From Candidatus Sericytochromatia bacterium (GTDB lineage Bacteria; Cyanobacteriota; Sericytochromatia; S15B-MN24; UBA4093), in the NCBI GenBank assembly GCA_036676985.1, contig JAKFBU010000053.1, positions 1-59,706 on the forward strand: 59,706 bases of DNA. The letters are read 5' to 3'. A program made the position numbers and the translations under genes. This document shows positions 1 through 59,706 of the stretch, in pieces. The number at the start of each line of letters is the position of its first letter. Position 1 is the stretch's first letter. The notes below the pieces were generated by a model. The model was not told where the DNA came from. It made no database searches and was given only the letters and a program-made list of their open reading frames with translations.

Positions 1-1266
1 GTCCCAGTAGGCGGCCTCGGCCACCTGGACGCCGTTGCTCGTGACGGGCGTGCCCGCGCCCGTGGCGAAGACGGGCGTCACCGTGACGTAGTAGCTCGCG
101 CTCGCCCAGGCCCCCTGGAGGCTGCAGCCCGTGGCCTGATAGGAGGTGACGGCGCCCACGCTCACCTCCGAGCGGACATCGGCCGCACCGGGCGATGTCC
201 CCGCCTTGAGCAGGTAGCTCGTGGCGCTGGGATTGGACGTCCAGTTGGCGTAGAGGTAGCCCGCTCCGGCGGTGACGGGGCTGTACTGGTAGGCGTTGTC
301 GACGCCCACGGAGGTCGTGCCGTCCTGGACCGTGAAGGGGGCGGTCGTGTAGCTCGGGCCCTGGTAGACGAGGCTGCCGACCTGCACCGTGATGGCTCCG
401 CTCGTCAGGCCGCGCATGGAGACCGTCAGCTGCGTCGGGCTCGCGCTCGTGACCACGCCTGCCACGCCGTCGAAGCGCACGACGTTGTAGCTCGGCACCG
501 CATCGAAGCCCGTGCCCGTCAGGGTGACGGTCGCGCCCTCCCTCAGGCCCGACAGGTTGGAGGTGCTCGAGATGCCCAGGGCGCCGCCTGTCAGCAGGAA
601 CGTGGCATTGGCCGAGTCGTAGCCGATGGCGGCGAACGGATCGAGGTCCTGGGCCAGGGCCGCGTTGACCACGCCGAGCGCGCTCTGGTACTCGCCGAGC
701 GTGCAGTTGGCGACCGGAGTGTAGGCGTCGGGCGTGCCCACCGTGAGCTTGCCGATGAGGCTCGCAGGCGTGACCTGCTGAGGGGCGGGCAGGGCCTGCT
801 TGAGGCTCGTCACGGCACACAGGGCGGTCGTCGAGGCGTTCAGGCTCACCGCGCCGACGGTGCCGTTGGTCAGCGAGAGCCAGCCTGATCCCTGGGCCTG
901 GATCAGGGTCCGGATGCGGGCCGTCGGCTTGCCGATCCCGCTCGAGGCCAAGCTCTTGGCCGCCTCCAGGTAATAAGGCGTGGCGCCGGGCGTGATGCCG
1001 TAGCTCAGCGTGAAGCGCCCGCTCGCGTCCGTGACGGTCGTGGCGACGGTGTTGTTGGTGGCCGGATCGATCAAGGAGACGGTGGCGCTTCCGGCGAGGT
1101 TCGCCATGCTCGCCTGGGTCCCGCGGTCCAGGGCGCCCATGTCGACCCGCCCCGTCAGGCTCGCCACGGGGAGCGCGGCATCCGTTGGGGGGGGCGGAGG
1201 CGTGGCCGGTGCCGAAAGGCACCCCGTCAGGGCCGTCACGAGCAGGAGGGGCCAGACGCGACGCAT
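1..1266 (-). CDS. Surface lipoprotein with IPT/TIG domain and a further FN3-like module; 3' end runs off the window
   Basis: Not in the ORF track because it has no stop in the window. Manual translation from ATG 1266: MRRVWPLLLVTALTGC (lipobox), ATVSLID...YYLEAAK, later TVTLTGTGFDAVPSYNVVRFDG (TIG-like). RBS GAGGGGG overlaps the stop of the upstream paralog. Confidence 0.8.
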   Translation of the reverse strand, partial: MRRVWPLLLVTALTGCLSAPATPPPPPTDAALPVASLTGRVDMGALDRGTQASMANLAGSATVSLIDPATNNTVATTVTDASGRFTLSYGITPGATPYYLEAAKSLASSGIGKPTARIRTLIQAQGSGWLSLTNGTVGAVSLNASTTALCAVTSLKQALPAPQQVTPASLIGKLTVGTPDAYTPVANCTLGEYQSALGVVNAALAQDLDPFAAIGYDSANATFLLTGGALGISSTSNLSGLREGATVTLTGTGFDAVPSYNVVRFDGVAGVVTSASPTQLTVSMRGLTSGAITVQVGSLVYQGPSYTTAPFTVQDGTTSVGVDNAYQYSPVTAGAGYLYANWTSNPSATSYLLKAGTSPGAADVRSEVSVGAVTSYQATGCSLQGAWASASYYVTVTPVFATGAGTPVTSNGVQVAEAAYWD

Positions 1267-1274
1267 GGCCCCCC

Positions 1275-2216
1275 TCAATTCTGCCCGAGCACGCCGCCGA
1301 ACACCAGGTTCGTGACGGTAAAGACGGGGCCGGTCGTGGTCAGGCCGGCGATCCGGACGGAGACGGGGCCGGGCGTGGCCCCGGAGGGCACGGTGACCGT
1401 GAGCGTGTTCGCCGTGGCGCCGGAGACCGTGGCGAGGACGTCGTTGAAGCGGACGGCGTTGTTGGCGGGCACCGGGTCGAAGCCGCTGCCCGAGAGCGTG
1501 ACGGTGGTCCCGACGGTCCCCGAGGACGGAGCCAGCTGCGTGAGCGTGAGGCCCGAGAGGTTCTTCTTGGCCCACTGGCTCGGCTCGGTGAGCAGGATGC
1601 CGGCCATGGGGTCCTGATCCTCGGCGAGGAGCTGCTCGGCGAGGCTCTCGAGGGCCGTGAAGTCGGCGCCGCTCAGGTTGGTCACGGGGGTGTAGACGCC
1701 CGCCCCCGACTCGTAGGATCCGATCAAGGAGGCAAGATTCACGGCGCTGGCCGTCCCCGCGCGCAGGGAGGTCCCGACGCACAGGGCGGTGGTCGCCGTG
1801 TTCAGGACGATGCCCGAGCCCGCCGAGGCGTTGGTCAGGGTCGTCCAGCCCTGGTTGTACCGGGCGAGCGTGCGGAGCCGTGCGGCATTGTTGCCGGCGC
1901 GGTTGGAGCCGAGGCCCTTGACGGCCTCGAGGTAGTAGGAGTCGGTGGCCGACGGGCGGAAGCTGGTCCCGAAGGTGAGGCGAAACGCTCCCGACTGGCT
2001 GGTGAGGGTGGTGGACTCGGTGCGATTGGTCTGGGCGTTGATGAGGGAGACGGTGGCCGCCACGGCGACCTCCTCGAGCGTGGCCTGCACCTGGCGGGCG
2101 GGAAAGCGGACCTCGCCCACCAGGTCGCCGGGCTCGGTCGGAGCCGGGGGCAGGGGCGGCGTCCCTTGACATCCGGTCAACGCCAGGCTGGTGATGAGCA
2201 AAAACGTTCGAGTCAT
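1275..2216 (-). CDS. Lipoprotein with C-terminal IPT/TIG domain, paralog of the 1-1266 gene
   Basis: Lipobox LALTGC; TIG motif LAPSSGTVGTTVTLSGSGFD..NAVRFN..LTVTVPSGATPGPVSV. Confidence 0.85.
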   Translation of the reverse strand: MTRTFLLITSLALTGCQGTPPLPPAPTEPGDLVGEVRFPARQVQATLEEVAVAATVSLINAQTNRTESTTLTSQSGAFRLTFGTSFRPSATDSYYLEAVKGLGSNRAGNNAARLRTLARYNQGWTTLTNASAGSGIVLNTATTALCVGTSLRAGTASAVNLASLIGSYESGAGVYTPVTNLSGADFTALESLAEQLLAEDQDPMAGILLTEPSQWAKKNLSGLTLTQLAPSSGTVGTTVTLSGSGFDPVPANNAVRFNDVLATVSGATANTLTVTVPSGATPGPVSVRIAGLTTTGPVFTVTNLVFGGVLGQN

Positions 2217-2296
2217 GGAGGCCTCGGTGCGGAAGGCAGGAGCGGCCGGCCGAGACTACCCTACCCCTGCATACGGGTTCAGTAACAGGCGGCCGT

Positions 2297-4030
2297 CTAA
2301 CGCCGATCGGACTCGGGAGGCTCGGGGATCCGGAGATGGCGGGCCGCCAGGATCAGGAGGCAGGTCCCAAGTCCTGCGACGGCGACGAGTCCGGCGCCCG
2401 GATGGAACAGGTTCGCGAGTCGATCCAGCCCGAGGAGCAGGCTCGTGAGGACCAGGCTCACGAGGATGCCGCCGTAGAGTCCCTTGGTGAAGATGGAGTT
2501 GAGCTCCTTGCGGGCGAGGTTCTTGACCATACCCTCGATGGCCGCCGCGTCGGCGCCCTGGATCTTCGACTCGACCAGTGCCCGCACGTCGATGAGCCGA
2601 GCGAGGCGCGGGGCCTCGCGCTGGGCGGCGGCGAGGAGCTGGGTCTCGATGGTGCCGTGGATCCGCGCCAGGCGCTCGGCACCCAGGCGATCGCGCAGGC
2701 GGCCGATGGGCTTGTTGAGCACGAAGTCCGCGGCCTGCGTCAGCATGCCCTGCAGCTGCCGGTGCAGGCCCGCCTCCAGGAGCACGTCGTAGCCGAAGTC
2801 CACCACCTCGCGGATGGGCCCCTCGATGGGCGGTGCTGGCATGTCGCCGAGCTCGACGGCGCGCCACGAGGGAGGCAGGAACTCGGCGAGCTCGGCCCGC
2901 TTGAAGCGATCGAGCATGCGCCGGTAGAGGTGCTCCAGGGAGGTCTGGGCGGCCTCGCTGGAGACGACGGTGACGATGAAGCCCTTGAGGTCGCGCCTAA
3001 GCTCGGGCGGCACGGCCTCGTAGCGCTTGCCCAGGGGCACGCTGAAGACCTCGTCGAAGGCCTGATCGATCTTGGCGTTGAGCCGCAGCCGGTTCTCGGG
3101 GTCCTTGAGGCTCTCGCGGAAGCGCTCGACCTGGCCCGGCAGGATCTCGAGCAGCTTCTTGCGGTAGAAGGGCTTGTTCTCCCGGTAGGTGCTGCGGATG
3201 AACCACCCGACGAGCTCCCCCAGGAAGCCCTGGCGCGGCAGGTCCTCGATGAACCCCTCCACGCTGTCGAGCACGTAGCGGTCCAGCCACTCCTGGGTCT
3301 CCTTGCGGCGGAGCGTCTCCTCGAGGGCCTTGAGCCACTCGGGCATCTTCTCCTTGGCCTCGCGGCGGAAGGTGGCCTGTGCCTGCTCTGAGAAGAGGGT
3401 GCCCGGCGAGCCCAGCTCCGAGAGCCAGCGGTCGAGGGTGGCGGCGAGCTCCTCGGGCTGGTCGGTGAAGCCCTTGATGCGCGCCTTGAGGAAGCGCTCG
3501 ACGGCGTCCAGGAGGCCCGGCGCGACGAGCTCGTCCATGCGCATGTGCTTGCGCTCGATGACCAGGCGCGCGATGACGCCGGCCGTGCGCGCGCGGATCT
3601 CGGGGCTCGCGGCGAGAGAGGCCAGGTACTCGCCGACCCAGCCGCTCAGGACCTTGATCTCCTCGTCGAGGGCCTGCTGGGTGCTCGATAGCTCGCCCAG
3701 GAGCTCCCGGACCGAGGGCAGGTCCCGATCGACGAAGCGATCGACCTCGGCGTGCACGTTCTCCTTGATCTTGGCGGCCATTTCGGGGCTCGAGATGAAG
3801 GCCGTGAGCGTCTCCTCGGAGAGCAGCCGACCGCCGACGGCGTTGGCCACCTGTCGCGCGAGCGCCTCCTGGCGGGCAGGCAGCACGCCATGGAGGACCA
3901 GCGTGCCGATCTTCACGGGGGTGTGCGGCCTGAAGAGGAGCTGCACCGCCATGAAGTCGACCAGCCGACCCGTCAGGCCGCCGATGATGACGGCCAGGAC
4001 GAATTCATGCAAGAGGGGCGAGTCGAGCAT
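2297..4030 (-). CDS. DUF445 (YheB-like) membrane-anchored protein
   Basis: N-terminal IIGGLT..MAVQLLFRPH..GVLPARQEALA; C-terminal KELNSI..G..GG followed by hydrophobic helices; long helical middle. Confidence 0.75.
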   Translation of the reverse strand: MLDSPLLHEFVLAVIIGGLTGRLVDFMAVQLLFRPHTPVKIGTLVLHGVLPARQEALARQVANAVGGRLLSEETLTAFISSPEMAAKIKENVHAEVDRFVDRDLPSVRELLGELSSTQQALDEEIKVLSGWVGEYLASLAASPEIRARTAGVIARLVIERKHMRMDELVAPGLLDAVERFLKARIKGFTDQPEELAATLDRWLSELGSPGTLFSEQAQATFRREAKEKMPEWLKALEETLRRKETQEWLDRYVLDSVEGFIEDLPRQGFLGELVGWFIRSTYRENKPFYRKKLLEILPGQVERFRESLKDPENRLRLNAKIDQAFDEVFSVPLGKRYEAVPPELRRDLKGFIVTVVSSEAAQTSLEHLYRRMLDRFKRAELAEFLPPSWRAVELGDMPAPPIEGPIREVVDFGYDVLLEAGLHRQLQGMLTQAADFVLNKPIGRLRDRLGAERLARIHGTIETQLLAAAQREAPRLARLIDVRALVESKIQGADAAAIEGMVKNLARKELNSIFTKGLYGGILVSLVLTSLLLGLDRLANLFHPGAGLVAVAGLGTCLLILAARHLRIPEPPESDRR

Positions 4031-4067
4031 GCCTTTATGGTAGCACCGGTCGGCCGGACCTGGGGAA

Positions 4068-5987
4068 TCAGCGGGTCACGGAGACGGGCATCTGGCGGCG
4101 CAGCTCGCGGCGCCGGGCGCCGGTGTCGGCCCCGCCCGCGTCCAGGAGGGTGAAGTACTCCCGGTAGGCATCCAGGTACGGCCCGAAGACCTGCTCGGTC
4201 GCGGTCTCGAGCTGGTCCACGAAGGCCCGGCTCTCGGCGTTGCTCGTGAGCATCCTGAAGAGGCGCTTGCCCCAGCCCGTGGTCCCGTACTTGGGGCGCC
4301 GCACGAAGACGTTCTTCGCCCGCTCGACCCGGGTGGGCGCATAGACGAGCCCGCAGCGCTGCAAGTAGCGCAGGTCGTTCAAGAGCTCGCCGGTGGGCTG
4401 CGAGGCAGCGTAGGTCCCGGCGAGCTTGTCTTGCAGCAGGGGACGCATGGCCGGGTGGTTCAGGAGCGTCACCACCCCCTCTTTCCCGTCGATGTAGAGC
4501 CTCGGATCGCCCGTGGCCCGCTCCAACGTGTCGAGCGCCGCGTAGATCGACAGGAAGACCAGGGCGAGCCGGGAGGGATCCGTCCCCACCTGCGCGATGA
4601 GCATGTCGAGCCCGATCTCTTCGAGGGCCATGAGCAGGCCGAACTCGACGCGGTCGCCCTCCCATAGTTCCTGCAGCGTGCCCTCGGCCTTGGCGGCCGT
4701 CATGCTGGGGTCCAGCCGCTGGTACGAGGCCGCCCAGTCGGTGAAGCGGGCCGCGTCGTCCGCCAGATCTGCGTCCGCCGGCACGTACACCCGGATGGCC
4801 ACCCCCTCGAGGGAGGCGTCCACGATGCCCTGCACGGTGGGCAGGTCCGTGAGGCGGCCGTGCCAGGGCGCATGGCCCGCAGGCTCGACCGGCAGGGGAT
4901 AGACCGGCGGGCTGATGGACAGCCGATCGATCAGATAGCCGCCCGATGTCTGCTCGGCGAGCCGGTCTTGTAGTTGCTGGGCGACGCTCAGGCCGGGCAC
5001 CTGCAGGGAGCGCAGGGCGAAGCGCGCCATGGGCGAAAGGACGGGGAAGTCGTAGGTGGTGAGCACCCGGTAGGGCTCGCGGCCGTAGACCATGGCCTGC
5101 ATCTGGGCCCAGCGTTCGGGGGCGCGATCGCGCAGGAACTGCTCGAGGTCCGCATCCTGCCCCTGGTTGACGACCTGGTCGAACCGGGCCTTGGTGGCCT
5201 CGTCGGCACCCTTGAGGGCGGCGCAGATGCACTCGGCGAGCAGGAGGTCGCCCAGGCGGCTGCGCGGGTTGTTCTGGACGTTGGAGATGAGGTGAAAGCG
5301 CGCCGAGAGGAGCTGGGTGGCGACGTAGGTGTGCGAGGCGGACAGCACAAGCCCGTACTCGGCGTCGGGGACGTAGAGGTCCACCAGCGCCTGGGTGTCG
5401 ACCCCGTGCGTGAAGCCGCAGTAGTAGTTGTCGCGCAGGATGTAATCGATGCGGTCGGCGTCGATCTCCGAGTGCGTGAACATGTTGAGCTCGGGCCGCG
5501 GGTGCTCGCCGATGGCGACCAGCGCGATCTCGTGGCGGTCCAGCCGCCGGTACTCGGGGTGCCGCGAGAGGACCTCGCCGATCTCGGGATCGTGCTCGAG
5601 GATCTCGCGGGTGTGCTCCTCGTGGTCCAGGTAGCCCTTGAGGAAGGCGTATTCCGGATCCGAGGCGAAGCGCCGGGCGGCGTCCTCCAGGGAGTGGGAG
5701 AAGGGCCGGTGCCCGAGATCGTGGCAGAGGGCGCCCAGGCGGATGAGCATGAGGTCGTCCGCGCTGAAGATGGGCAGCGTGTTGGAGAGGAGCCATGCGG
5801 TGTGCATGGCGCCGATGACGTGCTCGTAACGGGTGTGGTGCGCCCCGGAGAACACGACGTAGGCCATGCCCATCTGCCGCACTCCCCGCAGGCGGCTGAA
5901 GGGCTTCGTACGGAGCAGATCCCGCTCACACGCGGTGAGCGGGATCATGCCGTGGATGGGATCGCGGACGCGGTCCGAGAAGATCAA
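4068..5987 (-). CDS. HD-domain dNTP triphosphohydrolase-like protein (SAMHD1/YwfO family) with long C-terminal extension
   Basis: DPIHG, RLRGVRQMG, HTRYEH, CHDLGH-PFSH and DADRIDYILRD motifs; TTG start overlaps the OPT stop. Confidence 0.85.
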   Translation of the reverse strand: MIFSDRVRDPIHGMIPLTACERDLLRTKPFSRLRGVRQMGMAYVVFSGAHHTRYEHVIGAMHTAWLLSNTLPIFSADDLMLIRLGALCHDLGHRPFSHSLEDAARRFASDPEYAFLKGYLDHEEHTREILEHDPEIGEVLSRHPEYRRLDRHEIALVAIGEHPRPELNMFTHSEIDADRIDYILRDNYYCGFTHGVDTQALVDLYVPDAEYGLVLSASHTYVATQLLSARFHLISNVQNNPRSRLGDLLLAECICAALKGADEATKARFDQVVNQGQDADLEQFLRDRAPERWAQMQAMVYGREPYRVLTTYDFPVLSPMARFALRSLQVPGLSVAQQLQDRLAEQTSGGYLIDRLSISPPVYPLPVEPAGHAPWHGRLTDLPTVQGIVDASLEGVAIRVYVPADADLADDAARFTDWAASYQRLDPSMTAAKAEGTLQELWEGDRVEFGLLMALEEIGLDMLIAQVGTDPSRLALVFLSIYAALDTLERATGDPRLYIDGKEGVVTLLNHPAMRPLLQDKLAGTYAASQPTGELLNDLRYLQRCGLVYAPTRVERAKNVFVRRPKYGTTGWGKRLFRMLTSNAESRAFVDQLETATEQVFGPYLDAYREYFTLLDAGGADTGARRRELRRQMPVSVTR

Positions 5988-7846
5988 GGCAGGATGGCAC
6001 CCAAGAGCGCCACGGCCACGCCCATCAAGCTCTCGCCGGCGATGAGGCCGGAGGCGATCGGAATGATGAAGATGGCGGCGGTCTTCGGACCCTTCTTTTC
6101 CCAGACCAGCGCGATGAGGGCGCCCAGGAACATGGAGATGGCGTTGGTCGCGGGGATGACCATCGCGAGGCCGAGACCCATGGCCGAGGGAACGAAGGCC
6201 TTGGCCTTCTTGGGCGCGAAGTGCTCGACGAGCACCAGCACCAGGCCGAGCAGGGCGCCGACCAGGATGGCGACGCGGGCGGTCGGGTGGAGGCTGTCGA
6301 GGCCGTTGCTCAGGAGCTTGGCGACGCTCGCCCAGACCTCGGCCGCGGGAGCCGGGAACTTCTCGTTGCCGATGGACTGCGCGTTGGGCACGAGCAGGTA
6401 GAAGGCGGGAACCACCACGAGGGTGCCCACGAAGATGCCCGCGAACTGCGCGAGGAACTGCTTGCGGGGGTTGGCGCCCAGCAGGTATCCGCTCTTGAGG
6501 TCGGTGAGCAGGTCCGCCGCCGAGCCCGCCGCACCGGCGGTGACGCAGGCGGTCATGAGGTTGGTGATGGTGTTGGCCGGGGCCAGGATGCCGTAGGTGA
6601 GCTGGGTGATCTTGCCCATGGCGCCGATGGGGGTGGTGTCCGTCTCACCGGTGGCGCGGCAGGCGACCAGGCTCAGGAAGAAGGTCATGACGACGGCGAC
6701 GATGCTCATCCAGGGCGAGACGTGGAAGGCGAAGTGCATGATGGCCATGACGCCCGCGGCGGCGATCAGCGTGCCGGTCCAGAACCAGGACGAGGGCACC
6801 TCGATGGCGGCCAGGGGATCGGCCGCGCTGCCCGGCTCCGCCTTCTTGGGGGTGAGGGCGCGGACGATGGTCTTCCACTGGAGGGCGAAGCCGAAGAGGC
6901 CCGAGCTGACCATGAGGGCCGACCCGCCCCAGAGGGTCCACTTGCGGACGGCCTCGAGCTCGAAGGCGCCGGGGAAGTGGGTCCAGACGTAGGGGGCCGC
7001 GATGGCGTAGGTGCCGATGGCGCCGAGCATCATGCTCCAGCCCGTCTTCCAGCCCATGAGGGCGCCCGCGGCGATCATGATGCTCGAGGCCTCGAGCGTG
7101 AACGTCCACTTGGCGATGGGCTGGCCGGCGATCTTGAGGAAGGGGATGTCGAAGTGCGAGGGGATGGCGAAGAAGGCCTTGTGGAAGTGGCCGTTGAACC
7201 AGGCCATACCGTCGCGGAGCCAGCCGATGGCAGCACCCAGGCCCAGCATCTGGAACAGCGCGCGCGCCTGGACGACAGCCTCTTCGCCCTTGGCGTGGAG
7301 GCTCTTGAGGGTCGTCGCCGCGGCCACGCCCGAGGGGAAGCGCAGCTGCTCGCGGTTGATCATCTGGCGCTTCATGGGGATGGCCATCATGACGCCCAGC
7401 ATCGCCAGGAAGAAGGTCCAGCCCATGAGGGTCCAGAACTCCATGTGCGTGCCGGTGACGAGCAGGTAGGCCGCGATCGCCGAGACCATGGTGCCGCCGG
7501 TCGAGTAGCCGGCCGAGGAGGCCGTCGACTGCATGGCGTTGTTCTCGAGGATGGACATGTCCGACTTGGCCAGGCCGATCTTGCGCAGCGACGTCCAGAT
7601 GGCGTAGGACAGGATGCACGCCGTGATGGCGACGCCGAGCCCCCAGCCGGTCTTGAGGCCGACGTAGAGGTTGGACAGCGACATGATGGCACCGAGGATG
7701 CTGCCCATGATCACCGAGCGAACGGTGAGCTGGGGCATGGAGTCACCCTGGTAGACGTTTTGGTACCAGTCGAGCTCGCGCTCTTCGGGCGTCAACTCCG
7801 CGGCGGGCACTTGACCCACCTCCGGGCTGCTGGCGGTCGTGGACAT
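5984..7846 (-). CDS. OPT-family oligopeptide transporter
   Basis: QLTVRS, NLYVGLKTG, ENNAMQSTAS, LRFPSGVAAA, DLKSGYLLGANPRKQ and SGLIAGES motifs; many TM helices. Confidence 0.93.
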   Translation of the reverse strand: MSTTASSPEVGQVPAAELTPEERELDWYQNVYQGDSMPQLTVRSVIMGSILGAIMSLSNLYVGLKTGWGLGVAITACILSYAIWTSLRKIGLAKSDMSILENNAMQSTASSAGYSTGGTMVSAIAAYLLVTGTHMEFWTLMGWTFFLAMLGVMMAIPMKRQMINREQLRFPSGVAAATTLKSLHAKGEEAVVQARALFQMLGLGAAIGWLRDGMAWFNGHFHKAFFAIPSHFDIPFLKIAGQPIAKWTFTLEASSIMIAAGALMGWKTGWSMMLGAIGTYAIAAPYVWTHFPGAFELEAVRKWTLWGGSALMVSSGLFGFALQWKTIVRALTPKKAEPGSAADPLAAIEVPSSWFWTGTLIAAAGVMAIMHFAFHVSPWMSIVAVVMTFFLSLVACRATGETDTTPIGAMGKITQLTYGILAPANTITNLMTACVTAGAAGSAADLLTDLKSGYLLGANPRKQFLAQFAGIFVGTLVVVPAFYLLVPNAQSIGNEKFPAPAAEVWASVAKLLSNGLDSLHPTARVAILVGALLGLVLVLVEHFAPKKAKAFVPSAMGLGLAMVIPATNAISMFLGALIALVWEKKGPKTAAIFIIPIASGLIAGESLMGVAVALLGAILP

Positions 7847-7998
7847 GGATAGGAGTCCTCTTGTCTTGGAGCTCCGGCCCGGAGGCCGTGGGATGATAGC
7901 TCTGGGATTGTATCATCCTGCCAATCAAAGGTCCACGCTGAGTTTGCGCCCTTTCGACATGTCAACGAGGCAGCGCCCTTGATGTGAGGTCTCTAATG

Positions 7999-8028
7999 GA
8001 TCGGCGGGGGCCGCGGCCCCCGCCGATC
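7999..8028. terminator. GC-rich hairpin just downstream of the 8040-9101 gene
   Basis: gatcggcgggggcc-gc-ggcccccgccgatc perfect inverted repeat; no strong U-tract. Confidence 0.55.
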
Positions 8029-8039
8029 GTCGCACGTGG

Positions 8040-9101
8040 CTAGTCGCAGCGCTGCTTGTGGAGCTGGATGTTGCCGCCTCCGGGGCGGTCGCCGCCGAGC
8101 TCGCCCGAGAGATCGACGCCGAGGCCGGTGCTGAACGAGAAGGTATCGCGACGTCCGGGCTCGCCGTTGTCGGTCACGACCGCGGTGAACGTGCCGCCGC
8201 CGCGCAGGGTGCCCGAGAAGGTGACGGTGTCGCCGTCGCACTCGACGGCGGTGACGCGGCCGCGGAAGCGGGTCTTGGTGGCGTGGTCCACGACCTGGAT
8301 GTTGCCGGAGGGGCCGAGGGCCGGGTTGTGGTGGGCGACGAAGCCGAAGGTCACCTTCTGGTTGCCGTTGAGGATGAAGCCGCCGCCCGTCACGTCGCAG
8401 CCGCAGTCCTCGTCCTCAGGCGGAGGTGGGGTGGGCGTGGGGCGCGTGGTGGGCCGGGGCGTGGGACGGTGGCTGGCGGTGGGCGTCGGAGTTGCGCTGG
8501 GGGAGGGGCTGGGCGTCACTTCGAGGCCGGGGACCCGCGGGGTCGCGGTCGGCCAGGGTGTCGGGGCCGGCGCTTCGGTGAAGTCGCCGTAGAACTTGAC
8601 CTCGCAGACCAGGAGCTGGCTGGTGGCCCCGTGGAACGTCAGGCGCACGAAGCGCGTCTCGACGTAGGGCAGGTCGATCCAGTCCATGGTGGCCGTGGCG
8701 GGGCTCAGGCCCTCCTCGACGACCTCCCAGTCCTGCCCGTCGGTCGAGACCTCCACGTCGACGGTGATGCCGTCCGGGCTCTTCTTGATGCCCATGCCCG
8801 TGAGGGCCTGCGTCCTGTTGAGGTCGAAGGTGAGGGTCGGCGTCGAATCCGACTCGGAGGGGGCCCAGGCCGTCCCGAGGTTGCCGTCCGTCACCATGGT
8901 GACCGGGAAATAGGAGTTGCGCTCGGAGCTTGCCGTCACGCGGGCGATCCCCACCTCGTCCGCCTGGATCGAGAAGGCCTGGTAGCGGGCCGAGGTGGCG
9001 AAGCCGAACACGCCGTTCCGGATGGTGTCGCCCGGCTGGAGGCCGCAGCTGGCCGCGAGCAGGCTACCCATCAAAATGGTCTTCAGTAGGTTGGATCTCA
9101 T
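8040..9101 (-). CDS. Lipoprotein: discoidin/F5-8 type C-like domain, Pro/Thr linker, post-COAP-1-like C-terminal domain
   Basis: Lipobox LAASC; DGNLGTAW..LTFDL..VSTDGQDW..TRFVRL..VCEVKFYG; PT repeats; VTGGGFI..KVTFGF..DNGEPG..GGNIQLH. Start placed at ATG 9101 behind a GGGGGA RBS. Confidence 0.75.
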   Translation of the reverse strand: MRSNLLKTILMGSLLAASCGLQPGDTIRNGVFGFATSARYQAFSIQADEVGIARVTASSERNSYFPVTMVTDGNLGTAWAPSESDSTPTLTFDLNRTQALTGMGIKKSPDGITVDVEVSTDGQDWEVVEEGLSPATATMDWIDLPYVETRFVRLTFHGATSQLLVCEVKFYGDFTEAPAPTPWPTATPRVPGLEVTPSPSPSATPTPTASHRPTPRPTTRPTPTPPPPEDEDCGCDVTGGGFILNGNQKVTFGFVAHHNPALGPSGNIQVVDHATKTRFRGRVTAVECDGDTVTFSGTLRGGGTFTAVVTDNGEPGRRDTFSFSTGLGVDLSGELGGDRPGGGNIQLHKQRCD

Positions 9102-9358
9102 CCGTCCCCCTGTTCCGATAAACACCCGTGCTGACGTCCGCCACTATAGGGGGGCCGGCGCTCGATCCCGTACAAACAAGGGGAAGTTTCGGGCGAAGTT
9201 TGGACGTATGGCCTTAGGGGACGGGAATTTCGTCGGTGATCTTGATGGAACGCCTTTAAACTGGCGATGTGCGCCGCTAATTAAGGTCACATCGCGATAG
9301 TACATGTCACCCGAAGGAACGCTTGCATGGGGGACGACTCTTCGCTAAACTGCTATGA

Positions 9359-9377
9359 TTAAGGCTAGTTTAAGAAA
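9359..9377 (+). promoter_or_regulatory. TTAAG-N6-TTAAG direct-repeat operator immediately after an extended -10 (TGcTATGAT)
   Basis: ttaaggctagtttaagaaa; 16/19 identical to the minus-strand site at 16544-16562. Confidence 0.55.
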
Positions 9378-9405
9378 TTCCCGCAGGTCGGGGAAGGGAG
9401 GCGCC

Positions 9406-9834
9406 ATGCTGAGGGGTTGGATGGGCTTGGTGGTTGCGAGCTTGCTCTTGGCGGGCTGCGGCCAGACCGGGCGAGTGCCCACCGCCTCCGAGGTGCGCGT
9501 GCAGGCCCGCTCGATCCAGAACGTGACGGTGGAGGAAGCCCGGGCGCTCATGGCGGCGGATCCGGCGCTCATCGTGGTGGACGTGCGCGAGGCGGCCGAG
9601 TTCGAGGCGGGCCACGTCCAAGGGGCGTTGCTGCGTCCGGTGGGCCAGGTCTCCAAGTGGAGCAAGGATCTCGCCAAGGACGCCCACATCCTCGCCGTGT
9701 GCCGGAGCGGCCATCGCAGCGGGCTTGCGGCCGCAAAGCTCGTGGACTACGGCTTCACCAACGTCGCCTCCATGACCGGCGGCATGAACGCCTGGACGGC
9801 GGCGGGCTTCCCGGTCGTCACCGGCCAGCGCTAG
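9406..9834 (+). CDS. Rhodanese-domain lipoprotein
   Basis: Lipobox LLAGC; VDVRE..EF..GHVQGA; active loop CRSGHRS; GGMNAW. RBS GGGAGG before ATG 9406. Confidence 0.9.
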   Translation: MLRGWMGLVVASLLLAGCGQTGRVPTASEVRVQARSIQNVTVEEARALMAADPALIVVDVREAAEFEAGHVQGALLRPVGQVSKWSKDLAKDAHILAVCRSGHRSGLAAAKLVDYGFTNVASMTGGMNAWTAAGFPVVTGQR

Positions 9835-9847
9835 TCGTGTACTCAGC

Positions 9848-9879
9848 AAGGGCCTCGGGCTGAAGCCCGAGGCCCTTTT
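9848..9879 (+). terminator. Rho-independent terminator
   Basis: aagggcctcgggc-tgaa-gcccgaggccctt followed by T residues. Confidence 0.85.
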
Positions 9880-9913
9880 GTCTTTGCAGGCTACTGGCTC
9901 TCCAGGAGTCCGT

Positions 9914-9945
9914 GCTCCCGTCATTCCGGTGCAGGCCGGAATCCA
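9914..9945 (+). repeat. CGTC-type REP-like palindrome
   Basis: gctcccgtcattccggtgcaggccggaatcca; related copies at 23791, 23938 and 45663. Confidence 0.75.
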
Positions 9946-9974
9946 TCGTCGCCCACCGAGGCGGTCAATCGCCT

Positions 9975-10226
9975 CTAGCGCAGCGCCAGAGGGCGCCCGA
10001 GGAGCGTCCGGTCGGACACCTTGTAGCGGCTCGGAAACGGCTTGTTGTCCGCAACGGCATGCTGGATCTCGTCCTGCACCCGCCACACCGCTGCGTAGAG
10101 GCGCTTGGCCTCCTCGTGGGAGTCGAGGCTGCTCAGTTCCCGCACCTTGTGCAGGGCCTGGACCGTGGCGTCGATGAGCGAGCTGGCCTCGAAGCGAAAG
10201 CCGGCGATCTCGTAGGTGTAGACCAT
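9975..10226 (-). CDS. Small hypothetical protein (83 aa)
   Basis: Strong RBS AAAGGAGGAGG before ATG; protein-like composition. Confidence 0.7.
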   Translation of the reverse strand: MVYTYEIAGFRFEASSLIDATVQALHKVRELSSLDSHEEAKRLYAAVWRVQDEIQHAVADNKPFPSRYKVSDRTLLGRPLALR

Positions 10227-10422
10227 GCCTCCTCCTTTCCGGACGACCCCAGCTTGCCAGGCTTCCGTGAGCCACGTCTTGCTCCGAGGTTACGGAGGGA
10301 TTGCGTGCCGTATTCGGAGCATGTTTGCCGCTGGTTAAATGATTGAAAAACGTCGCAACCGAAAGTGGGTGGGAGGGTAAGGATTTCATATTGCGTACGG
10401 TCGGAAGTGAAAGGAGCCTTGA

Positions 10423-11124
10423 ATGGGGTTTTTGGATGGAATCGGGGGAGCCATCTCGGGCGCCTGGAACGCCACGATCGGGCAGGCCGTCAAGGCCGTC
10501 ACGAACCTCTTCTCCCCGCCGCCCGCGCCGCCCGCGCCCACCATGGCCAAGGATTCGGCCAGCCTCTCGGTGGGCGCGACCAACTGGGAGAAGAGCGCGA
10601 ACATCATCGCCGGCAACACGGGGCGGATCGTGAGCAACGGCGGGGCCAGCCTGGCGGACTTCTCGGGCGTCATCACCAACGGCGGTGGTAACTTCAACCT
10701 CTCGGTGGTCAAGGACGGCGAGCGCAACCACAGCGGCAACAACCCCTCGGGCGGCGTCTACGACACGCAGCTCGGCAACCACGACATCGTGGTCATGGGC
10801 GACGGCGTGAAGGTCGGCGTGGACGGCGGCGTGGTCATCACGAAGGGCGATCGCACCATCGTCGCCGAGGGCTCCAAGACGGGGCCCAACGGAGAGACCA
10901 TCCCGGTCGGCAAGACCACCGACATCACCGACATCCTCAAGGGCAAGGGCCAGATCATCAGCAACAACGGGGCCACCGTCATCACCAACGGCGGCGGCAA
11001 CATCCTCAGTGGGAACACGGCGAACATCCTGAGCGGCAACACGGCCAACATCATCGGCGGTAATACCGGCAACATCATCGGCGGCAACACCGCCAACATC
11101 ATCGGCGACAAGGGCGGCAGCTAG
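10423..11124 (+). CDS. Hypothetical protein with 8-residue Ile/Gly/Asn repeats
   Basis: RBS AAGGAG; C-terminal IISNNGAT/VITNGGGN/ILSGNTAN/IIGGNTAN tandem units; followed by a hairpin. Confidence 0.85.
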   Translation: MGFLDGIGGAISGAWNATIGQAVKAVTNLFSPPPAPPAPTMAKDSASLSVGATNWEKSANIIAGNTGRIVSNGGASLADFSGVITNGGGNFNLSVVKDGERNHSGNNPSGGVYDTQLGNHDIVVMGDGVKVGVDGGVVITKGDRTIVAEGSKTGPNGETIPVGKTTDITDILKGKGQIISNNGATVITNGGGNILSGNTANILSGNTANIIGGNTGNIIGGNTANIIGDKGGS

Positions 11125-11141
11125 CGCTCCTTTCGATCGAT

Positions 11142-11175
11142 GCGGCCCTGCCTCCCCGACGGGAGGCAGGGCCGC
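11142..11175 (+). terminator. Hairpin downstream of the repeat protein
   Basis: 15-bp perfect stem gcggccctgcctccc/gggaggcagggccgc. Confidence 0.6.
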
Positions 11176-11234
11176 GATCTTGTGGGCGTGGGGCCTCAGG
11201 AGTACGATGGACCTGAAAGGAAGGTACATGCCCC

Positions 11235-12770
<1,536 letters not shown>

Positions 12771-12778
12771 ACCACTCG

Positions 12779-12810
12779 GGCCCCTGCTGACGTCAGCGGG
12801 GGCCTTTCTT
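12779..12810 (+). terminator. Terminator-like hairpin between fumarase and acyl-CoA dehydrogenase
   Basis: ggcccctgctga-cg-tcagcgggggcc then tttctt. Confidence 0.6.
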
Positions 12811-12823
12811 TAGGAGGACGCCC

Positions 12824-14593
12824 ATGGCGATCGACGCGCTCCAAGGTTCCACCCGCCACTCGGTCTCCGGCCCCAACTACTACCACGCGGATCCGGCCTT
12901 CCAGGCAATGATGTCGGAAGCCCTCGGGCCCGAGGGCATGGCCTGGGCCCGCCCTCTGCTCGAGGACATGGGCCGCATGGCCGCCCAGGACATCGTGCCC
13001 CTGGCGGAGGACGCCAACCAGAATCCGCCGGTCCTGGTCCAGTACGACGCCAACGGCAACCGGATCGACGAGGTCAAGGTCCATCCCGCCTACCGCGAGA
13101 TGACGCGCCTCGCCTACGGCGCGGGCCTCGGCGGCATGTTCTACGAGCCGGCCATGCGGGCCAAGCACGGCTACGTGCCGCACGCGCTCGTCTTCGGGCT
13201 CGGCTACCTCTTCGCCCAGGCCGAGCAGGGCCTTTACTGCCCCATCTGCATGACCGAGGGCTCGGCGCGTCTGGTGGACCTCTTCGGGGACGACGACCTC
13301 AAGGCCAGGTTCCTGCCGGGCATCACCGCGCGCGACCTCGAGTCCCTGCTCGAGGGGGCCATGTTCCTCACCGAGAAGCAGGGCGGCTCGGACGTGGGCG
13401 CCAACGAGACCGTCGCGCGCCAGGTGGACGGCCAGTGGCGCCTCTACGGCGACAAGTGGTTCTGCTCCAATGCCGGAGAGGCGGGCGTCATGATGGTGCT
13501 CGCGCGTCCCGAGGGGGCGCAGCCCGGAACCCGGGGCCTGGGCCTCTTCCTGATGCCCAAGAACCTGGAGGACGGCTCGCGCAACCACTACCGGATCCAT
13601 CGCCTCAAGGACAAGCTCGGCACTCGCTCGATGGCCTCGGGCGAGTTCACGCTGGACGGGGCGATCGCCTACCCGGTGGGCGACCTCTCGCGCGGCTTCA
13701 AGTACATGACCGAGATGCTCAACCTGAGCCGCACCTACAACTCGGTGGCGGCCCTCGCCATCATGCGCCGGGCCTACACCGAGGCGCGCGACTATGCGTC
13801 GCAGCGCGCGGCCTTCGGCAAGACCATCGACCACTACCCCATGGTCCGCCAGATGCTCACCTCGATGGTGGTGGAGCTGGAGGCGGCGACGGCCTTCGTC
13901 TGGGAGGCCATCCGCTACCTGGACCGGGTGGATCAGGGGACGGCCAGCGAGGAAGAACAGGTCATGCGCCGCCTGCTGACGCCCATGATCAAGTACCACA
14001 CGGGCAAGCAGGCCATCCGCTTCGCCTCCGAGGCCTGCGAGATGCTCGGCGGCAACGGCTACATCGAGACCTTCGTGACGCCGCGCCTCCTGCGTGACGC
14101 CCAGGTGCTGCCCATCTGGGAGGGCACGACCAACATCCTGGTGCTGGACGTCGTGCGCTGCCTCGGGCGCGAGGGCGCGGGCCCCATCCTCCTCGCCGAG
14201 CTGCGGCGCCGGCTCTCGGCCTCAAAGGCCGAGGCGAGCGCTCACTGGCGCATGGTCCTCGCCCGCGAGGCGGACCGCCTGGAGCAAGCGCTCGGGGATC
14301 TCTCGAGCCAGGACGAGGTGCGGCTGCAGCTGCATGCCAAGACGTGGAGCGATCGCGCCATCCGCCTCTACGAGGCCGTCCTGCTCCTGGGCCAGGCGGA
14401 TCGGGAGCTCGCCACTGGCAACGCCCGCAAGCTCGCCATCCTCGCCCGGCACGTGGAGCTGTTCCTCGTCCCCAGGGAGTTCGGCATGGAAGGCTGGTGT
14501 GAGGATGCCACGCCGCACGAGCTCTTCGAGGGCCTGGTCCACCACACCCCGGTGTCCCTCGAGGCCATGATGTCGAGCGTCCGGCAACCCTAA
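12824..14593 (+). CDS. Acyl-CoA dehydrogenase family protein, AidB-like
   Basis: CPICMT, LTEKQGGSDV, KWFCS, RLKDKLGTRSMASGE, GGNGYIE, IWEGTTNI. Confidence 0.9.
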   Translation: MAIDALQGSTRHSVSGPNYYHADPAFQAMMSEALGPEGMAWARPLLEDMGRMAAQDIVPLAEDANQNPPVLVQYDANGNRIDEVKVHPAYREMTRLAYGAGLGGMFYEPAMRAKHGYVPHALVFGLGYLFAQAEQGLYCPICMTEGSARLVDLFGDDDLKARFLPGITARDLESLLEGAMFLTEKQGGSDVGANETVARQVDGQWRLYGDKWFCSNAGEAGVMMVLARPEGAQPGTRGLGLFLMPKNLEDGSRNHYRIHRLKDKLGTRSMASGEFTLDGAIAYPVGDLSRGFKYMTEMLNLSRTYNSVAALAIMRRAYTEARDYASQRAAFGKTIDHYPMVRQMLTSMVVELEAATAFVWEAIRYLDRVDQGTASEEEQVMRRLLTPMIKYHTGKQAIRFASEACEMLGGNGYIETFVTPRLLRDAQVLPIWEGTTNILVLDVVRCLGREGAGPILLAELRRRLSASKAEASAHWRMVLAREADRLEQALGDLSSQDEVRLQLHAKTWSDRAIRLYEAVLLLGQADRELATGNARKLAILARHVELFLVPREFGMEGWCEDATPHELFEGLVHHTPVSLEAMMSSVRQP

Positions 14594-14597
14594 CTCC

Positions 14598-14632
14598 AAA
14601 AAAAGAAGCCCCCGCCGAACTCGGCGGGGGCT
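14598..14632 (-). terminator. Rho-independent terminator between convergent genes
   Basis: agcccccgccga/tcggcgggggct stem with an A-run on +, i.e. a U-tract on -. Confidence 0.85.
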
Positions 14633-14648
14633 ATGTCTTGAGGTCGCC

Positions 14649-15779
14649 TTACAGGAAGACCGACACCTGATGCGGCACCGCACCCGTGCGGGTGGCGGCG
14701 TGCGGGCGGCTCTCGGCCATGCTCGCGGGCGTCACCTTCACGAACTCGATGGTCTGCTGGTGCAGGTCCTCGATGGAGGCCGAGTTGCAGTAGCTCAGGC
14801 CCGAACGGATGCCGCCGTCCAGCTCCTCGAGCAGGGGCGTCACCGATCCCTTGTAGGGGATGAGCGTCGAGATGCCCTCGGGCGTGCGCTCCGCGCCCAC
14901 CTTGGCCATGGCCCCCGCCGAGGCCATGCCCCGGTACATCTTGTGGCTCATGCCGTTCTCGGTGATGACCTCGCCCGGCGCCTCGTCCGTGCCCGCGAAC
15001 AGGCTGCCGATCATGACGCTGTCCGCGCCCGCGCAGAGCGCCTTGACGATGTCGCCCGAGTTGCGGATGCCGCCGTCGGCGATGAGCGTCGGCTTGAGCT
15101 GCACGCGGGGCTTCGCCTTGCGCTTCTCCACGTCGTACCACCGATCGACCGCCGCCCGGCACTTCATGACCGCCGAGAGCTGGGGCACGCCGCAGCCCGT
15201 CACGATGCGGGTGGTGCAGACCGCCCCCGGGCCCACGCCCACCTTGATGGCGTGCGCGCCCGCCTCGAGCAGGTCCCACGCGCCCTCGGAGGTGGCCACG
15301 TTGCCCGCGATGATCCACAGCTTCGGCCAGCGCTCGCGGATCGTCTGGATCGTCTCGATCACCCGGTCGCTGTGGCCGTGCGCCACGTCGATGAGGACGC
15401 CGTGCAGGCCCTCGATCATCTCGATCTTGTCCAGGTCCGAGGGCTTGACGCCGATGGCCAGGATCCGGGTGCCCGGGGTCTCCGAGACCATCCGCGCGTG
15501 CGTGACGGCGTCCGGGATGAACCGGTGGATGATGCCGAGGCCGCCCAGCTCGTGCATGGCCCGCGCCATGGACAGCTCGGTGACCGTGTCCATGTTCGCG
15601 CTGATGATCGGCAGCTCGAGCGTCAGATCGCCCACCAGGCGGGTGCGCAGGGAGACGTCCTTGCGCGAGTAGATCGAGGAGCGCTTCGGGACGATCAGGA
15701 CGTCGTCGAAGGTCAAACCTTGGTTTTCGAGGAGCTTAACGCCCATGAGTGGTTTCCATTCTGTCGTCTGGCCTGACAC
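14649..15779 (-). CDS. IMP dehydrogenase / GMP reductase family protein without CBS domains (start may be 15746)
   Basis: [40 protein letters not shown] (catalytic Cys), ADGGIR, YRGMAS. Confidence 0.9.
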
Positions 15780-15897
15780 GCAGGCCCGGCAAGAGGGAGG
15801 CCGCGCCTCGAGCAGACCTTTTCGGCCATGAGGACGCAGCCTCCCATGTTACGGGAGTCAAGGAAGGTTTGCAAGAAAGCGGCGGCGCCGCCCGGCG

Positions 15898-16533
15898 CTA
15901 GCGAGCCGGGTCGGAGGGCAGCGCGAGGGCCCGCTGCAGCTGAGGCCGCGCGAACTTCAGCAGGAAGGCCGGACCCTCTCCCTTGGCCGAGAGGAGTTTC
16001 TCGTCCTGGTTCAGGTCGAGCTCCGCGAAGATCCGGGCCAAGAGCGGCCAGTCGGCCGTAAGGCCCAGGTCGCGCGTCATGTAGTCGCGCAGCTCGGTCA
16101 GATCGAAGTCCTTGTCCGCGGCGTAGGGCTTGATGGCCGCGGACATGCGCTCCTCGACCACGTGGTGGTAGGCCTCGACCGACTCGGTGGCCGCGAGCGC
16201 CCGCTGGTACTCGGGGGCTACGACCTGGCCGTCCCGGTTGCCGTCGAACTGGGCCATGAACAGGTCCACCATGGCCGCGTCCCGGCCCGGGGCGTACTCC
16301 GCGCGCTGGATGGCGCCGTTGCGATCGGCGTCGGCGTTGGTCATGAGGTAGGGCAGCTGCTCGCCGAGGACCGTCTTGACGATGGCGTTGAGCTTGGCAT
16401 GCGTGACGTCGTGGTCGTCCTGCGCGCGCAGCGACTGGACGCTGCTGGGGCGGACGGTGCCCTGGGGCGCGACGCCGCAACCCGCGAGCACGGCCGCGAG
16501 GGCGACGGTGAGGACCCGAGACGTCTTGGTCAT
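15898..16533 (-). CDS. EF-hand lipoprotein
   Basis: Lipobox LAGC; Ca-binding loops DADRNGAIQRAE, DGNRDGQVVAPE, DLNQDEKL. Confidence 0.8.
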   Translation of the reverse strand: MTKTSRVLTVALAAVLAGCGVAPQGTVRPSSVQSLRAQDDHDVTHAKLNAIVKTVLGEQLPYLMTNADADRNGAIQRAEYAPGRDAAMVDLFMAQFDGNRDGQVVAPEYQRALAATESVEAYHHVVEERMSAAIKPYAADKDFDLTELRDYMTRDLGLTADWPLLARIFAELDLNQDEKLLSAKGEGPAFLLKFARPQLQRALALPSDPAR

Positions 16534-16543
16534 GACACAACCC

Positions 16544-16599
16544 TTTCTTAAACAGGTCTTAACGTCACCAGTCTACGCCCTCGGGGGACCTCCCGTCAA
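16544..16599 (-). promoter_or_regulatory. Sigma70-type promoter (TTGACG-N18-TAGACT) followed by a TTAAG-N6-TTAAG operator
   Basis: -35 at 16594-16599, -10 at 16570-16575, repeat ttaagacctgtttaagaaa at 16544-16562. Confidence 0.6.
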
Positions 16600-16600
16600 C

Positions 16601-16640
16601 GCACAGCGCCCCCGCCCAACTCTGGGCGGGGGCGCTGTGC
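16601..16640. terminator. 18-bp hairpin downstream of the 89-aa gene
   Basis: gcacagcgcccccgccca-actc-tgggcgggggcgctgtgc. Confidence 0.7.
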
Positions 16641-16648
16641 GAAAGAGC

Positions 16649-16918
16649 CTAGATGGCGGCGGCCTTGCGCGCCAAGGAGCTCAGGGGCGCGACGCGCGGC
16701 TCGGCGTCGTCGGCATCCCACTCGACGGTGAAGAACGAGGTCGAACCGGACTTGCTGCTGCGACCGCCGGAGCGCTCGTACACCATGACCGCGCACGCGT
16801 TGTCGACGCTGTCGACCAGGGTGTACTCCGCCTCGCTCGGCAGGTTCCCAAGCCCGATCGCCTCGTTCACCTTACGGCGAGCGACCGTCGTCCACTTGGC
16901 TCCCAGAAGCATGGCCAT
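16649..16918 (-). CDS. Small hypothetical protein (89 aa)
   Basis: RBS GAGGAGG well spaced from ATG; hairpin immediately downstream. Confidence 0.75.
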   Translation of the reverse strand: MAMLLGAKWTTVARRKVNEAIGLGNLPSEAEYTLVDSVDNACAVMVYERSGGRSSKSGSTSFFTVEWDADDAEPRVAPLSSLARKAAAI

Positions 16919-17175
16919 CGTTGCCTCCTCTTTCTAAAGCGCCGTCGCCGGCGCGTCAATCGCGCGGACCGAGATCCGGCCCAAAACCTCCGGGCGCAGA
17001 CCGGAACCGGCTGCGCCTGCGTAGCCTCAAGGGGTCGACTGTCTGACCGCCCATGGAGCCGAGGAATCCGTCAATAACGTCATCCTCCACTGAATCCCGG
17101 CTGTTCTCATAGTCTCCTTGAGTGAGCCTGCGTTAAGCTGACGAGCAGCTTATGATCCGCATGGCTCCTTAACTT

Positions 17176-17200
17176 AATAAAGAGAGATTTTATTATATCA
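17176..17200 (-). promoter_or_regulatory. Extended -10 promoter TGaTATAAT with an overlapping AATAAAA-N5-TTTTATT palindrome
   Basis: Consensus TATAAT at 17192-17197 on the minus strand within an AT-rich patch; palindrome at 17176-17194. Confidence 0.65.
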
Positions 17201-17323
17201 TGGATCCGAGGGTTTGGCTCGGGGCGCGCGCGAAGCCCTTCCTTGCTCGATCTCTCGAGTTGCAGCCCCGCGGGGTGGCGATCGCCGCCCCTGTCCAGGC
17301 CAAACCGGCCCAAGAACTTCGCC

Positions 17324-17355
17324 AAAAACGCGAGGCCCCCGGAGAGGGCCTCGCG
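17324..17355 (-). terminator. Rho-independent terminator with no annotated large gene upstream
   Basis: Minus strand cgcgaggccc-tctccgg-gggcctcgcg followed by TTTTT. Confidence 0.75.
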
Positions 17356-17429
17356 AACTTCGTCAGTGTGGGTGGGTCAGGCCATCCGCTCGCGCGATGG
17401 CTGTCCAGCCGCATTGGGGTAGGGCTGAC

Positions 17430-17474
17430 CTACAGGCCCATCACCTCGAAAGACTGGCTACTGTTACTATCCAT
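17430..17474 (-). CDS. Candidate 14-aa small ORF MDSNSSQSFEVMGL
   Basis: Perfect SD AAAGGAGGT (17483-17491) 8 nt before ATG; own terminator at 17324-17355. Confidence 0.45.
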   Translation of the reverse strand: MDSNSSQSFEVMGL

Positions 17475-17611
17475 AGGCAGGTACCTCCTTTGCAGTTTTG
17501 AGGGTTGAAGTGTCCTCGAGGACTCTTTACCCCGGACGGGCGATTATCCTACCGAGCAAGCGCCATTTGCCCTAAACTGGTACGGAGTCGCCCCCACCCA
17601 TCGGAGGTATC

Positions 17612-19099
17612 GTGAGGTTTCCTAGATCATCCGGCGTGCTTCTGCACCCGACGTCCCTGCCCGGGCGCTTCGGCATGGGCACCTTCGGCCGCGAGGCCTT
17701 CGGCTTCGTCGACAGCCTCGCCAAGGCTGGCCAGACCTACTGGCAGGTCCTGCCCCTGGGCCCCACGGGCTACGGGGACTCCCCCTACCAGTCGTTCTCG
17801 GCGTTCGCCGGCAACCCCCAGCTCATCGATCTCGAGCTCTTGCAGGAGGCCGGCCTCCTGGAGGCCGCGGACCTCGCGGACGCCCCCGCCTTCCCGGCAG
17901 GGGAGGTCGACTACGGCTGGGTCATCCCCTACAAGCTCGGCAAGCTGAAGCGCGCCTTCGAGCGCTTCGAGGCCCTGGCGGGCCCCGAGTCGCGCGGACG
18001 CTTCGACGCCTTCGTCCGCTCCCAGGCGGCCTGGCTCGACGACTTCGCCCTCTTCATGGCCCTCAAGGATCACTTCGCGGGGGCCGGCTGGTCCACCTGG
18101 GATGCCGACATCCGGGCCCACCGCCCCGAGGCCGTCCGAGAGTGGCAAGAGCGCCTGGCGCCGTCCGTGCGCTTCCATGCCTTCCTGCAGTACCTGTTCT
18201 TCGACCAGTACCGGGACCTCAAGCAGTACGCCAACGACCGCAAGGTCCACATCATCGGCGACATTCCCATCTTCGTCGCCTACGACAGCGCGGATGCCTG
18301 GAGCCACCCCGAGATCTTCTACCTGGACACCCAGGGGCATCCGACGGTGGTGGCGGGCGTACCGCCCGACTACTTCAGCGAGACCGGCCAGCTCTGGGGC
18401 AACCCGCTGTACCGCTGGGACGTGCTCGAGCAGTCGGGCTTCGCGTGGTGGATCGAGCGTCTCAAGATGGCGCTCGCGCTCTACGACGTGGTGCGCATCG
18501 ACCACTTCCGCGGCTTCGAGGCCTACTGGGAGGTGCCCGCGGGCGAGGAGACGGCCATCAACGGCCGCTGGATCAAGGCCCCGGGGCATGCCCTCTTCAA
18601 GGCGGTCGAAAGGGCGCTCGGCAACCTGCCCATCATCGCCGAGGACCTGGGCGTCATCACGCCCGAGGTCGAGGCCCTGCGCGACGAGGCCGGCCTGCCC
18701 GGCATGAAGATCCTGCAGTTCGCCTTCGGCGGGGACCCCGAGAACGCCTACCTGCCGCACAACTTCGTGCGCAACTGCGTGGTCTACACGGGAACCCACG
18801 ACAACGACACCACCCGAGGCTGGTTCGAGGCCGCGCCCGACGCCGAGCGCGCCGATGCCCTCGCCTACCTGGGCTACGAGCCCGCCGACGTGCCGGAGGC
18901 CCTCATCCGGCTCGCCCTCGCGTCGGTCGCCGACCTCGCCGTGGTGCCCATGCAGGACTGGCTGGGCCTGGACAGCCCGGCGCGCATGAACACGCCGGGC
19001 AAGGCCGCGGGCAACTGGGCGTGGCGGATGCCCCCAGGAGCCCTGGACGGGGCCCTCACGAAGCGGATCCGGTCGCTCACCGAGCGTTACGGGCGCTAG
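17612..19099 (+). CDS. malQ: 4-alpha-glucanotransferase (GH77 amylomaltase)
   Basis: GVLLHPTSLP, SPYQSFSAFAGNP, GVPPDYFSETGQLWGNP, RIDHFRG, IAEDLG, YTGTHDNDT. Confidence 0.96.
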   Translation: MRFPRSSGVLLHPTSLPGRFGMGTFGREAFGFVDSLAKAGQTYWQVLPLGPTGYGDSPYQSFSAFAGNPQLIDLELLQEAGLLEAADLADAPAFPAGEVDYGWVIPYKLGKLKRAFERFEALAGPESRGRFDAFVRSQAAWLDDFALFMALKDHFAGAGWSTWDADIRAHRPEAVREWQERLAPSVRFHAFLQYLFFDQYRDLKQYANDRKVHIIGDIPIFVAYDSADAWSHPEIFYLDTQGHPTVVAGVPPDYFSETGQLWGNPLYRWDVLEQSGFAWWIERLKMALALYDVVRIDHFRGFEAYWEVPAGEETAINGRWIKAPGHALFKAVERALGNLPIIAEDLGVITPEVEALRDEAGLPGMKILQFAFGGDPENAYLPHNFVRNCVVYTGTHDNDTTRGWFEAAPDAERADALAYLGYEPADVPEALIRLALASVADLAVVPMQDWLGLDSPARMNTPGKAAGNWAWRMPPGALDGALTKRIRSLTERYGR

Positions 19100-19100
19100 C

Positions 19101-19140
19101 AACGAGCCGGGGCGGGGGATTTCCCCCGCCCCGGCTCGTT
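19101..19140. terminator. Perfect hairpin between convergent malQ and YwbE-like genes
   Basis: aacgagccggggcggggga/tcccccgccccggctcgtt. Confidence 0.8.
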
Positions 19141-19369
19141 AGGACGCTTGGCTGGCTATGGGCAAGATGATCCGGACGCGGCCGACGTGACCCGTGGTCA
19201 GACGGACCTTGATGCCCCGGGGGTGCGTCGGGGACTTGGTGAGGATCTGGGCGACGACGCCTTCGATGGTGTCACGACTGGCCAGGTGGTGCTTCTCGAC
19301 GATGAGGACACGATCGCCAATCTTGGGGCGCAGCGGGGGCCTCCTTTCGCGCTCGACGACAGTGGGCAA
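19139..19369 (-). CDS. YwbE / DUF2196 family protein
   Basis: G.V..ILTKSPTHPRGIKVRLTTGHVGRV signature; start uncertain. Confidence 0.8.
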   Translation of the reverse strand: MPTVVERERRPPLRPKIGDRVLIVEKHHLASRDTIEGVVAQILTKSPTHPRGIKVRLTTGHVGRVRIILPIASQAS

Positions 19370-19603
19370 AGGCGCATGGCTGGGCGCTACGAGCGGGGTC
19401 AGGATAGCAAGACGGGACCCCGGCCCCTTCCATCATGACGGCCGAATCGTTTGGGGGTTTTTGGGACTCGTTAAATGTCCGTCAAACCACGTTAGTCGGC
19501 GACCGGATCGGGCCATATACAGAGGAGGGGTATGACGGGTCCGAGCGCCCGTGGCTCCGCGACGACTCGGCGATTGTTCCGGCTCCAGAAGGAGGATCAA
19601 GCG

Positions 19604-21196
19604 ATGGGTGACGGTAAGGTGACGTCGGGCATCTCCAACCTGTGGGGCGGCGTCGTCAAAAGCGTGACGGGCAAGCTCGCCGATACCGGCGAAGCCGCCA
19701 AGGACGCGGTCGACACCGTCGGCAAGGCGGTCACGGACAGCGGGGCCGCCGAACTCGCGTCGCGCGGGACGGAGCGCCTGGGCGCTTACGTGGACGCCAC
19801 CGCCGAGGCGGTCACGGACACCTTCAAGGCGAGTGCCCAGCTGGTAGACAGCACGGTGGAGAAGGGCGCGGACGCCCTGGAGCAGTTCAAGGATACGGCC
19901 GTCGAGCAGGGCTCCAAGCTGGTGGATCAGTTCCTGGACGCGGCGATCGAGACGGGCTCAGAGCTGGCGACCAAGGCCGGCGAGGCCCTGGTGGAGGGTG
20001 TCAACGAGACCCTGCCCATCACGATCAACGACATGGCCACCATCGGGAGCAACGTCGTCGACTTCATCAAGACGGGCAAGCTCACTCCCGAGCAGGAGTT
20101 CGTCCTGTCCAAGCTCAAGCCGGACACCTCCTTCGCCCTGTCCAAGCTCAGCCTGGACGATGTGGGCAAGTTCCTCAAGGTGGCAGGAGCCGCCTTGTTC
20201 GGGGACGGTGCCAAGACCCTGAAGGCCGAGGCCGGCCTCATGCTGCTCCTGGTCCGTGGCGACCTCACCAAGGAGCCGCCCGGCGGCGGCCCGCGCCTCC
20301 TGGACGTGCTGGCCGATCGCGCCTTCAAGCCCGCGGATCCGAAGCTCGCCGAGCGCGGCATCCAGATGGGGGAGGTCCTGAGCGACGTCATCGAGGTGGC
20401 CGCCATGCCCATGATCGTGAAGCAGGGCAAGGGATCCTCCACCTGCGTCGCGGGCTCCCTGCAGGCCGCCAAGGCCGCCGAGGACCCCGCAGCCTACGCC
20501 GAGTTCGTCCTCAGCCTGGTTCAGGACGGCAAGGCCACGGTCAAGGGGCCGGACGGCAAGCCCCAGGAGATGGCGCTCAACACGGGCGACATCGATGACG
20601 GCCACAAGGGCCAGGATATGCTGGACGCGGCCGTGCAGGGCTCCATGGTGGCCTTCGCCAGGCAGGCGGTGCCGGACAGCGCCGGGGCCGACGGCGACTT
20701 TGGTGGCGGTCGCACCGGAGGCGGCGGCAAGCTCGGCGGCGGCCGGGTCGGTGGCGGCGGCAAGTTCGGCGGCGGGCGGCTCGGCGGCAGCGGCAAGTAC
20801 GGTGGTGGCCGGGTCGGTGGTGGCGGCAAGCTCGGCGGCGATGCCGACGAGGGCCTCACCCTGCGCCAAGCGGACCACCTCTACGAGGTGACGCTCGGCC
20901 GCAAGGGCCAGTCCGTCAACGTCGAGGACGGCAACGCGGCTCTGATCACCGCCAAGATCGAGGCGGCGGCCGGCAAGCACCCGGTCCAGGTGGGCCTCCA
21001 GGCGGTGCAGCCGGACGGCAGCATCGGCGGGCACATGGTGGCCGTGCAGGGGGCGACCACCTCCGACGACGGCAAGCCGCTCCTCATGATCTCGGACTCC
21101 AACACCGGTGAGATCACGGCCATGCCGCGCGACGAGTTCCAGAAGCTCCTGGTTGGCGCCATCCTGCCGGAGCAGACGACCGGCGGCCCGCGGTAA
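19604..21196 (+). CDS. Hypothetical protein: helical N-terminus plus putative papain/C39-like Cys peptidase domain interrupted by Gly-rich repeats
   Basis: RBS AAGGAGG before ATG 19604 (alternative start 19532); KQGKGSSTCVAGSLQ, GGHMVAV, ISDSNTG. Confidence 0.75.
   Translation: MGDGKVTSGISNLWGGVVKSVTGKLADTGEAAKDAVDTVGKAVTDSGAAELASRGTERLGAYVDATAEAVTDTFKASAQLVDSTVEKGADALEQFKDTAVEQGSKLVDQFLDAAIETGSELATKAGEALVEGVNETLPITINDMATIGSNVVDFIKTGKLTPEQEFVLSKLKPDTSFALSKLSLDDVGKFLKVAGAALFGDGAKTLKAEAGLMLLLVRGDLTKEPPGGGPRLLDVLADRAFKPADPKLAERGIQMGEVLSDVIEVAAMPMIVKQGKGSSTCVAGSLQAAKAAEDPAAYAEFVLSLVQDGKATVKGPDGKPQEMALNTGDIDDGHKGQDMLDAAVQGSMVAFARQAVPDSAGADGDFGGGRTGGGGKLGGGRVGGGGKFGGGRLGGSGKYGGGRVGGGGKLGGDADEGLTLRQADHLYEVTLGRKGQSVNVEDGNAALITAKIEAAAGKHPVQVGLQAVQPDGSIGGHMVAVQGATTSDDGKPLLMISDSNTGEITAMPRDEFQKLLVGAILPEQTTGGPR
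20699..20839 (+). repeat. Four tandem 33-nt units encoding [FLY]GGGRxGGxGK
   Basis: FGGGRTGGGGK LGGGRVGGGGK FGGGRLGGSGK YGGGRVGGGGK LGG. Confidence 0.9.
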
Positions 21197-21210
21197 CGCC
21201 CCTCCTACGA

Positions 21211-21247
21211 GCATCGCCCGGCGCGGCCAAGCCGCGCCGGGCGATGC
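21211..21247. terminator. 17-bp hairpin between convergent genes
   Basis: gcatcgcccggcgcggc-caa-gccgcgccgggcgatgc. Confidence 0.75.
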
Positions 21248-21262
21248 CGTTGCTTCCTGGGG

Positions 21263-22291
21263 TTAGGGCTCCAGCTGGTCGACGTAGCGGCGGTAGTCCT
21301 CGAACAGCTTGGCCTGCTCCGGCCCCGCCTGCGGCGACATGTAGTCGTTGAAATCAAAGCTGATGAGCTTGGTGACCGACGACCGGGTGGCTGCGATCTG
21401 CTTCTCGAGGCGGTCCACGGAGGCCGGCTTGGCCGCGAAGCCCTCCGTCAGCTTCGTCGTGCGGTCGAAGGCCTCCAGGTTGGCCCAGAGTTCCACGCCA
21501 TGCGCCTCGGTGGCCTTGGCGATCGCCCCCAGGTCGCGCGAGACCCGCTTCAACTGCTCGTCGGTGCCGCCCACGCCGTCCTGCCAGGCGACGACGTCGA
21601 TGGGCGCCCGCGCGAGGACGGTGCTCCACCACTCGGTGATCTGCTCCGGAGGGCTCGACAGGGGCACGCCGGGAATCCAGTTGGTGTAGGGCGAGATCAT
21701 CACCCGGAGGTCCGGCCGTTCTTCCTTGGCGGCCCGGGCGATGGCGCCGTAGAAGTCCCCGATGACGCGCGGGTTGGCGAGACCGTTGACCTCGAAGGGG
21801 ATGTACACGCCTGCCATGGACGGGTGATGCGCGAACTGCTTCACCAGCTGCCGGGTGTAGGTCGCGACGGAGTCGCCCTCCTGCTTGACCTCCCAGGGCA
21901 GGTACTGCCGCAGGTACCAGCTCTCGAGCCCGCTGCCCTCGTTGAGGGCGGTGCCGACCATCACCTTCATGCCGAGCCGATCGGCGGCCGAGAGGATCCG
22001 CTCGGTGGCCTCCGAGAAGTTGTTTCCGTCGTACTGGTTGAACTGGATGATGGCCGTGTCCATCCCCACGGCCTGCATGTCCCGGAGCGTCCGCTCCCAG
22101 TACTCGGCCGACTCGCCGTTGCCGTGGACCTGGAGGAACGAGCCCGTCAGGCGATCGGGTCCCGACTGGGCGCCGCGCGCCTCGGTACTCAGGGACAGGC
22201 GATCGCCCGGCGTGACCGTCCGGGGTTCGGGGGCTGTCGGAGCGGATGGTCGCATCCAGGTGAAGAGCTGTTTGAGGGGACGGATTTCCAT
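21263..22291 (-). CDS. DUF4434-like glycoside hydrolase (TIM barrel)
   Basis: LTGSFLQ..W..L..M..VGMDTAIIQ, HHPSMAGVYIPFE, WQDGVG, LWANLEAF; RBS GGGAGG before ATG 22291. Confidence 0.75.
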   Translation of the reverse strand: MEIRPLKQLFTWMRPSAPTAPEPRTVTPGDRLSLSTEARGAQSGPDRLTGSFLQVHGNGESAEYWERTLRDMQAVGMDTAIIQFNQYDGNNFSEATERILSAADRLGMKVMVGTALNEGSGLESWYLRQYLPWEVKQEGDSVATYTRQLVKQFAHHPSMAGVYIPFEVNGLANPRVIGDFYGAIARAAKEERPDLRVMISPYTNWIPGVPLSSPPEQITEWWSTVLARAPIDVVAWQDGVGGTDEQLKRVSRDLGAIAKATEAHGVELWANLEAFDRTTKLTEGFAAKPASVDRLEKQIAATRSSVTKLISFDFNDYMSPQAGPEQAKLFEDYRRYVDQLEP

Positions 22292-22438
22292 GGGGCCTCC
22301 CGGCAAGCAGGGCTAAGGCCTACATACCCCGCGGGGGCTCCCATTCCTCTGCTTGACAGCCAGGGGGCGATTGCCTAGGGTAGAAGCGGCTCTTGGCGCG
22401 GCGTCGCGCCCGAAGGGCGTGAGGGGAGGTCGTTTCTC

Positions 22439-23236
22439 GTGCGCGTGTTGCTCATGATGCTGCTGTTCTGGGCCGTCGCCCTGCCGGCCCATGCCCTGCA
22501 GGACCTCCATGGCCGGCCGGTGAAGCCCGGCGCCTACCGGCGCATCGTCTCGCTCGCCCCGTCCAACACGGAGCTCGTGTACGCCATCGGCTGGGGCGAT
22601 CGCCTCATCGGGGTGACGGACATGTGCGACTTCCCGCCCGAGGCCCGGAAGAAGCCGCGCGTGGGCGGCGCCGAGAACCTCAGCGTGGAGCAAGTCCTCT
22701 CGCTCAAGCCGGACCTCGTCCTCGCCATTCCGTCCAAGGCTCCGGCCCTGCGCCAGCTCGCGCGCATGCTCAAGGCCCCGGTCGTGGTCCTCGAGAGCGA
22801 CACGCTGGAGTCGGTGGCCGCCAATGCCGAGGCGCTGGGCGGGGTCATCGGACCCGAGGGCAAGGCCTTCGCGGCGCGCTACCGCAAAGAGCTGGGGCGC
22901 ATCAAGCCGGCGGGCCACCATCCGAGCGTCTTCTACCTGGTCTGGGATCGGCCGCTCATGAGCGCCGGGCCGGGGACCTTCCTGGACGACCTGATCCGGC
23001 GCGCCGGGGGCCGCAACATCGCCACCGAAGCCGGCTATCGCCCCTTCTCGGAAGAGCGGCTGATCGCAGGCGCTCCGCAGGTGGTGCTGTATCCCACCAA
23101 CTTGAAGGCGGCCGCCGGGCGTCTCAAGGAGCGCTTGCCGGGGGCACGCTTCGTCGCGCTGCCGGCGGATGAGGTCTCTCGACCGGGGCCCCGGGTGTTC
23201 AAGGCCATCCAGCAAGCTGCCCGGTCTTTCGAGTGA
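22439..23236 (+). CDS. BtuF-like cobalamin/Fe-siderophore ABC substrate-binding protein
   Basis: Signal peptide; RIVSLAPSNTE, GVTDMCDFP, EQVLSLKPDLV, TFLDDLIRRAGGRN, SRPGPR. Confidence 0.88.
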   Translation: MRVLLMMLLFWAVALPAHALQDLHGRPVKPGAYRRIVSLAPSNTELVYAIGWGDRLIGVTDMCDFPPEARKKPRVGGAENLSVEQVLSLKPDLVLAIPSKAPALRQLARMLKAPVVVLESDTLESVAANAEALGGVIGPEGKAFAARYRKELGRIKPAGHHPSVFYLVWDRPLMSAGPGTFLDDLIRRAGGRNIATEAGYRPFSEERLIAGAPQVVLYPTNLKAAAGRLKERLPGARFVALPADEVSRPGPRVFKAIQQAARSFE

Positions 23237-23292
23237 GAAAAGTGCGCCGAGCCGGGCGAATCCTTCACTTAAATATGTTACACTAACGCCCT

Positions 23293-23682
23293 ATGAAGCC
23301 GCTTAAGATACTTGTTGTCGAAGACGAACCCACCAATGCCGAGATTCTGAGCATCCTCTTGACCCGAGAAGGTCATCAGGTCGTGACCGCTTCCGACGGT
23401 CCGTCGGGCGTCAAGGCGGCGCTGGCCGAGCGGCCGGACCTGGTCTTCATGGACGTCCTGATGCCGGGCGAGTTCGACGGGCTCGAGGCGACGCGGCGGC
23501 TCAAGTCCGACCCGACCTTCCATGGCATCATCATCTGCCAGTCCGCGCGCGCGAGCGGCGCCGACCAGCAGGAGGGGCTCGGGTCCGGAGCCGACGGCTA
23601 CCTGACCAAGCCCTTCAAGCGCCAGGACGTGCTCGCCGTCATCGACCAGTTCGCGGACAAGCTGGCCGCCGCCAAGGGCTAG
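23293..23682 (+). CDS. Single-domain response regulator (CheY/DivK-like receiver)
   Basis: ILVVEDE, PDLVFMDVLMP, DGLEATRRLK, GADGYLTKPF. Confidence 0.93.
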   Translation: MKPLKILVVEDEPTNAEILSILLTREGHQVVTASDGPSGVKAALAERPDLVFMDVLMPGEFDGLEATRRLKSDPTFHGIIICQSARASGADQQEGLGSGADGYLTKPFKRQDVLAVIDQFADKLAAAKG

Positions 23683-23696
23683 CCAAGAGGTTTTTC

Positions 23697-23726
23697 GCCG
23701 GCCACCCTCGGGTGGCCGGCTTTTTT
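23697..23726 (+). terminator. Rho-independent terminator
   Basis: gccggccaccc-tc-gggtggccggc followed by tttttt. Confidence 0.88.
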
Positions 23727-23790
23727 GCGCGGTGGGCTCCGTGAGCCCTCGGGACACGCGTGTGCTGCTCACTGCTCGGATGACATGGCG

Positions 23791-23992
23791 CTGGACCCCC
23801 GCGTGCGCGAGGGTGACGGGAGCGCCGACGACCCTGAAGGGGCTAACCCGCAAACGAGAAAGGCTGATCACCCAAGAGACGAGGACCAGTGCTCACCCGC
23901 GATACGAGAACGAGTGCTTGCCTTCGATGCCTGAATAGGCGCTCCCGTCATTCCCGCGGAAGCGGGGTCACCCTCGCGAAGGCGGGGGCCAG
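23791..23992. repeat. Inverted doublet of CGTC-type REPs (REPIN-like) with internal degenerate ~25-nt tandem units
   Basis: 23791-23826 reverse-complements to ggcgctcccgtcaccctcgcgcacgcgggggtccag, which matches 23938-23992 (two overlapping copies). Confidence 0.75.
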
Positions 23993-24024
23993 GGTCGCGA
24001 CTCGGGGGCCTCTGTTAGAAGGCG

Positions 24025-24822
24025 CTAGATCGAGAGGTCACGCCGGCGGAACGTGACGGCGGCGCCCACCAGGCAGACGAGGATGAGGCCGCCCAGGACC
24101 GCCAGGTCCCGCGGCTCGATGCCGGCCCCGTTCAGGATCGCCTTGGGATCGTAGTAGTCGAAGAGCGACAGCCAGCGATAGGGCTTGAGCGGGCTCCAGA
24201 GCTCGGCCGCGTAGTTCCACAGGAAGGTCACCAAGAGGACGGCGGTCCCGACGAGGGTCGTCGGACCCTTTTCCGTAAAGACCGTCGAGCACCAGAGCGT
24301 GAGCGTCCCGAAGGTCCCGTAGAGTAGGAAGGTCATCAGGGCCGCCTGCAGGTAGACGCCGGGGCCCGCATGGGCGATGCCGAAGGCGGTCGAGGCCGCC
24401 CACACACCACCGACGAAGACCAGCGCGAGGATGGCGCTCCCCAGCAGCACGACGAAGGCCTTCGCCGCCAGGAACGGCACGCGGCCGATCGGGTAGCTGA
24501 GCATCCAGCCGAGGGTGCCCCGCTCGACTTCCCCGGCGATCGCCTGCGCCCCCCGGGCGAGGGGCCATGCGGAGAAGAGCGCCAGGAGGACCGGGTGCGT
24601 GTAGGCGATGGTGATGAAGCCCTCCAGCGTGTTCATGCCCATGCGGGTCTGCACGAGCGGCTTGAGGAAGCTCGGCACCACTTTCAGCATGTCCTCGAAG
24701 GAGTCCTTCATGGACGGATACATGGCCGTCATCAGGAAGGCGAAGGCGAGCACGCCGATCGACAGCGTGATCAGGAAGCGCAGTGAGACGCGCAGCTCTT
24801 GGCGCAGGACGTTCAGGTTCAT
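24025..24822 (-). CDS. ABC-2 type exporter permease
   Basis: IAGEVERGTLGWMLSYPIGR..AK, SLFDYY, FRRRDL; six TM segments. Confidence 0.88.
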   Translation of the reverse strand: MNLNVLRQELRVSLRFLITLSIGVLAFAFLMTAMYPSMKDSFEDMLKVVPSFLKPLVQTRMGMNTLEGFITIAYTHPVLLALFSAWPLARGAQAIAGEVERGTLGWMLSYPIGRVPFLAAKAFVVLLGSAILALVFVGGVWAASTAFGIAHAGPGVYLQAALMTFLLYGTFGTLTLWCSTVFTEKGPTTLVGTAVLLVTFLWNYAAELWSPLKPYRWLSLFDYYDPKAILNGAGIEPRDLAVLGGLILVCLVGAAVTFRRRDLSI

Positions 24823-25709
24823 GGCTGCTGGGGCTCGTAGTAGCTGAGGAAGATCTCCTCCAGGCGCGCCGGCTCGAGCGTGAAGTCGGCCAGAGGGACC
24901 TCCGCGAGGGAGGACAACAGGGCCCGGGCGGAGCCCGCGTAGGTGAAGCTCGCCTGGAGCCCCTGCTGGGAGCGCAAGGTCGCTTGGGGGATCCGCAGGG
25001 TCGCCGCGTCGAGGGCATGATCGAGCGTCAGGTTGAGGATGCGGACCTTCCGGGCTTGCAGGTCCTCGATGCGCTCGACCGCGAGCAGCTTGCCCTGGCG
25101 GATGATGGCCACGCGATCGCAGATCTGCTCCACCTCGGAGAGGATGTGCGAGGACAGGAAGATCGTCTTGCCGCGCCCCCTGGCCTCGAGCAGGATCTGG
25201 TGGAACTCCTGCTGGATGAGGGGGTCGAAGCCGTCCGAGGGCTCGTCGAGGATCATGAGGTCCGGGTCGTGCATGAGCGCCTGGATGAGCGCGACCTTCT
25301 GCTTCATGCCCTTGGAATACTGCCGGATCTTGCCCTTGAGCTTGATGTTGAGCCGCTCGGCGAGCTCATGGGCGCGCTTCAGGCTGCCTTCGGGACGGTA
25401 GCCCGCGAGGTACTTGAGCAGGTCTTCGCCCGTCATCTCCTCGTAGAGGTTGAACTCGGCGGGCAGGTACCCGAGGCGGTGCCTTAGCTCACGGGCCTGT
25501 CGGCGGCAGTCCATGCCGAAGATGAGGGCCTCGCCGTGGTCCGGTCGCAGGTAGTCCAGGAGCATGCGGATGGTCGTGGTCTTGCCGGCGCCGTTCGGCC
25601 CCAAAAAGCCGAAGATGAGCCCCGCCTCCACCTGGAGGGTCGCGTCGAAGACCCCGGTCGTCTCGGTGAAGCGCTTGGTGAGGCCGCGCGTCTCGATGGC
25701 GAGCGTCAT
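24819..25709 (-). CDS. ABC transporter ATP-binding protein
   Basis: Walker A GPNGAGKTT, signature YSKGMKQ, Walker B ILDEP, SSH. Confidence 0.95.
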   Translation of the reverse strand: MTLAIETRGLTKRFTETTGVFDATLQVEAGLIFGFLGPNGAGKTTTIRMLLDYLRPDHGEALIFGMDCRRQARELRHRLGYLPAEFNLYEEMTGEDLLKYLAGYRPEGSLKRAHELAERLNIKLKGKIRQYSKGMKQKVALIQALMHDPDLMILDEPSDGFDPLIQQEFHQILLEARGRGKTIFLSSHILSEVEQICDRVAIIRQGKLLAVERIEDLQARKVRILNLTLDHALDAATLRIPQATLRSQQGLQASFTYAGSARALLSSLAEVPLADFTLEPARLEEIFLSYYEPQQP

Positions 25710-25710
25710 G

Positions 25711-26490
25711 CTACTTCCCCGTGAGCAGGTCCTTGACCTCGAGCCGTGCGCCGATGCGCAGGGCCCCAGGCAGGACGGAGAGCTCGGTGAGGCGGTACAC
25801 GCCCGCCGGCGTCTGGAACCGGGACAGGTCGAAGGTCCGCATGCTGGGGTTGTTCAGCATGCTGGGCGGGACCGGCGAGCCCATCATGGTCGCCTGGACG
25901 TTGTCCAGGGCGATCTGCTGGTCGCTGACCAGGCGCGGCGAGGCGGTGGCCGTGAAGGGAATGGTCGTGCCGCCCATGAAGACGTTGCCCTCGACCGCAA
26001 TTGCCCCCGGCAGGATGCGGACGCGGCCCGGGTTCACGTCGATGTTGCTCGTGACGGTGATGCCCGGGAAGATGCTGATCTGGGTAGGGATGCCCTTGAG
26101 CTGCTGGGCGATGCGGGGCGACTTGAGGAAGGCGTTGAGGCCGTCCTCCGTCACAGTGGCCGACGCCGTGGCCGTCACCGGGCGGTTGAGCTGGGCCGGC
26201 CGGCCGAACAGCATGGCCCCCGTGTTGACGGCGATGGGCCCCGTGTCGATGGAGGCCGACGCGATGGGCAAGCCCTCGACCTGGAAGCCGTTGGCGCGGA
26301 TGCTCAGCGACTGGACCTCGCCCCCGATGGCGCGGATGGGCGGGTTGGCGATGACCGAGGCCTGGAGGTACTGGAAGGGGCCGTACTGTTTCTGGAGCTG
26401 CTGCTCCACGGTGCGGCCCGCGACTCCGGGCAGGAGGCTTCCGAGCGTGTACAGGACGACGATGGCGGCTGCGAGCAGGTAGGTGATCAT
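25711..26490 (-). CDS. DUF2993 / LmeA-like lipid-binding protein
   Basis: N-terminal TM anchor; TEDGLNAFL motif; beta-rich TULIP-like pattern. Confidence 0.65.
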   Translation of the reverse strand: MITYLLAAAIVVLYTLGSLLPGVAGRTVEQQLQKQYGPFQYLQASVIANPPIRAIGGEVQSLSIRANGFQVEGLPIASASIDTGPIAVNTGAMLFGRPAQLNRPVTATASATVTEDGLNAFLKSPRIAQQLKGIPTQISIFPGITVTSNIDVNPGRVRILPGAIAVEGNVFMGGTTIPFTATASPRLVSDQQIALDNVQATMMGSPVPPSMLNNPSMRTFDLSRFQTPAGVYRLTELSVLPGALRIGARLEVKDLLTGK

Positions 26491-28125
26491 CTAGAAGCGT
26501 CCTCCTCCCCCGAAGGTGAGGGTGTGTACGGTCTCCAGGGCGCCGCCGAAGCCCACGCCGAGGTTACCCTGGTAGGTGATGCCCACGGTGAGGACCGCAG
26601 GGTGCGCCCGCAGGATCTCGTAGTCGGCCCCCAACTGCCAACCCGCACCGAGCCCCATGTCGCCCTTGGTCTGTGAGTTGAGGAGCATCAGGGGGTAGAG
26701 CTGGAGCCCGCCGTGGGCCGTGACGGCGGGCAGCGGCTTCATGGCGACGGCGCCCGCGGGGCCCGCCCCGAAGGTCATGCCGCTCACGGTCGAGCCGCCC
26801 GAGAGGTTGCGGAGCATGAAGCCGGCGCCGCCCGCGGCCTGCCAGTTGGGGCCGCGCATGGGGAGCTTGTAGAGGCCCTCGGCTCGCATGTGAAAGTCGA
26901 AGAGGCTCTCGTTGGCTCCGCCCGCGGAGACCGGGATGGGGTAGATGGTCGAGACGGCGCCGGAGCCACCGAAGGCGCCCTGCCAGTACTCGCCGGCGGC
27001 GTTGATGTTGACGAAGCCCGGCACGGCGGCCTGCAACCCGCTTCCCAGGTAGAAGAGCACGGCATCCAGGCCCAGGCGTCCGCGGGGCACCAGGAGCTCG
27101 GAGGTCTTGGTGGGGCGATCGCTCGGCCGCATGGTCGCAGCGGGCCGCGGGGTGGCCGCCGGTCGTGCGGTGGCGCGCGGCTCGGGCGTCGGCTCCGGGG
27201 TGGGCTCCGGCGTGGGGGCCACGGTCGGGGCGGGGGTCGGCTTGTCGTCCTGGAGCCAGAAGGGCACGCGCGGCGTGGGCTTGGGCTCGGGGGTGGCCAC
27301 GGGCGTGGGCGTGCGCCGGGGCCGGGGCGTCTCCACCGGCTCGGGCGTCGGCTCCGGGGTCGGCTGCACGCGGGGCGTGGCGGCCGGGCGCGGCGTGGGG
27401 CGCGGGGTGGCCACGGGCGTCGGCAACGGACGCGGGGTGGCGACCGGCTCCGGGGTGGGGGCCGAGACGGCCAGCGCCGCGCGGATCGGCTCCTGCATCT
27501 CGGGATCGATCAAGAGCAGCGTGCGCACGAGCATGTCGAGGGCGTCGAAGCGCGTGATGGAGCTGTGGGGCTTGAAGGCCGCGCCGCGCGGGGCGTCGAT
27601 GACCTGCCAGAAGTTGGCCGCGCGGTCCAGGATCTGGCCCTCGCGCGAGCTGGGGACCACGTCGGAGAAGGTGAGGGCGGGGCCCTTGCGGTGAGGCGGC
27701 GCCATGACCGAGCGGTAGCTCAGGAGGTGGACCAAAGAGTCGACGAACTCGAGGCGGGTGACCCGCCGCAGGCCCGCAAAGCGGCCGCCGTCCCCGCTCA
27801 GGAGGTTGAGGCTCGTCACGCGGCTCACCGCCGGCATGGCCGGGTGGCCGGGCGGGATGTCGGACCAGGCGACGACGTTGAACGGCACGTCCCGGGGATC
27901 CAGGAGGCCGTTGAGGATGGTGGCGAGCTCGTAGCGGGAGAGCTGGGTGTTGCCGCCGTACTCGGAGTCGGAGATGCCGGGGAGGATGCCGCGCTCGGCG
28001 AGCATCACCGCCAGCACGCCGCGCGAGTTGTCGGGCGAGAGGTCCGTGAAGTTGGCTCCCCAGGCCGGCATGGCCAGGGTGCCGGCCGCGAGCGCAAGCG
28101 CGATGATGCGCGTGTGGCGTGCCAC
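26491..28125 (-). CDS. S-layer homology (SLH) domain protein with Pro/Thr linker and C-terminal outer-membrane beta-barrel
   Basis: Signal peptide; three SLH-like repeats (FTDL..SRYE, WSDI..TRLE, FSDV..TRFD); amphipathic strands ending in Phe. Confidence 0.8.
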   Translation of the reverse strand: MARHTRIIALALAAGTLAMPAWGANFTDLSPDNSRGVLAVMLAERGILPGISDSEYGGNTQLSRYELATILNGLLDPRDVPFNVVAWSDIPPGHPAMPAVSRVTSLNLLSGDGGRFAGLRRVTRLEFVDSLVHLLSYRSVMAPPHRKGPALTFSDVVPSSREGQILDRAANFWQVIDAPRGAAFKPHSSITRFDALDMLVRTLLLIDPEMQEPIRAALAVSAPTPEPVATPRPLPTPVATPRPTPRPAATPRVQPTPEPTPEPVETPRPRRTPTPVATPEPKPTPRVPFWLQDDKPTPAPTVAPTPEPTPEPTPEPRATARPAATPRPAATMRPSDRPTKTSELLVPRGRLGLDAVLFYLGSGLQAAVPGFVNINAAGEYWQGAFGGSGAVSTIYPIPVSAGGANESLFDFHMRAEGLYKLPMRGPNWQAAGGAGFMLRNLSGGSTVSGMTFGAGPAGAVAMKPLPAVTAHGGLQLYPLMLLNSQTKGDMGLGAGWQLGADYEILRAHPAVLTVGITYQGNLGVGFGGALETVHTLTFGGGGRF

Positions 28126-28128
28126 TCC

Positions 28129-28467
28129 CTACTCCTTAAGCTCCAGGCGATCGCCCTCTTTGAGGCCGTGCCTCGCAATCGTCCCGGCGGGCAGCTCCAG
28201 CGTTTGATATGCCCCGAACACAACGGGCGAAACCCTCCAGGGCTGGAGGTCGGGCAGGAGCCGCTCCACGACGAGATCCTTGGTCAAGAATACCACGTCG
28301 ATGGGATAGCGCATGAAGAACATGTGGACGGAGTTGCAGGGCTTGATCAGCAGGCCCTGACCCTCGGGAAGAGAGCGCGTGAACTGGAGTCCGGCGAACC
28401 GGGTCCAGAAGTTGTCCGCCACCCGCAGGTCGCGCACCAGGTCGGCGTCGTTCCGGACGATTCGCAT
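28129..28467 (-). CDS. DUF192 family protein
   Basis: VADNFWTRFAGL, SVHMFFMRYPIDVVFL, LELPAG..GLKEGD. Confidence 0.9.
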   Translation of the reverse strand: MRIVRNDADLVRDLRVADNFWTRFAGLQFTRSLPEGQGLLIKPCNSVHMFFMRYPIDVVFLTKDLVVERLLPDLQPWRVSPVVFGAYQTLELPAGTIARHGLKEGDRLELKE

Positions 28468-28671
28468 TTCGGTTCCCGAGCCCTTTCCATGCCGCTTTGA
28501 GGTCATCGACAAGTCCTTAATGCCCACCAATCGCTAGTCTAGCACGTACGCCCCATGCCGTGTCGACGATCGATCGGATGGACGCCCGGCTGTCGGACTG
28601 ATATGCTGTTTTAGCATTCACTAATGAAATTTAGTCAGTCCCAACCGTCCGCTCGACCAGGAGAACGTGCC

Positions 28672-29808
28672 GTGGAAATGACCTCGACCATCGCCCCGTC
28701 TTACTCCGCCACCCTCGACGCCCTGATCCGGGACGTCGTCGCGCCGCATGCGGTGCATGTCGACGAGGCGGGGGCGTTTCCCAAGGAGGGCATCGAGGCC
28801 CTGAAGCGCTCGGGGCTCTTGGGCCTCATCAGCGCCAAGGAGGTCGGCGGTTTGGGCGAAGGCCATCGTGCCGCGGCCCACGTGGTCGAGCAGCTGGCGC
28901 AGGTGTGCCCGTCCACGGCCATGGTCACGTGCATGCACTACTGCGCGGCGGCCGTGATCGAGGCCTTCGGGCCCATGGAGCTGCGGCAGGCGATCGCCCG
29001 TGGCGAGCACGTCTCGACCCTGGCCTTCTCCGAGGCCGGCTCGCGCAGCCACTTCTGGGCTCCGGTCAGCACGGCCGTGGTCTCGGGTGACCAGGTGGTG
29101 CTGGAGGCCAAGAAGAGCTGGGTGACGTCGGCGGGGCATGCCGACTCCTACGTCTGGTCGAGCCAGGCGGCCTCGGGCGAGGGCAACAGCATCTGGTTGG
29201 TGCCCTCGAACGCGCCGGGCGTGACGGTCGCGGCTCCCTTCAACGGCCTGGGCCTCCGCGGCAACGCGTCGTCGCCCGTCACGGGCGAGGCGGTCAAGCT
29301 TCCCCTGAGCCATCGCCTCGGTACTGACGGCCAGGGCTTCGAGATCATGATGCAGGTGGTGCTTCCCTACTTCAGCCTGATGAACGCGGCGGTGAGCGTG
29401 GGCATCAGCGAGGCGGCCACCAAGCGCGCGGCGGCTCACTGCGCGGGCACGTCCTTCCAGCACCTCTCGAGCGCCCTGAGCGACCTGCCCACCATCCGCG
29501 CCTACCTCGCCCGCATGCGGGTCAAGACGGACGCGGCCCGGGCGCTCCTGGACGACGCCCTGACGGCCCTGGAGTCGGGCAAGCCCGAGACCATGCTGCG
29601 GGTGCTCGAGGTCAAGGCGCTGGGCGCCGAGACCTCGACGGAGGTCACGGAGCTCGCCATGCGGGTCTGCGGTGGCGCGGCCTACCGCAAGGAGGTCGGT
29701 GTCGAGCGCTGCTTCCGCGACGCGCGGGCCGCGACGGTCATGGCTCCCACCACCGACGTCCTCTACGACTTCATCGGCAAGCTGGAGTGCGGCCTGCCCC
29801 TCTTCTAA
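28672..29808 (+). CDS. Acyl-CoA dehydrogenase-fold flavoprotein lacking the canonical catalytic Glu
   Basis: AFSEAGSRSH, KKSWVTSAG, GLGLRGNAS, ERCFRDARAATVMAPT; GTG start 8 nt after AGGAG (ATG 28678 is an alternative). Confidence 0.88.
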   Translation: MEMTSTIAPSYSATLDALIRDVVAPHAVHVDEAGAFPKEGIEALKRSGLLGLISAKEVGGLGEGHRAAAHVVEQLAQVCPSTAMVTCMHYCAAAVIEAFGPMELRQAIARGEHVSTLAFSEAGSRSHFWAPVSTAVVSGDQVVLEAKKSWVTSAGHADSYVWSSQAASGEGNSIWLVPSNAPGVTVAAPFNGLGLRGNASSPVTGEAVKLPLSHRLGTDGQGFEIMMQVVLPYFSLMNAAVSVGISEAATKRAAAHCAGTSFQHLSSALSDLPTIRAYLARMRVKTDAARALLDDALTALESGKPETMLRVLEVKALGAETSTEVTELAMRVCGGAAYRKEVGVERCFRDARAATVMAPTTDVLYDFIGKLECGLPLF

Positions 29809-29899
29809 TCAGAGGAAACGCCTCCCCACCTAACGCCCCCCTAGCAGGGGGGATGGGGGGGTAGACGAGTAGCCGCTTGAGTAGTTGAAAGGAACCCCC

Positions 29900-30766
29900 A
29901 TGCCCACCGCTTCCCTGAACACCACCCTTCCCGAAATCCCCTGGGCCGGCAGGGACGTCATCCGTCTCGGCTGCGTCGCCTACGACCCCAAGGCCGTCAC
30001 CATCTGGGAGGTCATCAAGGAGTACTTCCTGAACAAGGGCGTCCCCATGGACTTCGTCCTCTTCTCCAACTACGAGTCCCAGCTCGAGGCCCTCCTCGAG
30101 GGCGTCGTCGACATCGCCTGGAACACCCCCCTGGCGCACGTCAAGGCCCAGCTGCGCACGGGCGACACCTGCCTGGAGCTTGCCATGCGCGACGTGGACG
30201 CCACCTTCGCCTCCAAGCTCATCGTCCGCACGGACGCGGGCATCGAGTCGCTGCATGACCTGCACGGCAAGACCCTCGCGCTCGGCAGCGCCGACAGCCC
30301 CCAGGCGGCCATCCTGCCCGTCCACTTCCTCGCCAAGCAGGGCGTGGACCTGAGCCAGGTCGAGCTCTTGCGCTTCAACACCGACGTGGGCAAGCACGGT
30401 GACACCGGCACCAGCGAGCTCGACGTCCTCAAGGCGCTCGCCGACGGCAAGGCGCACGCGGGGACCGTGGGCGACGCCACCTGGATCAAGATGGTCGAGG
30501 CGGGCCAGGTGAACACCAAGCAGCTCAAGGCCATCTGGACCTCGCCCACCTTCTCGCACTGCTGCTTCACCGCGCTCGGCACCATCGACCCGGGCATGGC
30601 CAAGGCCTTCACCGAGACCTTGCTCAAGATGGACTACAACAACCCGCAGCACCGCCATGCCATGGATCTCGAGGGCTGCAAGGCCTGGTTGCCCGGCCGC
30701 AAGGAGGGCTACGAGTGCACCTACGAGGCCATCCGCGAGCAGAACATCCCGCTCGGGAGGGCCTAG
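29900..30766 (+). CDS. PhnD/SsuA-like (PBP2-fold) substrate-binding protein without signal peptide
   Basis: NYESQLEALLEGVVDIAW, SKLIVRTDAGIESLHDLHGKTLALGSADS; no hydrophobic N-terminus; RBS GAAAGGA. Confidence 0.82.
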   Translation: MPTASLNTTLPEIPWAGRDVIRLGCVAYDPKAVTIWEVIKEYFLNKGVPMDFVLFSNYESQLEALLEGVVDIAWNTPLAHVKAQLRTGDTCLELAMRDVDATFASKLIVRTDAGIESLHDLHGKTLALGSADSPQAAILPVHFLAKQGVDLSQVELLRFNTDVGKHGDTGTSELDVLKALADGKAHAGTVGDATWIKMVEAGQVNTKQLKAIWTSPTFSHCCFTALGTIDPGMAKAFTETLLKMDYNNPQHRHAMDLEGCKAWLPGRKEGYECTYEAIREQNIPLGRA

Positions 30767-30768
30767 GC

Positions 30769-32031
30769 ATGGAGACGGATCGGTTCACGGCGGGCGCCAC
30801 CACCTTCGGCGGGGATCTGGACTGCGGCAGCGGCCTCCTCATGCTCATCCGGGCCGGGCTGGATCGGCTTGAGCCCGGGCAGGTGCTGGAGGTCGTGAGC
30901 ACCGAGCCGTCCGTCTGGCATGACCTGCCGGCATGGTGCCGGGTGAACGCGCATCCTCTGGTGGGGGCCGTGCCCGACGGCGATCGGACCCGGTACTACG
31001 TCCAGAAAGGGACGGTCTCGCGGGGCGAGGCACGCCCCGACTGGGGCGTGCAGGTGCCTTTGCGGAACGGCAAGGAGCTCGACACGGCGGACTGGTTTGT
31101 GGGCAGGGTCGGCGACGTCCCTGACCATGCCGCGACCACCGACGGCTTCGCGCCGCGCGGCTCGGTCCTGGAGCCCGGGGCGCCGGACTACGACTTCTTC
31201 ATCAACGACAAGGACGAGGTCTGGGCCGACAACATCGCCGAGCTCTACGAGCAGGCGACGGCCGGTCAGTGGGACGCCTCGCGGGACATCCCCTGGAGTC
31301 ACCTCAAGCCTCTGCCCGAGCCCATGGAGCGGGCGGTCTGCCAGATCATGACCTTCCTGGCGGAGAACGAGTTCTCGGCGCTGTACGTGCCGGGGAAGTT
31401 CATCAGCCGCATCAACCCGCGCTACCAGGAAGTCGTCATGTTCCTGACCACGCACATGATGGACGAGGCGCGGCACATCGAGGTCTTCACCAAGCGGGCG
31501 ATGGCCAACGGTGGGGGGCTCCAGTACTCGGCGGCCTCGAGCCAGCTCTCGCTCAAGACCCTGTTCGACCAGACGGACTTCTCGAGTGCGAGCTTCCTGT
31601 TGAGCGTGCTCGGCGAGGGGACGTTCGTGGACCTCTTGCGGTTCATCCAGGACCACGCGCCGGAGGCCGTCACGGCGGAGATCGTCCGGCGGGCGCGGAT
31701 CGACGAGACCCGGCATGTGCACTTCGGCGTGGCGCACGTGCGCCACTACCTGAAGGCCGATCCGGCGAATGCCCGGAAGCTGATCGAGGCCTCTCACGCC
31801 CGGGCGGCGGTCATGGAGTCGGTGGCGGGGATCAACCCGATGGTGCAGGAGGCGCTGGCCATCCTCGCGGGCGGGGGGATCGAGCCCGATCAGGTCCAGG
31901 TGGGCCTGGCGCGGGTGCGGCTGTTGATGAAGACCATGCACGAGAACCGGATCAAGCGCCTGGTGACGGCGGGCTTCACGCCCGAGCAGGCGCAGGAGCT
32001 CTCGGAGCTGCACACTCCGAACTTCATGTAG
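30769..32031 (+). CDS. TusA/SirA-like domain fused to a ferritin-like diiron-carboxylate domain
   Basis: GGDLDCGSGLL..LEPGQVLEVVSTEPSVWHDLPAWCR (TusA fold); ligand set ENE, DEARH, GEG, DETRH. Confidence 0.85.
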   Translation: METDRFTAGATTFGGDLDCGSGLLMLIRAGLDRLEPGQVLEVVSTEPSVWHDLPAWCRVNAHPLVGAVPDGDRTRYYVQKGTVSRGEARPDWGVQVPLRNGKELDTADWFVGRVGDVPDHAATTDGFAPRGSVLEPGAPDYDFFINDKDEVWADNIAELYEQATAGQWDASRDIPWSHLKPLPEPMERAVCQIMTFLAENEFSALYVPGKFISRINPRYQEVVMFLTTHMMDEARHIEVFTKRAMANGGGLQYSAASSQLSLKTLFDQTDFSSASFLLSVLGEGTFVDLLRFIQDHAPEAVTAEIVRRARIDETRHVHFGVAHVRHYLKADPANARKLIEASHARAAVMESVAGINPMVQEALAILAGGGIEPDQVQVGLARVRLLMKTMHENRIKRLVTAGFTPEQAQELSELHTPNFM

Positions 32032-32045
32032 GGCCTGTTTCTTAA

Positions 32046-32226
32046 AGGAACCGTTCGCACTTCAAGAGCCTCAGTGTGAACGGATTTTAGTTGGCCTCAA
32101 GGGGGGGCTGCTCAAGCCAAAAAGAGATACCGCTAAGGGGAGCCCGCTCAAGCCAAAAAGAGAAGCCGCTCGAGACATCCACGACCAACCGTTCACCCTG
32201 AGGCTCTCGAAGGGCGAACGGTTCCT
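32046..32226. repeat. REPIN/MITE-like element: 38-bp imperfect terminal inverted repeats around a 36-bp tandem duplication
   Basis: 32046-32083 versus the reverse complement of 32189-32226 (3 mismatches); duplicated unit at 32099-32134 and 32135-32170. Confidence 0.8.
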
Positions 32227-32261
32227 CCAGTGCATGATCCTCACTGGAGCAGGCCCTTGAC

Positions 32262-33356
32262 CTATTGCTCGTGCCGCGCCCCGATCCCCTGCCCGACCAT
32301 GTCCCGCCAGAAGGGCAAGGTCTCCGTCACCACCGGCACGGTCCCATCGCCCACCTGCACCTCCAGCCGGGTGCCGGGCTCCACGTAGGCCCCCTTCACG
32401 AACCCCAGCGCCACGCCTGCCGCCACGCTCGTCACGACGCCGACCTTCTGCCCGTCCGAGCGGATCTCGGCCCCCTCCTCGGGCGCCGGGCCCGAGTAGC
32501 GCAGGCCCGTCAGGTAGCGCTGGACCTTGTCGTAGTTCGCAAGCCGCGCAATCACTTCCTGCCCCAGGTAACAGCCCTTGCGCATGCTCACCGAGTCCGT
32601 GAGCCGGGCCTCCCACGGGTTCACGTCCGGCCCGATCTCGTGCCCGAAAGTCGGGATGCCCTGCTCCACCCGCAACTGCTCCCACGCGTCCTGACCGATG
32701 GGCAGGACGCCCTTGGCGTCCGCCTCCTTGGCCAGGGACTCGAACATGGCCTTCGCGTCGTCCTTCGTCACCAGGAAATGGAAGCCCTCACCGAAGGCGG
32801 GCCAGGTCCGGGTCACCGTGACCCCGACCCCGCCGACCTTCGCCTTGACCGGATCGTGCATGGCCCAGTCCGGCTGCAGCCCCGTCGCCTTGGCGACGAC
32901 CGCCCGCGCATACGGGCCGAACAGGTAGGCGAGCCCCAGCTCCTCGGTCTCGTCCGAGAACGCGACCTCCACGTTGAGGAGGTACTTCTTCAGGGCCGAG
33001 CGGATGGCCCCCACGCGCCCCGGGTGCGTGAACAGCAACAGCCCGTCCGCCTCGCGCTGCACGAAGACGTGGTCGATCATCGTGCCCTTCCACGTCGTGA
33101 CGGCCGCCTGCATCCCCTTGCCCGGTGCGAGCGTCTGCAAGTTCTGGGTCGTGTAGTTGTTGACGAACTCGATGGCGTCCTTGCCCGTGATGCGCAGCTT
33201 GCCCCAGTTCGAGCGATCGACGAGCCCGCCGATGGCGCGGCCGCGGCCGATCTCCTCGGGCACGGGCAGGTACAGCATGGGCAGCGTCCAGCCCTCGTAG
33301 TCGGCAAAGACGGCGCCCATGCGGGTTTCGGCGGCGAGGAAGGGCGTGGTGGGCAT
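32262..33356 (-). CDS. ygfZ: YgfZ / GcvT-family folate-binding Fe-S maturation protein
   Basis: Signature KGCYLGQEVIAR; GcvT-like N-terminus; last gene of the isc operon. Confidence 0.88.
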   Translation of the reverse strand: MPTTPFLAAETRMGAVFADYEGWTLPMLYLPVPEEIGRGRAIGGLVDRSNWGKLRITGKDAIEFVNNYTTQNLQTLAPGKGMQAAVTTWKGTMIDHVFVQREADGLLLFTHPGRVGAIRSALKKYLLNVEVAFSDETEELGLAYLFGPYARAVVAKATGLQPDWAMHDPVKAKVGGVGVTVTRTWPAFGEGFHFLVTKDDAKAMFESLAKEADAKGVLPIGQDAWEQLRVEQGIPTFGHEIGPDVNPWEARLTDSVSMRKGCYLGQEVIARLANYDKVQRYLTGLRYSGPAPEEGAEIRSDGQKVGVVTSVAAGVALGFVKGAYVEPGTRLEVQVGDGTVPVVTETLPFWRDMVGQGIGARHEQ

Positions 33357-33383
33357 TGGGAACTCCTTTTCAGGACAGCAGCG

Positions 33384-33686
33384 TTAACCGAGACCCTTTT
33401 GCGGGGGCATCCGCACGACGATGTCGCCGTAAACCTTGGTCTGGCAGGCGAGCCGGCTCTTGAGCGTGGGCGCCTCGGCGCAGTCCACCCGGTCGGCCTC
33501 GGCATCCTCCTGCTCGGAGGTATGCTCCATGCCCGCTTCCACGTAGATGTGGCACGTGGTGCATGCGCAGAACCCCCCGCAGGCATGGTCCAGCATGATG
33601 CCATGCTCCAGGGCCGCATGGAGTACGTCCTGACCGGCGGGTACGTCTATCGTCTTGTTGATCGGGAGATAAGTAATCTTTGGCAT
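33384..33686 (-). CDS. fdx: ISC-type [2Fe-2S] ferredoxin
   Basis: HACGGFCACTTCH..SRLACQ. Confidence 0.93.
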   Translation of the reverse strand: MPKITYLPINKTIDVPAGQDVLHAALEHGIMLDHACGGFCACTTCHIYVEAGMEHTSEQEDAEADRVDCAEAPTLKSRLACQTKVYGDIVVRMPPQKGLG

Positions 33687-33695
33687 CTTCGTGTC

Positions 33696-35531
33696 TTACG
33701 GCTTGAGAAACTTGTCGACCCGCGTGCCGGAAACGGCCCCCTCGAGCGCGAGCGTCATCACGAGTTCGGCCAGGTGGCGCGTGGTCCCTTCCAGGGAGTC
33801 CTTGGCCGCGCGGATGGCGTCCGGGCTGTCGCCCGCGAGGGTGCGCTGCATGTGGGCGATCGCGCTGTCCACCAGCTCCCGCTCCTCGGGGGCCAAGGCC
33901 TCGGCCGCCGGCGTCGCGAGCGCCTTCTCGGTCGCCTGCAACAGCGGCTCGGCCTCGGTCCGGGCCTCCAGGAGGGCGCGCGCATGGCGATCCTCGCTGG
34001 CATGCAACATGGAGTCCTGCAGCATCTGCTCGATCTCGGCCGCCTCGAGCCCGAAAGTCGGCTTGACCTCGACCTCCTGGACCGTGCCGGCGCGCAGGTC
34101 GCGGGCCGTCACGTGCAGCACGCCGCTCGCGTCCACGGCGAACTTCACGTCCACCCGGGGCCAGCCCGCCGGCGCCGGGTCGATCGTCACCTCGAAGCGC
34201 GCGAGGCTCCGGCAGTCCGCCACGAACTCGCGCTCGCCCTGCACCACGTGGATGACGACCGCCGTCTGGTTGTCCACGTAGGTGGTGTAGAGCTCGCTCG
34301 CGTAGGTGGGAACCTTTTCGTTGCGCGGGATGAGCTTGCTCACGGCCCCGCCGATGGTCTCGATGCCCAAGGAGAGCGGGACCACGTCCAAGAGGAGCAC
34401 GTCCGAGCGCTCGCCAGCGAGCACGTCCGCCTGCACGGCGGCCCCCAGGGCCACGACCTCGTCGGGGTTCAGGGAGTCGTTGGGCGTCCGCCCGAAGAGC
34501 TCGGAGACGAGCCGCTTGACCATGGGCACGCGGGTCGAGCCGCCCACGAGCACCACGTCCCGGATCCGGTCGGGGGTGACGCCCGCGTCCGCGAGCGCCT
34601 GCCGGCAGATGGCCACGGTCTGCGCGAGGATCGGAGCGGCCAGGCTCTCGAACTCCAGCCGGGTCACCGGGTGGCTCCAGGCTCCGCCGAGGGCCGGGTG
34701 ATCGACCAGGGCGACGGCCTCGGGCGCCTCGGACAGCGCCTGTTTGACGCCCTCGGCCGCGCGACGCAAGAGCTCGTGCGCGTCATCGATCCGCGCGGCG
34801 TCGAGCCCGCGCTCGGCCTGCAAGGCCTGCGCCAGGTGGGCCATGAGCGCGCGGTCCAGGTCGTCGCCGCCCAGCTCCGTGTCGCCCGCCGTCGCCAGGA
34901 CCTCGAAGACGCCGTCCTGCAGCTTCAGGATCGAGACGTCGAAGGTGCCGCCCCCGAGGTCGTACACGGCAACCAGGCCGTTCTCCTTGCGATCGAGGCC
35001 ATAGGCGAGGCAGGCGGCGGTGGGCTCGTTGACGAGCCTGAGCACCTCGAGGCCCGCGAGCTTGCCGGCGAGCAAGGTCGCCTGGCGCTGGGCATCGTTG
35101 AAGTAGGCGGGAACGGTGACGACTGCCTGCTTGACGCCCTGCACGAGGTTCAGCTCGGCGATCGCCCGCAGCTTCTTGAGGATGAGGCTCGACAGCTCGA
35201 CCGGCGTGAACCGGCGGCCGGCGAGCGTGAGGCGGATGGTCTCGGCGGTGCTGCCCGCGAGGTCGAACGGCAGCTTGTCCTGGAGGGGGCCGAGGTCCGC
35301 GAGCCCGCGCCCCATGAGGCGCTTGACCGAGTAGGCCATGCGGCGCGGGTCCGCGAGGCCCACGTCCTGGGCGGCGCGCCCGACCACCACGCGGTTGTCC
35401 GCGCCCATGGCCACCACCGAGGGCACCAGGCGGCTCATGTCCGCGTCGGGCAGCACCACCGGGTGCCCCTTCTCCACCACGGCCACCAGGCTGTTGGTCG
35501 TGCCGAGGTCGATGCCGACGATGCGTGCCAT
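33696..35531 (-). CDS. hscA: Fe-S chaperone HscA (Hsp70 family)
   Basis: True start [14 protein letters not shown]; [20 protein letters not shown]; isc operon context. Confidence 0.92.
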
Positions 35532-35574
35532 TCCCTTATGCTCCTCCCGGTCGCCCGACCGTGCAGTCCACCAT

Positions 35575-36132
35575 TCAGAACCCGGCCGCCATGAGCTGGG
35601 TGTCCAGGTCGCGCCGCATGGCGCGCAAGTAGCTGAGATCCCCCACCAGCCGGGCCAGCTGCTCCCGCAGGGGGCCGCGCTCGGTGGCCGCGAGGGCGTC
35701 GTGCTCGTGCGCGAGCTCGCCGAGCCGGCTTTCCCAGTCGGCGGCCAGTCCCTTGAGGTCCGTGCGCAGCTCCGTGAGCCGCACCAGCGCCGCGTCGCAA
35801 ACGCCGCCTTCGCGCAGCTCCTCGCGCGTCTCCTGGATCTCGAAGTACTCCTCGGCGAGCGCCACGGGCACCTGGGCCCGGGACAGGTCCGCGCCATGGG
35901 CGGCGAGCAGGTAGCGGGTCCGCTCCCAGGGATCCTTGAGGGTGCGGTAGGCGCGGTTGACGAGCTCCATGCGCTCGGCGGCCTCCGCCTGGGCCTCCGG
36001 CCCCTTGGTCGCGAAGCGGTCAGGGTGATGCGCCCGGGCGAGCGCATGGTAGCGCGCGTCGAGGTCCTGGCGATCGAGCTCGAGCCGTTCGGGCAGGTCG
36101 AAGAGGTCGAAGAAGCTCGGCTCGCCCGGCAT
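35575..36132 (-). CDS. hscB: Co-chaperone HscB
   Basis: J-domain [20 protein letters not shown]. Confidence 0.92.
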
Positions 36133-36133
36133 C

Positions 36134-36529
36134 TTAGGCCTCCTGGCCGGTGGCCTTGCGCTGGTAGTCGCCGATGGCCTTGCGGATGGCGTCCTCGGCG
36201 AGCACCGAGCAGTGGATCTTGACGGGCGGCAGCGCCAGCTCGCGCACGATGTCCGTGTTCTTGATGGCGAGGGCCTCGTCCAGGGTCTTGCCCTTGAGCC
36301 ACTCGGTGGCGAGGCTGGAGCTTGCGATCGCGCTGCCGCAGCCGAAGGTCTTGAACTTGGCGTCCGAGATGACGCCCGTCTCGTCGTCGACCTTGATCTG
36401 GAGCTTCATGACGTCGCCGCACTCGGGCGCGCCGGAGATGCCCGTGCCCACGCCGGGCTCGTCCTTGGCAAAGGAGCCGACGTTGCGCGGGGACTCGTAG
36501 TGGTTGATGACCTGATCGCTGTAGGACAC
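36134..36529 (-). CDS. iscU: Fe-S scaffold IscU
   Basis: [35 protein letters not shown]. Confidence 0.96.
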
Positions 36530-36538
36530 GGTGCGCTC

Positions 36539-37765
36539 CTAGTGCGCCTGCCACTTGATGGTGGACAGGTCGTAGCCTTCCTTGTGCATCTCGTAGAGGG
36601 GGGACATGTCGCGCAGGCGGCGGACCTGCTCGATGACCACCCGGGCGGTCTCGTCGATCTCCGCCTCGGTGTTGAAGCGGCCGATCCCGAAGCGCAGCGA
36701 GGTGTGCGCCAGGTCGTCGCCGACGCCGAGGGCCCGGAGCACGTAGCTCGGCTCCAAGGAGGCCGAGGTGCAGGCCGAGCCCGAGGAGACGGCGATGCCC
36801 TTCATGCCCATCATGAGGCTCTCGCCCTCGACGAAGGCGAAGCTCATGTTCAGGTTGCCGGGCAGGCGGCGGGTCGGATGGCCGTTGAGGTAGACCTCGT
36901 CGAGGGCCTCGGTGATCGTCTGGTAGAGGCGATCGCGCAGGTCCGTGAGGCGCTTGATCTCGGCCGCGAGGTCCTGCTCGGCGACGGCACAGGCCGCGCC
37001 CAGCCCCACGATGCCCGGCACGTTGAGGGTGCCGCTGCGCATGCCGCGCTCGTGGCCGCCCCCGTGCATGAGGGGGGCGAGCCGCACGCGCGGGTTCTTG
37101 CGGCGCACGTAGAGGGCGCCCACGCCCTTGGGACCGTAGAGCTTGTGGGCCGAGATCGACAGGACGTCGATCTGCATGGCGTTCACGTCCACGGGCACCT
37201 TGCCGACGGTCTGGGCGGCGTCCACGTGGAAGAGCGTGCCGTTCTTCCGGCACAGGGCGCCGAGCGCCGCCACGTCCTGCAGCGTGCCGATCTCGTTGTT
37301 GCCGTGGATGACGCTCACGAGGATGGTGTCAGGCCGGAGCGCCGCCTCGAGGGCCGCCGGGTCCACCAGGCCGAAGCGGTCGACGGGCAGCACCGTCACC
37401 TCGAAGCCCTGGCGCTCCAGGTGGGCGCAGGTGTCGAGGGTGGCCTTGTGCTCGATGGCCGTCGTGATGAGGTGCTTGCCCTTCTCGTGGTAGAGCTCGG
37501 CCACGCCCTTGAGCGCCAGGTTGATGGACTCGGTGGCGCCCGACGTGAAGATGATCTCCTTGCCCGAAGGCTCGCCCCGCTCGTCCTTGGCCCCGATGAG
37601 GCGCGCGATCTGGACGCGGGCCTTCTCGACGGCCTCCTCGGCCGTCCAGCCGTAGGCGTGGTTGCGGCTCGCGGGGTTCCCGAAGCGCTCGGTGAAGTAG
37701 GGCAGCATGGCCTCGAGGACCCGCGGGTCCACGGGCGTGGTGGCATGGTTGTCGAGGTAGATCAT
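36539..37765 (-). CDS. iscS: Cysteine desulfurase IscS
   Basis: [38 protein letters not shown]; ATGA overlap with the iscR stop. Confidence 0.96.
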
Positions 37766-38208
37766 CCGGCACCTCCTGGGAGCTCGGCGAAGAGGGCGCG
37801 CGACCGGTCGTCGGCGGCGAGGCCGGCGAGCGTGTAGCCCGCGAGCACCTCCAAATAGCGGTTCTGGGCGACCTGCAGGGCCCCCTGGATGGCGCAGCCG
37901 CTGCGGAAGCAGGCGTAGGGCTCCTTGGCCGTGCAGTCGTTGACGGCGATCTCGCCCTCGATGGCCTCGACGATGGACCGCAGCGTGATGGCCTCGGCAG
38001 AGCGGGCAAGCTCGATGCCGCCCGAGCTGCCGCGCTGCGAGCGCACGAGGCCCGCGCGCACCAGCAACGGCACCAGCTTGCACAGAAAGGAGGCCGGAAT
38101 CCCCTCGCGCTCGGCGATGCCGGCGCTGTCCAAGAGCTGCCCTGCCGGCGCCTTGGCCAAGGAGAGCATGGTGAGGATTCCGTATTCGGTCGCTTTGGTG
38201 AGTTTCAT
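37762..38208 (-). CDS. iscR: Rrf2-family regulator, IscR-like
   Basis: [18 protein letters not shown], three C-terminal Cys (C-x7-C-x4-C); first gene of the isc operon. Confidence 0.85.
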
Positions 38209-38232
38209 GGCCTGGTCCCGGGCGGTCGGCGC

Positions 38233-38297
38233 CAAATCAGACAAAAATGGTCCGATTTGCCCAGTCCGACTGTACGCCATGCCTCCAGGCTTGTCAA
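38233..38297 (-). promoter_or_regulatory. isc promoter TTGACA-N17-TACAGT and downstream Rrf2/IscR-type operator
   Basis: -35 at 38292-38297, -10 at 38269-38274; palindrome CAAATCGGAC-N7-GTCTGATTTG at 38233-38259 with the GAC-N7-GTC core of IscR type 1 sites. Confidence 0.8.
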
Positions 38298-38416
38298 ACG
38301 GGGCAGGAAGGATGGCGCCTCGATCCCCGACGGAGCGATCGCTCAGGCCGCGTGACGGAGCGGCGGCCAAAAAAGTTTCGGGCTCCGAGCCGCGCCGCGC
38401 GGGCACTTGCAGAAAC

Positions 38417-38460
38417 GGTGACGCGGGTCACCATAAGTCGTTCGATCGCTTGGGTATAGG
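38417..38460 (+). promoter_or_regulatory. CRP/FNR-like palindrome GGTGA-N6-TCACC with a downstream -10 (TATAGG)
   Basis: Site at 38417-38432, -10 at 38455-38460; spacing fits a class II (-41.5) activator site. Confidence 0.5.
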
Positions 38461-38465
38461 AGGAG

Positions 38466-38681
38466 GGGCGACGTTCTACCGAGTGAAGTGGAAAGGAGGC
38501 CCCGTCGGCTGCCTTCCGGCGGCCGGAGACGACGATATCCAGACATTGTCGTGTTTCTATTTCATGTCGGTCATCGGAAAGCCGACCGGGTGCGAGCTCA
38601 AGTAGAACTTGTGTTAATTGGCCGGTTTGTGAGCGGCTCAACACCCCAGTCGCAGTAAAGGGCCCCGCTGGGGGCCCTTTT
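38466..38681 (+). ncRNA. Candidate structured small RNA (~215 nt)
   Basis: Promoter-like elements upstream, nested stems with G-U pairs that form only on the + strand, terminator at the 3' end, no convincing ORF. Confidence 0.45.
38657..38681. terminator. Bidirectional Rho-independent terminator
   Basis: aaagggcccc-gctg-ggggcccttt followed by t. Confidence 0.85.
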
Positions 38682-38684
38682 GTC

Positions 38685-38816
38685 TTATCGGGGCATCACC
38701 CAGGGGTTGGGATCCGTCGCCTCGGCCAGGTGCTGCTTGGCCAGTCCCGCCCCCAGGAGCGCCGCCACCACGCACAGTGCGAGCACGGTCGCGGTCGGCC
38801 ATCTCTCCGTTCGCAT
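38685..38816 (-). CDS. Small single-TM protein (43 aa)
   Basis: MRTERWPTATVLALCVVAALLGAGLAKQHLAEATDPNPWVMPR; GGGAGGG RBS; ends at the terminator. Confidence 0.5.
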   Translation of the reverse strand: MRTERWPTATVLALCVVAALLGAGLAKQHLAEATDPNPWVMPR

Positions 38817-38941
38817 CCCACGTCCCTCCCTGGCCCTCGATCCTAGGCCCGGTCGTCGCTTGGCGGAACGGCCGGATCGCCGAGATCCATGGGCCGCTTT
38901 GTGAAGCGGCGCGCGCCGTGTAACATGGAGGGCTGCGAGCG

Positions 38942-40840
38942 ATGGAAAGGGAGGCGGCATTGAGCGGGGATGCGAACTGGGACGTGATCGTCATCGGCGG
39001 CGGGCATGCGGGCTGCGAGGCCGCGCTCGCGGCCGCCCGGCTCGGCAGCCGGACCATGCTCGCCACGGGCTCGCGCGCGACCATCGCGACCATGCCCTGC
39101 AACCCCGCCATCGGGGGCCCCGCCAAGGGCAACCTGGTCCGCGAGATCGACGCGCTGGGCGGCGAGATGGCCCGGGTCACCGACCGCACGGCCATGCAGA
39201 TCAAGATCCTCAACCAGTCCAAGGGCCCGGCCGTCCAGGCCCTGCGCGCCCAGTCCGACAAGGCCCGCTACGCGGAGGCCATGCGCGCGGTGGTCGAGCA
39301 AACCGCCAACCTCACGGTGCAAGAGGTGCTGGTGGAGGCCCTCCGCGCCACCCCGGACGGCGGCATGGAGCTGGTGACCGACCGCGGCGAGGTCCTGCGC
39401 GCCCGGGCCGTGGTGCTCACGACGGGGACCTTCTTGCGCGGCAAGCTGTTCACGGGCCTCGAGTCGACGCCGGGCGGCCGCACCGGTGAGGCGCCCGCCA
39501 ACGCCCTCACCCGGAGCCTGCACGAGCTTGGCCTCAGGACCGGCCGCCTCAAGACGGGCACGCCACCCCGAGTGGACGGCCGGACGCTGCGCTTCGAGCG
39601 CATGGACCTGGCGCCGGGCGGCACGCCCGACCTCCACTTCTCCTTTCTGCCGCCCGACGCGCCCACCCCGCAGCACCCCTGCTACCTGACGCACACCACC
39701 CTCAGGACGCACGCCGTCATCACCGGCGCGCTCGATCGCTCGCCCATGTTCACGGGCCTGATCGAGGGCGTGGGCCCCCGCTACTGCCCGAGCATCGAGG
39801 ACAAGGTCGTGCGGTTCCCGGACAAGGACTCGCACCCGGTCTTTTTGGAGCCCGAAGGCGCCGACACCGTCCAGTGGTACGTGCAGGGCATGTCCACGAG
39901 CCTGCCCGCGGACGTGCAGCTCGCCATGCTCCACACCATGCCGGGCCTGGAGGAGGTCGTCATGCTCAAGCCCGGCTACGCCGTCGAGTACGACTACATC
40001 CCGGCCATCCAGCTGCATGCGACCCTGCAGTGCAAGCTAGCACCCGGCCTCTTCACGGCGGGCCAGATCAACGGCACCTCGGGCTACGAGGAGGCCGCCG
40101 CCCAGGGCCTGGTCGCGGGCATCAACGCGGCCCGCCACGCGCGCGGCCAGGAGGGCGTCGTCTTCCCGCGCTCGGAGTCCTACCTGGGCACGCTCGTCGA
40201 CGACCTCGTCACCAAGGAGATCAACGATCCCTACCGCATGCTGACGAGCCGCTCCGAGTACCGCCTCTACCTCCGGCACGACAACGCCGACGAGCGCCTC
40301 ACGCCCCTGGGGCGCGAGATCGGACTGGTCTGCGATCGCCGCTGGGAGCTCTTCACGACCAAGCAAGAGGCCATCAAGGCGGAGCGGGCCTGGCTCCAGG
40401 CGACCCGCCTGTTGCCCGACCCCGCGCTCAACGAGCGCCTGGAAGCCGCCTGCGGCGAGCGGGTCGAGCGGCCCGTGACCCTCGAGGAGCTGCTGCGGCG
40501 CCCGCCCGTGCCCGCTCCCTTGGTCTGGGAGCTCGCCGGGCGGCCAGGGGTCGACCCCGGGGTCATGGAGCAGCTGGGCATCCAGACCAAGTATGCGGGC
40601 TACATCGAGCGCCAGACCGCCCAGATCGCCAAGCTCAAGCGCCTGGAGGACAAGGCCATTCCCCAGGACCTGGATTACCACGCCGTCAAGGGGCTCGCCC
40701 GCGAGGCCCAGGACAAGCTCGCCCGCGTCCAGCCCCGGACGCTCGCCCAGGCCGCCCGGGTGGGCGGCGTGACGCCCGCGGACGTCAGCCTGCTCCTCGT
40801 TCACCTGGAGTCCCGGCAGCGATCGCTGCTCCCCGGTTAA
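38942..40840 (+). CDS. mnmG: tRNA uridine-5-carboxymethylaminomethyl(34) synthesis enzyme MnmG/GidA
   Basis: [54 protein letters not shown]. Confidence 0.97.
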
Positions 40841-40942
40841 GCTCCAAGGAGTTCTCCCTTCGGGACGAAGCCGGGACGGCGAGCCCCTCTTATGCTGAAG
40901 GGCGTCGCGCGAGCCGGTCGACCTGAGGCGGAGGGACCATCC

Positions 40943-42133
40943 ATGCGTTTGTCAGGCCACGACATCGTCTGCCTGTCCTCCCTGGACTGGGATCACCCGG
41001 TTCCCGCCCAGGCGCACGCCCTCATGGGCCAGCTGGCCGAGATGAACCGGGTGCTCTGGGTGGACGCCCCGGCCTCGGTGTGGGGCGGCCTGCGCCACGT
41101 GGCCGAGACCCGCTACCAGGAGAAGTGGGCGGCATGGGCCGGCATGCGCCGGGGCCCGCGCCGCCTCGCCAAGAACCTCTACGTCTGGACGCCGCCGCCC
41201 GCCACGCCCTTCGTGCGCCTGGACGCCTGGCGCCTGCGCCGCTCGCTGTCCGAGGTCTGCGCCGAGCTGCGCTTCGAGGCCCCCATCTACTGGGCGGACG
41301 CCAAGCGTCCCGGCGTCCTCGAGGTCCTCTCGGGGGTGGAGGCCTGCCTGGTGGTCTCCCAGCTCCATGCCCCGGAGCGGACCATCGCGCCCGCCGCCCG
41401 CCGGACGCTGGCCCGCGCGGATCTCGCGCTGGTGGCCACCCAGGCCCAGCGCCGCGCGCTCGCCGAGGAGATCCCCCAGGTCCAGTGCCTGCCCCGGGGC
41501 ATCGACTTCGACCTCTTCAACCGGGCCGTCTACGCGGCCACCCCCGTCGCCGCGGACCTGGCCGCCCAGGGGCGGCCGGTGGTGGGTTACCTGGGCGAGG
41601 TCGGCGAGACCTTCGACTTCCGGCTCTGGGAGTGGCTCGCGAGCCGGCGACCCAGCTGGCAGTTCGTCGCGGTGGGGGCCATCCGGCCCGCCTTCCAGGA
41701 TCGGGCCCAGCGCGCCATGCGCCTTCCGAACGTCCGCTTCCTGGGAGCGCGCCCCGCCGAGATGCTCCCCAGCTACCTCAAGGCCATGGACGCGGCGGCC
41801 TTCCCGCTCCGCCGCCAGGAGACGGCCATCGAGAGCGCGGAGGTCTACGAGTGCTTCGCGGCAGGCAAGCCCGTCGTGACGAGCGATCTCGCCCTGGCCG
41901 AGGACCTCGCGACGCGCGCGGCCACCCGCGGCGAGTTCCTGCGGGCCCTTGAGGAGCACGTGGCGCAGCCCAGCGCGCGCGGCGTCTTCGATCGGATCCA
42001 GCGGGCCCAGGCCCACACCTGGGAGGCGCGGGCGCGCCGCCTGGAGGTGCTCTTGATCGACCAGCTCGCCCTGAAGGTGAAGCCGAGCGCGATCCCGCTC
42101 CTCGTCGAGCGCATCGTGCGGCAGCGGGTGTAG
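40943..42133 (+). CDS. GT-B (family 4, TuaH-like) glycosyltransferase, divergent
   Basis: DIVCLSSLDW, GIDFDLF, PVVGYLG, PNVRFLG, YECFAAGKPVV; RBS GGAGG. Confidence 0.8.
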   Translation: MRLSGHDIVCLSSLDWDHPVPAQAHALMGQLAEMNRVLWVDAPASVWGGLRHVAETRYQEKWAAWAGMRRGPRRLAKNLYVWTPPPATPFVRLDAWRLRRSLSEVCAELRFEAPIYWADAKRPGVLEVLSGVEACLVVSQLHAPERTIAPAARRTLARADLALVATQAQRRALAEEIPQVQCLPRGIDFDLFNRAVYAATPVAADLAAQGRPVVGYLGEVGETFDFRLWEWLASRRPSWQFVAVGAIRPAFQDRAQRAMRLPNVRFLGARPAEMLPSYLKAMDAAAFPLRRQETAIESAEVYECFAAGKPVVTSDLALAEDLATRAATRGEFLRALEEHVAQPSARGVFDRIQRAQAHTWEARARRLEVLLIDQLALKVKPSAIPLLVERIVRQRV

Positions 42134-42195
42134 TCTCGCTCCCACGCCCCCGCTGAAGCTTGTCGCTCCCGCTGCCTCCGGGTAGAATGGAACGT

Positions 42196-45108
<2,913 letters not shown>

Positions 45109-45158
45109 GGGACCCATGCTAGACTCCTTCCGGTCACCGTGCCGGAAGGAGTTTTGTC

Positions 45159-45638
45159 ATGGCAGCTGCTGAGTCGATCGCCCTGCAGGGGCGGCTGGAT
45201 GCCCTCGTCGGAGAGTGGCAAGGAGAGACCCGGACCTGGTTCAGGCCGGGAGAGCCTGTCCGGGAGGCCCCGGTCACCGGACGCATGCGCAAGGTCGCCG
45301 ACGGCACGGGTGTGCTGCACGAGTACCAGAGCAGCCTCGACGGCGAGCCCTTCACGGGGGTGGTCCTGTACGCCGTGGACGTCGCCAAAGAGCGGGTGAC
45401 GGCCGCATGGGTCGACGGCTTTCACATGAGCACGGCCATGATGGTCTCGGAGGGGCCCCTGCGCCCCGACGTCGTCATGGACGTCCTCGGCCACTGGGAG
45501 GCCGGCGGCGAGACCTGGGGGTGGCGGACGGTGGTGCGCCAGGTGTCGCCCGATCACCTGGAACAGGTCGCTTTTCTCATCACGCCCTCCGGAGAAGAGC
45601 ATCGGGCCACCGAGACCCACTACCACCGGCGGGTCTAG
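45159..45638 (+). CDS. DUF1579 family protein
   Basis: LVGEWQG.TRTWF.PG, AWVDGFHM, WGWRT, ITPSGEE; RBS AAGGAG. Confidence 0.8.
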   Translation: MAAAESIALQGRLDALVGEWQGETRTWFRPGEPVREAPVTGRMRKVADGTGVLHEYQSSLDGEPFTGVVLYAVDVAKERVTAAWVDGFHMSTAMMVSEGPLRPDVVMDVLGHWEAGGETWGWRTVVRQVSPDHLEQVAFLITPSGEEHRATETHYHRRV

Positions 45639-45662
45639 GCCGCGCCCGGGTCCGGCGACGAG

Positions 45663-45689
45663 GGACCCCCGCGTTCGCGAGGGTGACGG
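45663..45689 (-). repeat. CGTC-type REP-like palindrome
   Basis: ggacccccgcgttcgcgagggtgacgg, nearly identical to 23793-23819. Confidence 0.75.
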
Positions 45690-45949
45690 ATTCCCGGCTC
45701 CCGTCTTCTAGGCAACTGGAAGTTGGCTGGCATGTGCCCCGCCTCCCCACCGGGAGGCGGGGCATTGGCATGGCGGGCCCGGCCGATGATCAACAATCGA
45801 GAGGGGGATAAGTATTGTTAACTTTACGATAGGGCATCCTGCTTTCGGTCTATGATGACCGTACGGCCAGGAATCCCTCTAGGCCTGTGTTCAGGGCCTG
45901 CGGCCCATTCCGATCCCCCTTTCCCCGACCCGGAGAGCATAGCGTCGAC

Positions 45950-46633
45950 ATGGAACTTCAGCCCCCCCACCGCTGGGACCTTCCTCCCTACGAGGCTCAG
46001 CAGCTTCAGCAGACCCTCAGCACCGACGTCGTCGCCGAAGATGCGCTGGAGGACATCCACACCATCGCCGGGGTAGAGATCGGCCACAGCCGGTTCAACG
46101 AGACGCTGACCGTCGGCGTGTCGCTCCTGAGCTACCCGGACCTCGCGCTGATCGAGAAGCGGGTCGTGGAGTACCAGACCAAGTTCCCCTTCATTCCCGA
46201 GCTGCTCTCGTTCCGCGAGGCACCGGCGGTCATCGCGGCCCTCGAGAGCCTGTCGCGGCGTCCGGACCTGGTGCTGGTGGACGGCCCCGGCATCGCCCAC
46301 GCCAAGGGCCTGGGCGTGGCCTCGCACGTGGGCGTCGTGACGGGCCTGCCGACCATCGGCTGCGCCAAGTCGACCTCGGTGGGCTCCTTCGTGGAGCCCG
46401 AGGTCAACGCCGGCTCCACCTCGTCCCTGGTCTGGCAGGGCGAGATCATCGGGGTGGTCTTCCGCTCCAAGAACCGGGTGGCCCCGCTCTTCATCTCGGC
46501 GGGACACCGCGTGGGCCGGGTGACGGCCGCGCGCATCGTGAGCCAGTGCTGCCAGGGCTATCGCCTGCCAGAGCCCCTGCGCCATGCGAGCAACGCCCTG
46601 GCCGAGACCAAGCGGGCGGCAGCGGTCAGCTAG
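45950..46633 (+). CDS. nfi: Endonuclease V homolog with altered active site
   Basis: LLSFREAP, VDGPGIAH, GVASHVG, TIGCAKS, PLFISAGHRV, YRLPEP. Confidence 0.8.
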   Translation: MELQPPHRWDLPPYEAQQLQQTLSTDVVAEDALEDIHTIAGVEIGHSRFNETLTVGVSLLSYPDLALIEKRVVEYQTKFPFIPELLSFREAPAVIAALESLSRRPDLVLVDGPGIAHAKGLGVASHVGVVTGLPTIGCAKSTSVGSFVEPEVNAGSTSSLVWQGEIIGVVFRSKNRVAPLFISAGHRVGRVTAARIVSQCCQGYRLPEPLRHASNALAETKRAAAVS

Positions 46634-46638
46634 CCGCT

Positions 46639-47133
46639 ATGGCGCTTGCGAGCTTCGACTACGTCCGATCGTTCTGCCAGGCGGCCGAGAACATCCTGCA
46701 CCAGCTGGTCGCGGAGACGCCGGCGCGCGGCAAGTCGACGTTCCAGCACGGGGCGGGCATCACGCTGCAGGAAGTCAACGTCATCATCGGTCTGACGGGC
46801 GAGCTCAAGGGCCGGATCAACTTCGGCATGAGCCCGGCGACGGCCAAGGCGATCGCCGGCGCCATGATGTTCGAGGAGGTGTCCGAGCTCGACGAGATGG
46901 CCATCTCGGCCCTCTGCGAGCTGGGCAACATGATCTCGGGGCAGGCCACCATCCTGCTCAGCCAGGGCGGGGCCAAGTCGGACATCACGCCGCCGTCCAT
47001 CGTCATGGGCTCGTCGGTGTTCGCCGCCTGGTACGGGATCCGGGCCATGACCGTGGCGCTCGACATGAGCGTCGGGACCGTGCACCTCACCGTCGGGATC
47101 CAGCCCAAGACGACGACGGCCACGCGCCGCTAA
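46639..47133 (+). CDS. cheX: CheX-family CheY-P phosphatase
   Basis: VIIGLTGELKG, AISALCELGNMISG (E-x2-N), DITPPSIV. Confidence 0.88.
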   Translation: MALASFDYVRSFCQAAENILHQLVAETPARGKSTFQHGAGITLQEVNVIIGLTGELKGRINFGMSPATAKAIAGAMMFEEVSELDEMAISALCELGNMISGQATILLSQGGAKSDITPPSIVMGSSVFAAWYGIRAMTVALDMSVGTVHLTVGIQPKTTTATRR

Positions 47134-47309
47134 CTCCGCGGAACCAACGGGGGCCGCGGGGCGTCTCCGACTCGGAGCGACCCGTGGTTTTCAATCGTTG
47201 CCGCCAAGGGTACGATCCGGTAGAATGGTCGCGTTCGGCTTGGCAGCACGTTTTAAGGTGTCTGCGCCCTGAGCCGGATCGGCTCCCGCGCAAGCAATGG
47301 AGGCTATTG

Positions 47310-48983
47310 ATGGGATCTTACCGCTGGCTCCCCCTGATCGTGGCAGGGACGCTCCTGGTGGGCGCATGTTCGGGCAACAACCCCGCCAGCCCGGGCGCCA
47401 CCAACCCCAGCATGCCGGGAGCCACCGGAGCCGGCTCGAGCATGGCCGCTCCCCAGGTCGGCGGCGAGAAGATCACCGTCAAGGGCGCCGTCGCCGACGT
47501 GCGCACGGGTGAGGGCGTCACCAAGGCCATCCTCGTCGTGCAGGCCCTCTCAACCGACGTGCTGCCCTCCGCCACGGGCTCCATGGACGCCTCGGGCTCC
47601 ATGGGCGCGCTGCCCGGCGACGCCACCGCGTCGGCCCCCACGCCGCCTCCGGCTCCGGCTGCGAGCGCCGGTCGTCAGGGCGCCACCGCCCCGCGCCGCC
47701 CCGCGCCCGCGCCCGAGGATCCCAAGCGCCCCCGCAAGGTGACGGTCGACGGCCAGGGTCAGTTCGAGATCAAGGACATGGCGCCCGGCACCTACCAGAT
47801 CACGGCCTACGCCCCCGGCTACCAGGCCCTGACCATCGTCGGCAACCGCCCCTCCCAGCTCAACCTCGCCCTGGTGCCGCACAAGGCCGGCGCCGGCCAT
47901 GAGGTCGCGGGCAAGGTCCTGTCGGCAGCCGCCAAGCCGGCCGCCGGCGCCCACATCGTGGCGGGCGTCCTGCCCGGCCTGACCATCGGCGACTCCACCA
48001 CCTCCAACGACGACGGCCGCTTCGAGCTCAAGGACCTCAAGACGGGCAAGACCCCCATCGCGGCCTACCTGGCCGAGACCGGCGAGATCAGGGCCTGGGC
48101 CCTCCAGCCGGACGTGCCCGTCGCCGTCGGCAAGGAGAAGAAGACTCCGACCCCCGAGCTCACGCTGCGCGCCGTGACCAACCCCGTCATCTTCTCGGGC
48201 AAGGTCTCCGCCCCGAGCAAGGAGCTCCGCCCCCGCCAGGTGGCCGTCCAGCTCGTGACGGACTACGGCGAGGTGCCGCTCTTGACCCGCACGCCCGACA
48301 AGGAGGGCTACTTCCGCTTCTCCTTGCCCGCCCTGGCCGAAGGTCAGACCTACCACCTGATCGCCTCGGGAGCGAGCGAGCAGGGGGATGTGGTCTACTC
48401 GCACCGCCACAAGCTCAACGCCTCCGACCTCAAGCTCGAGCTCGAGCTGCCGGCCGCCGCCAAGGCCCCGAACGTCGCCTCGGCCGAGGATCCCGTCGCC
48501 ATCACCTGGGACGGCATGGAGGGCGCGTCGGTCTACCGCCTGCGCCTGGACACCACCGAAGAGGAGCCCACCACCGTCTGGGAGGCCTACTCCACCGGCA
48601 CCCGCGTCTCGCTGCCCGACCATGACGTGCTCCCGCTCCTCAAGAAAGGCGAGAAGTACCGCCTGACGCTCAGCGCCATCAAGGTGGCGGACGGCACGGC
48701 CTACGAGCTCTCCGGCGTGATGGCCGAGCCCTGGGCGTTTGCCGCCAACCACGCCCCGGTGGAGTTCACCTACGGCGAGGACGCCCCCCAGACGCCCAAG
48801 GCCGGAGCCACGGGGTCCGTCGTCCCCGTCCCGGTCGCGCCCGAGGCGCCCGCCAAGCCCAAGCCGGTCGTCAAGCCGCCGGTCAAGCCCCAGGCGAAGC
48901 CGCAGGCCAAGCCTGCGCCCAAGGCCACCCCGAAGCCCAAGGCCGGCAAGGTCGTCTGGCGCCCCGAGGAGCCGCGTGCCTAG
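47310..48983 (+). CDS. Lipoprotein with carboxypeptidase-regulatory-like (transthyretin-fold) repeats
   Basis: Start MGSYRWLPLIVAGTLLVGAC (lipobox); GQFEIKDMAPGTYQITAYAPGY; Pro/Lys-rich tail. Confidence 0.78.
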   Translation: MGSYRWLPLIVAGTLLVGACSGNNPASPGATNPSMPGATGAGSSMAAPQVGGEKITVKGAVADVRTGEGVTKAILVVQALSTDVLPSATGSMDASGSMGALPGDATASAPTPPPAPAASAGRQGATAPRRPAPAPEDPKRPRKVTVDGQGQFEIKDMAPGTYQITAYAPGYQALTIVGNRPSQLNLALVPHKAGAGHEVAGKVLSAAAKPAAGAHIVAGVLPGLTIGDSTTSNDDGRFELKDLKTGKTPIAAYLAETGEIRAWALQPDVPVAVGKEKKTPTPELTLRAVTNPVIFSGKVSAPSKELRPRQVAVQLVTDYGEVPLLTRTPDKEGYFRFSLPALAEGQTYHLIASGASEQGDVVYSHRHKLNASDLKLELELPAAAKAPNVASAEDPVAITWDGMEGASVYRLRLDTTEEEPTTVWEAYSTGTRVSLPDHDVLPLLKKGEKYRLTLSAIKVADGTAYELSGVMAEPWAFAANHAPVEFTYGEDAPQTPKAGATGSVVPVPVAPEAPAKPKPVVKPPVKPQAKPQAKPAPKATPKPKAGKVVWRPEEPRA

Positions 48984-48999
48984 AACGGTTGGCCATTGA

Positions 49000-49938
49000 A
49001 TGATGGGAAGCTACGTCGTCCTCGATCTCGAGACGACCGGGCTTGACTACAAGCTCGATCGGATCCTCGAGATCGGGGCGGTGCGCCTCGTCGACGGAGC
49101 GGTCGCGGGCGAGTTCCAGGCCCTGGTGAACCCCGAGGTGCCCCTGCGCGACGAGAACGTCGCCTTCCACGGCATCACGCCCGAGCTGGTGGCGGGGGCC
49201 CCGACCATCGCCGAGGTCCTGCCGGAGTTCCTCGCCTTTCTGGGCGACGATCCGGCGGTGGCGCACAACGCCCTCTTCGACATGAACTTCCTCACGCACC
49301 ATGCCCGCGCGGCCCTGGGCGTGACGCTCACCAACGCGGCCATCGACACCCACGAGCTCGCCAAGGAGGTCTTCCCGCGCGAGAAGGCGCTCAGCCTGGA
49401 GCGCCTCCTGGAGCTGTTTGGCGCCCCGCCCCGGCCGCTGCACCGCGCCCTCGAGGACGCCCGCGCCCTCGCGGAGGTCTTTCCGGCTCTCAAGGCCGCC
49501 TTCGACGAGCGGCGGGAGTACCAGCGGGCCCAGTTCAACCGCATCCAGCACGTGGCCATGCGCTACCGGGAGCTCGGGCGCCTCATCGATCTGATGCAGG
49601 GCGAGTTCAAGGAGCTGCGCAAGACCCTCGAGGTCTACTTCGCCGAGTCCGGCGCCGAGCAGATCCCCATCCCGGGGGGCGACGTGCTGCGCCGCCTCCA
49701 CCACGAGTCCTACGAGTTCCACCCGGACGAGCTGCGCGCGGTCCTCGCCGAGCTCGGGATCCTGGATCACGTCCAGCGCATCGACCGCGAGAAGGTCGAT
49801 CGGTGGGTGAAGGGCGATCGCCTCAGCGAGTCCGAGAAGGCGGCCCTGCTGCAAACCCGGCGCTTCCTGGGTCATCGCCTGGTCATGAGCTGGGAGCGCC
49901 GCCGGATCGAGGTCTCGCGCCAAGAGGTGGAAGGCTAA
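49000..49938 (+). CDS. DEDDh 3'-5' exonuclease (DnaQ-like) with C-terminal extension
   Basis: VLDLETTG, AHNALFD, HRALEDA. Confidence 0.9.
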   Translation: MMGSYVVLDLETTGLDYKLDRILEIGAVRLVDGAVAGEFQALVNPEVPLRDENVAFHGITPELVAGAPTIAEVLPEFLAFLGDDPAVAHNALFDMNFLTHHARAALGVTLTNAAIDTHELAKEVFPREKALSLERLLELFGAPPRPLHRALEDARALAEVFPALKAAFDERREYQRAQFNRIQHVAMRYRELGRLIDLMQGEFKELRKTLEVYFAESGAEQIPIPGGDVLRRLHHESYEFHPDELRAVLAELGILDHVQRIDREKVDRWVKGDRLSESEKAALLQTRRFLGHRLVMSWERRRIEVSRQEVEG

Positions 49939-50020
49939 GGCGCTTGCCAGGGGGCTGTGCTAAGATATTGCCTGCCGAAACCTAGCGAGCGCTGAGCGCT
50001 CCCCTGTACGGAGATTCATC

Positions 50021-50563
50021 GTGGCCAACGAATATCCCCATCTCATCGAGCGCGGCCTGACTCAAGAGAGCATCTACCGAGGCAAGATGCTCAAGGTCCG
50101 GGTCGATACGGTCGCATTGCCCAACGGGGAGATTGCCCAGCGCGAGATCGTCGAGCATCCCGGGGCGGTGGCGATGGTGCCGCTGACGGCCGACGGCAAG
50201 GTGGTGCTGGTTCGCCAGTTTCGCTACCCGATCAACCGGGTGACGCTGGAGATCCCGGCGGGCAAGCTGGAGTGGGGCGAGGAGCCCGAGGCCACCTGCG
50301 CGCGCGAGCTCGCCGAGGAGACGGGGCTGCAGGCCGCGACCCTCGAGAAGCTCACGGAGGTCGTCGTGACCCCCGGCTACAGCAACGAGAAGATCGGGAT
50401 CTTCAAGGCGACCGGCCTCACGAAGATCGCGGCCCTGTCGGAGGCCGACGAGTTCATCGACATCGTCGAGCTGCCGCTCTCCGAGGCGATCGCCATGGTC
50501 CAGCGCGGCGAGATCCAGGACGCCAAGACCGTCGTCGCCCTGCTCTGGCTGAGCCAGGCGTAA
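50021..50563 (+). CDS. Nudix hydrolase (ADP-ribose pyrophosphatase-like)
   Basis: VEHPGAV, RQFRYP, EIPAGK..CARELAEETG, QDAKT. Confidence 0.92.
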   Translation: MANEYPHLIERGLTQESIYRGKMLKVRVDTVALPNGEIAQREIVEHPGAVAMVPLTADGKVVLVRQFRYPINRVTLEIPAGKLEWGEEPEATCARELAEETGLQAATLEKLTEVVVTPGYSNEKIGIFKATGLTKIAALSEADEFIDIVELPLSEAIAMVQRGEIQDAKTVVALLWLSQA

Positions 50564-50593
50564 CGCCCCCGCCCCACGCGGTATGATGGGGCC

Positions 50594-51763
50594 ATGACCC
50601 GACGCGACACCCTGGAGCGCGCCCTCGACGAGGCCGCGCGCTCCGGCCCCATGACCTTCCGGACCTACATGGAGCTGGCGCTCTACCATCCCGAGGGCGG
50701 GTACTACACCCGCCCCGAGATGCGCGTGGGCACGGGCGGCGACTTCCACACGAGCCCCACCGTCTCTCCGGCTTTCGGCCGACTGGTGGCGCGCCAGCTC
50801 TCCCAGCTCTGGGAGCTCATGGGCAAGCCCGCCGAGCTCAACCTGCTCGAGTTGGGGGCGGGCAGCGGCCAGCTCGCCGACCAGATCCTCGGGGCCCTCG
50901 CCCCGGAGCGCCGCCGCTGGCAGCGCCTCACCTACACCATCATCGAGAAGAGCCCGGCCCTGCGCGATCGCCAGGCCGCGACGCTCGCCGCCCACGCCGA
51001 CCGCGTCCGCTGGGTCGACGACCTGGCAGCCCTCGCCCCCGACGCCACCTGGCAGGGGGTGGTGCTCAGCAACGAGCTGTTCGACGCCTTCCCGGTCCAT
51101 CGCGTGATCGGGCTCAAGGAGGGCTTCGCCGAGATCGGGGTCATGCGCTCGGAGAAGGGCTACTGGCGCCAGATCGGGATCGGGCCCACCACGCCGCGGC
51201 TCGCCGAGTACCTGACAGAGGCGGGCGTCGTCCTGCAAGAGGGCCAGCAGGCGGAGATCAACCTGGAGGCCCCGGAGCTCATGGAGCGTCTCGGCCGCTG
51301 GCTCGGCAGGGGCTTCGTGCTCACGATCGACTACGGCGGCCCCGCGGACTACGTCTACGCTCCGCACCGCAAGAAGGGCACCATCCGCGGCTACTACAAG
51401 CAGCTCCTGATCCAGGACCCCCTGGAGCATCCCGGCGAGCAGGATCTCACGGCGGACGTGGACTTCACGGCCCTCATGCGCGCCGGCGAGGCCGTCGGGC
51501 TCCGCACGGTGGGCGTCGTGCCGCAGGGGACCTTCTTGCGCCACCTGGGGATCGAGGCGCTGGAGCAGGAGGCCAGGAAGGGGCTCAAGGGCTCGCTGGA
51601 GGCCGACTTCGCCGCCACGAGCCTTCGCAAGCTCTACGAGGAGCGGGCCATGGGCGAGGGCTTCTCGGTGCTGCTGCAGGCCAAGGGCCTGGAGGTGGCG
51701 GCCAGGGACGTGCTCGGCCTGTCCGGGCCCAGGCAAGGCTTCCGCTGGCCATGGCAACGCTGA
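50594..51763 (+). CDS. NDUFAF7/MidA-like (DUF185) SAM-dependent methyltransferase
   Basis: YMELALYHPEGGYY, GDFHTSP, ELGAGSG, NELFDAFPVH, IDYG, QDLTADVDF. Confidence 0.9.
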   Translation: MTRRDTLERALDEAARSGPMTFRTYMELALYHPEGGYYTRPEMRVGTGGDFHTSPTVSPAFGRLVARQLSQLWELMGKPAELNLLELGAGSGQLADQILGALAPERRRWQRLTYTIIEKSPALRDRQAATLAAHADRVRWVDDLAALAPDATWQGVVLSNELFDAFPVHRVIGLKEGFAEIGVMRSEKGYWRQIGIGPTTPRLAEYLTEAGVVLQEGQQAEINLEAPELMERLGRWLGRGFVLTIDYGGPADYVYAPHRKKGTIRGYYKQLLIQDPLEHPGEQDLTADVDFTALMRAGEAVGLRTVGVVPQGTFLRHLGIEALEQEARKGLKGSLEADFAATSLRKLYEERAMGEGFSVLLQAKGLEVAARDVLGLSGPRQGFRWPWQR

Positions 51764-51894
51764 GCGCACCATGGGGGGGCGAGCGAGGCCCTGCGATCGG
51801 GCCGCAGTTGGCGCCAGCAGGCGTTTCTAGATTAGAAAATTAAGGCAACGATAACTTTTCCAACAATTGAATCGGCAGGCGAGGGGGCACTCGG

Positions 51895-51911
51895 CATTCT
51901 ATGTTAGAATG
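51895..51911 (+). promoter_or_regulatory. nuo promoter extended -10 (TGtTAGAAT) embedded in the palindrome CATTCTA-N3-TAGAATG
   Basis: Seen directly upstream of nuoA. Confidence 0.5.
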
Positions 51912-51988
51912 TGCGCACCTAGCCGGAGAATCCGCGCCGTTCCAAGCACTTTACCTGTTTCGTCCCCGTGTCTGAAGGACTGGCACTC

Positions 51989-52353
51989 ATGCTCGATACC
52001 AACGTAACCTTTGCGATCGCCATCATCGGGGCCTTGGCCTTGATCGTGCCGGCGGCCATGCTGGGCATCCACGCCCTCCTGGGCCGCGCGCGCTTCAAGA
52101 CGGACAACAAGGGAGCCACCTACGAGGCCGGCATCGCGGCGCGCTCGACCATCGGGACCGCCCGCGAGCGCTTCTCGATCAAGTTCTACCTGATCGCCAT
52201 CCTATTCATCATCTTCGACGTGGAAGCGGTCTTCCTCTATCCCTGGGCGGTCAACTTCCAGAAGTTGGGGCTCTTCGGCTTCGTCGAGATGATCGTGTTC
52301 TTGCTCGTGCTGTTCACGGGCTTCATCTACATCGTTAGAAGGGGAGCGTTGAA

Positions 52354-52363
<10 letters not shown>
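51989..52363 (+). CDS. nuoA: NADH-quinone oxidoreductase subunit A
   Basis: [24 protein letters not shown]; RBS AAGGA. Confidence 0.95.
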
Positions 52364-52881
<518 letters not shown>

Positions 52882-52909
52882 GACTGCTAGATAGGTTCAA
52901 GAGACGTTG

Positions 52910-53464
52910 ATGGACACCACTTCCGAATCGATCACCATCAGCAAGGTCAAGGCGAAGTTCGGCAACGACGTCATCTCCGCGTCCTCGTGGCGGGGGGATG
53001 ACGCCCTTGTGATCCGCAAGGAGGCCCTGCTGGCGATCGCCAAGTTCCTGCGCGAGGACCCCGAGCTCGACTACAACTTCCTGGTCGACATCGGCGGCGT
53101 CGATTACCTCACCTACCCCAAGCCCCAGCCCGAGCGCTTCGGCGTGGGCTACCAGTTCCTGTCGATGCAGCACAAGCACCGCGTGCGCCTCAAGGTGTTC
53201 GCCGCGGCCAGTGACGAGATCGACACGCTGGTGCCCCTCTGGAAGTCGGCCAACTGGATGGAGCGCGAGATCTTCGACCAGTACGGCCTCAAGTTCAAGG
53301 GCCATCCCAACCTGCGCCGCCTCCTCAACCACGTCGAGTTCGTCGGGCATCCTTTGCGCAAGGACTACCCGATCAAGAAGCGCCAGGTGCTCTCGACTTC
53401 GGACTCCATGATGGACGAGATGAAACAGCGTCTCGCCGTCAAGGGCCTCACGACAGGACGGTAA
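52910..53464 (+). CDS. nuoC: NADH-quinone oxidoreductase subunit C
   Basis: ANWMERE, GHPNLRR, GHPLRKDYP. Confidence 0.95.
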   Translation: MDTTSESITISKVKAKFGNDVISASSWRGDDALVIRKEALLAIAKFLREDPELDYNFLVDIGGVDYLTYPKPQPERFGVGYQFLSMQHKHRVRLKVFAAASDEIDTLVPLWKSANWMEREIFDQYGLKFKGHPNLRRLLNHVEFVGHPLRKDYPIKKRQVLSTSDSMMDEMKQRLAVKGLTTGR

Positions 53465-53469
53465 GCCAG

Positions 53470-54711
53470 ATGTCGATTCCTCCCGGACAGATCCTCGAGA
53501 CCCCGCTCGACCTCGAGCTGGAGCGCGAGTTCTACAAAGACCTCCACACGGACCTGATGTTCCTCAACCTGGGCCCGTCGCACCCGGCGGCCCACGGCAC
53601 CCTGCGGACCTTCGTGGCCCTGGACGGCGAGACCATCAAGGCCGCCGTGGCCGAGATCGGCTACCTGCACCGCGGCTTCGAGAAGACCTCGGAGCACCGC
53701 ACCTGGAACCAGGTCATCCCGTACACCGACCGCCTCAACTACTGCTCGGCGGCACTCAACAACTTCGCCTTCTGCGGCGCGGTCGAGAAGATGCTGGGCG
53801 TCGAGATCACCCCGCGCGCGGCGGCGATCCGGGTCATCGTCGGCGAGCTGATGCGCATCATCGACCACCTGGTCTGCGTCGGCACCAACATCCTCGACCT
53901 GGGGGCGCTCACCAACTTCTGGTACACCTTCAACCCCCGCGAGAAGGTGTACGACATCATGGACAAGCTCTGCGGCGCGCGCCTGACGAACTCGTACGGC
54001 CGCATCGGCGGCCTCTACCGCGACTTCTACGACGGTTGCACCGACGACATCCTCGCCGTCCTCAAGGACTGCGAGCACGGCATGGACCAGGTCGAGAAGC
54101 TCGTCCGCAAGAACAAGATCTTCATCGACCGCACCAAGGACGTCTGCGCCGTCAGCGCCGAGGACGCCCTCAACTACGGCTTCACGGGCCCCACCCTGCG
54201 GGCCGCGGGCGTCGAGTGGGACCTGCGCAAGGCGACTCCCTACTGGGGCTACGACCAGTACGACTTCGAGATCGCGGTGGGCACCACGGGCGACACCTTC
54301 GACCGCATCATGGTCCGCATGGCCGAGGTGCGCGAGAGCGCCAAGATCATCCGTCAGGCCATCAAGAGCCTGCCCGGCGGCCCCATCAGCGTCGATGACA
54401 AGCGCATCGCCCTGCCCGGCAAGGCCGACACGTACCAGAACATCGAGGGCCTCATCAACCACTTCAAGCTCATCTTCGAAGGGGTGCGGGTGCCCGCGGG
54501 CGAGATCTACTACGGCATCGAGGCCGCCAACGGCGAGCTCGGCTTCTACATCACCTCGGATGGCTCGGGCCACCCCTACCGGGTGCGCGTCCGTCCGCCC
54601 TGTCTCTTCAACATGGCGGCCTTCCCGGAGATGATCGAGGGCAGCATGATCTCGGACGCGATCGCGACTTTGGGATCGATCAACATCATCGCGGGCGAGC
54701 TCGACCGGTAA
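53470..54711 (+). CDS. nuoD: NADH-quinone oxidoreductase subunit D
   Basis: NLGPSHPAAHG, IGYLHRGFEK, DRLNY, GELDR. Confidence 0.96.
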   Translation: MSIPPGQILETPLDLELEREFYKDLHTDLMFLNLGPSHPAAHGTLRTFVALDGETIKAAVAEIGYLHRGFEKTSEHRTWNQVIPYTDRLNYCSAALNNFAFCGAVEKMLGVEITPRAAAIRVIVGELMRIIDHLVCVGTNILDLGALTNFWYTFNPREKVYDIMDKLCGARLTNSYGRIGGLYRDFYDGCTDDILAVLKDCEHGMDQVEKLVRKNKIFIDRTKDVCAVSAEDALNYGFTGPTLRAAGVEWDLRKATPYWGYDQYDFEIAVGTTGDTFDRIMVRMAEVRESAKIIRQAIKSLPGGPISVDDKRIALPGKADTYQNIEGLINHFKLIFEGVRVPAGEIYYGIEAANGELGFYITSDGSGHPYRVRVRPPCLFNMAAFPEMIEGSMISDAIATLGSINIIAGELDR

Positions 54712-54735
54712 GCCCAGCGAAGAAGGATACACAGC

Positions 54736-55278
54736 ATGTTTGCGTTCACAGAAGAAAACGAGCGGAAGTTCCAGGAGATCCTGGGCCGCTACCCCGCCGA
54801 ACAGCGCATGGCGGCGACCCTGCCGACCCTGTGGCTCGCGCAGGAGCAGCACGGCTGGCTGCCTCCCGAGGTCATGAAGTACGTCGCCCAGCGGCTGGAG
54901 GTCACTCCGGCCCACGTGCTGGGCGTGGCCACCTTCTACACGATGTTCCTGACCAAGCAGCCCGGCCAGCACCTGCTCGAGGTCTGCACCTCCGTCAGCT
55001 GCTGCCTGACGGGCGGCCGCGAGACCCTGGCGTACCTCTGCGACAAGCTGGGCATCGAGCCCGGCGAGACGACCGCGGACGGCAAGTTCACGGTGCGCGG
55101 CGCGGAGTGCCTCGGCTCGTGCGACACCAGCCCCATGATGCAGGTCGACAACGACGTGTACGTCGAGAACCTCACCGAGGAGAAGCTGAACGACCTGGTC
55201 GCGGAGCTCAAGGATCAGCCCTGGGGGACCCGCACCAAGCTCGCGAGCTTCTGCGCGGCCGGCAATAGAAGGAGCTAG
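54736..55278 (+). CDS. nuoE: NADH-quinone oxidoreductase subunit E
   Basis: VATFYTMF, CTSVSC, ECLGSC. Confidence 0.95.
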   Translation: MFAFTEENERKFQEILGRYPAEQRMAATLPTLWLAQEQHGWLPPEVMKYVAQRLEVTPAHVLGVATFYTMFLTKQPGQHLLEVCTSVSCCLTGGRETLAYLCDKLGIEPGETTADGKFTVRGAECLGSCDTSPMMQVDNDVYVENLTEEKLNDLVAELKDQPWGTRTKLASFCAAGNRRS

Positions 55279-55283
55279 GCGAG

Positions 55284-56582
<1,299 letters not shown>

Positions 56583-56600
56583 ATAGAGAGATCACTCGTC

Positions 56601-58181
56601 ATGAGCACGGTCAAGTTCAACCTGAACGGCCAGGAGGTCGAGGTCCCCGCGGGGCTCAACCTGATCCAGGCCGCCGAGCAGGTAGGGGTCACGATCCCGC
56701 ACTACTGTTACCACCCCGGTCTGCCCATCGACGGCAACTGCCGGATGTGCCTCGTCGAGATCGAGGGGGCCCGCGGTCCCCAGATCTCGTGCAACACCTT
56801 CGTCAAGGACGGCATGGTCGTCAAGACCGACACGCCGGCCGTGGAGAAGATGCGCAAGGGCGTGCAGGAGTTCCTGCTCCTCAACCACCCCATCGACTGC
56901 CCCATCTGCGACCAGGCCGGTGAGTGCCGTCTCCAGGACTACTACATGGAGTACGGCCAGTACGAGAACCGCTCGATGGTCTCCAAGGTCGAGAAGAACA
57001 AGGTGGTCGACCTGGGTCCCCTGGTCGTGCTCGACCAGGAGCGCTGCATCCTGTGCTCGCGTTGCGTCCGGTTCTGCGAGTCCGTCACCAAGACCGGCGA
57101 GCTCGTGATCGCGGGCCGCGGCGACCACAGCCGCATCGAGGCCTTCCCCGGCATGGAGCTCGACAACGCCTACTCGGGCAACGTCGTGGACCTGTGCCCG
57201 GTGGGTGCGCTCACGTCCAAGGACTTCCGCTTCAAGCAGCGAGTGTGGTTCCTCAACACCACCAAGTCCGTGTGCACGGGCTGCGCCAACGGTTGCGCCA
57301 TCACCCTGGATCACCGGGACGGCAACACCTACCGCTACAAGCCGCGCTACAACCCCAACGTCAACGACTACTGGATGTGCGACGCGGGCCGCCTGAGCTA
57401 CAAGGCCCTCAACGAGAACCGCCTCTACTCGGCGCTCGTCTCGGGTGCGGAGCAGCCCATCGGCACCGCCCTCGACGAGGTCCTCGCCAAGGTGAAGACC
57501 GCCGTCGAGCAGTACGGCCCCGAGGCCGTCGCCATCGTCGGCTCGGCGCACGCCACCCTCGAGACCAACTACGTCGTCAAGCGCTTCGCCACCGAGGTCG
57601 TCAAGACCCCGAACGTCTTCGGCGTGACCCTCACGCCCGGCTGGGACGGCGACGACTTCCTCCAGAAGCCCGATCGCACGCCCAACCGCCGCGGCGTCGA
57701 GTTCCTCGGCCTCAGCCAGGACGAGGCGGCCCTCAAGGCCCTCCTCCAGTCCGGCAAGGTGCGGGTGCTCATCGCCGTCGACAACGACCTGTGGACCGAC
57801 GGCGGCAGCGAGTGGCAGACCCTGCTCACCTCCGTCCCGACGGTGGTCTTCATGGCCAAGCACCGCAGCGAGTGGACCGACAAGGCCGCCGTGGTGCTGC
57901 CCGTCGCGGCCCACGTGGAGCAGTTCGGCAGCTTCGTCCAGGTCAAGGGCGTGCTCCAGAAGCTCATGAAGGCCTATGACTCCGACGGCGACGCGGTGCC
58001 GGCCTACGAGATCCTGGGCTCCATGGCCCGGGCCATGGGCACGGACTTCGGCTACGACGACGTCGAGCAGATCTGGACCGACCTGCGCGGGGCCTTCCCC
58101 GAGCAGCTCGCCGGGCTGACCTTCTACGGCATCCCCGAAACCGGCTACCAGCTCCCGGTGGCCGAGAAAGTGGGCGTCTAA
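56601..58181 (+). CDS. nuoG: NADH-quinone oxidoreductase subunit G (short form, 526 aa)
   Basis: CYHP..GNCRMC, HPIDCPICDQAGEC, RCILCSRCVRFC, CTGCANGC..C. Confidence 0.93.
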   Translation: MSTVKFNLNGQEVEVPAGLNLIQAAEQVGVTIPHYCYHPGLPIDGNCRMCLVEIEGARGPQISCNTFVKDGMVVKTDTPAVEKMRKGVQEFLLLNHPIDCPICDQAGECRLQDYYMEYGQYENRSMVSKVEKNKVVDLGPLVVLDQERCILCSRCVRFCESVTKTGELVIAGRGDHSRIEAFPGMELDNAYSGNVVDLCPVGALTSKDFRFKQRVWFLNTTKSVCTGCANGCAITLDHRDGNTYRYKPRYNPNVNDYWMCDAGRLSYKALNENRLYSALVSGAEQPIGTALDEVLAKVKTAVEQYGPEAVAIVGSAHATLETNYVVKRFATEVVKTPNVFGVTLTPGWDGDDFLQKPDRTPNRRGVEFLGLSQDEAALKALLQSGKVRVLIAVDNDLWTDGGSEWQTLLTSVPTVVFMAKHRSEWTDKAAVVLPVAAHVEQFGSFVQVKGVLQKLMKAYDSDGDAVPAYEILGSMARAMGTDFGYDDVEQIWTDLRGAFPEQLAGLTFYGIPETGYQLPVAEKVGV

Positions 58182-58184
58182 TCC

Positions 58185-59549
58185 ATGACTGGCAACCTCG
58201 TACTCGACATCGTGATCATCGCCCTCAAGGCGGTCTTCCTGCTCCTCATCCTCCTGGTCATGGCCCCGGTGCTCATCGTGCTGGAGCGCAAGATCTCGGC
58301 GTTCATCCAGGACCGGCCGGGTCCCAACCGCGCGTCGGTGGGCCCCTTCCGCCTGGCGGGCTTCGTCTACATCGTGGCCGACGCCATCAAGCTCTTCACC
58401 AAGGAGAACTTCACGCCGAACAACGCCAACCGCTTCTTCTACTACCTGGCTCCGGCCATCTCGGTGGCGGTGGCGCTCTCGACCGGTGCGGTCATCCCCT
58501 TCGCGGACACGCTGCACTTCGGCGACGTCTCGGTGCCCATGCAGCTCCTGCCCATCAACGCGGGGCTCCTGTGGTTCTTCGCGATCGCCTCCTTGGGCGT
58601 CTACGGCGTCATCCTCGCCGGCTGGGCGTCCAACAACAAGTACTCGCTCTTGGGCGCCATCCGCTCGAGCGCGCAGCTCATCAGCTACGAGATCCCCATG
58701 GGCCTCTCGGTGGTGGGCATCCTGATGGCGTTCCAGTCGCTGGAGCTCAACAAGATCGTCGAGGCGCAGGGCGGTCTATTGACCTTCTTCGGCCTCTTCC
58801 CGCTGGGCTTCCACCTCGGCAACGTCTGGATCGGCCTGCCCAACTGGGGCATCTTCCTCCAGCCGGTGGCCTTCATCATCTTCATCGTGGCCTCCTACGC
58901 GGAGACGAACCGCACCCCCTTCGACCTGGCCGAGTCCGAGTCGGAGCTGGTGGCGGGCTTCCACACCGAGTACAGCGCCATGAAGTTCGGCATGTTCTTC
59001 TTCGCGGAGTACATGGCGATGGTGGTGGCCTCGAGCATCATGACCACCCTGTTCTTCGGCGGCTGGCAGGTGCCCTTCTTCAGCACCGCGGCCCTGCAAG
59101 AGTTCTCCCTGCCGATGATCCGGCTGGGGCTCGGGGTGACGGTCCTGGTGCTCTTGCTCATCGCCTTCGGCCTCTACCGGTTCTACCTGGGTCAGCGCGG
59201 CCGCTTCAACGACTCCCGCGACATGGAGGGGCTCATCCTGAGCCTCGTGATGAGCGGCCTGGCCGTCGTCACGCTCTTGGTCCTGGGCCTCACCATGACC
59301 GTCAGCGCGCTGCCGGCGTGGGGCGGGGTGGCCTTCGCGGCCTTCGCCCAGTTCCTCTCGTTCTTCGTCAAAATGTTCCTCATCGCGAGCACGTTCGTCT
59401 GGGTCCGCTGGACCGTGCCTCGCTTCCGTTATGACCAGCTCATGAACTTGGGCTGGAAGTCCCTCCTGCCCCTCGCGCTGGCGAACATCGCCGTCACCGG
59501 GGTGGTGATTCTCCTGATGAATGCCTATCAGGCTAGAGGTGGGGTCTAA
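58185..59549 (+). CDS. nuoH: NADH-quinone oxidoreductase subunit H (extended)
   Basis: ERK..QDRPGPNR, DAIKLFTKE, ISYE, ETNRTPFDLAESESELVAG, PRFRYDQLM. Confidence 0.95.
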   Translation: MTGNLVLDIVIIALKAVFLLLILLVMAPVLIVLERKISAFIQDRPGPNRASVGPFRLAGFVYIVADAIKLFTKENFTPNNANRFFYYLAPAISVAVALSTGAVIPFADTLHFGDVSVPMQLLPINAGLLWFFAIASLGVYGVILAGWASNNKYSLLGAIRSSAQLISYEIPMGLSVVGILMAFQSLELNKIVEAQGGLLTFFGLFPLGFHLGNVWIGLPNWGIFLQPVAFIIFIVASYAETNRTPFDLAESESELVAGFHTEYSAMKFGMFFFAEYMAMVVASSIMTTLFFGGWQVPFFSTAALQEFSLPMIRLGLGVTVLVLLLIAFGLYRFYLGQRGRFNDSRDMEGLILSLVMSGLAVVTLLVLGLTMTVSALPAWGGVAFAAFAQFLSFFVKMFLIASTFVWVRWTVPRFRYDQLMNLGWKSLLPLALANIAVTGVVILLMNAYQARGGV

Positions 59550-59706
59550 TGACCATCAAGATCGAACGTCCCAGCGAGGACATCAAGGAAGAAATCTACC
59601 TGGTCGCGATCGTCAAGGGCATGGGGATCACGCTCAAGCACCTGATCTCCAACCTGATCCGCCCCCGGCAGATGCCCATCGTCGAGTACCCGGAGAAGCA
59701 GAAGCA
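59549..59706 (+). CDS. nuoI: NADH-quinone oxidoreductase subunit I, truncated by the window end
   Basis: ATG overlaps the nuoH stop; MTIKIERP..IYLVAIVKGMGITLKHL..VEYPEKQK. Confidence 0.85.
   Translation, partial: MTIKIERPSEDIKEEIYLVAIVKGMGITLKHLISNLIRPRQMPIVEYPEKQK

What the first reader, a model, noticed from the sequence alone, without database searches (positions are those of the whole stretch)
28672..32031. Candidate undescribed enzyme system: Glu-less ACAD flavoprotein + cytoplasmic PhnD-like protein + TusA-diiron fusion
Seen in sequence: three co-oriented genes with 91-bp and 2-bp gaps, bounded by a divergent gene and a repeat element. Each member departs from its family norm. The flavoprotein lacks the acyl-CoA dehydrogenase catalytic base. 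The binding protein has no signal peptide or ABC permease/ATPase. A sulfur-carrier-like domain is fused to a diiron-carboxylate domain. Established: ACAD-fold proteins include FMNH2-dependent oxygenases such as DszC and SfnB; TusA accepts persulfide from IscS; ferritin-like diiron enzymes such as AurF, MiaE and acyl-ACP desaturases activate O2; PBP2 folds can be enzymes (MqnA, MqnD). Inference: a small biosynthetic or organosulfur/selenium redox pathway rather than a transporter. It converges on the iscS operon, a possible sulfur donor. I know of no characterised pathway with this combination.
Basis: partly seen in the sequence, partly recalled or inferred. Interest (0 to 1): 0.85.

Follow-up and report, generated by a model that had tools for sequence, protein, structure and literature searches.

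The report
Conserved three-gene diiron enzyme module
Three neighbouring genes form a widely conserved but unstudied cytoplasmic enzyme set, apparently the oxygen-using counterpart of an equally unstudied gene trio of mycobacteria, which makes it a good place to look for new chemistry.

Summary
Three co-oriented genes (28678-29808, 29900-30766, 30769-32031) encode an ACAD-fold flavoprotein without the catalytic Glu, a leaderless PhnD-like protein, and a TusA-like + diiron fusion. The trio is not chance: of 80 loci from more than 10 phyla, 60 hold all three genes co-oriented and 67 hold the PhnD-like gene beside the fusion. No other neighbour is conserved.

The ACAD and PhnD-like proteins are the closest relatives of the NCBIfam families Rv1679 and Rv1680. 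In that type the third gene is the Rv1681 radical SAM protein, whose N-terminus also looks TusA-like. In three Chloroflexota genomes the third gene is MetE-like. So a fixed flavoprotein + binding-protein core takes interchangeable third subunits.

The PhnD-like pocket is remodelled (invariant K-H-G-D, H-C and D-S-x-Q), which suggests an enzyme or metal site.

- The canonical TusA Cys is present in 5 of 72 relatives: the window and a DsrE/TusA-linked clade.
- ISC adjacency is not conserved (1 of 80 loci).

I found no characterised pathway that matches. The function is unknown. The best guess is an O2-dependent oxidative step on a small, possibly organosulfur, substrate.

The parts
28590..28640 (.). 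AT-rich stretch with two short palindromes (ATGCT-N5-AGCAT and ACTAATG-AA-ATTTAGT) in the divergent intergenic region. A possible operator or promoter; this is inference only.
   Evidence: Read. The second palindrome has only 2 other 3-mismatch matches in the own genome. The consensus sigma-70 scan found nothing.
28678..29808 (+). ACAD-fold flavoprotein (376 aa from ATG 28678; GTG 28672 is also possible). It lacks the catalytic Glu and has a conserved C-terminus, GLPLF.
   Evidence: Pfam ACAD N/M/C. Best NCBIfam hit is Rv1679_FadE16 at 436.7 bits, below the 600 cut-off. Glu is replaced by Ala356.
29900..30766 (+). Leaderless PhnD/NMT1-like periplasmic-binding-protein fold (288 aa) with a remodelled pocket. 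Invariant residues: S56, Y58, W74, R97, D132, S133, K165-H166-G167-D168, H220-C221, F223.
   Evidence: Pfam Phosphonate-bd 1.3e-36 and NMT1 8.3e-10. NCBIfam SBP_like_Rv1680 320.8 bits, below the 400 cut-off. Invariant residues. Comparison with true phosphonate binders.
30769..31020 (+). TusA-like domain (residues 1-84) of the fusion protein, with Cys19 at the canonical TusA position and near-invariant Cys57.
   Evidence: Pfam TusA 31.1 bits. Foldseek 3lvj_C: TM 0.84, rmsd 1.8 over 75 columns. Cys statistics.
31021..31215 (+). Conserved linker (residues 85-149) with the PDWG and GFAPRG..EPG.P motifs. It is modelled with high confidence against the helical domain.
   Evidence: Invariant P129, G131 and E135. 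pLDDT 88-96 in this stretch.
31216..32031 (+). Ferritin-like diiron-carboxylate domain (residues 150-420). Ligand candidates: E199/E201, E233-x-x-H236, E283, E313-x-x-H316. Invariant C-terminal tail HTPNFM.
   Evidence: All ligand positions are identical in 72 of 72 relatives. Foldseek best matches are R2lox, class Ic R2 and VlmB. PDB profile hits. Atlas neighbours are AurF-type.

Best explanation
The three genes encode one cytoplasmic enzyme module. It is the diiron version of the uncharacterised module known from the Rv1679 / Rv1680 / Rv1681 families.

Shown:
- The flavoprotein and the PhnD-like protein form a fixed core.
- The third gene is interchangeable: TusA-like + diiron here and in most phyla, Rv1681-type radical SAM in mycobacteria and some others, MetE-like in three Chloroflexota genomes.
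- The canonical TusA Cys is dispensable in most members.

Supported only by weak matches: the Rv1681 N-terminus looks TusA-like.

Inferred:
- The PhnD-like subunit holds the small substrate, or a metal, in a remodelled pocket (K-H-G-D, H-C, D-S-x-Q).
- The TusA-like domain docks the third subunit to it.
- The diiron centre activates O2 and abstracts hydrogen from, or oxygenates, the bound substrate. In the Rv1681 type a 5'-deoxyadenosyl radical would do this step.
- The FAD protein cannot carry out Glu-based alpha,beta-dehydrogenation. It would do a hydride-type oxidation of the intermediate or move electrons.
- The substrate is probably a small polar, possibly organosulfur, metabolite.
For: Conservation:
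- 60 of 80 loci hold all three genes co-oriented (51 ACAD-SBP-fusion, 9 fusion-ACAD-SBP). 67 of 80 hold the SBP gene beside the fusion. The loci span Armatimonadota, Planctomycetota, Chloroflexota, Actinomycetota, Bacillota, Acidobacteriota, Myxococcota, Bdellovibrionota and others.
- No other gene cluster is shared by more than 11 of 80 loci.
- In one actinobacterial class, 24 of 30 genomes with the SBP-like gene have the fusion beside it.

Radical SAM type:
- ACAD-SBP-Rv1681 order in G018, G524, G786 and G804, and in the flagged G014.
- All 3 matches above the Rv1681 cut-off have ACAD and SBP directly upstream.

Shared N-terminal module:
- Pfam TusA E 0.0011 on the first 66 residues of the L130 protein.
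- hhalign A2 7-81 against A1 33-110: E 3.7e-4, probability 36.5%.
- The model has an alpha-beta-alpha-beta-beta N-terminus.

Same core in all three types:
- The SBP invariant residues hold across an alignment that includes radical SAM-type and MetE-type members.
- The ACAD 'MAP' and GLPLF motifs are also present in L130.
- SBP scores to the Rv1680 model track the third-gene type.

Diiron site: ligand positions identical in 72 of 72 relatives. Model pLDDT 93; R2lox, R2c and VlmB are the nearest folds.

Physical link:
- 2-bp gap between the SBP and fusion genes.
- One natural in-frame SBP + TusA + diiron fusion of 705 aa, L021.
- Complex prediction, SBP with fusion: weak support. Score 0.52 (runs 0.00, 0.58, 0.52), best of 3 controls 0.00. 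The mark was reached by 58 of 80 solved complexes and 2 of 110 mismatched pairs. At 0.60 or under, it was reached by only 7 of those 80 and by both mismatches that passed. The runs agree in at least 0% of contacts. Partner pLDDT is at least 86.

Pocket: family-specific K165-H166-G-D168, H220-C221 and D132/Q135 replace the Ser-rich anion loop of true phosphonate binders.
Against: - There are no biochemical data, and no ligand, metal or flavin has been determined.
- The TusA-likeness of the Rv1681 N-terminus rests on marginal scores. The listed 50 Foldseek matches of the whole Rv1681 model show only radical SAM enzymes.
- A non-redox MetE-like third gene (3 genomes, two of them with no fusion gene anywhere in the assembly) does not fit 'same radical step by other means'.
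- 4 loci have SBP + fusion but other genes where the ACAD should be.
- 4 loci pair the fusion with TusA and DsrE-like genes instead.
- 5 TusA-less relatives stand alone.
- The complex prediction is weak, and one run of three scored 0.00.
- The module is patchy among the window's relatives: 2 of 40, 0 of 9 in the same family. It is therefore accessory.
Confidence: 0.55

Rival explanations
1. Sulfur-relay pathway. The TusA domain carries a persulfide on Cys19, supplied by IscS or a DsrE-like protein. The diiron centre, with the flavoprotein and the binding protein, builds or oxidises a C-S or S-S bond in an organosulfur product.
For: - The window has Cys at the canonical TusA position, and its clade keeps it (P0001-P0008, 66-92% identity).
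- 32 of the 120 best homologs keep the motif.
- Loci L003-L006 have TusA, then a DsrE-like gene, then a fusion with the Cys.
- L031 has TusA, DsrE-like, TusA-OsmC and MetE-like genes 3.6 kb from its trio.
- G004 has OsmC-ACAD-SBP-MetE-like.
- NCBIfam relatives of the ACAD include the 3-sulfinopropanoyl-CoA desulfinase, SfnB and DszC models. Relatives of the SBP include the SsuA and putative selenate binder models.
Against: - The Cys is present in only 5 of 72 relatives. It is absent from every ACAD/SBP-linked locus among the 80 except the window.
- The Rv1681 N-terminal module has no invariant Cys.
- ISC genes are not conserved next to the trio.
- The own genome has no DsrE-like, short MetE-like or OsmC-TusA homolog at E <= 1e-6.
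Confidence: 0.2
2. Maturase model. The third subunit (diiron or radical SAM) modifies a residue of the PhnD-like protein, such as the invariant His220-Cys221, or of the flavoprotein. This would resemble oxygen-dependent and radical SAM formylglycine-generating enzymes (recalled). The modified core would then be the real enzyme.
For: - H220-C221 and K-H-G-D are invariant in 62 of 62 relatives and are unique to the family when compared with true binders.
- Radical SAM neighbours by fold include the peptide and protein maturases SkfB and SuiB, and anSME.
- The third gene is interchangeable.
Against: - The tight 1:1 operon arrangement and one natural fusion fit a stoichiometric subunit better than a maturase.
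- A MetE-like replacement is hard to read as a maturase.
- There is no direct evidence.
Confidence: 0.1
3. Ordinary transport or beta-oxidation genes that happen to lie together: a phosphonate-type binding protein, a fatty acyl-CoA dehydrogenase and an unrelated ferritin-like protein.
For: This is what the Pfam names alone suggest. A structure-based annotation paper calls Rv1680 a putative phosphonate transporter component (passage seen in PMC8562490).
Against: - There is no leader peptide in the family.
- No importer genes are present.
- The anion-binding loop is altered.
- The catalytic Glu is absent.
- The trio recurs in 60 of 80 loci.
Confidence: 0.03

Closest known systems
Rv1679 (FadE16) / Rv1680 / Rv1681 (MoeX) families, NCBIfam NF049984, NF049985, NF049973
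   Same: Same gene order and the same two core proteins: an ACAD with 'MAP' in place of 'YEG' and a GLPLF end, and a leaderless SBP-like protein with the K-H-G-D and H-C motifs. The third protein begins with a TusA-like module.
   Different: The third protein's catalytic domain is a ferritin-like diiron domain, not radical SAM. The window proteins score below both curated cut-offs (436.7 against 600; 320.8 against 400). Those families have no tested function in the papers I could search.
R2-like ligand-binding oxidase, class Ic RNR R2, and AurF/VlmB-type diiron oxidases
   Same: Four-helix ferritin-like core with E, ExxH, E, ExxH ligands. Best Foldseek matches have TM by target of 0.55-0.65. 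Profile hits to R2lox (1.6e-5) and a VlmB homolog (8.2e-5).
   Different: 14-20% identity. The Pfam AurF score is below the gathering cut-off (20.7 against 29.6). The protein carries an N-terminal TusA-like domain, a conserved linker and an invariant HTPNFM tail. The fixed ACAD and SBP-like partners are unknown for those enzymes.
ACAD-fold enzymes that lack the catalytic Glu (3-sulfinopropanoyl-CoA desulfinase, SfnB, DszC); their properties are recalled
   Same: ACAD fold without the Glu base. These models are among the NCBIfam hits (E 9.5e-33, 8.6e-29, 4.5e-16).
   Different: By sequence the protein is nearer to true short-chain ACADs and Bcd (E 4e-38). Its flavin type, substrate and reaction are unknown.
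PhnD/PtxB/HtxB periplasmic binding proteins, and binding-protein-fold enzymes such as MqnA, MqnD and THI5 (the enzymes are recalled)
   Same: Same fold family. S-N-Y, W and R-D motifs are shared with the phosphonate binders 7s6g and 5lq5. There is also a Pfam NMT1/THI5 hit, 8.3e-10.
   Different: There is no leader and no transporter. The Ser-rich anion loop is replaced by D-S-x-Q. Family-specific K-H-G-D and H-C motifs are present. No similarity to MqnA or MqnD was tested.
TusA / DsrE sulfur relay
   Same: TusA fold. The window keeps the canonical Cys. A sister clade lies behind TusA and DsrE-like genes.
   Different: The Cys is followed by Gly, not Pro. It is lost in 67 of 72 relatives. The domain is fused to a diiron domain.

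Membership tests
Acyl-CoA dehydrogenase (alpha,beta-dehydrogenating) | Three ACAD domains (N, middle, C) | tested here: met
   Pfam PF02771, PF02770 and PF00441, all above their cut-offs.
Acyl-CoA dehydrogenase (alpha,beta-dehydrogenating) | Catalytic Glu in the C-terminal 'YEG' (MCAD/SCAD type) | tested here: not met
   It aligns to M355-A356-P357 against 5ol2_C and 7y0a. Ala is present in 55 of 56 relatives.
Acyl-CoA dehydrogenase (alpha,beta-dehydrogenating) | Alternative Glu on helix G (IVD/LCAD type) | tested here: inconclusive
   Positions 228-233 hold V/L/P/W(Y)/F/x with no acidic residue. The mapping to the IVD Glu is recalled, not aligned here.
NCBIfam Rv1679_FadE16 (NF049984) | Score at or above the curated cut-off of 600 bits | tested here: not met
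   436.7 bits. It is still the best family by far.
NCBIfam SBP_like_Rv1680 (NF049985) | Score at or above the curated cut-off of 400 bits | tested here: not met
   320.8 bits. It is the best family.
ABC-importer substrate-binding protein (PhnD type) | Signal peptide or lipobox | tested here: not met
   The N-terminus is not hydrophobic. In 55 of 62 relatives at most 13 residues precede strand 1, and 0 of 62 have a hydrophobic 12-mer. The start codons of the relatives were chosen by me, but the ACAD stop lies close upstream of the SBP alignment.
ABC-importer substrate-binding protein (PhnD type) | Adjacent permease and ATPase of an importer | tested here: not met
   The only ABC genes nearby are an ABC-2 exporter pair 3 kb away, on the other strand. 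No transporter cluster is shared among the 80 loci.
ABC-importer substrate-binding protein (PhnD type) | Ser/Thr-rich anion-binding loop | tested here: not met
   'GSesStSG' of 7s6g aligns to 'GsrDsaqa'. D132 is invariant and Q135 nearly so.
TusA sulfur carrier | TusA fold | tested here: met
   Pfam 31.1 bits against a cut-off of 28.6. Foldseek 3lvj_C TM 0.84.
TusA sulfur carrier | Conserved persulfide Cys (Cys19 of E. coli TusA; residue number recalled) | tested here: inconclusive
   Present in the window and its clade. It is Cys in only 5 of 72 relatives and is followed by Gly instead of Pro.
Ferritin-like diiron carboxylate oxidase/oxygenase | E, ExxH, E, ExxH metal ligands on a four-helix core | tested here: met
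   E199/E201, E233, H236, E283, E313 and H316 are identical in 72 of 72 relatives. The fold matches R2lox, R2c and VlmB.
Pfam AurF (PF11583) | Score above the gathering cut-off | tested here: not met
   20.7 bits against 29.6.
Rv1679-Rv1681-type module | ACAD, then SBP-like, then a third gene with a TusA-like N-terminus, all co-oriented | tested here: met
   Window genes. Radical SAM-type loci. N-terminal likeness (marginal scores).
Rv1679-Rv1681-type module | Third gene is the Rv1681 radical SAM protein | tested here: not met
   The third gene is a diiron fusion. The own genome has no close Rv1681 homolog; the best tblastn hit is 61.6 bits.

The most novel reading that the evidence does not exclude
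The module is a new class of three-component enzyme. A binding-protein-fold subunit with a His/Cys/Asp/Lys pocket is the catalytic or substrate-presenting heart. A base-less ACAD flavoprotein is its fixed redox partner. A TusA-like docking domain plugs in alternative radical or oxidant generators: diiron with O2, or radical SAM. It would make or break a bond, perhaps C-S, in a metabolite or cofactor not yet described. It occurs in more than ten phyla, and the Rv1679-Rv1681 families are named after M. tuberculosis genes.
Probability: 0.35. Interest if true: 0.85.

Novelty: new variant of a known kind. Interest (0 to 1): 0.62.

Why it matters
- The module is widespread. The fusion protein has 3349 homologs at E <= 0.001 among the 7999 candidates scored. 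In the 50%-identity library it has 160 clusters at E <= 1e-30.
- It is strongly conserved, at 43-65% identity across phyla.
- It has no assigned function, and the same is true of the Rv1679/Rv1680/Rv1681 families, which are named after M. tuberculosis genes.
- A fixed flavoprotein + binding-protein core takes diiron, radical SAM or MetE-like partners. That gives a concrete handle for function discovery. It also offers a possible new case of oxygen-dependent and oxygen-independent enzymes doing the same job.
- It corrects two misleading automatic names, 'acyl-CoA dehydrogenase' and 'phosphonate ABC transporter substrate-binding protein'.

Tried and rejected
- The look-up of sequencing runs did not complete. 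There is therefore no expression or co-transcription evidence, and read laying was not used.
- The consensus promoter and terminator scan found nothing.
- The upstream palindrome is not a genome-wide motif: 2 weak extra matches.
- The search for longer fused forms gave one protein, P0241 (834 aa). Its extra part matched none of my query proteins. Extra domains of other long or odd relatives (P0272, P0324, P0332, P0315, P0328, P0360) also matched none of them.
- Foldseek with the whole Rv1681 model listed only radical SAM folds, so it could not confirm the TusA-like N-terminus.
- A more distant radical SAM gene lies 4.4 kb downstream of ACAD-SBP in G208 and G216. It sits among unrelated genes (TldD, epimerase, DoxX, BacA), and I did not count it.
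- The small ORFs between the SBP and fusion genes in L031 look like an inserted toxin-antitoxin pair. This is a reading of the translations only.
- Literature searches for the gene combination returned nothing relevant. Searches for Rv1679, Rv1680, Rv1681, moeX and fadE16 returned only proteomic, biomarker, expression or annotation papers, as search listings. I read one passage, in PMC8562490.
- Supplementary tables of those M. tuberculosis expression and proteome papers were not seen. They may hold regulation or essentiality data.

Full report
**1. What is in the window**

The window is about 68% G+C. Between 28.6 and 32.0 kb lie three co-oriented genes.

- The first gene runs from GTG 28672 or ATG 28678 to 29808. 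It has all three ACAD domains.
- The second runs from 29900 to 30766, after a 91-bp gap. It matches Pfam Phosphonate-bd (1.3e-36) and NMT1/THI5 (8.3e-10).
- The third runs from 30769 to 32031, after a 2-bp gap. It matches TusA above its cut-off (31.1 bits against 28.6). It also has weak AurF and DUF455 hits.

Surroundings:
- Upstream on the other strand are DUF192 (28129-28530), an SLH-domain protein, an LmeA-like protein, and an ABC-2 exporter pair at 24025-25709.
- Downstream is a 200-bp element (32040-32240) with 38-nt inverted ends. It has 93 matches in the own 4.68-Mb genome, so it is a dispersed MITE-like repeat.
- Beyond it lies the convergent ISC operon: YgfZ/GcvT-like, ferredoxin, HscA, HscB, IscU, IscS and an Rrf2 regulator.

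**2. The three departures from family norms are real**

ACAD:
- In phmmer alignments to Bcd (5ol2_C) and human SCAD (7y0a), their 'RDA.ITEIYEGT' aligns to the window's 'RDARAATVMAPT'. The catalytic Glu is therefore Ala356.
- M-A-P is kept in 55 of 56 relatives, as is the C-terminal GLPLF.

Binding protein:
- The N-terminus is not hydrophobic.
- In 55 of 62 relatives no more than 13 residues precede the first strand. None of the 62 has a hydrophobic 12-mer.
- I chose the start codons of the relatives. However, the ACAD stop usually lies only tens of bases upstream of the SBP alignment.
- Against the true phosphonate binders 7s6g and 5lq5, the S-N-Y, W and R-D motifs are shared. The Ser-rich anion loop becomes D132-S133-x-Q135. 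The invariant K165-H166-G167-D168 and H220-C221 have no counterpart in those binders.
- That residue set looks like a catalytic or metal site. This is inference.

Fusion protein:
- The AlphaFold model is confident (pLDDT 93, pTM 0.86).
- Its N-domain superposes on E. coli TusA (3lvj_C, TM 0.84).
- The helical domain is nearest to R2-like ligand-binding oxidases, Chlamydia class Ic R2 and the azoxy synthase VlmB, with TM by target of 0.55-0.65.
- E199, E201, E233, H236, E283, E313 and H316 are identical in 72 of 72 relatives. The tail HTPNFM is nearly invariant.

**3. The trio is a conserved unit**

- The fusion protein has 3349 homologs at E <= 0.001 among the 7999 candidates scored. Sources name them only 'TusA-related sulfurtransferase', 'ferritin-like domain-containing protein' or hypothetical.
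- The 50%-identity library holds 1341, 633 and 160 clusters at E <= 1e-3, 1e-10 and 1e-30.
- A scan of one genome per species found 573 confirmed stretches. The best 80 loci come from Armatimonadota, Planctomycetota, Chloroflexota, Actinomycetota, Bacillota, Acidobacteriota, Myxococcota, Bdellovibrionota, Gemmatimonadota, Latescibacterota and others.

Tally of all 80 loci:

| Arrangement | Loci |
|---|---|
| All three genes co-oriented, order ACAD-SBP-fusion | 51 |
| All three genes co-oriented, order fusion-ACAD-SBP | 9 |
| SBP + fusion only | 7 |
| Neither partner | 13 |

- Of the 7 'SBP + fusion only' loci, 3 are cut by the contig end. The other 4 have other genes where the ACAD should be.
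- Of the 13 'neither partner' loci, 3 are cut by the contig end. One (L007) has only 863 bases upstream. Four are L003-L006, and five are TusA-less relatives.

An all-against-all clustering of every ORF in the 80 loci found no further gene family in more than 11 loci. ISC genes are not part of the pattern: IscS-like in 1 of 80 loci, IscU in 0 of 80. Among 40 relatives of the window's genome, only 2 have the fusion gene. Both are in the same order but another family; 0 of 9 in the same family have it. The module is therefore accessory and patchy.

**4. The link to Rv1679-Rv1681**

NCBIfam places the ACAD nearest Rv1679_FadE16 (436.7 bits, cut-off 600). It places the binding protein nearest SBP_like_Rv1680 (320.8 bits, cut-off 400).

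I sampled genomes for the Rv1680 model in one actinobacterial class. Of 294 genomes, 30 had a match at E <= 1e-40. In those 30 genomes:
- 24 have the fusion gene beside the SBP gene.
- 2 (G014, G018) have a different third gene.
- 3 (G208, G209, G048) have neither within 1.5 kb.
- 1 (G045) is cut by the contig end.

The different third gene is a 330-aa radical SAM protein. It scores above the cut-off of NF049973, 'Rv1681 family radical SAM protein'.

Searching with that model found 3 matches above the cut-off: G014 and G018 of 294 genomes, and G524 of 401 genomes. All 3 have SBP and ACAD directly upstream. Two Chloroflexota genomes (G786, G804) show the same order.

Database names put the Rv1681 family in Mycobacterium, Rhodococcus, Nocardia, Prescottella and Arthrobacter.

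Genomes flagged as unpublished by the tool:
- G014 was my first sighting of the radical SAM type (L090, L119). The claim stands on G018, G524, G786 and G804 without it.
- G186, G094 and G166 are 3 of the 24 genomes counted above.
- G436 and G410 gave only sub-threshold radical SAM hits with no partners.

**5. A shared N-terminal module**

The Rv1681 proteins begin with about 65 residues before the CX3CX2C motif.
- For the L130 protein this stretch gives Pfam TusA as its best hit: E 0.0011, 19.2 bits, below the cut-off.
- A profile-profile comparison aligns Rv1681 residues 7-81 with fusion-protein residues 33-110, in register: E 3.7e-4, probability 36.5%.
- The model shows helix-strand-helix-strand-strand, which is TusA minus its first strand.
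- These are marginal scores. The listed Foldseek matches of the whole model were all radical SAM enzymes.

I hold the homology likely, not shown. There is no invariant Cys in this module.

**6. A third partner type, and sulfur genes nearby**

In a sample of 301 Chloroflexota genomes, 8 had the SBP-like gene. The third gene was Rv1681-type in 2, the fusion in 3 and a MetE-like protein (Pfam Meth_synt_2) in 3.
- Two of the MetE-type genomes have no fusion gene in the assembly. The third (G004) has one elsewhere.
- SBP scores to the Rv1680 model fall in the order radical SAM type (458-475 bits), then the G849 fusion locus (296), then the MetE type (235-262) overlapping the two other fusion loci (212-230). 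The core therefore co-varies with its partner.

The fusion genes without ACAD and SBP (L003-L006) each follow a TusA gene and a DsrE-like gene. These four and the window are the only 5 of 72 aligned relatives with Cys at the canonical TusA position. On a FastTree they form a basal grade of a well-supported clade of fusion-first trios. The window's close relatives P0001-P0008 all keep the Cys. So do 32 of the 120 best homologs.

In L031, a TusA / DsrE-like / TusA-OsmC / MetE-like row lies 3.6 kb from the trio. In G004 an OsmC-like gene precedes ACAD-SBP-MetE-like. The own genome has none of these extra genes at E <= 1e-6.

**7. How it most likely works**

Shown:
- A fixed ACAD-like + SBP-like core.
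- Three alternative third genes.
- Intact diiron ligands.
- No Glu base in the ACAD.
- No export signal on the SBP-like protein.
- A remodelled SBP pocket.
- The TusA Cys is not needed in most members.

Inferred: the SBP-like subunit binds the substrate or a metal. The TusA-like domain docks the catalytic domain to the core.

Evidence for a physical link:
- The 2-bp gap between the SBP and fusion genes.
- A 705-aa in-frame SBP + TusA + diiron fusion in one metagenome-assembled genome, L021.
- A weak complex prediction. Score 0.52 (runs 0.00, 0.58, 0.52), best of 3 controls 0.00.
- Calibration of that score: the mark was reached by 58 of 80 solved complexes and 2 of 110 mismatched pairs. At 0.60 or under, it was reached by only 7 of those 80 and by both mismatches that passed.
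- Quality of that prediction: the runs agree in at least 0% of contacts, and partner pLDDT is at least 86.

The diiron centre would activate O2 for hydrogen abstraction or oxygenation. The radical SAM partner would do the same step with a 5'-deoxyadenosyl radical. Oxygen-dependent and radical SAM enzyme pairs such as AcsF/BchE and HemF/HemN are precedents; I cite these from memory. The flavoprotein would oxidise an intermediate by hydride transfer or shuttle electrons.

The MetE-like variant does not fit a purely radical reading. Together with the TusA, DsrE and OsmC neighbours, it points to thiol or organosulfur chemistry. I therefore keep the sulfur-relay reading as the main rival, and as a likely lineage-specific addition in the window's own clade.

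**8. Comparison with what is known**

No solved structure is close. By sequence the nearest are TusA at 1e-6 and R2lox at 1e-5. The ACAD is nearest to Bcd and SCAD, and the SBP to phosphonate and phosphite binders.

Papers:
- Searches for Rv1679, Rv1680, Rv1681, moeX and fadE16 gave only proteome, biomarker, expression and annotation papers, seen as listings.
- One passage in PMC8562490 calls Rv1680 a putative phosphonate transporter component on structural likeness.
- Searches for the gene combination found nothing relevant.
- I therefore found no characterised pathway in print within that library. Subscription journals and supplements were not searched.

**9. Verdict**

This is a real, widespread, uncharacterised enzyme module. 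It is a diiron variant of the Rv1679-Rv1681 type.
- The claim of a TusA persulfide fed by the neighbouring IscS is not general.
- Expression evidence could not be obtained, because the tool was unreachable.

Noticed in passing
window 32040-32240: A MITE-like dispersed repeat with 38-nt terminal inverted repeats (92% complementary) and an internal 36-nt tandem pair. It has 93 matches across the own genome.
   Followed up: partly
window 28590-28640: An AT-rich island in a 68% G+C genome with two short palindromes just upstream of the ACAD gene. It is a possible operator. The second palindrome is not repeated as a regulon motif (2 weak matches).
   Followed up: partly
window 32262-38406 (minus strand): A complete ISC operon: Rrf2 regulator, IscS, IscU, HscB, HscA, ferredoxin and a YgfZ/GcvT-like protein. 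It converges on the trio. The ORF listing IscS frame (36539-38083) overlaps the Rrf2 frame (37762-38406), so the true IscS start is probably later.
   Followed up: partly
L021:7122-9239: A 705-aa open frame that fuses the SBP-like, TusA-like and diiron parts in one actinobacterial metagenome-assembled genome. It could be a natural fusion or a lost stop codon.
   Followed up: partly
L003-L006 (for example L004:6478-9218) and L031:57-2273: Rows of sulfur-relay-like genes. In L003-L006: TusA, then DsrE-like, then the fusion with Cys. In L031: TusA, DsrE-like, a TusA-OsmC fusion protein and a MetE-like protein. L006 also has a metallo-beta-lactamase-fold gene downstream.
   Followed up: partly
L031:7419-7957: Two small ORFs (81 and 98 aa) are inserted between the SBP-like and fusion genes in Planctomycetota loci (L028 and L040 have a similar gap). 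From the translations they look like a toxin-antitoxin pair. No family search was run.
   Followed up: no
L044, L045, L053, L058, L062: TusA-less relatives of the diiron domain (matches start at residue 82-90) in Gemmatimonadota and Latescibacterota. They have no ACAD or SBP partner. Their neighbours are unrelated (cellulase, ABC permease, dehydrogenase, cupin).
   Followed up: partly
P0315, P0328, P0360: More distant relatives of the diiron domain (31-33% identity) carry other N-terminal extensions of 120-150 residues in place of the TusA-like domain.
   Followed up: no
Rv1681 family alignment A2; ACAD family: All three protein families end in conserved C-terminal tails: LFPCA in Rv1681, HTPNFM in the diiron fusion, and GLPLF in the ACAD. 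Their meaning is unknown; they could be docking tails.
   Followed up: no
window 38924-40840 and 22379-23682: MnmG/GidA lies downstream of the ISC operon. A Peripla_BP_2 binding protein and a response regulator lie upstream of the ABC-2 pair. These look like ordinary genes.
   Followed up: no
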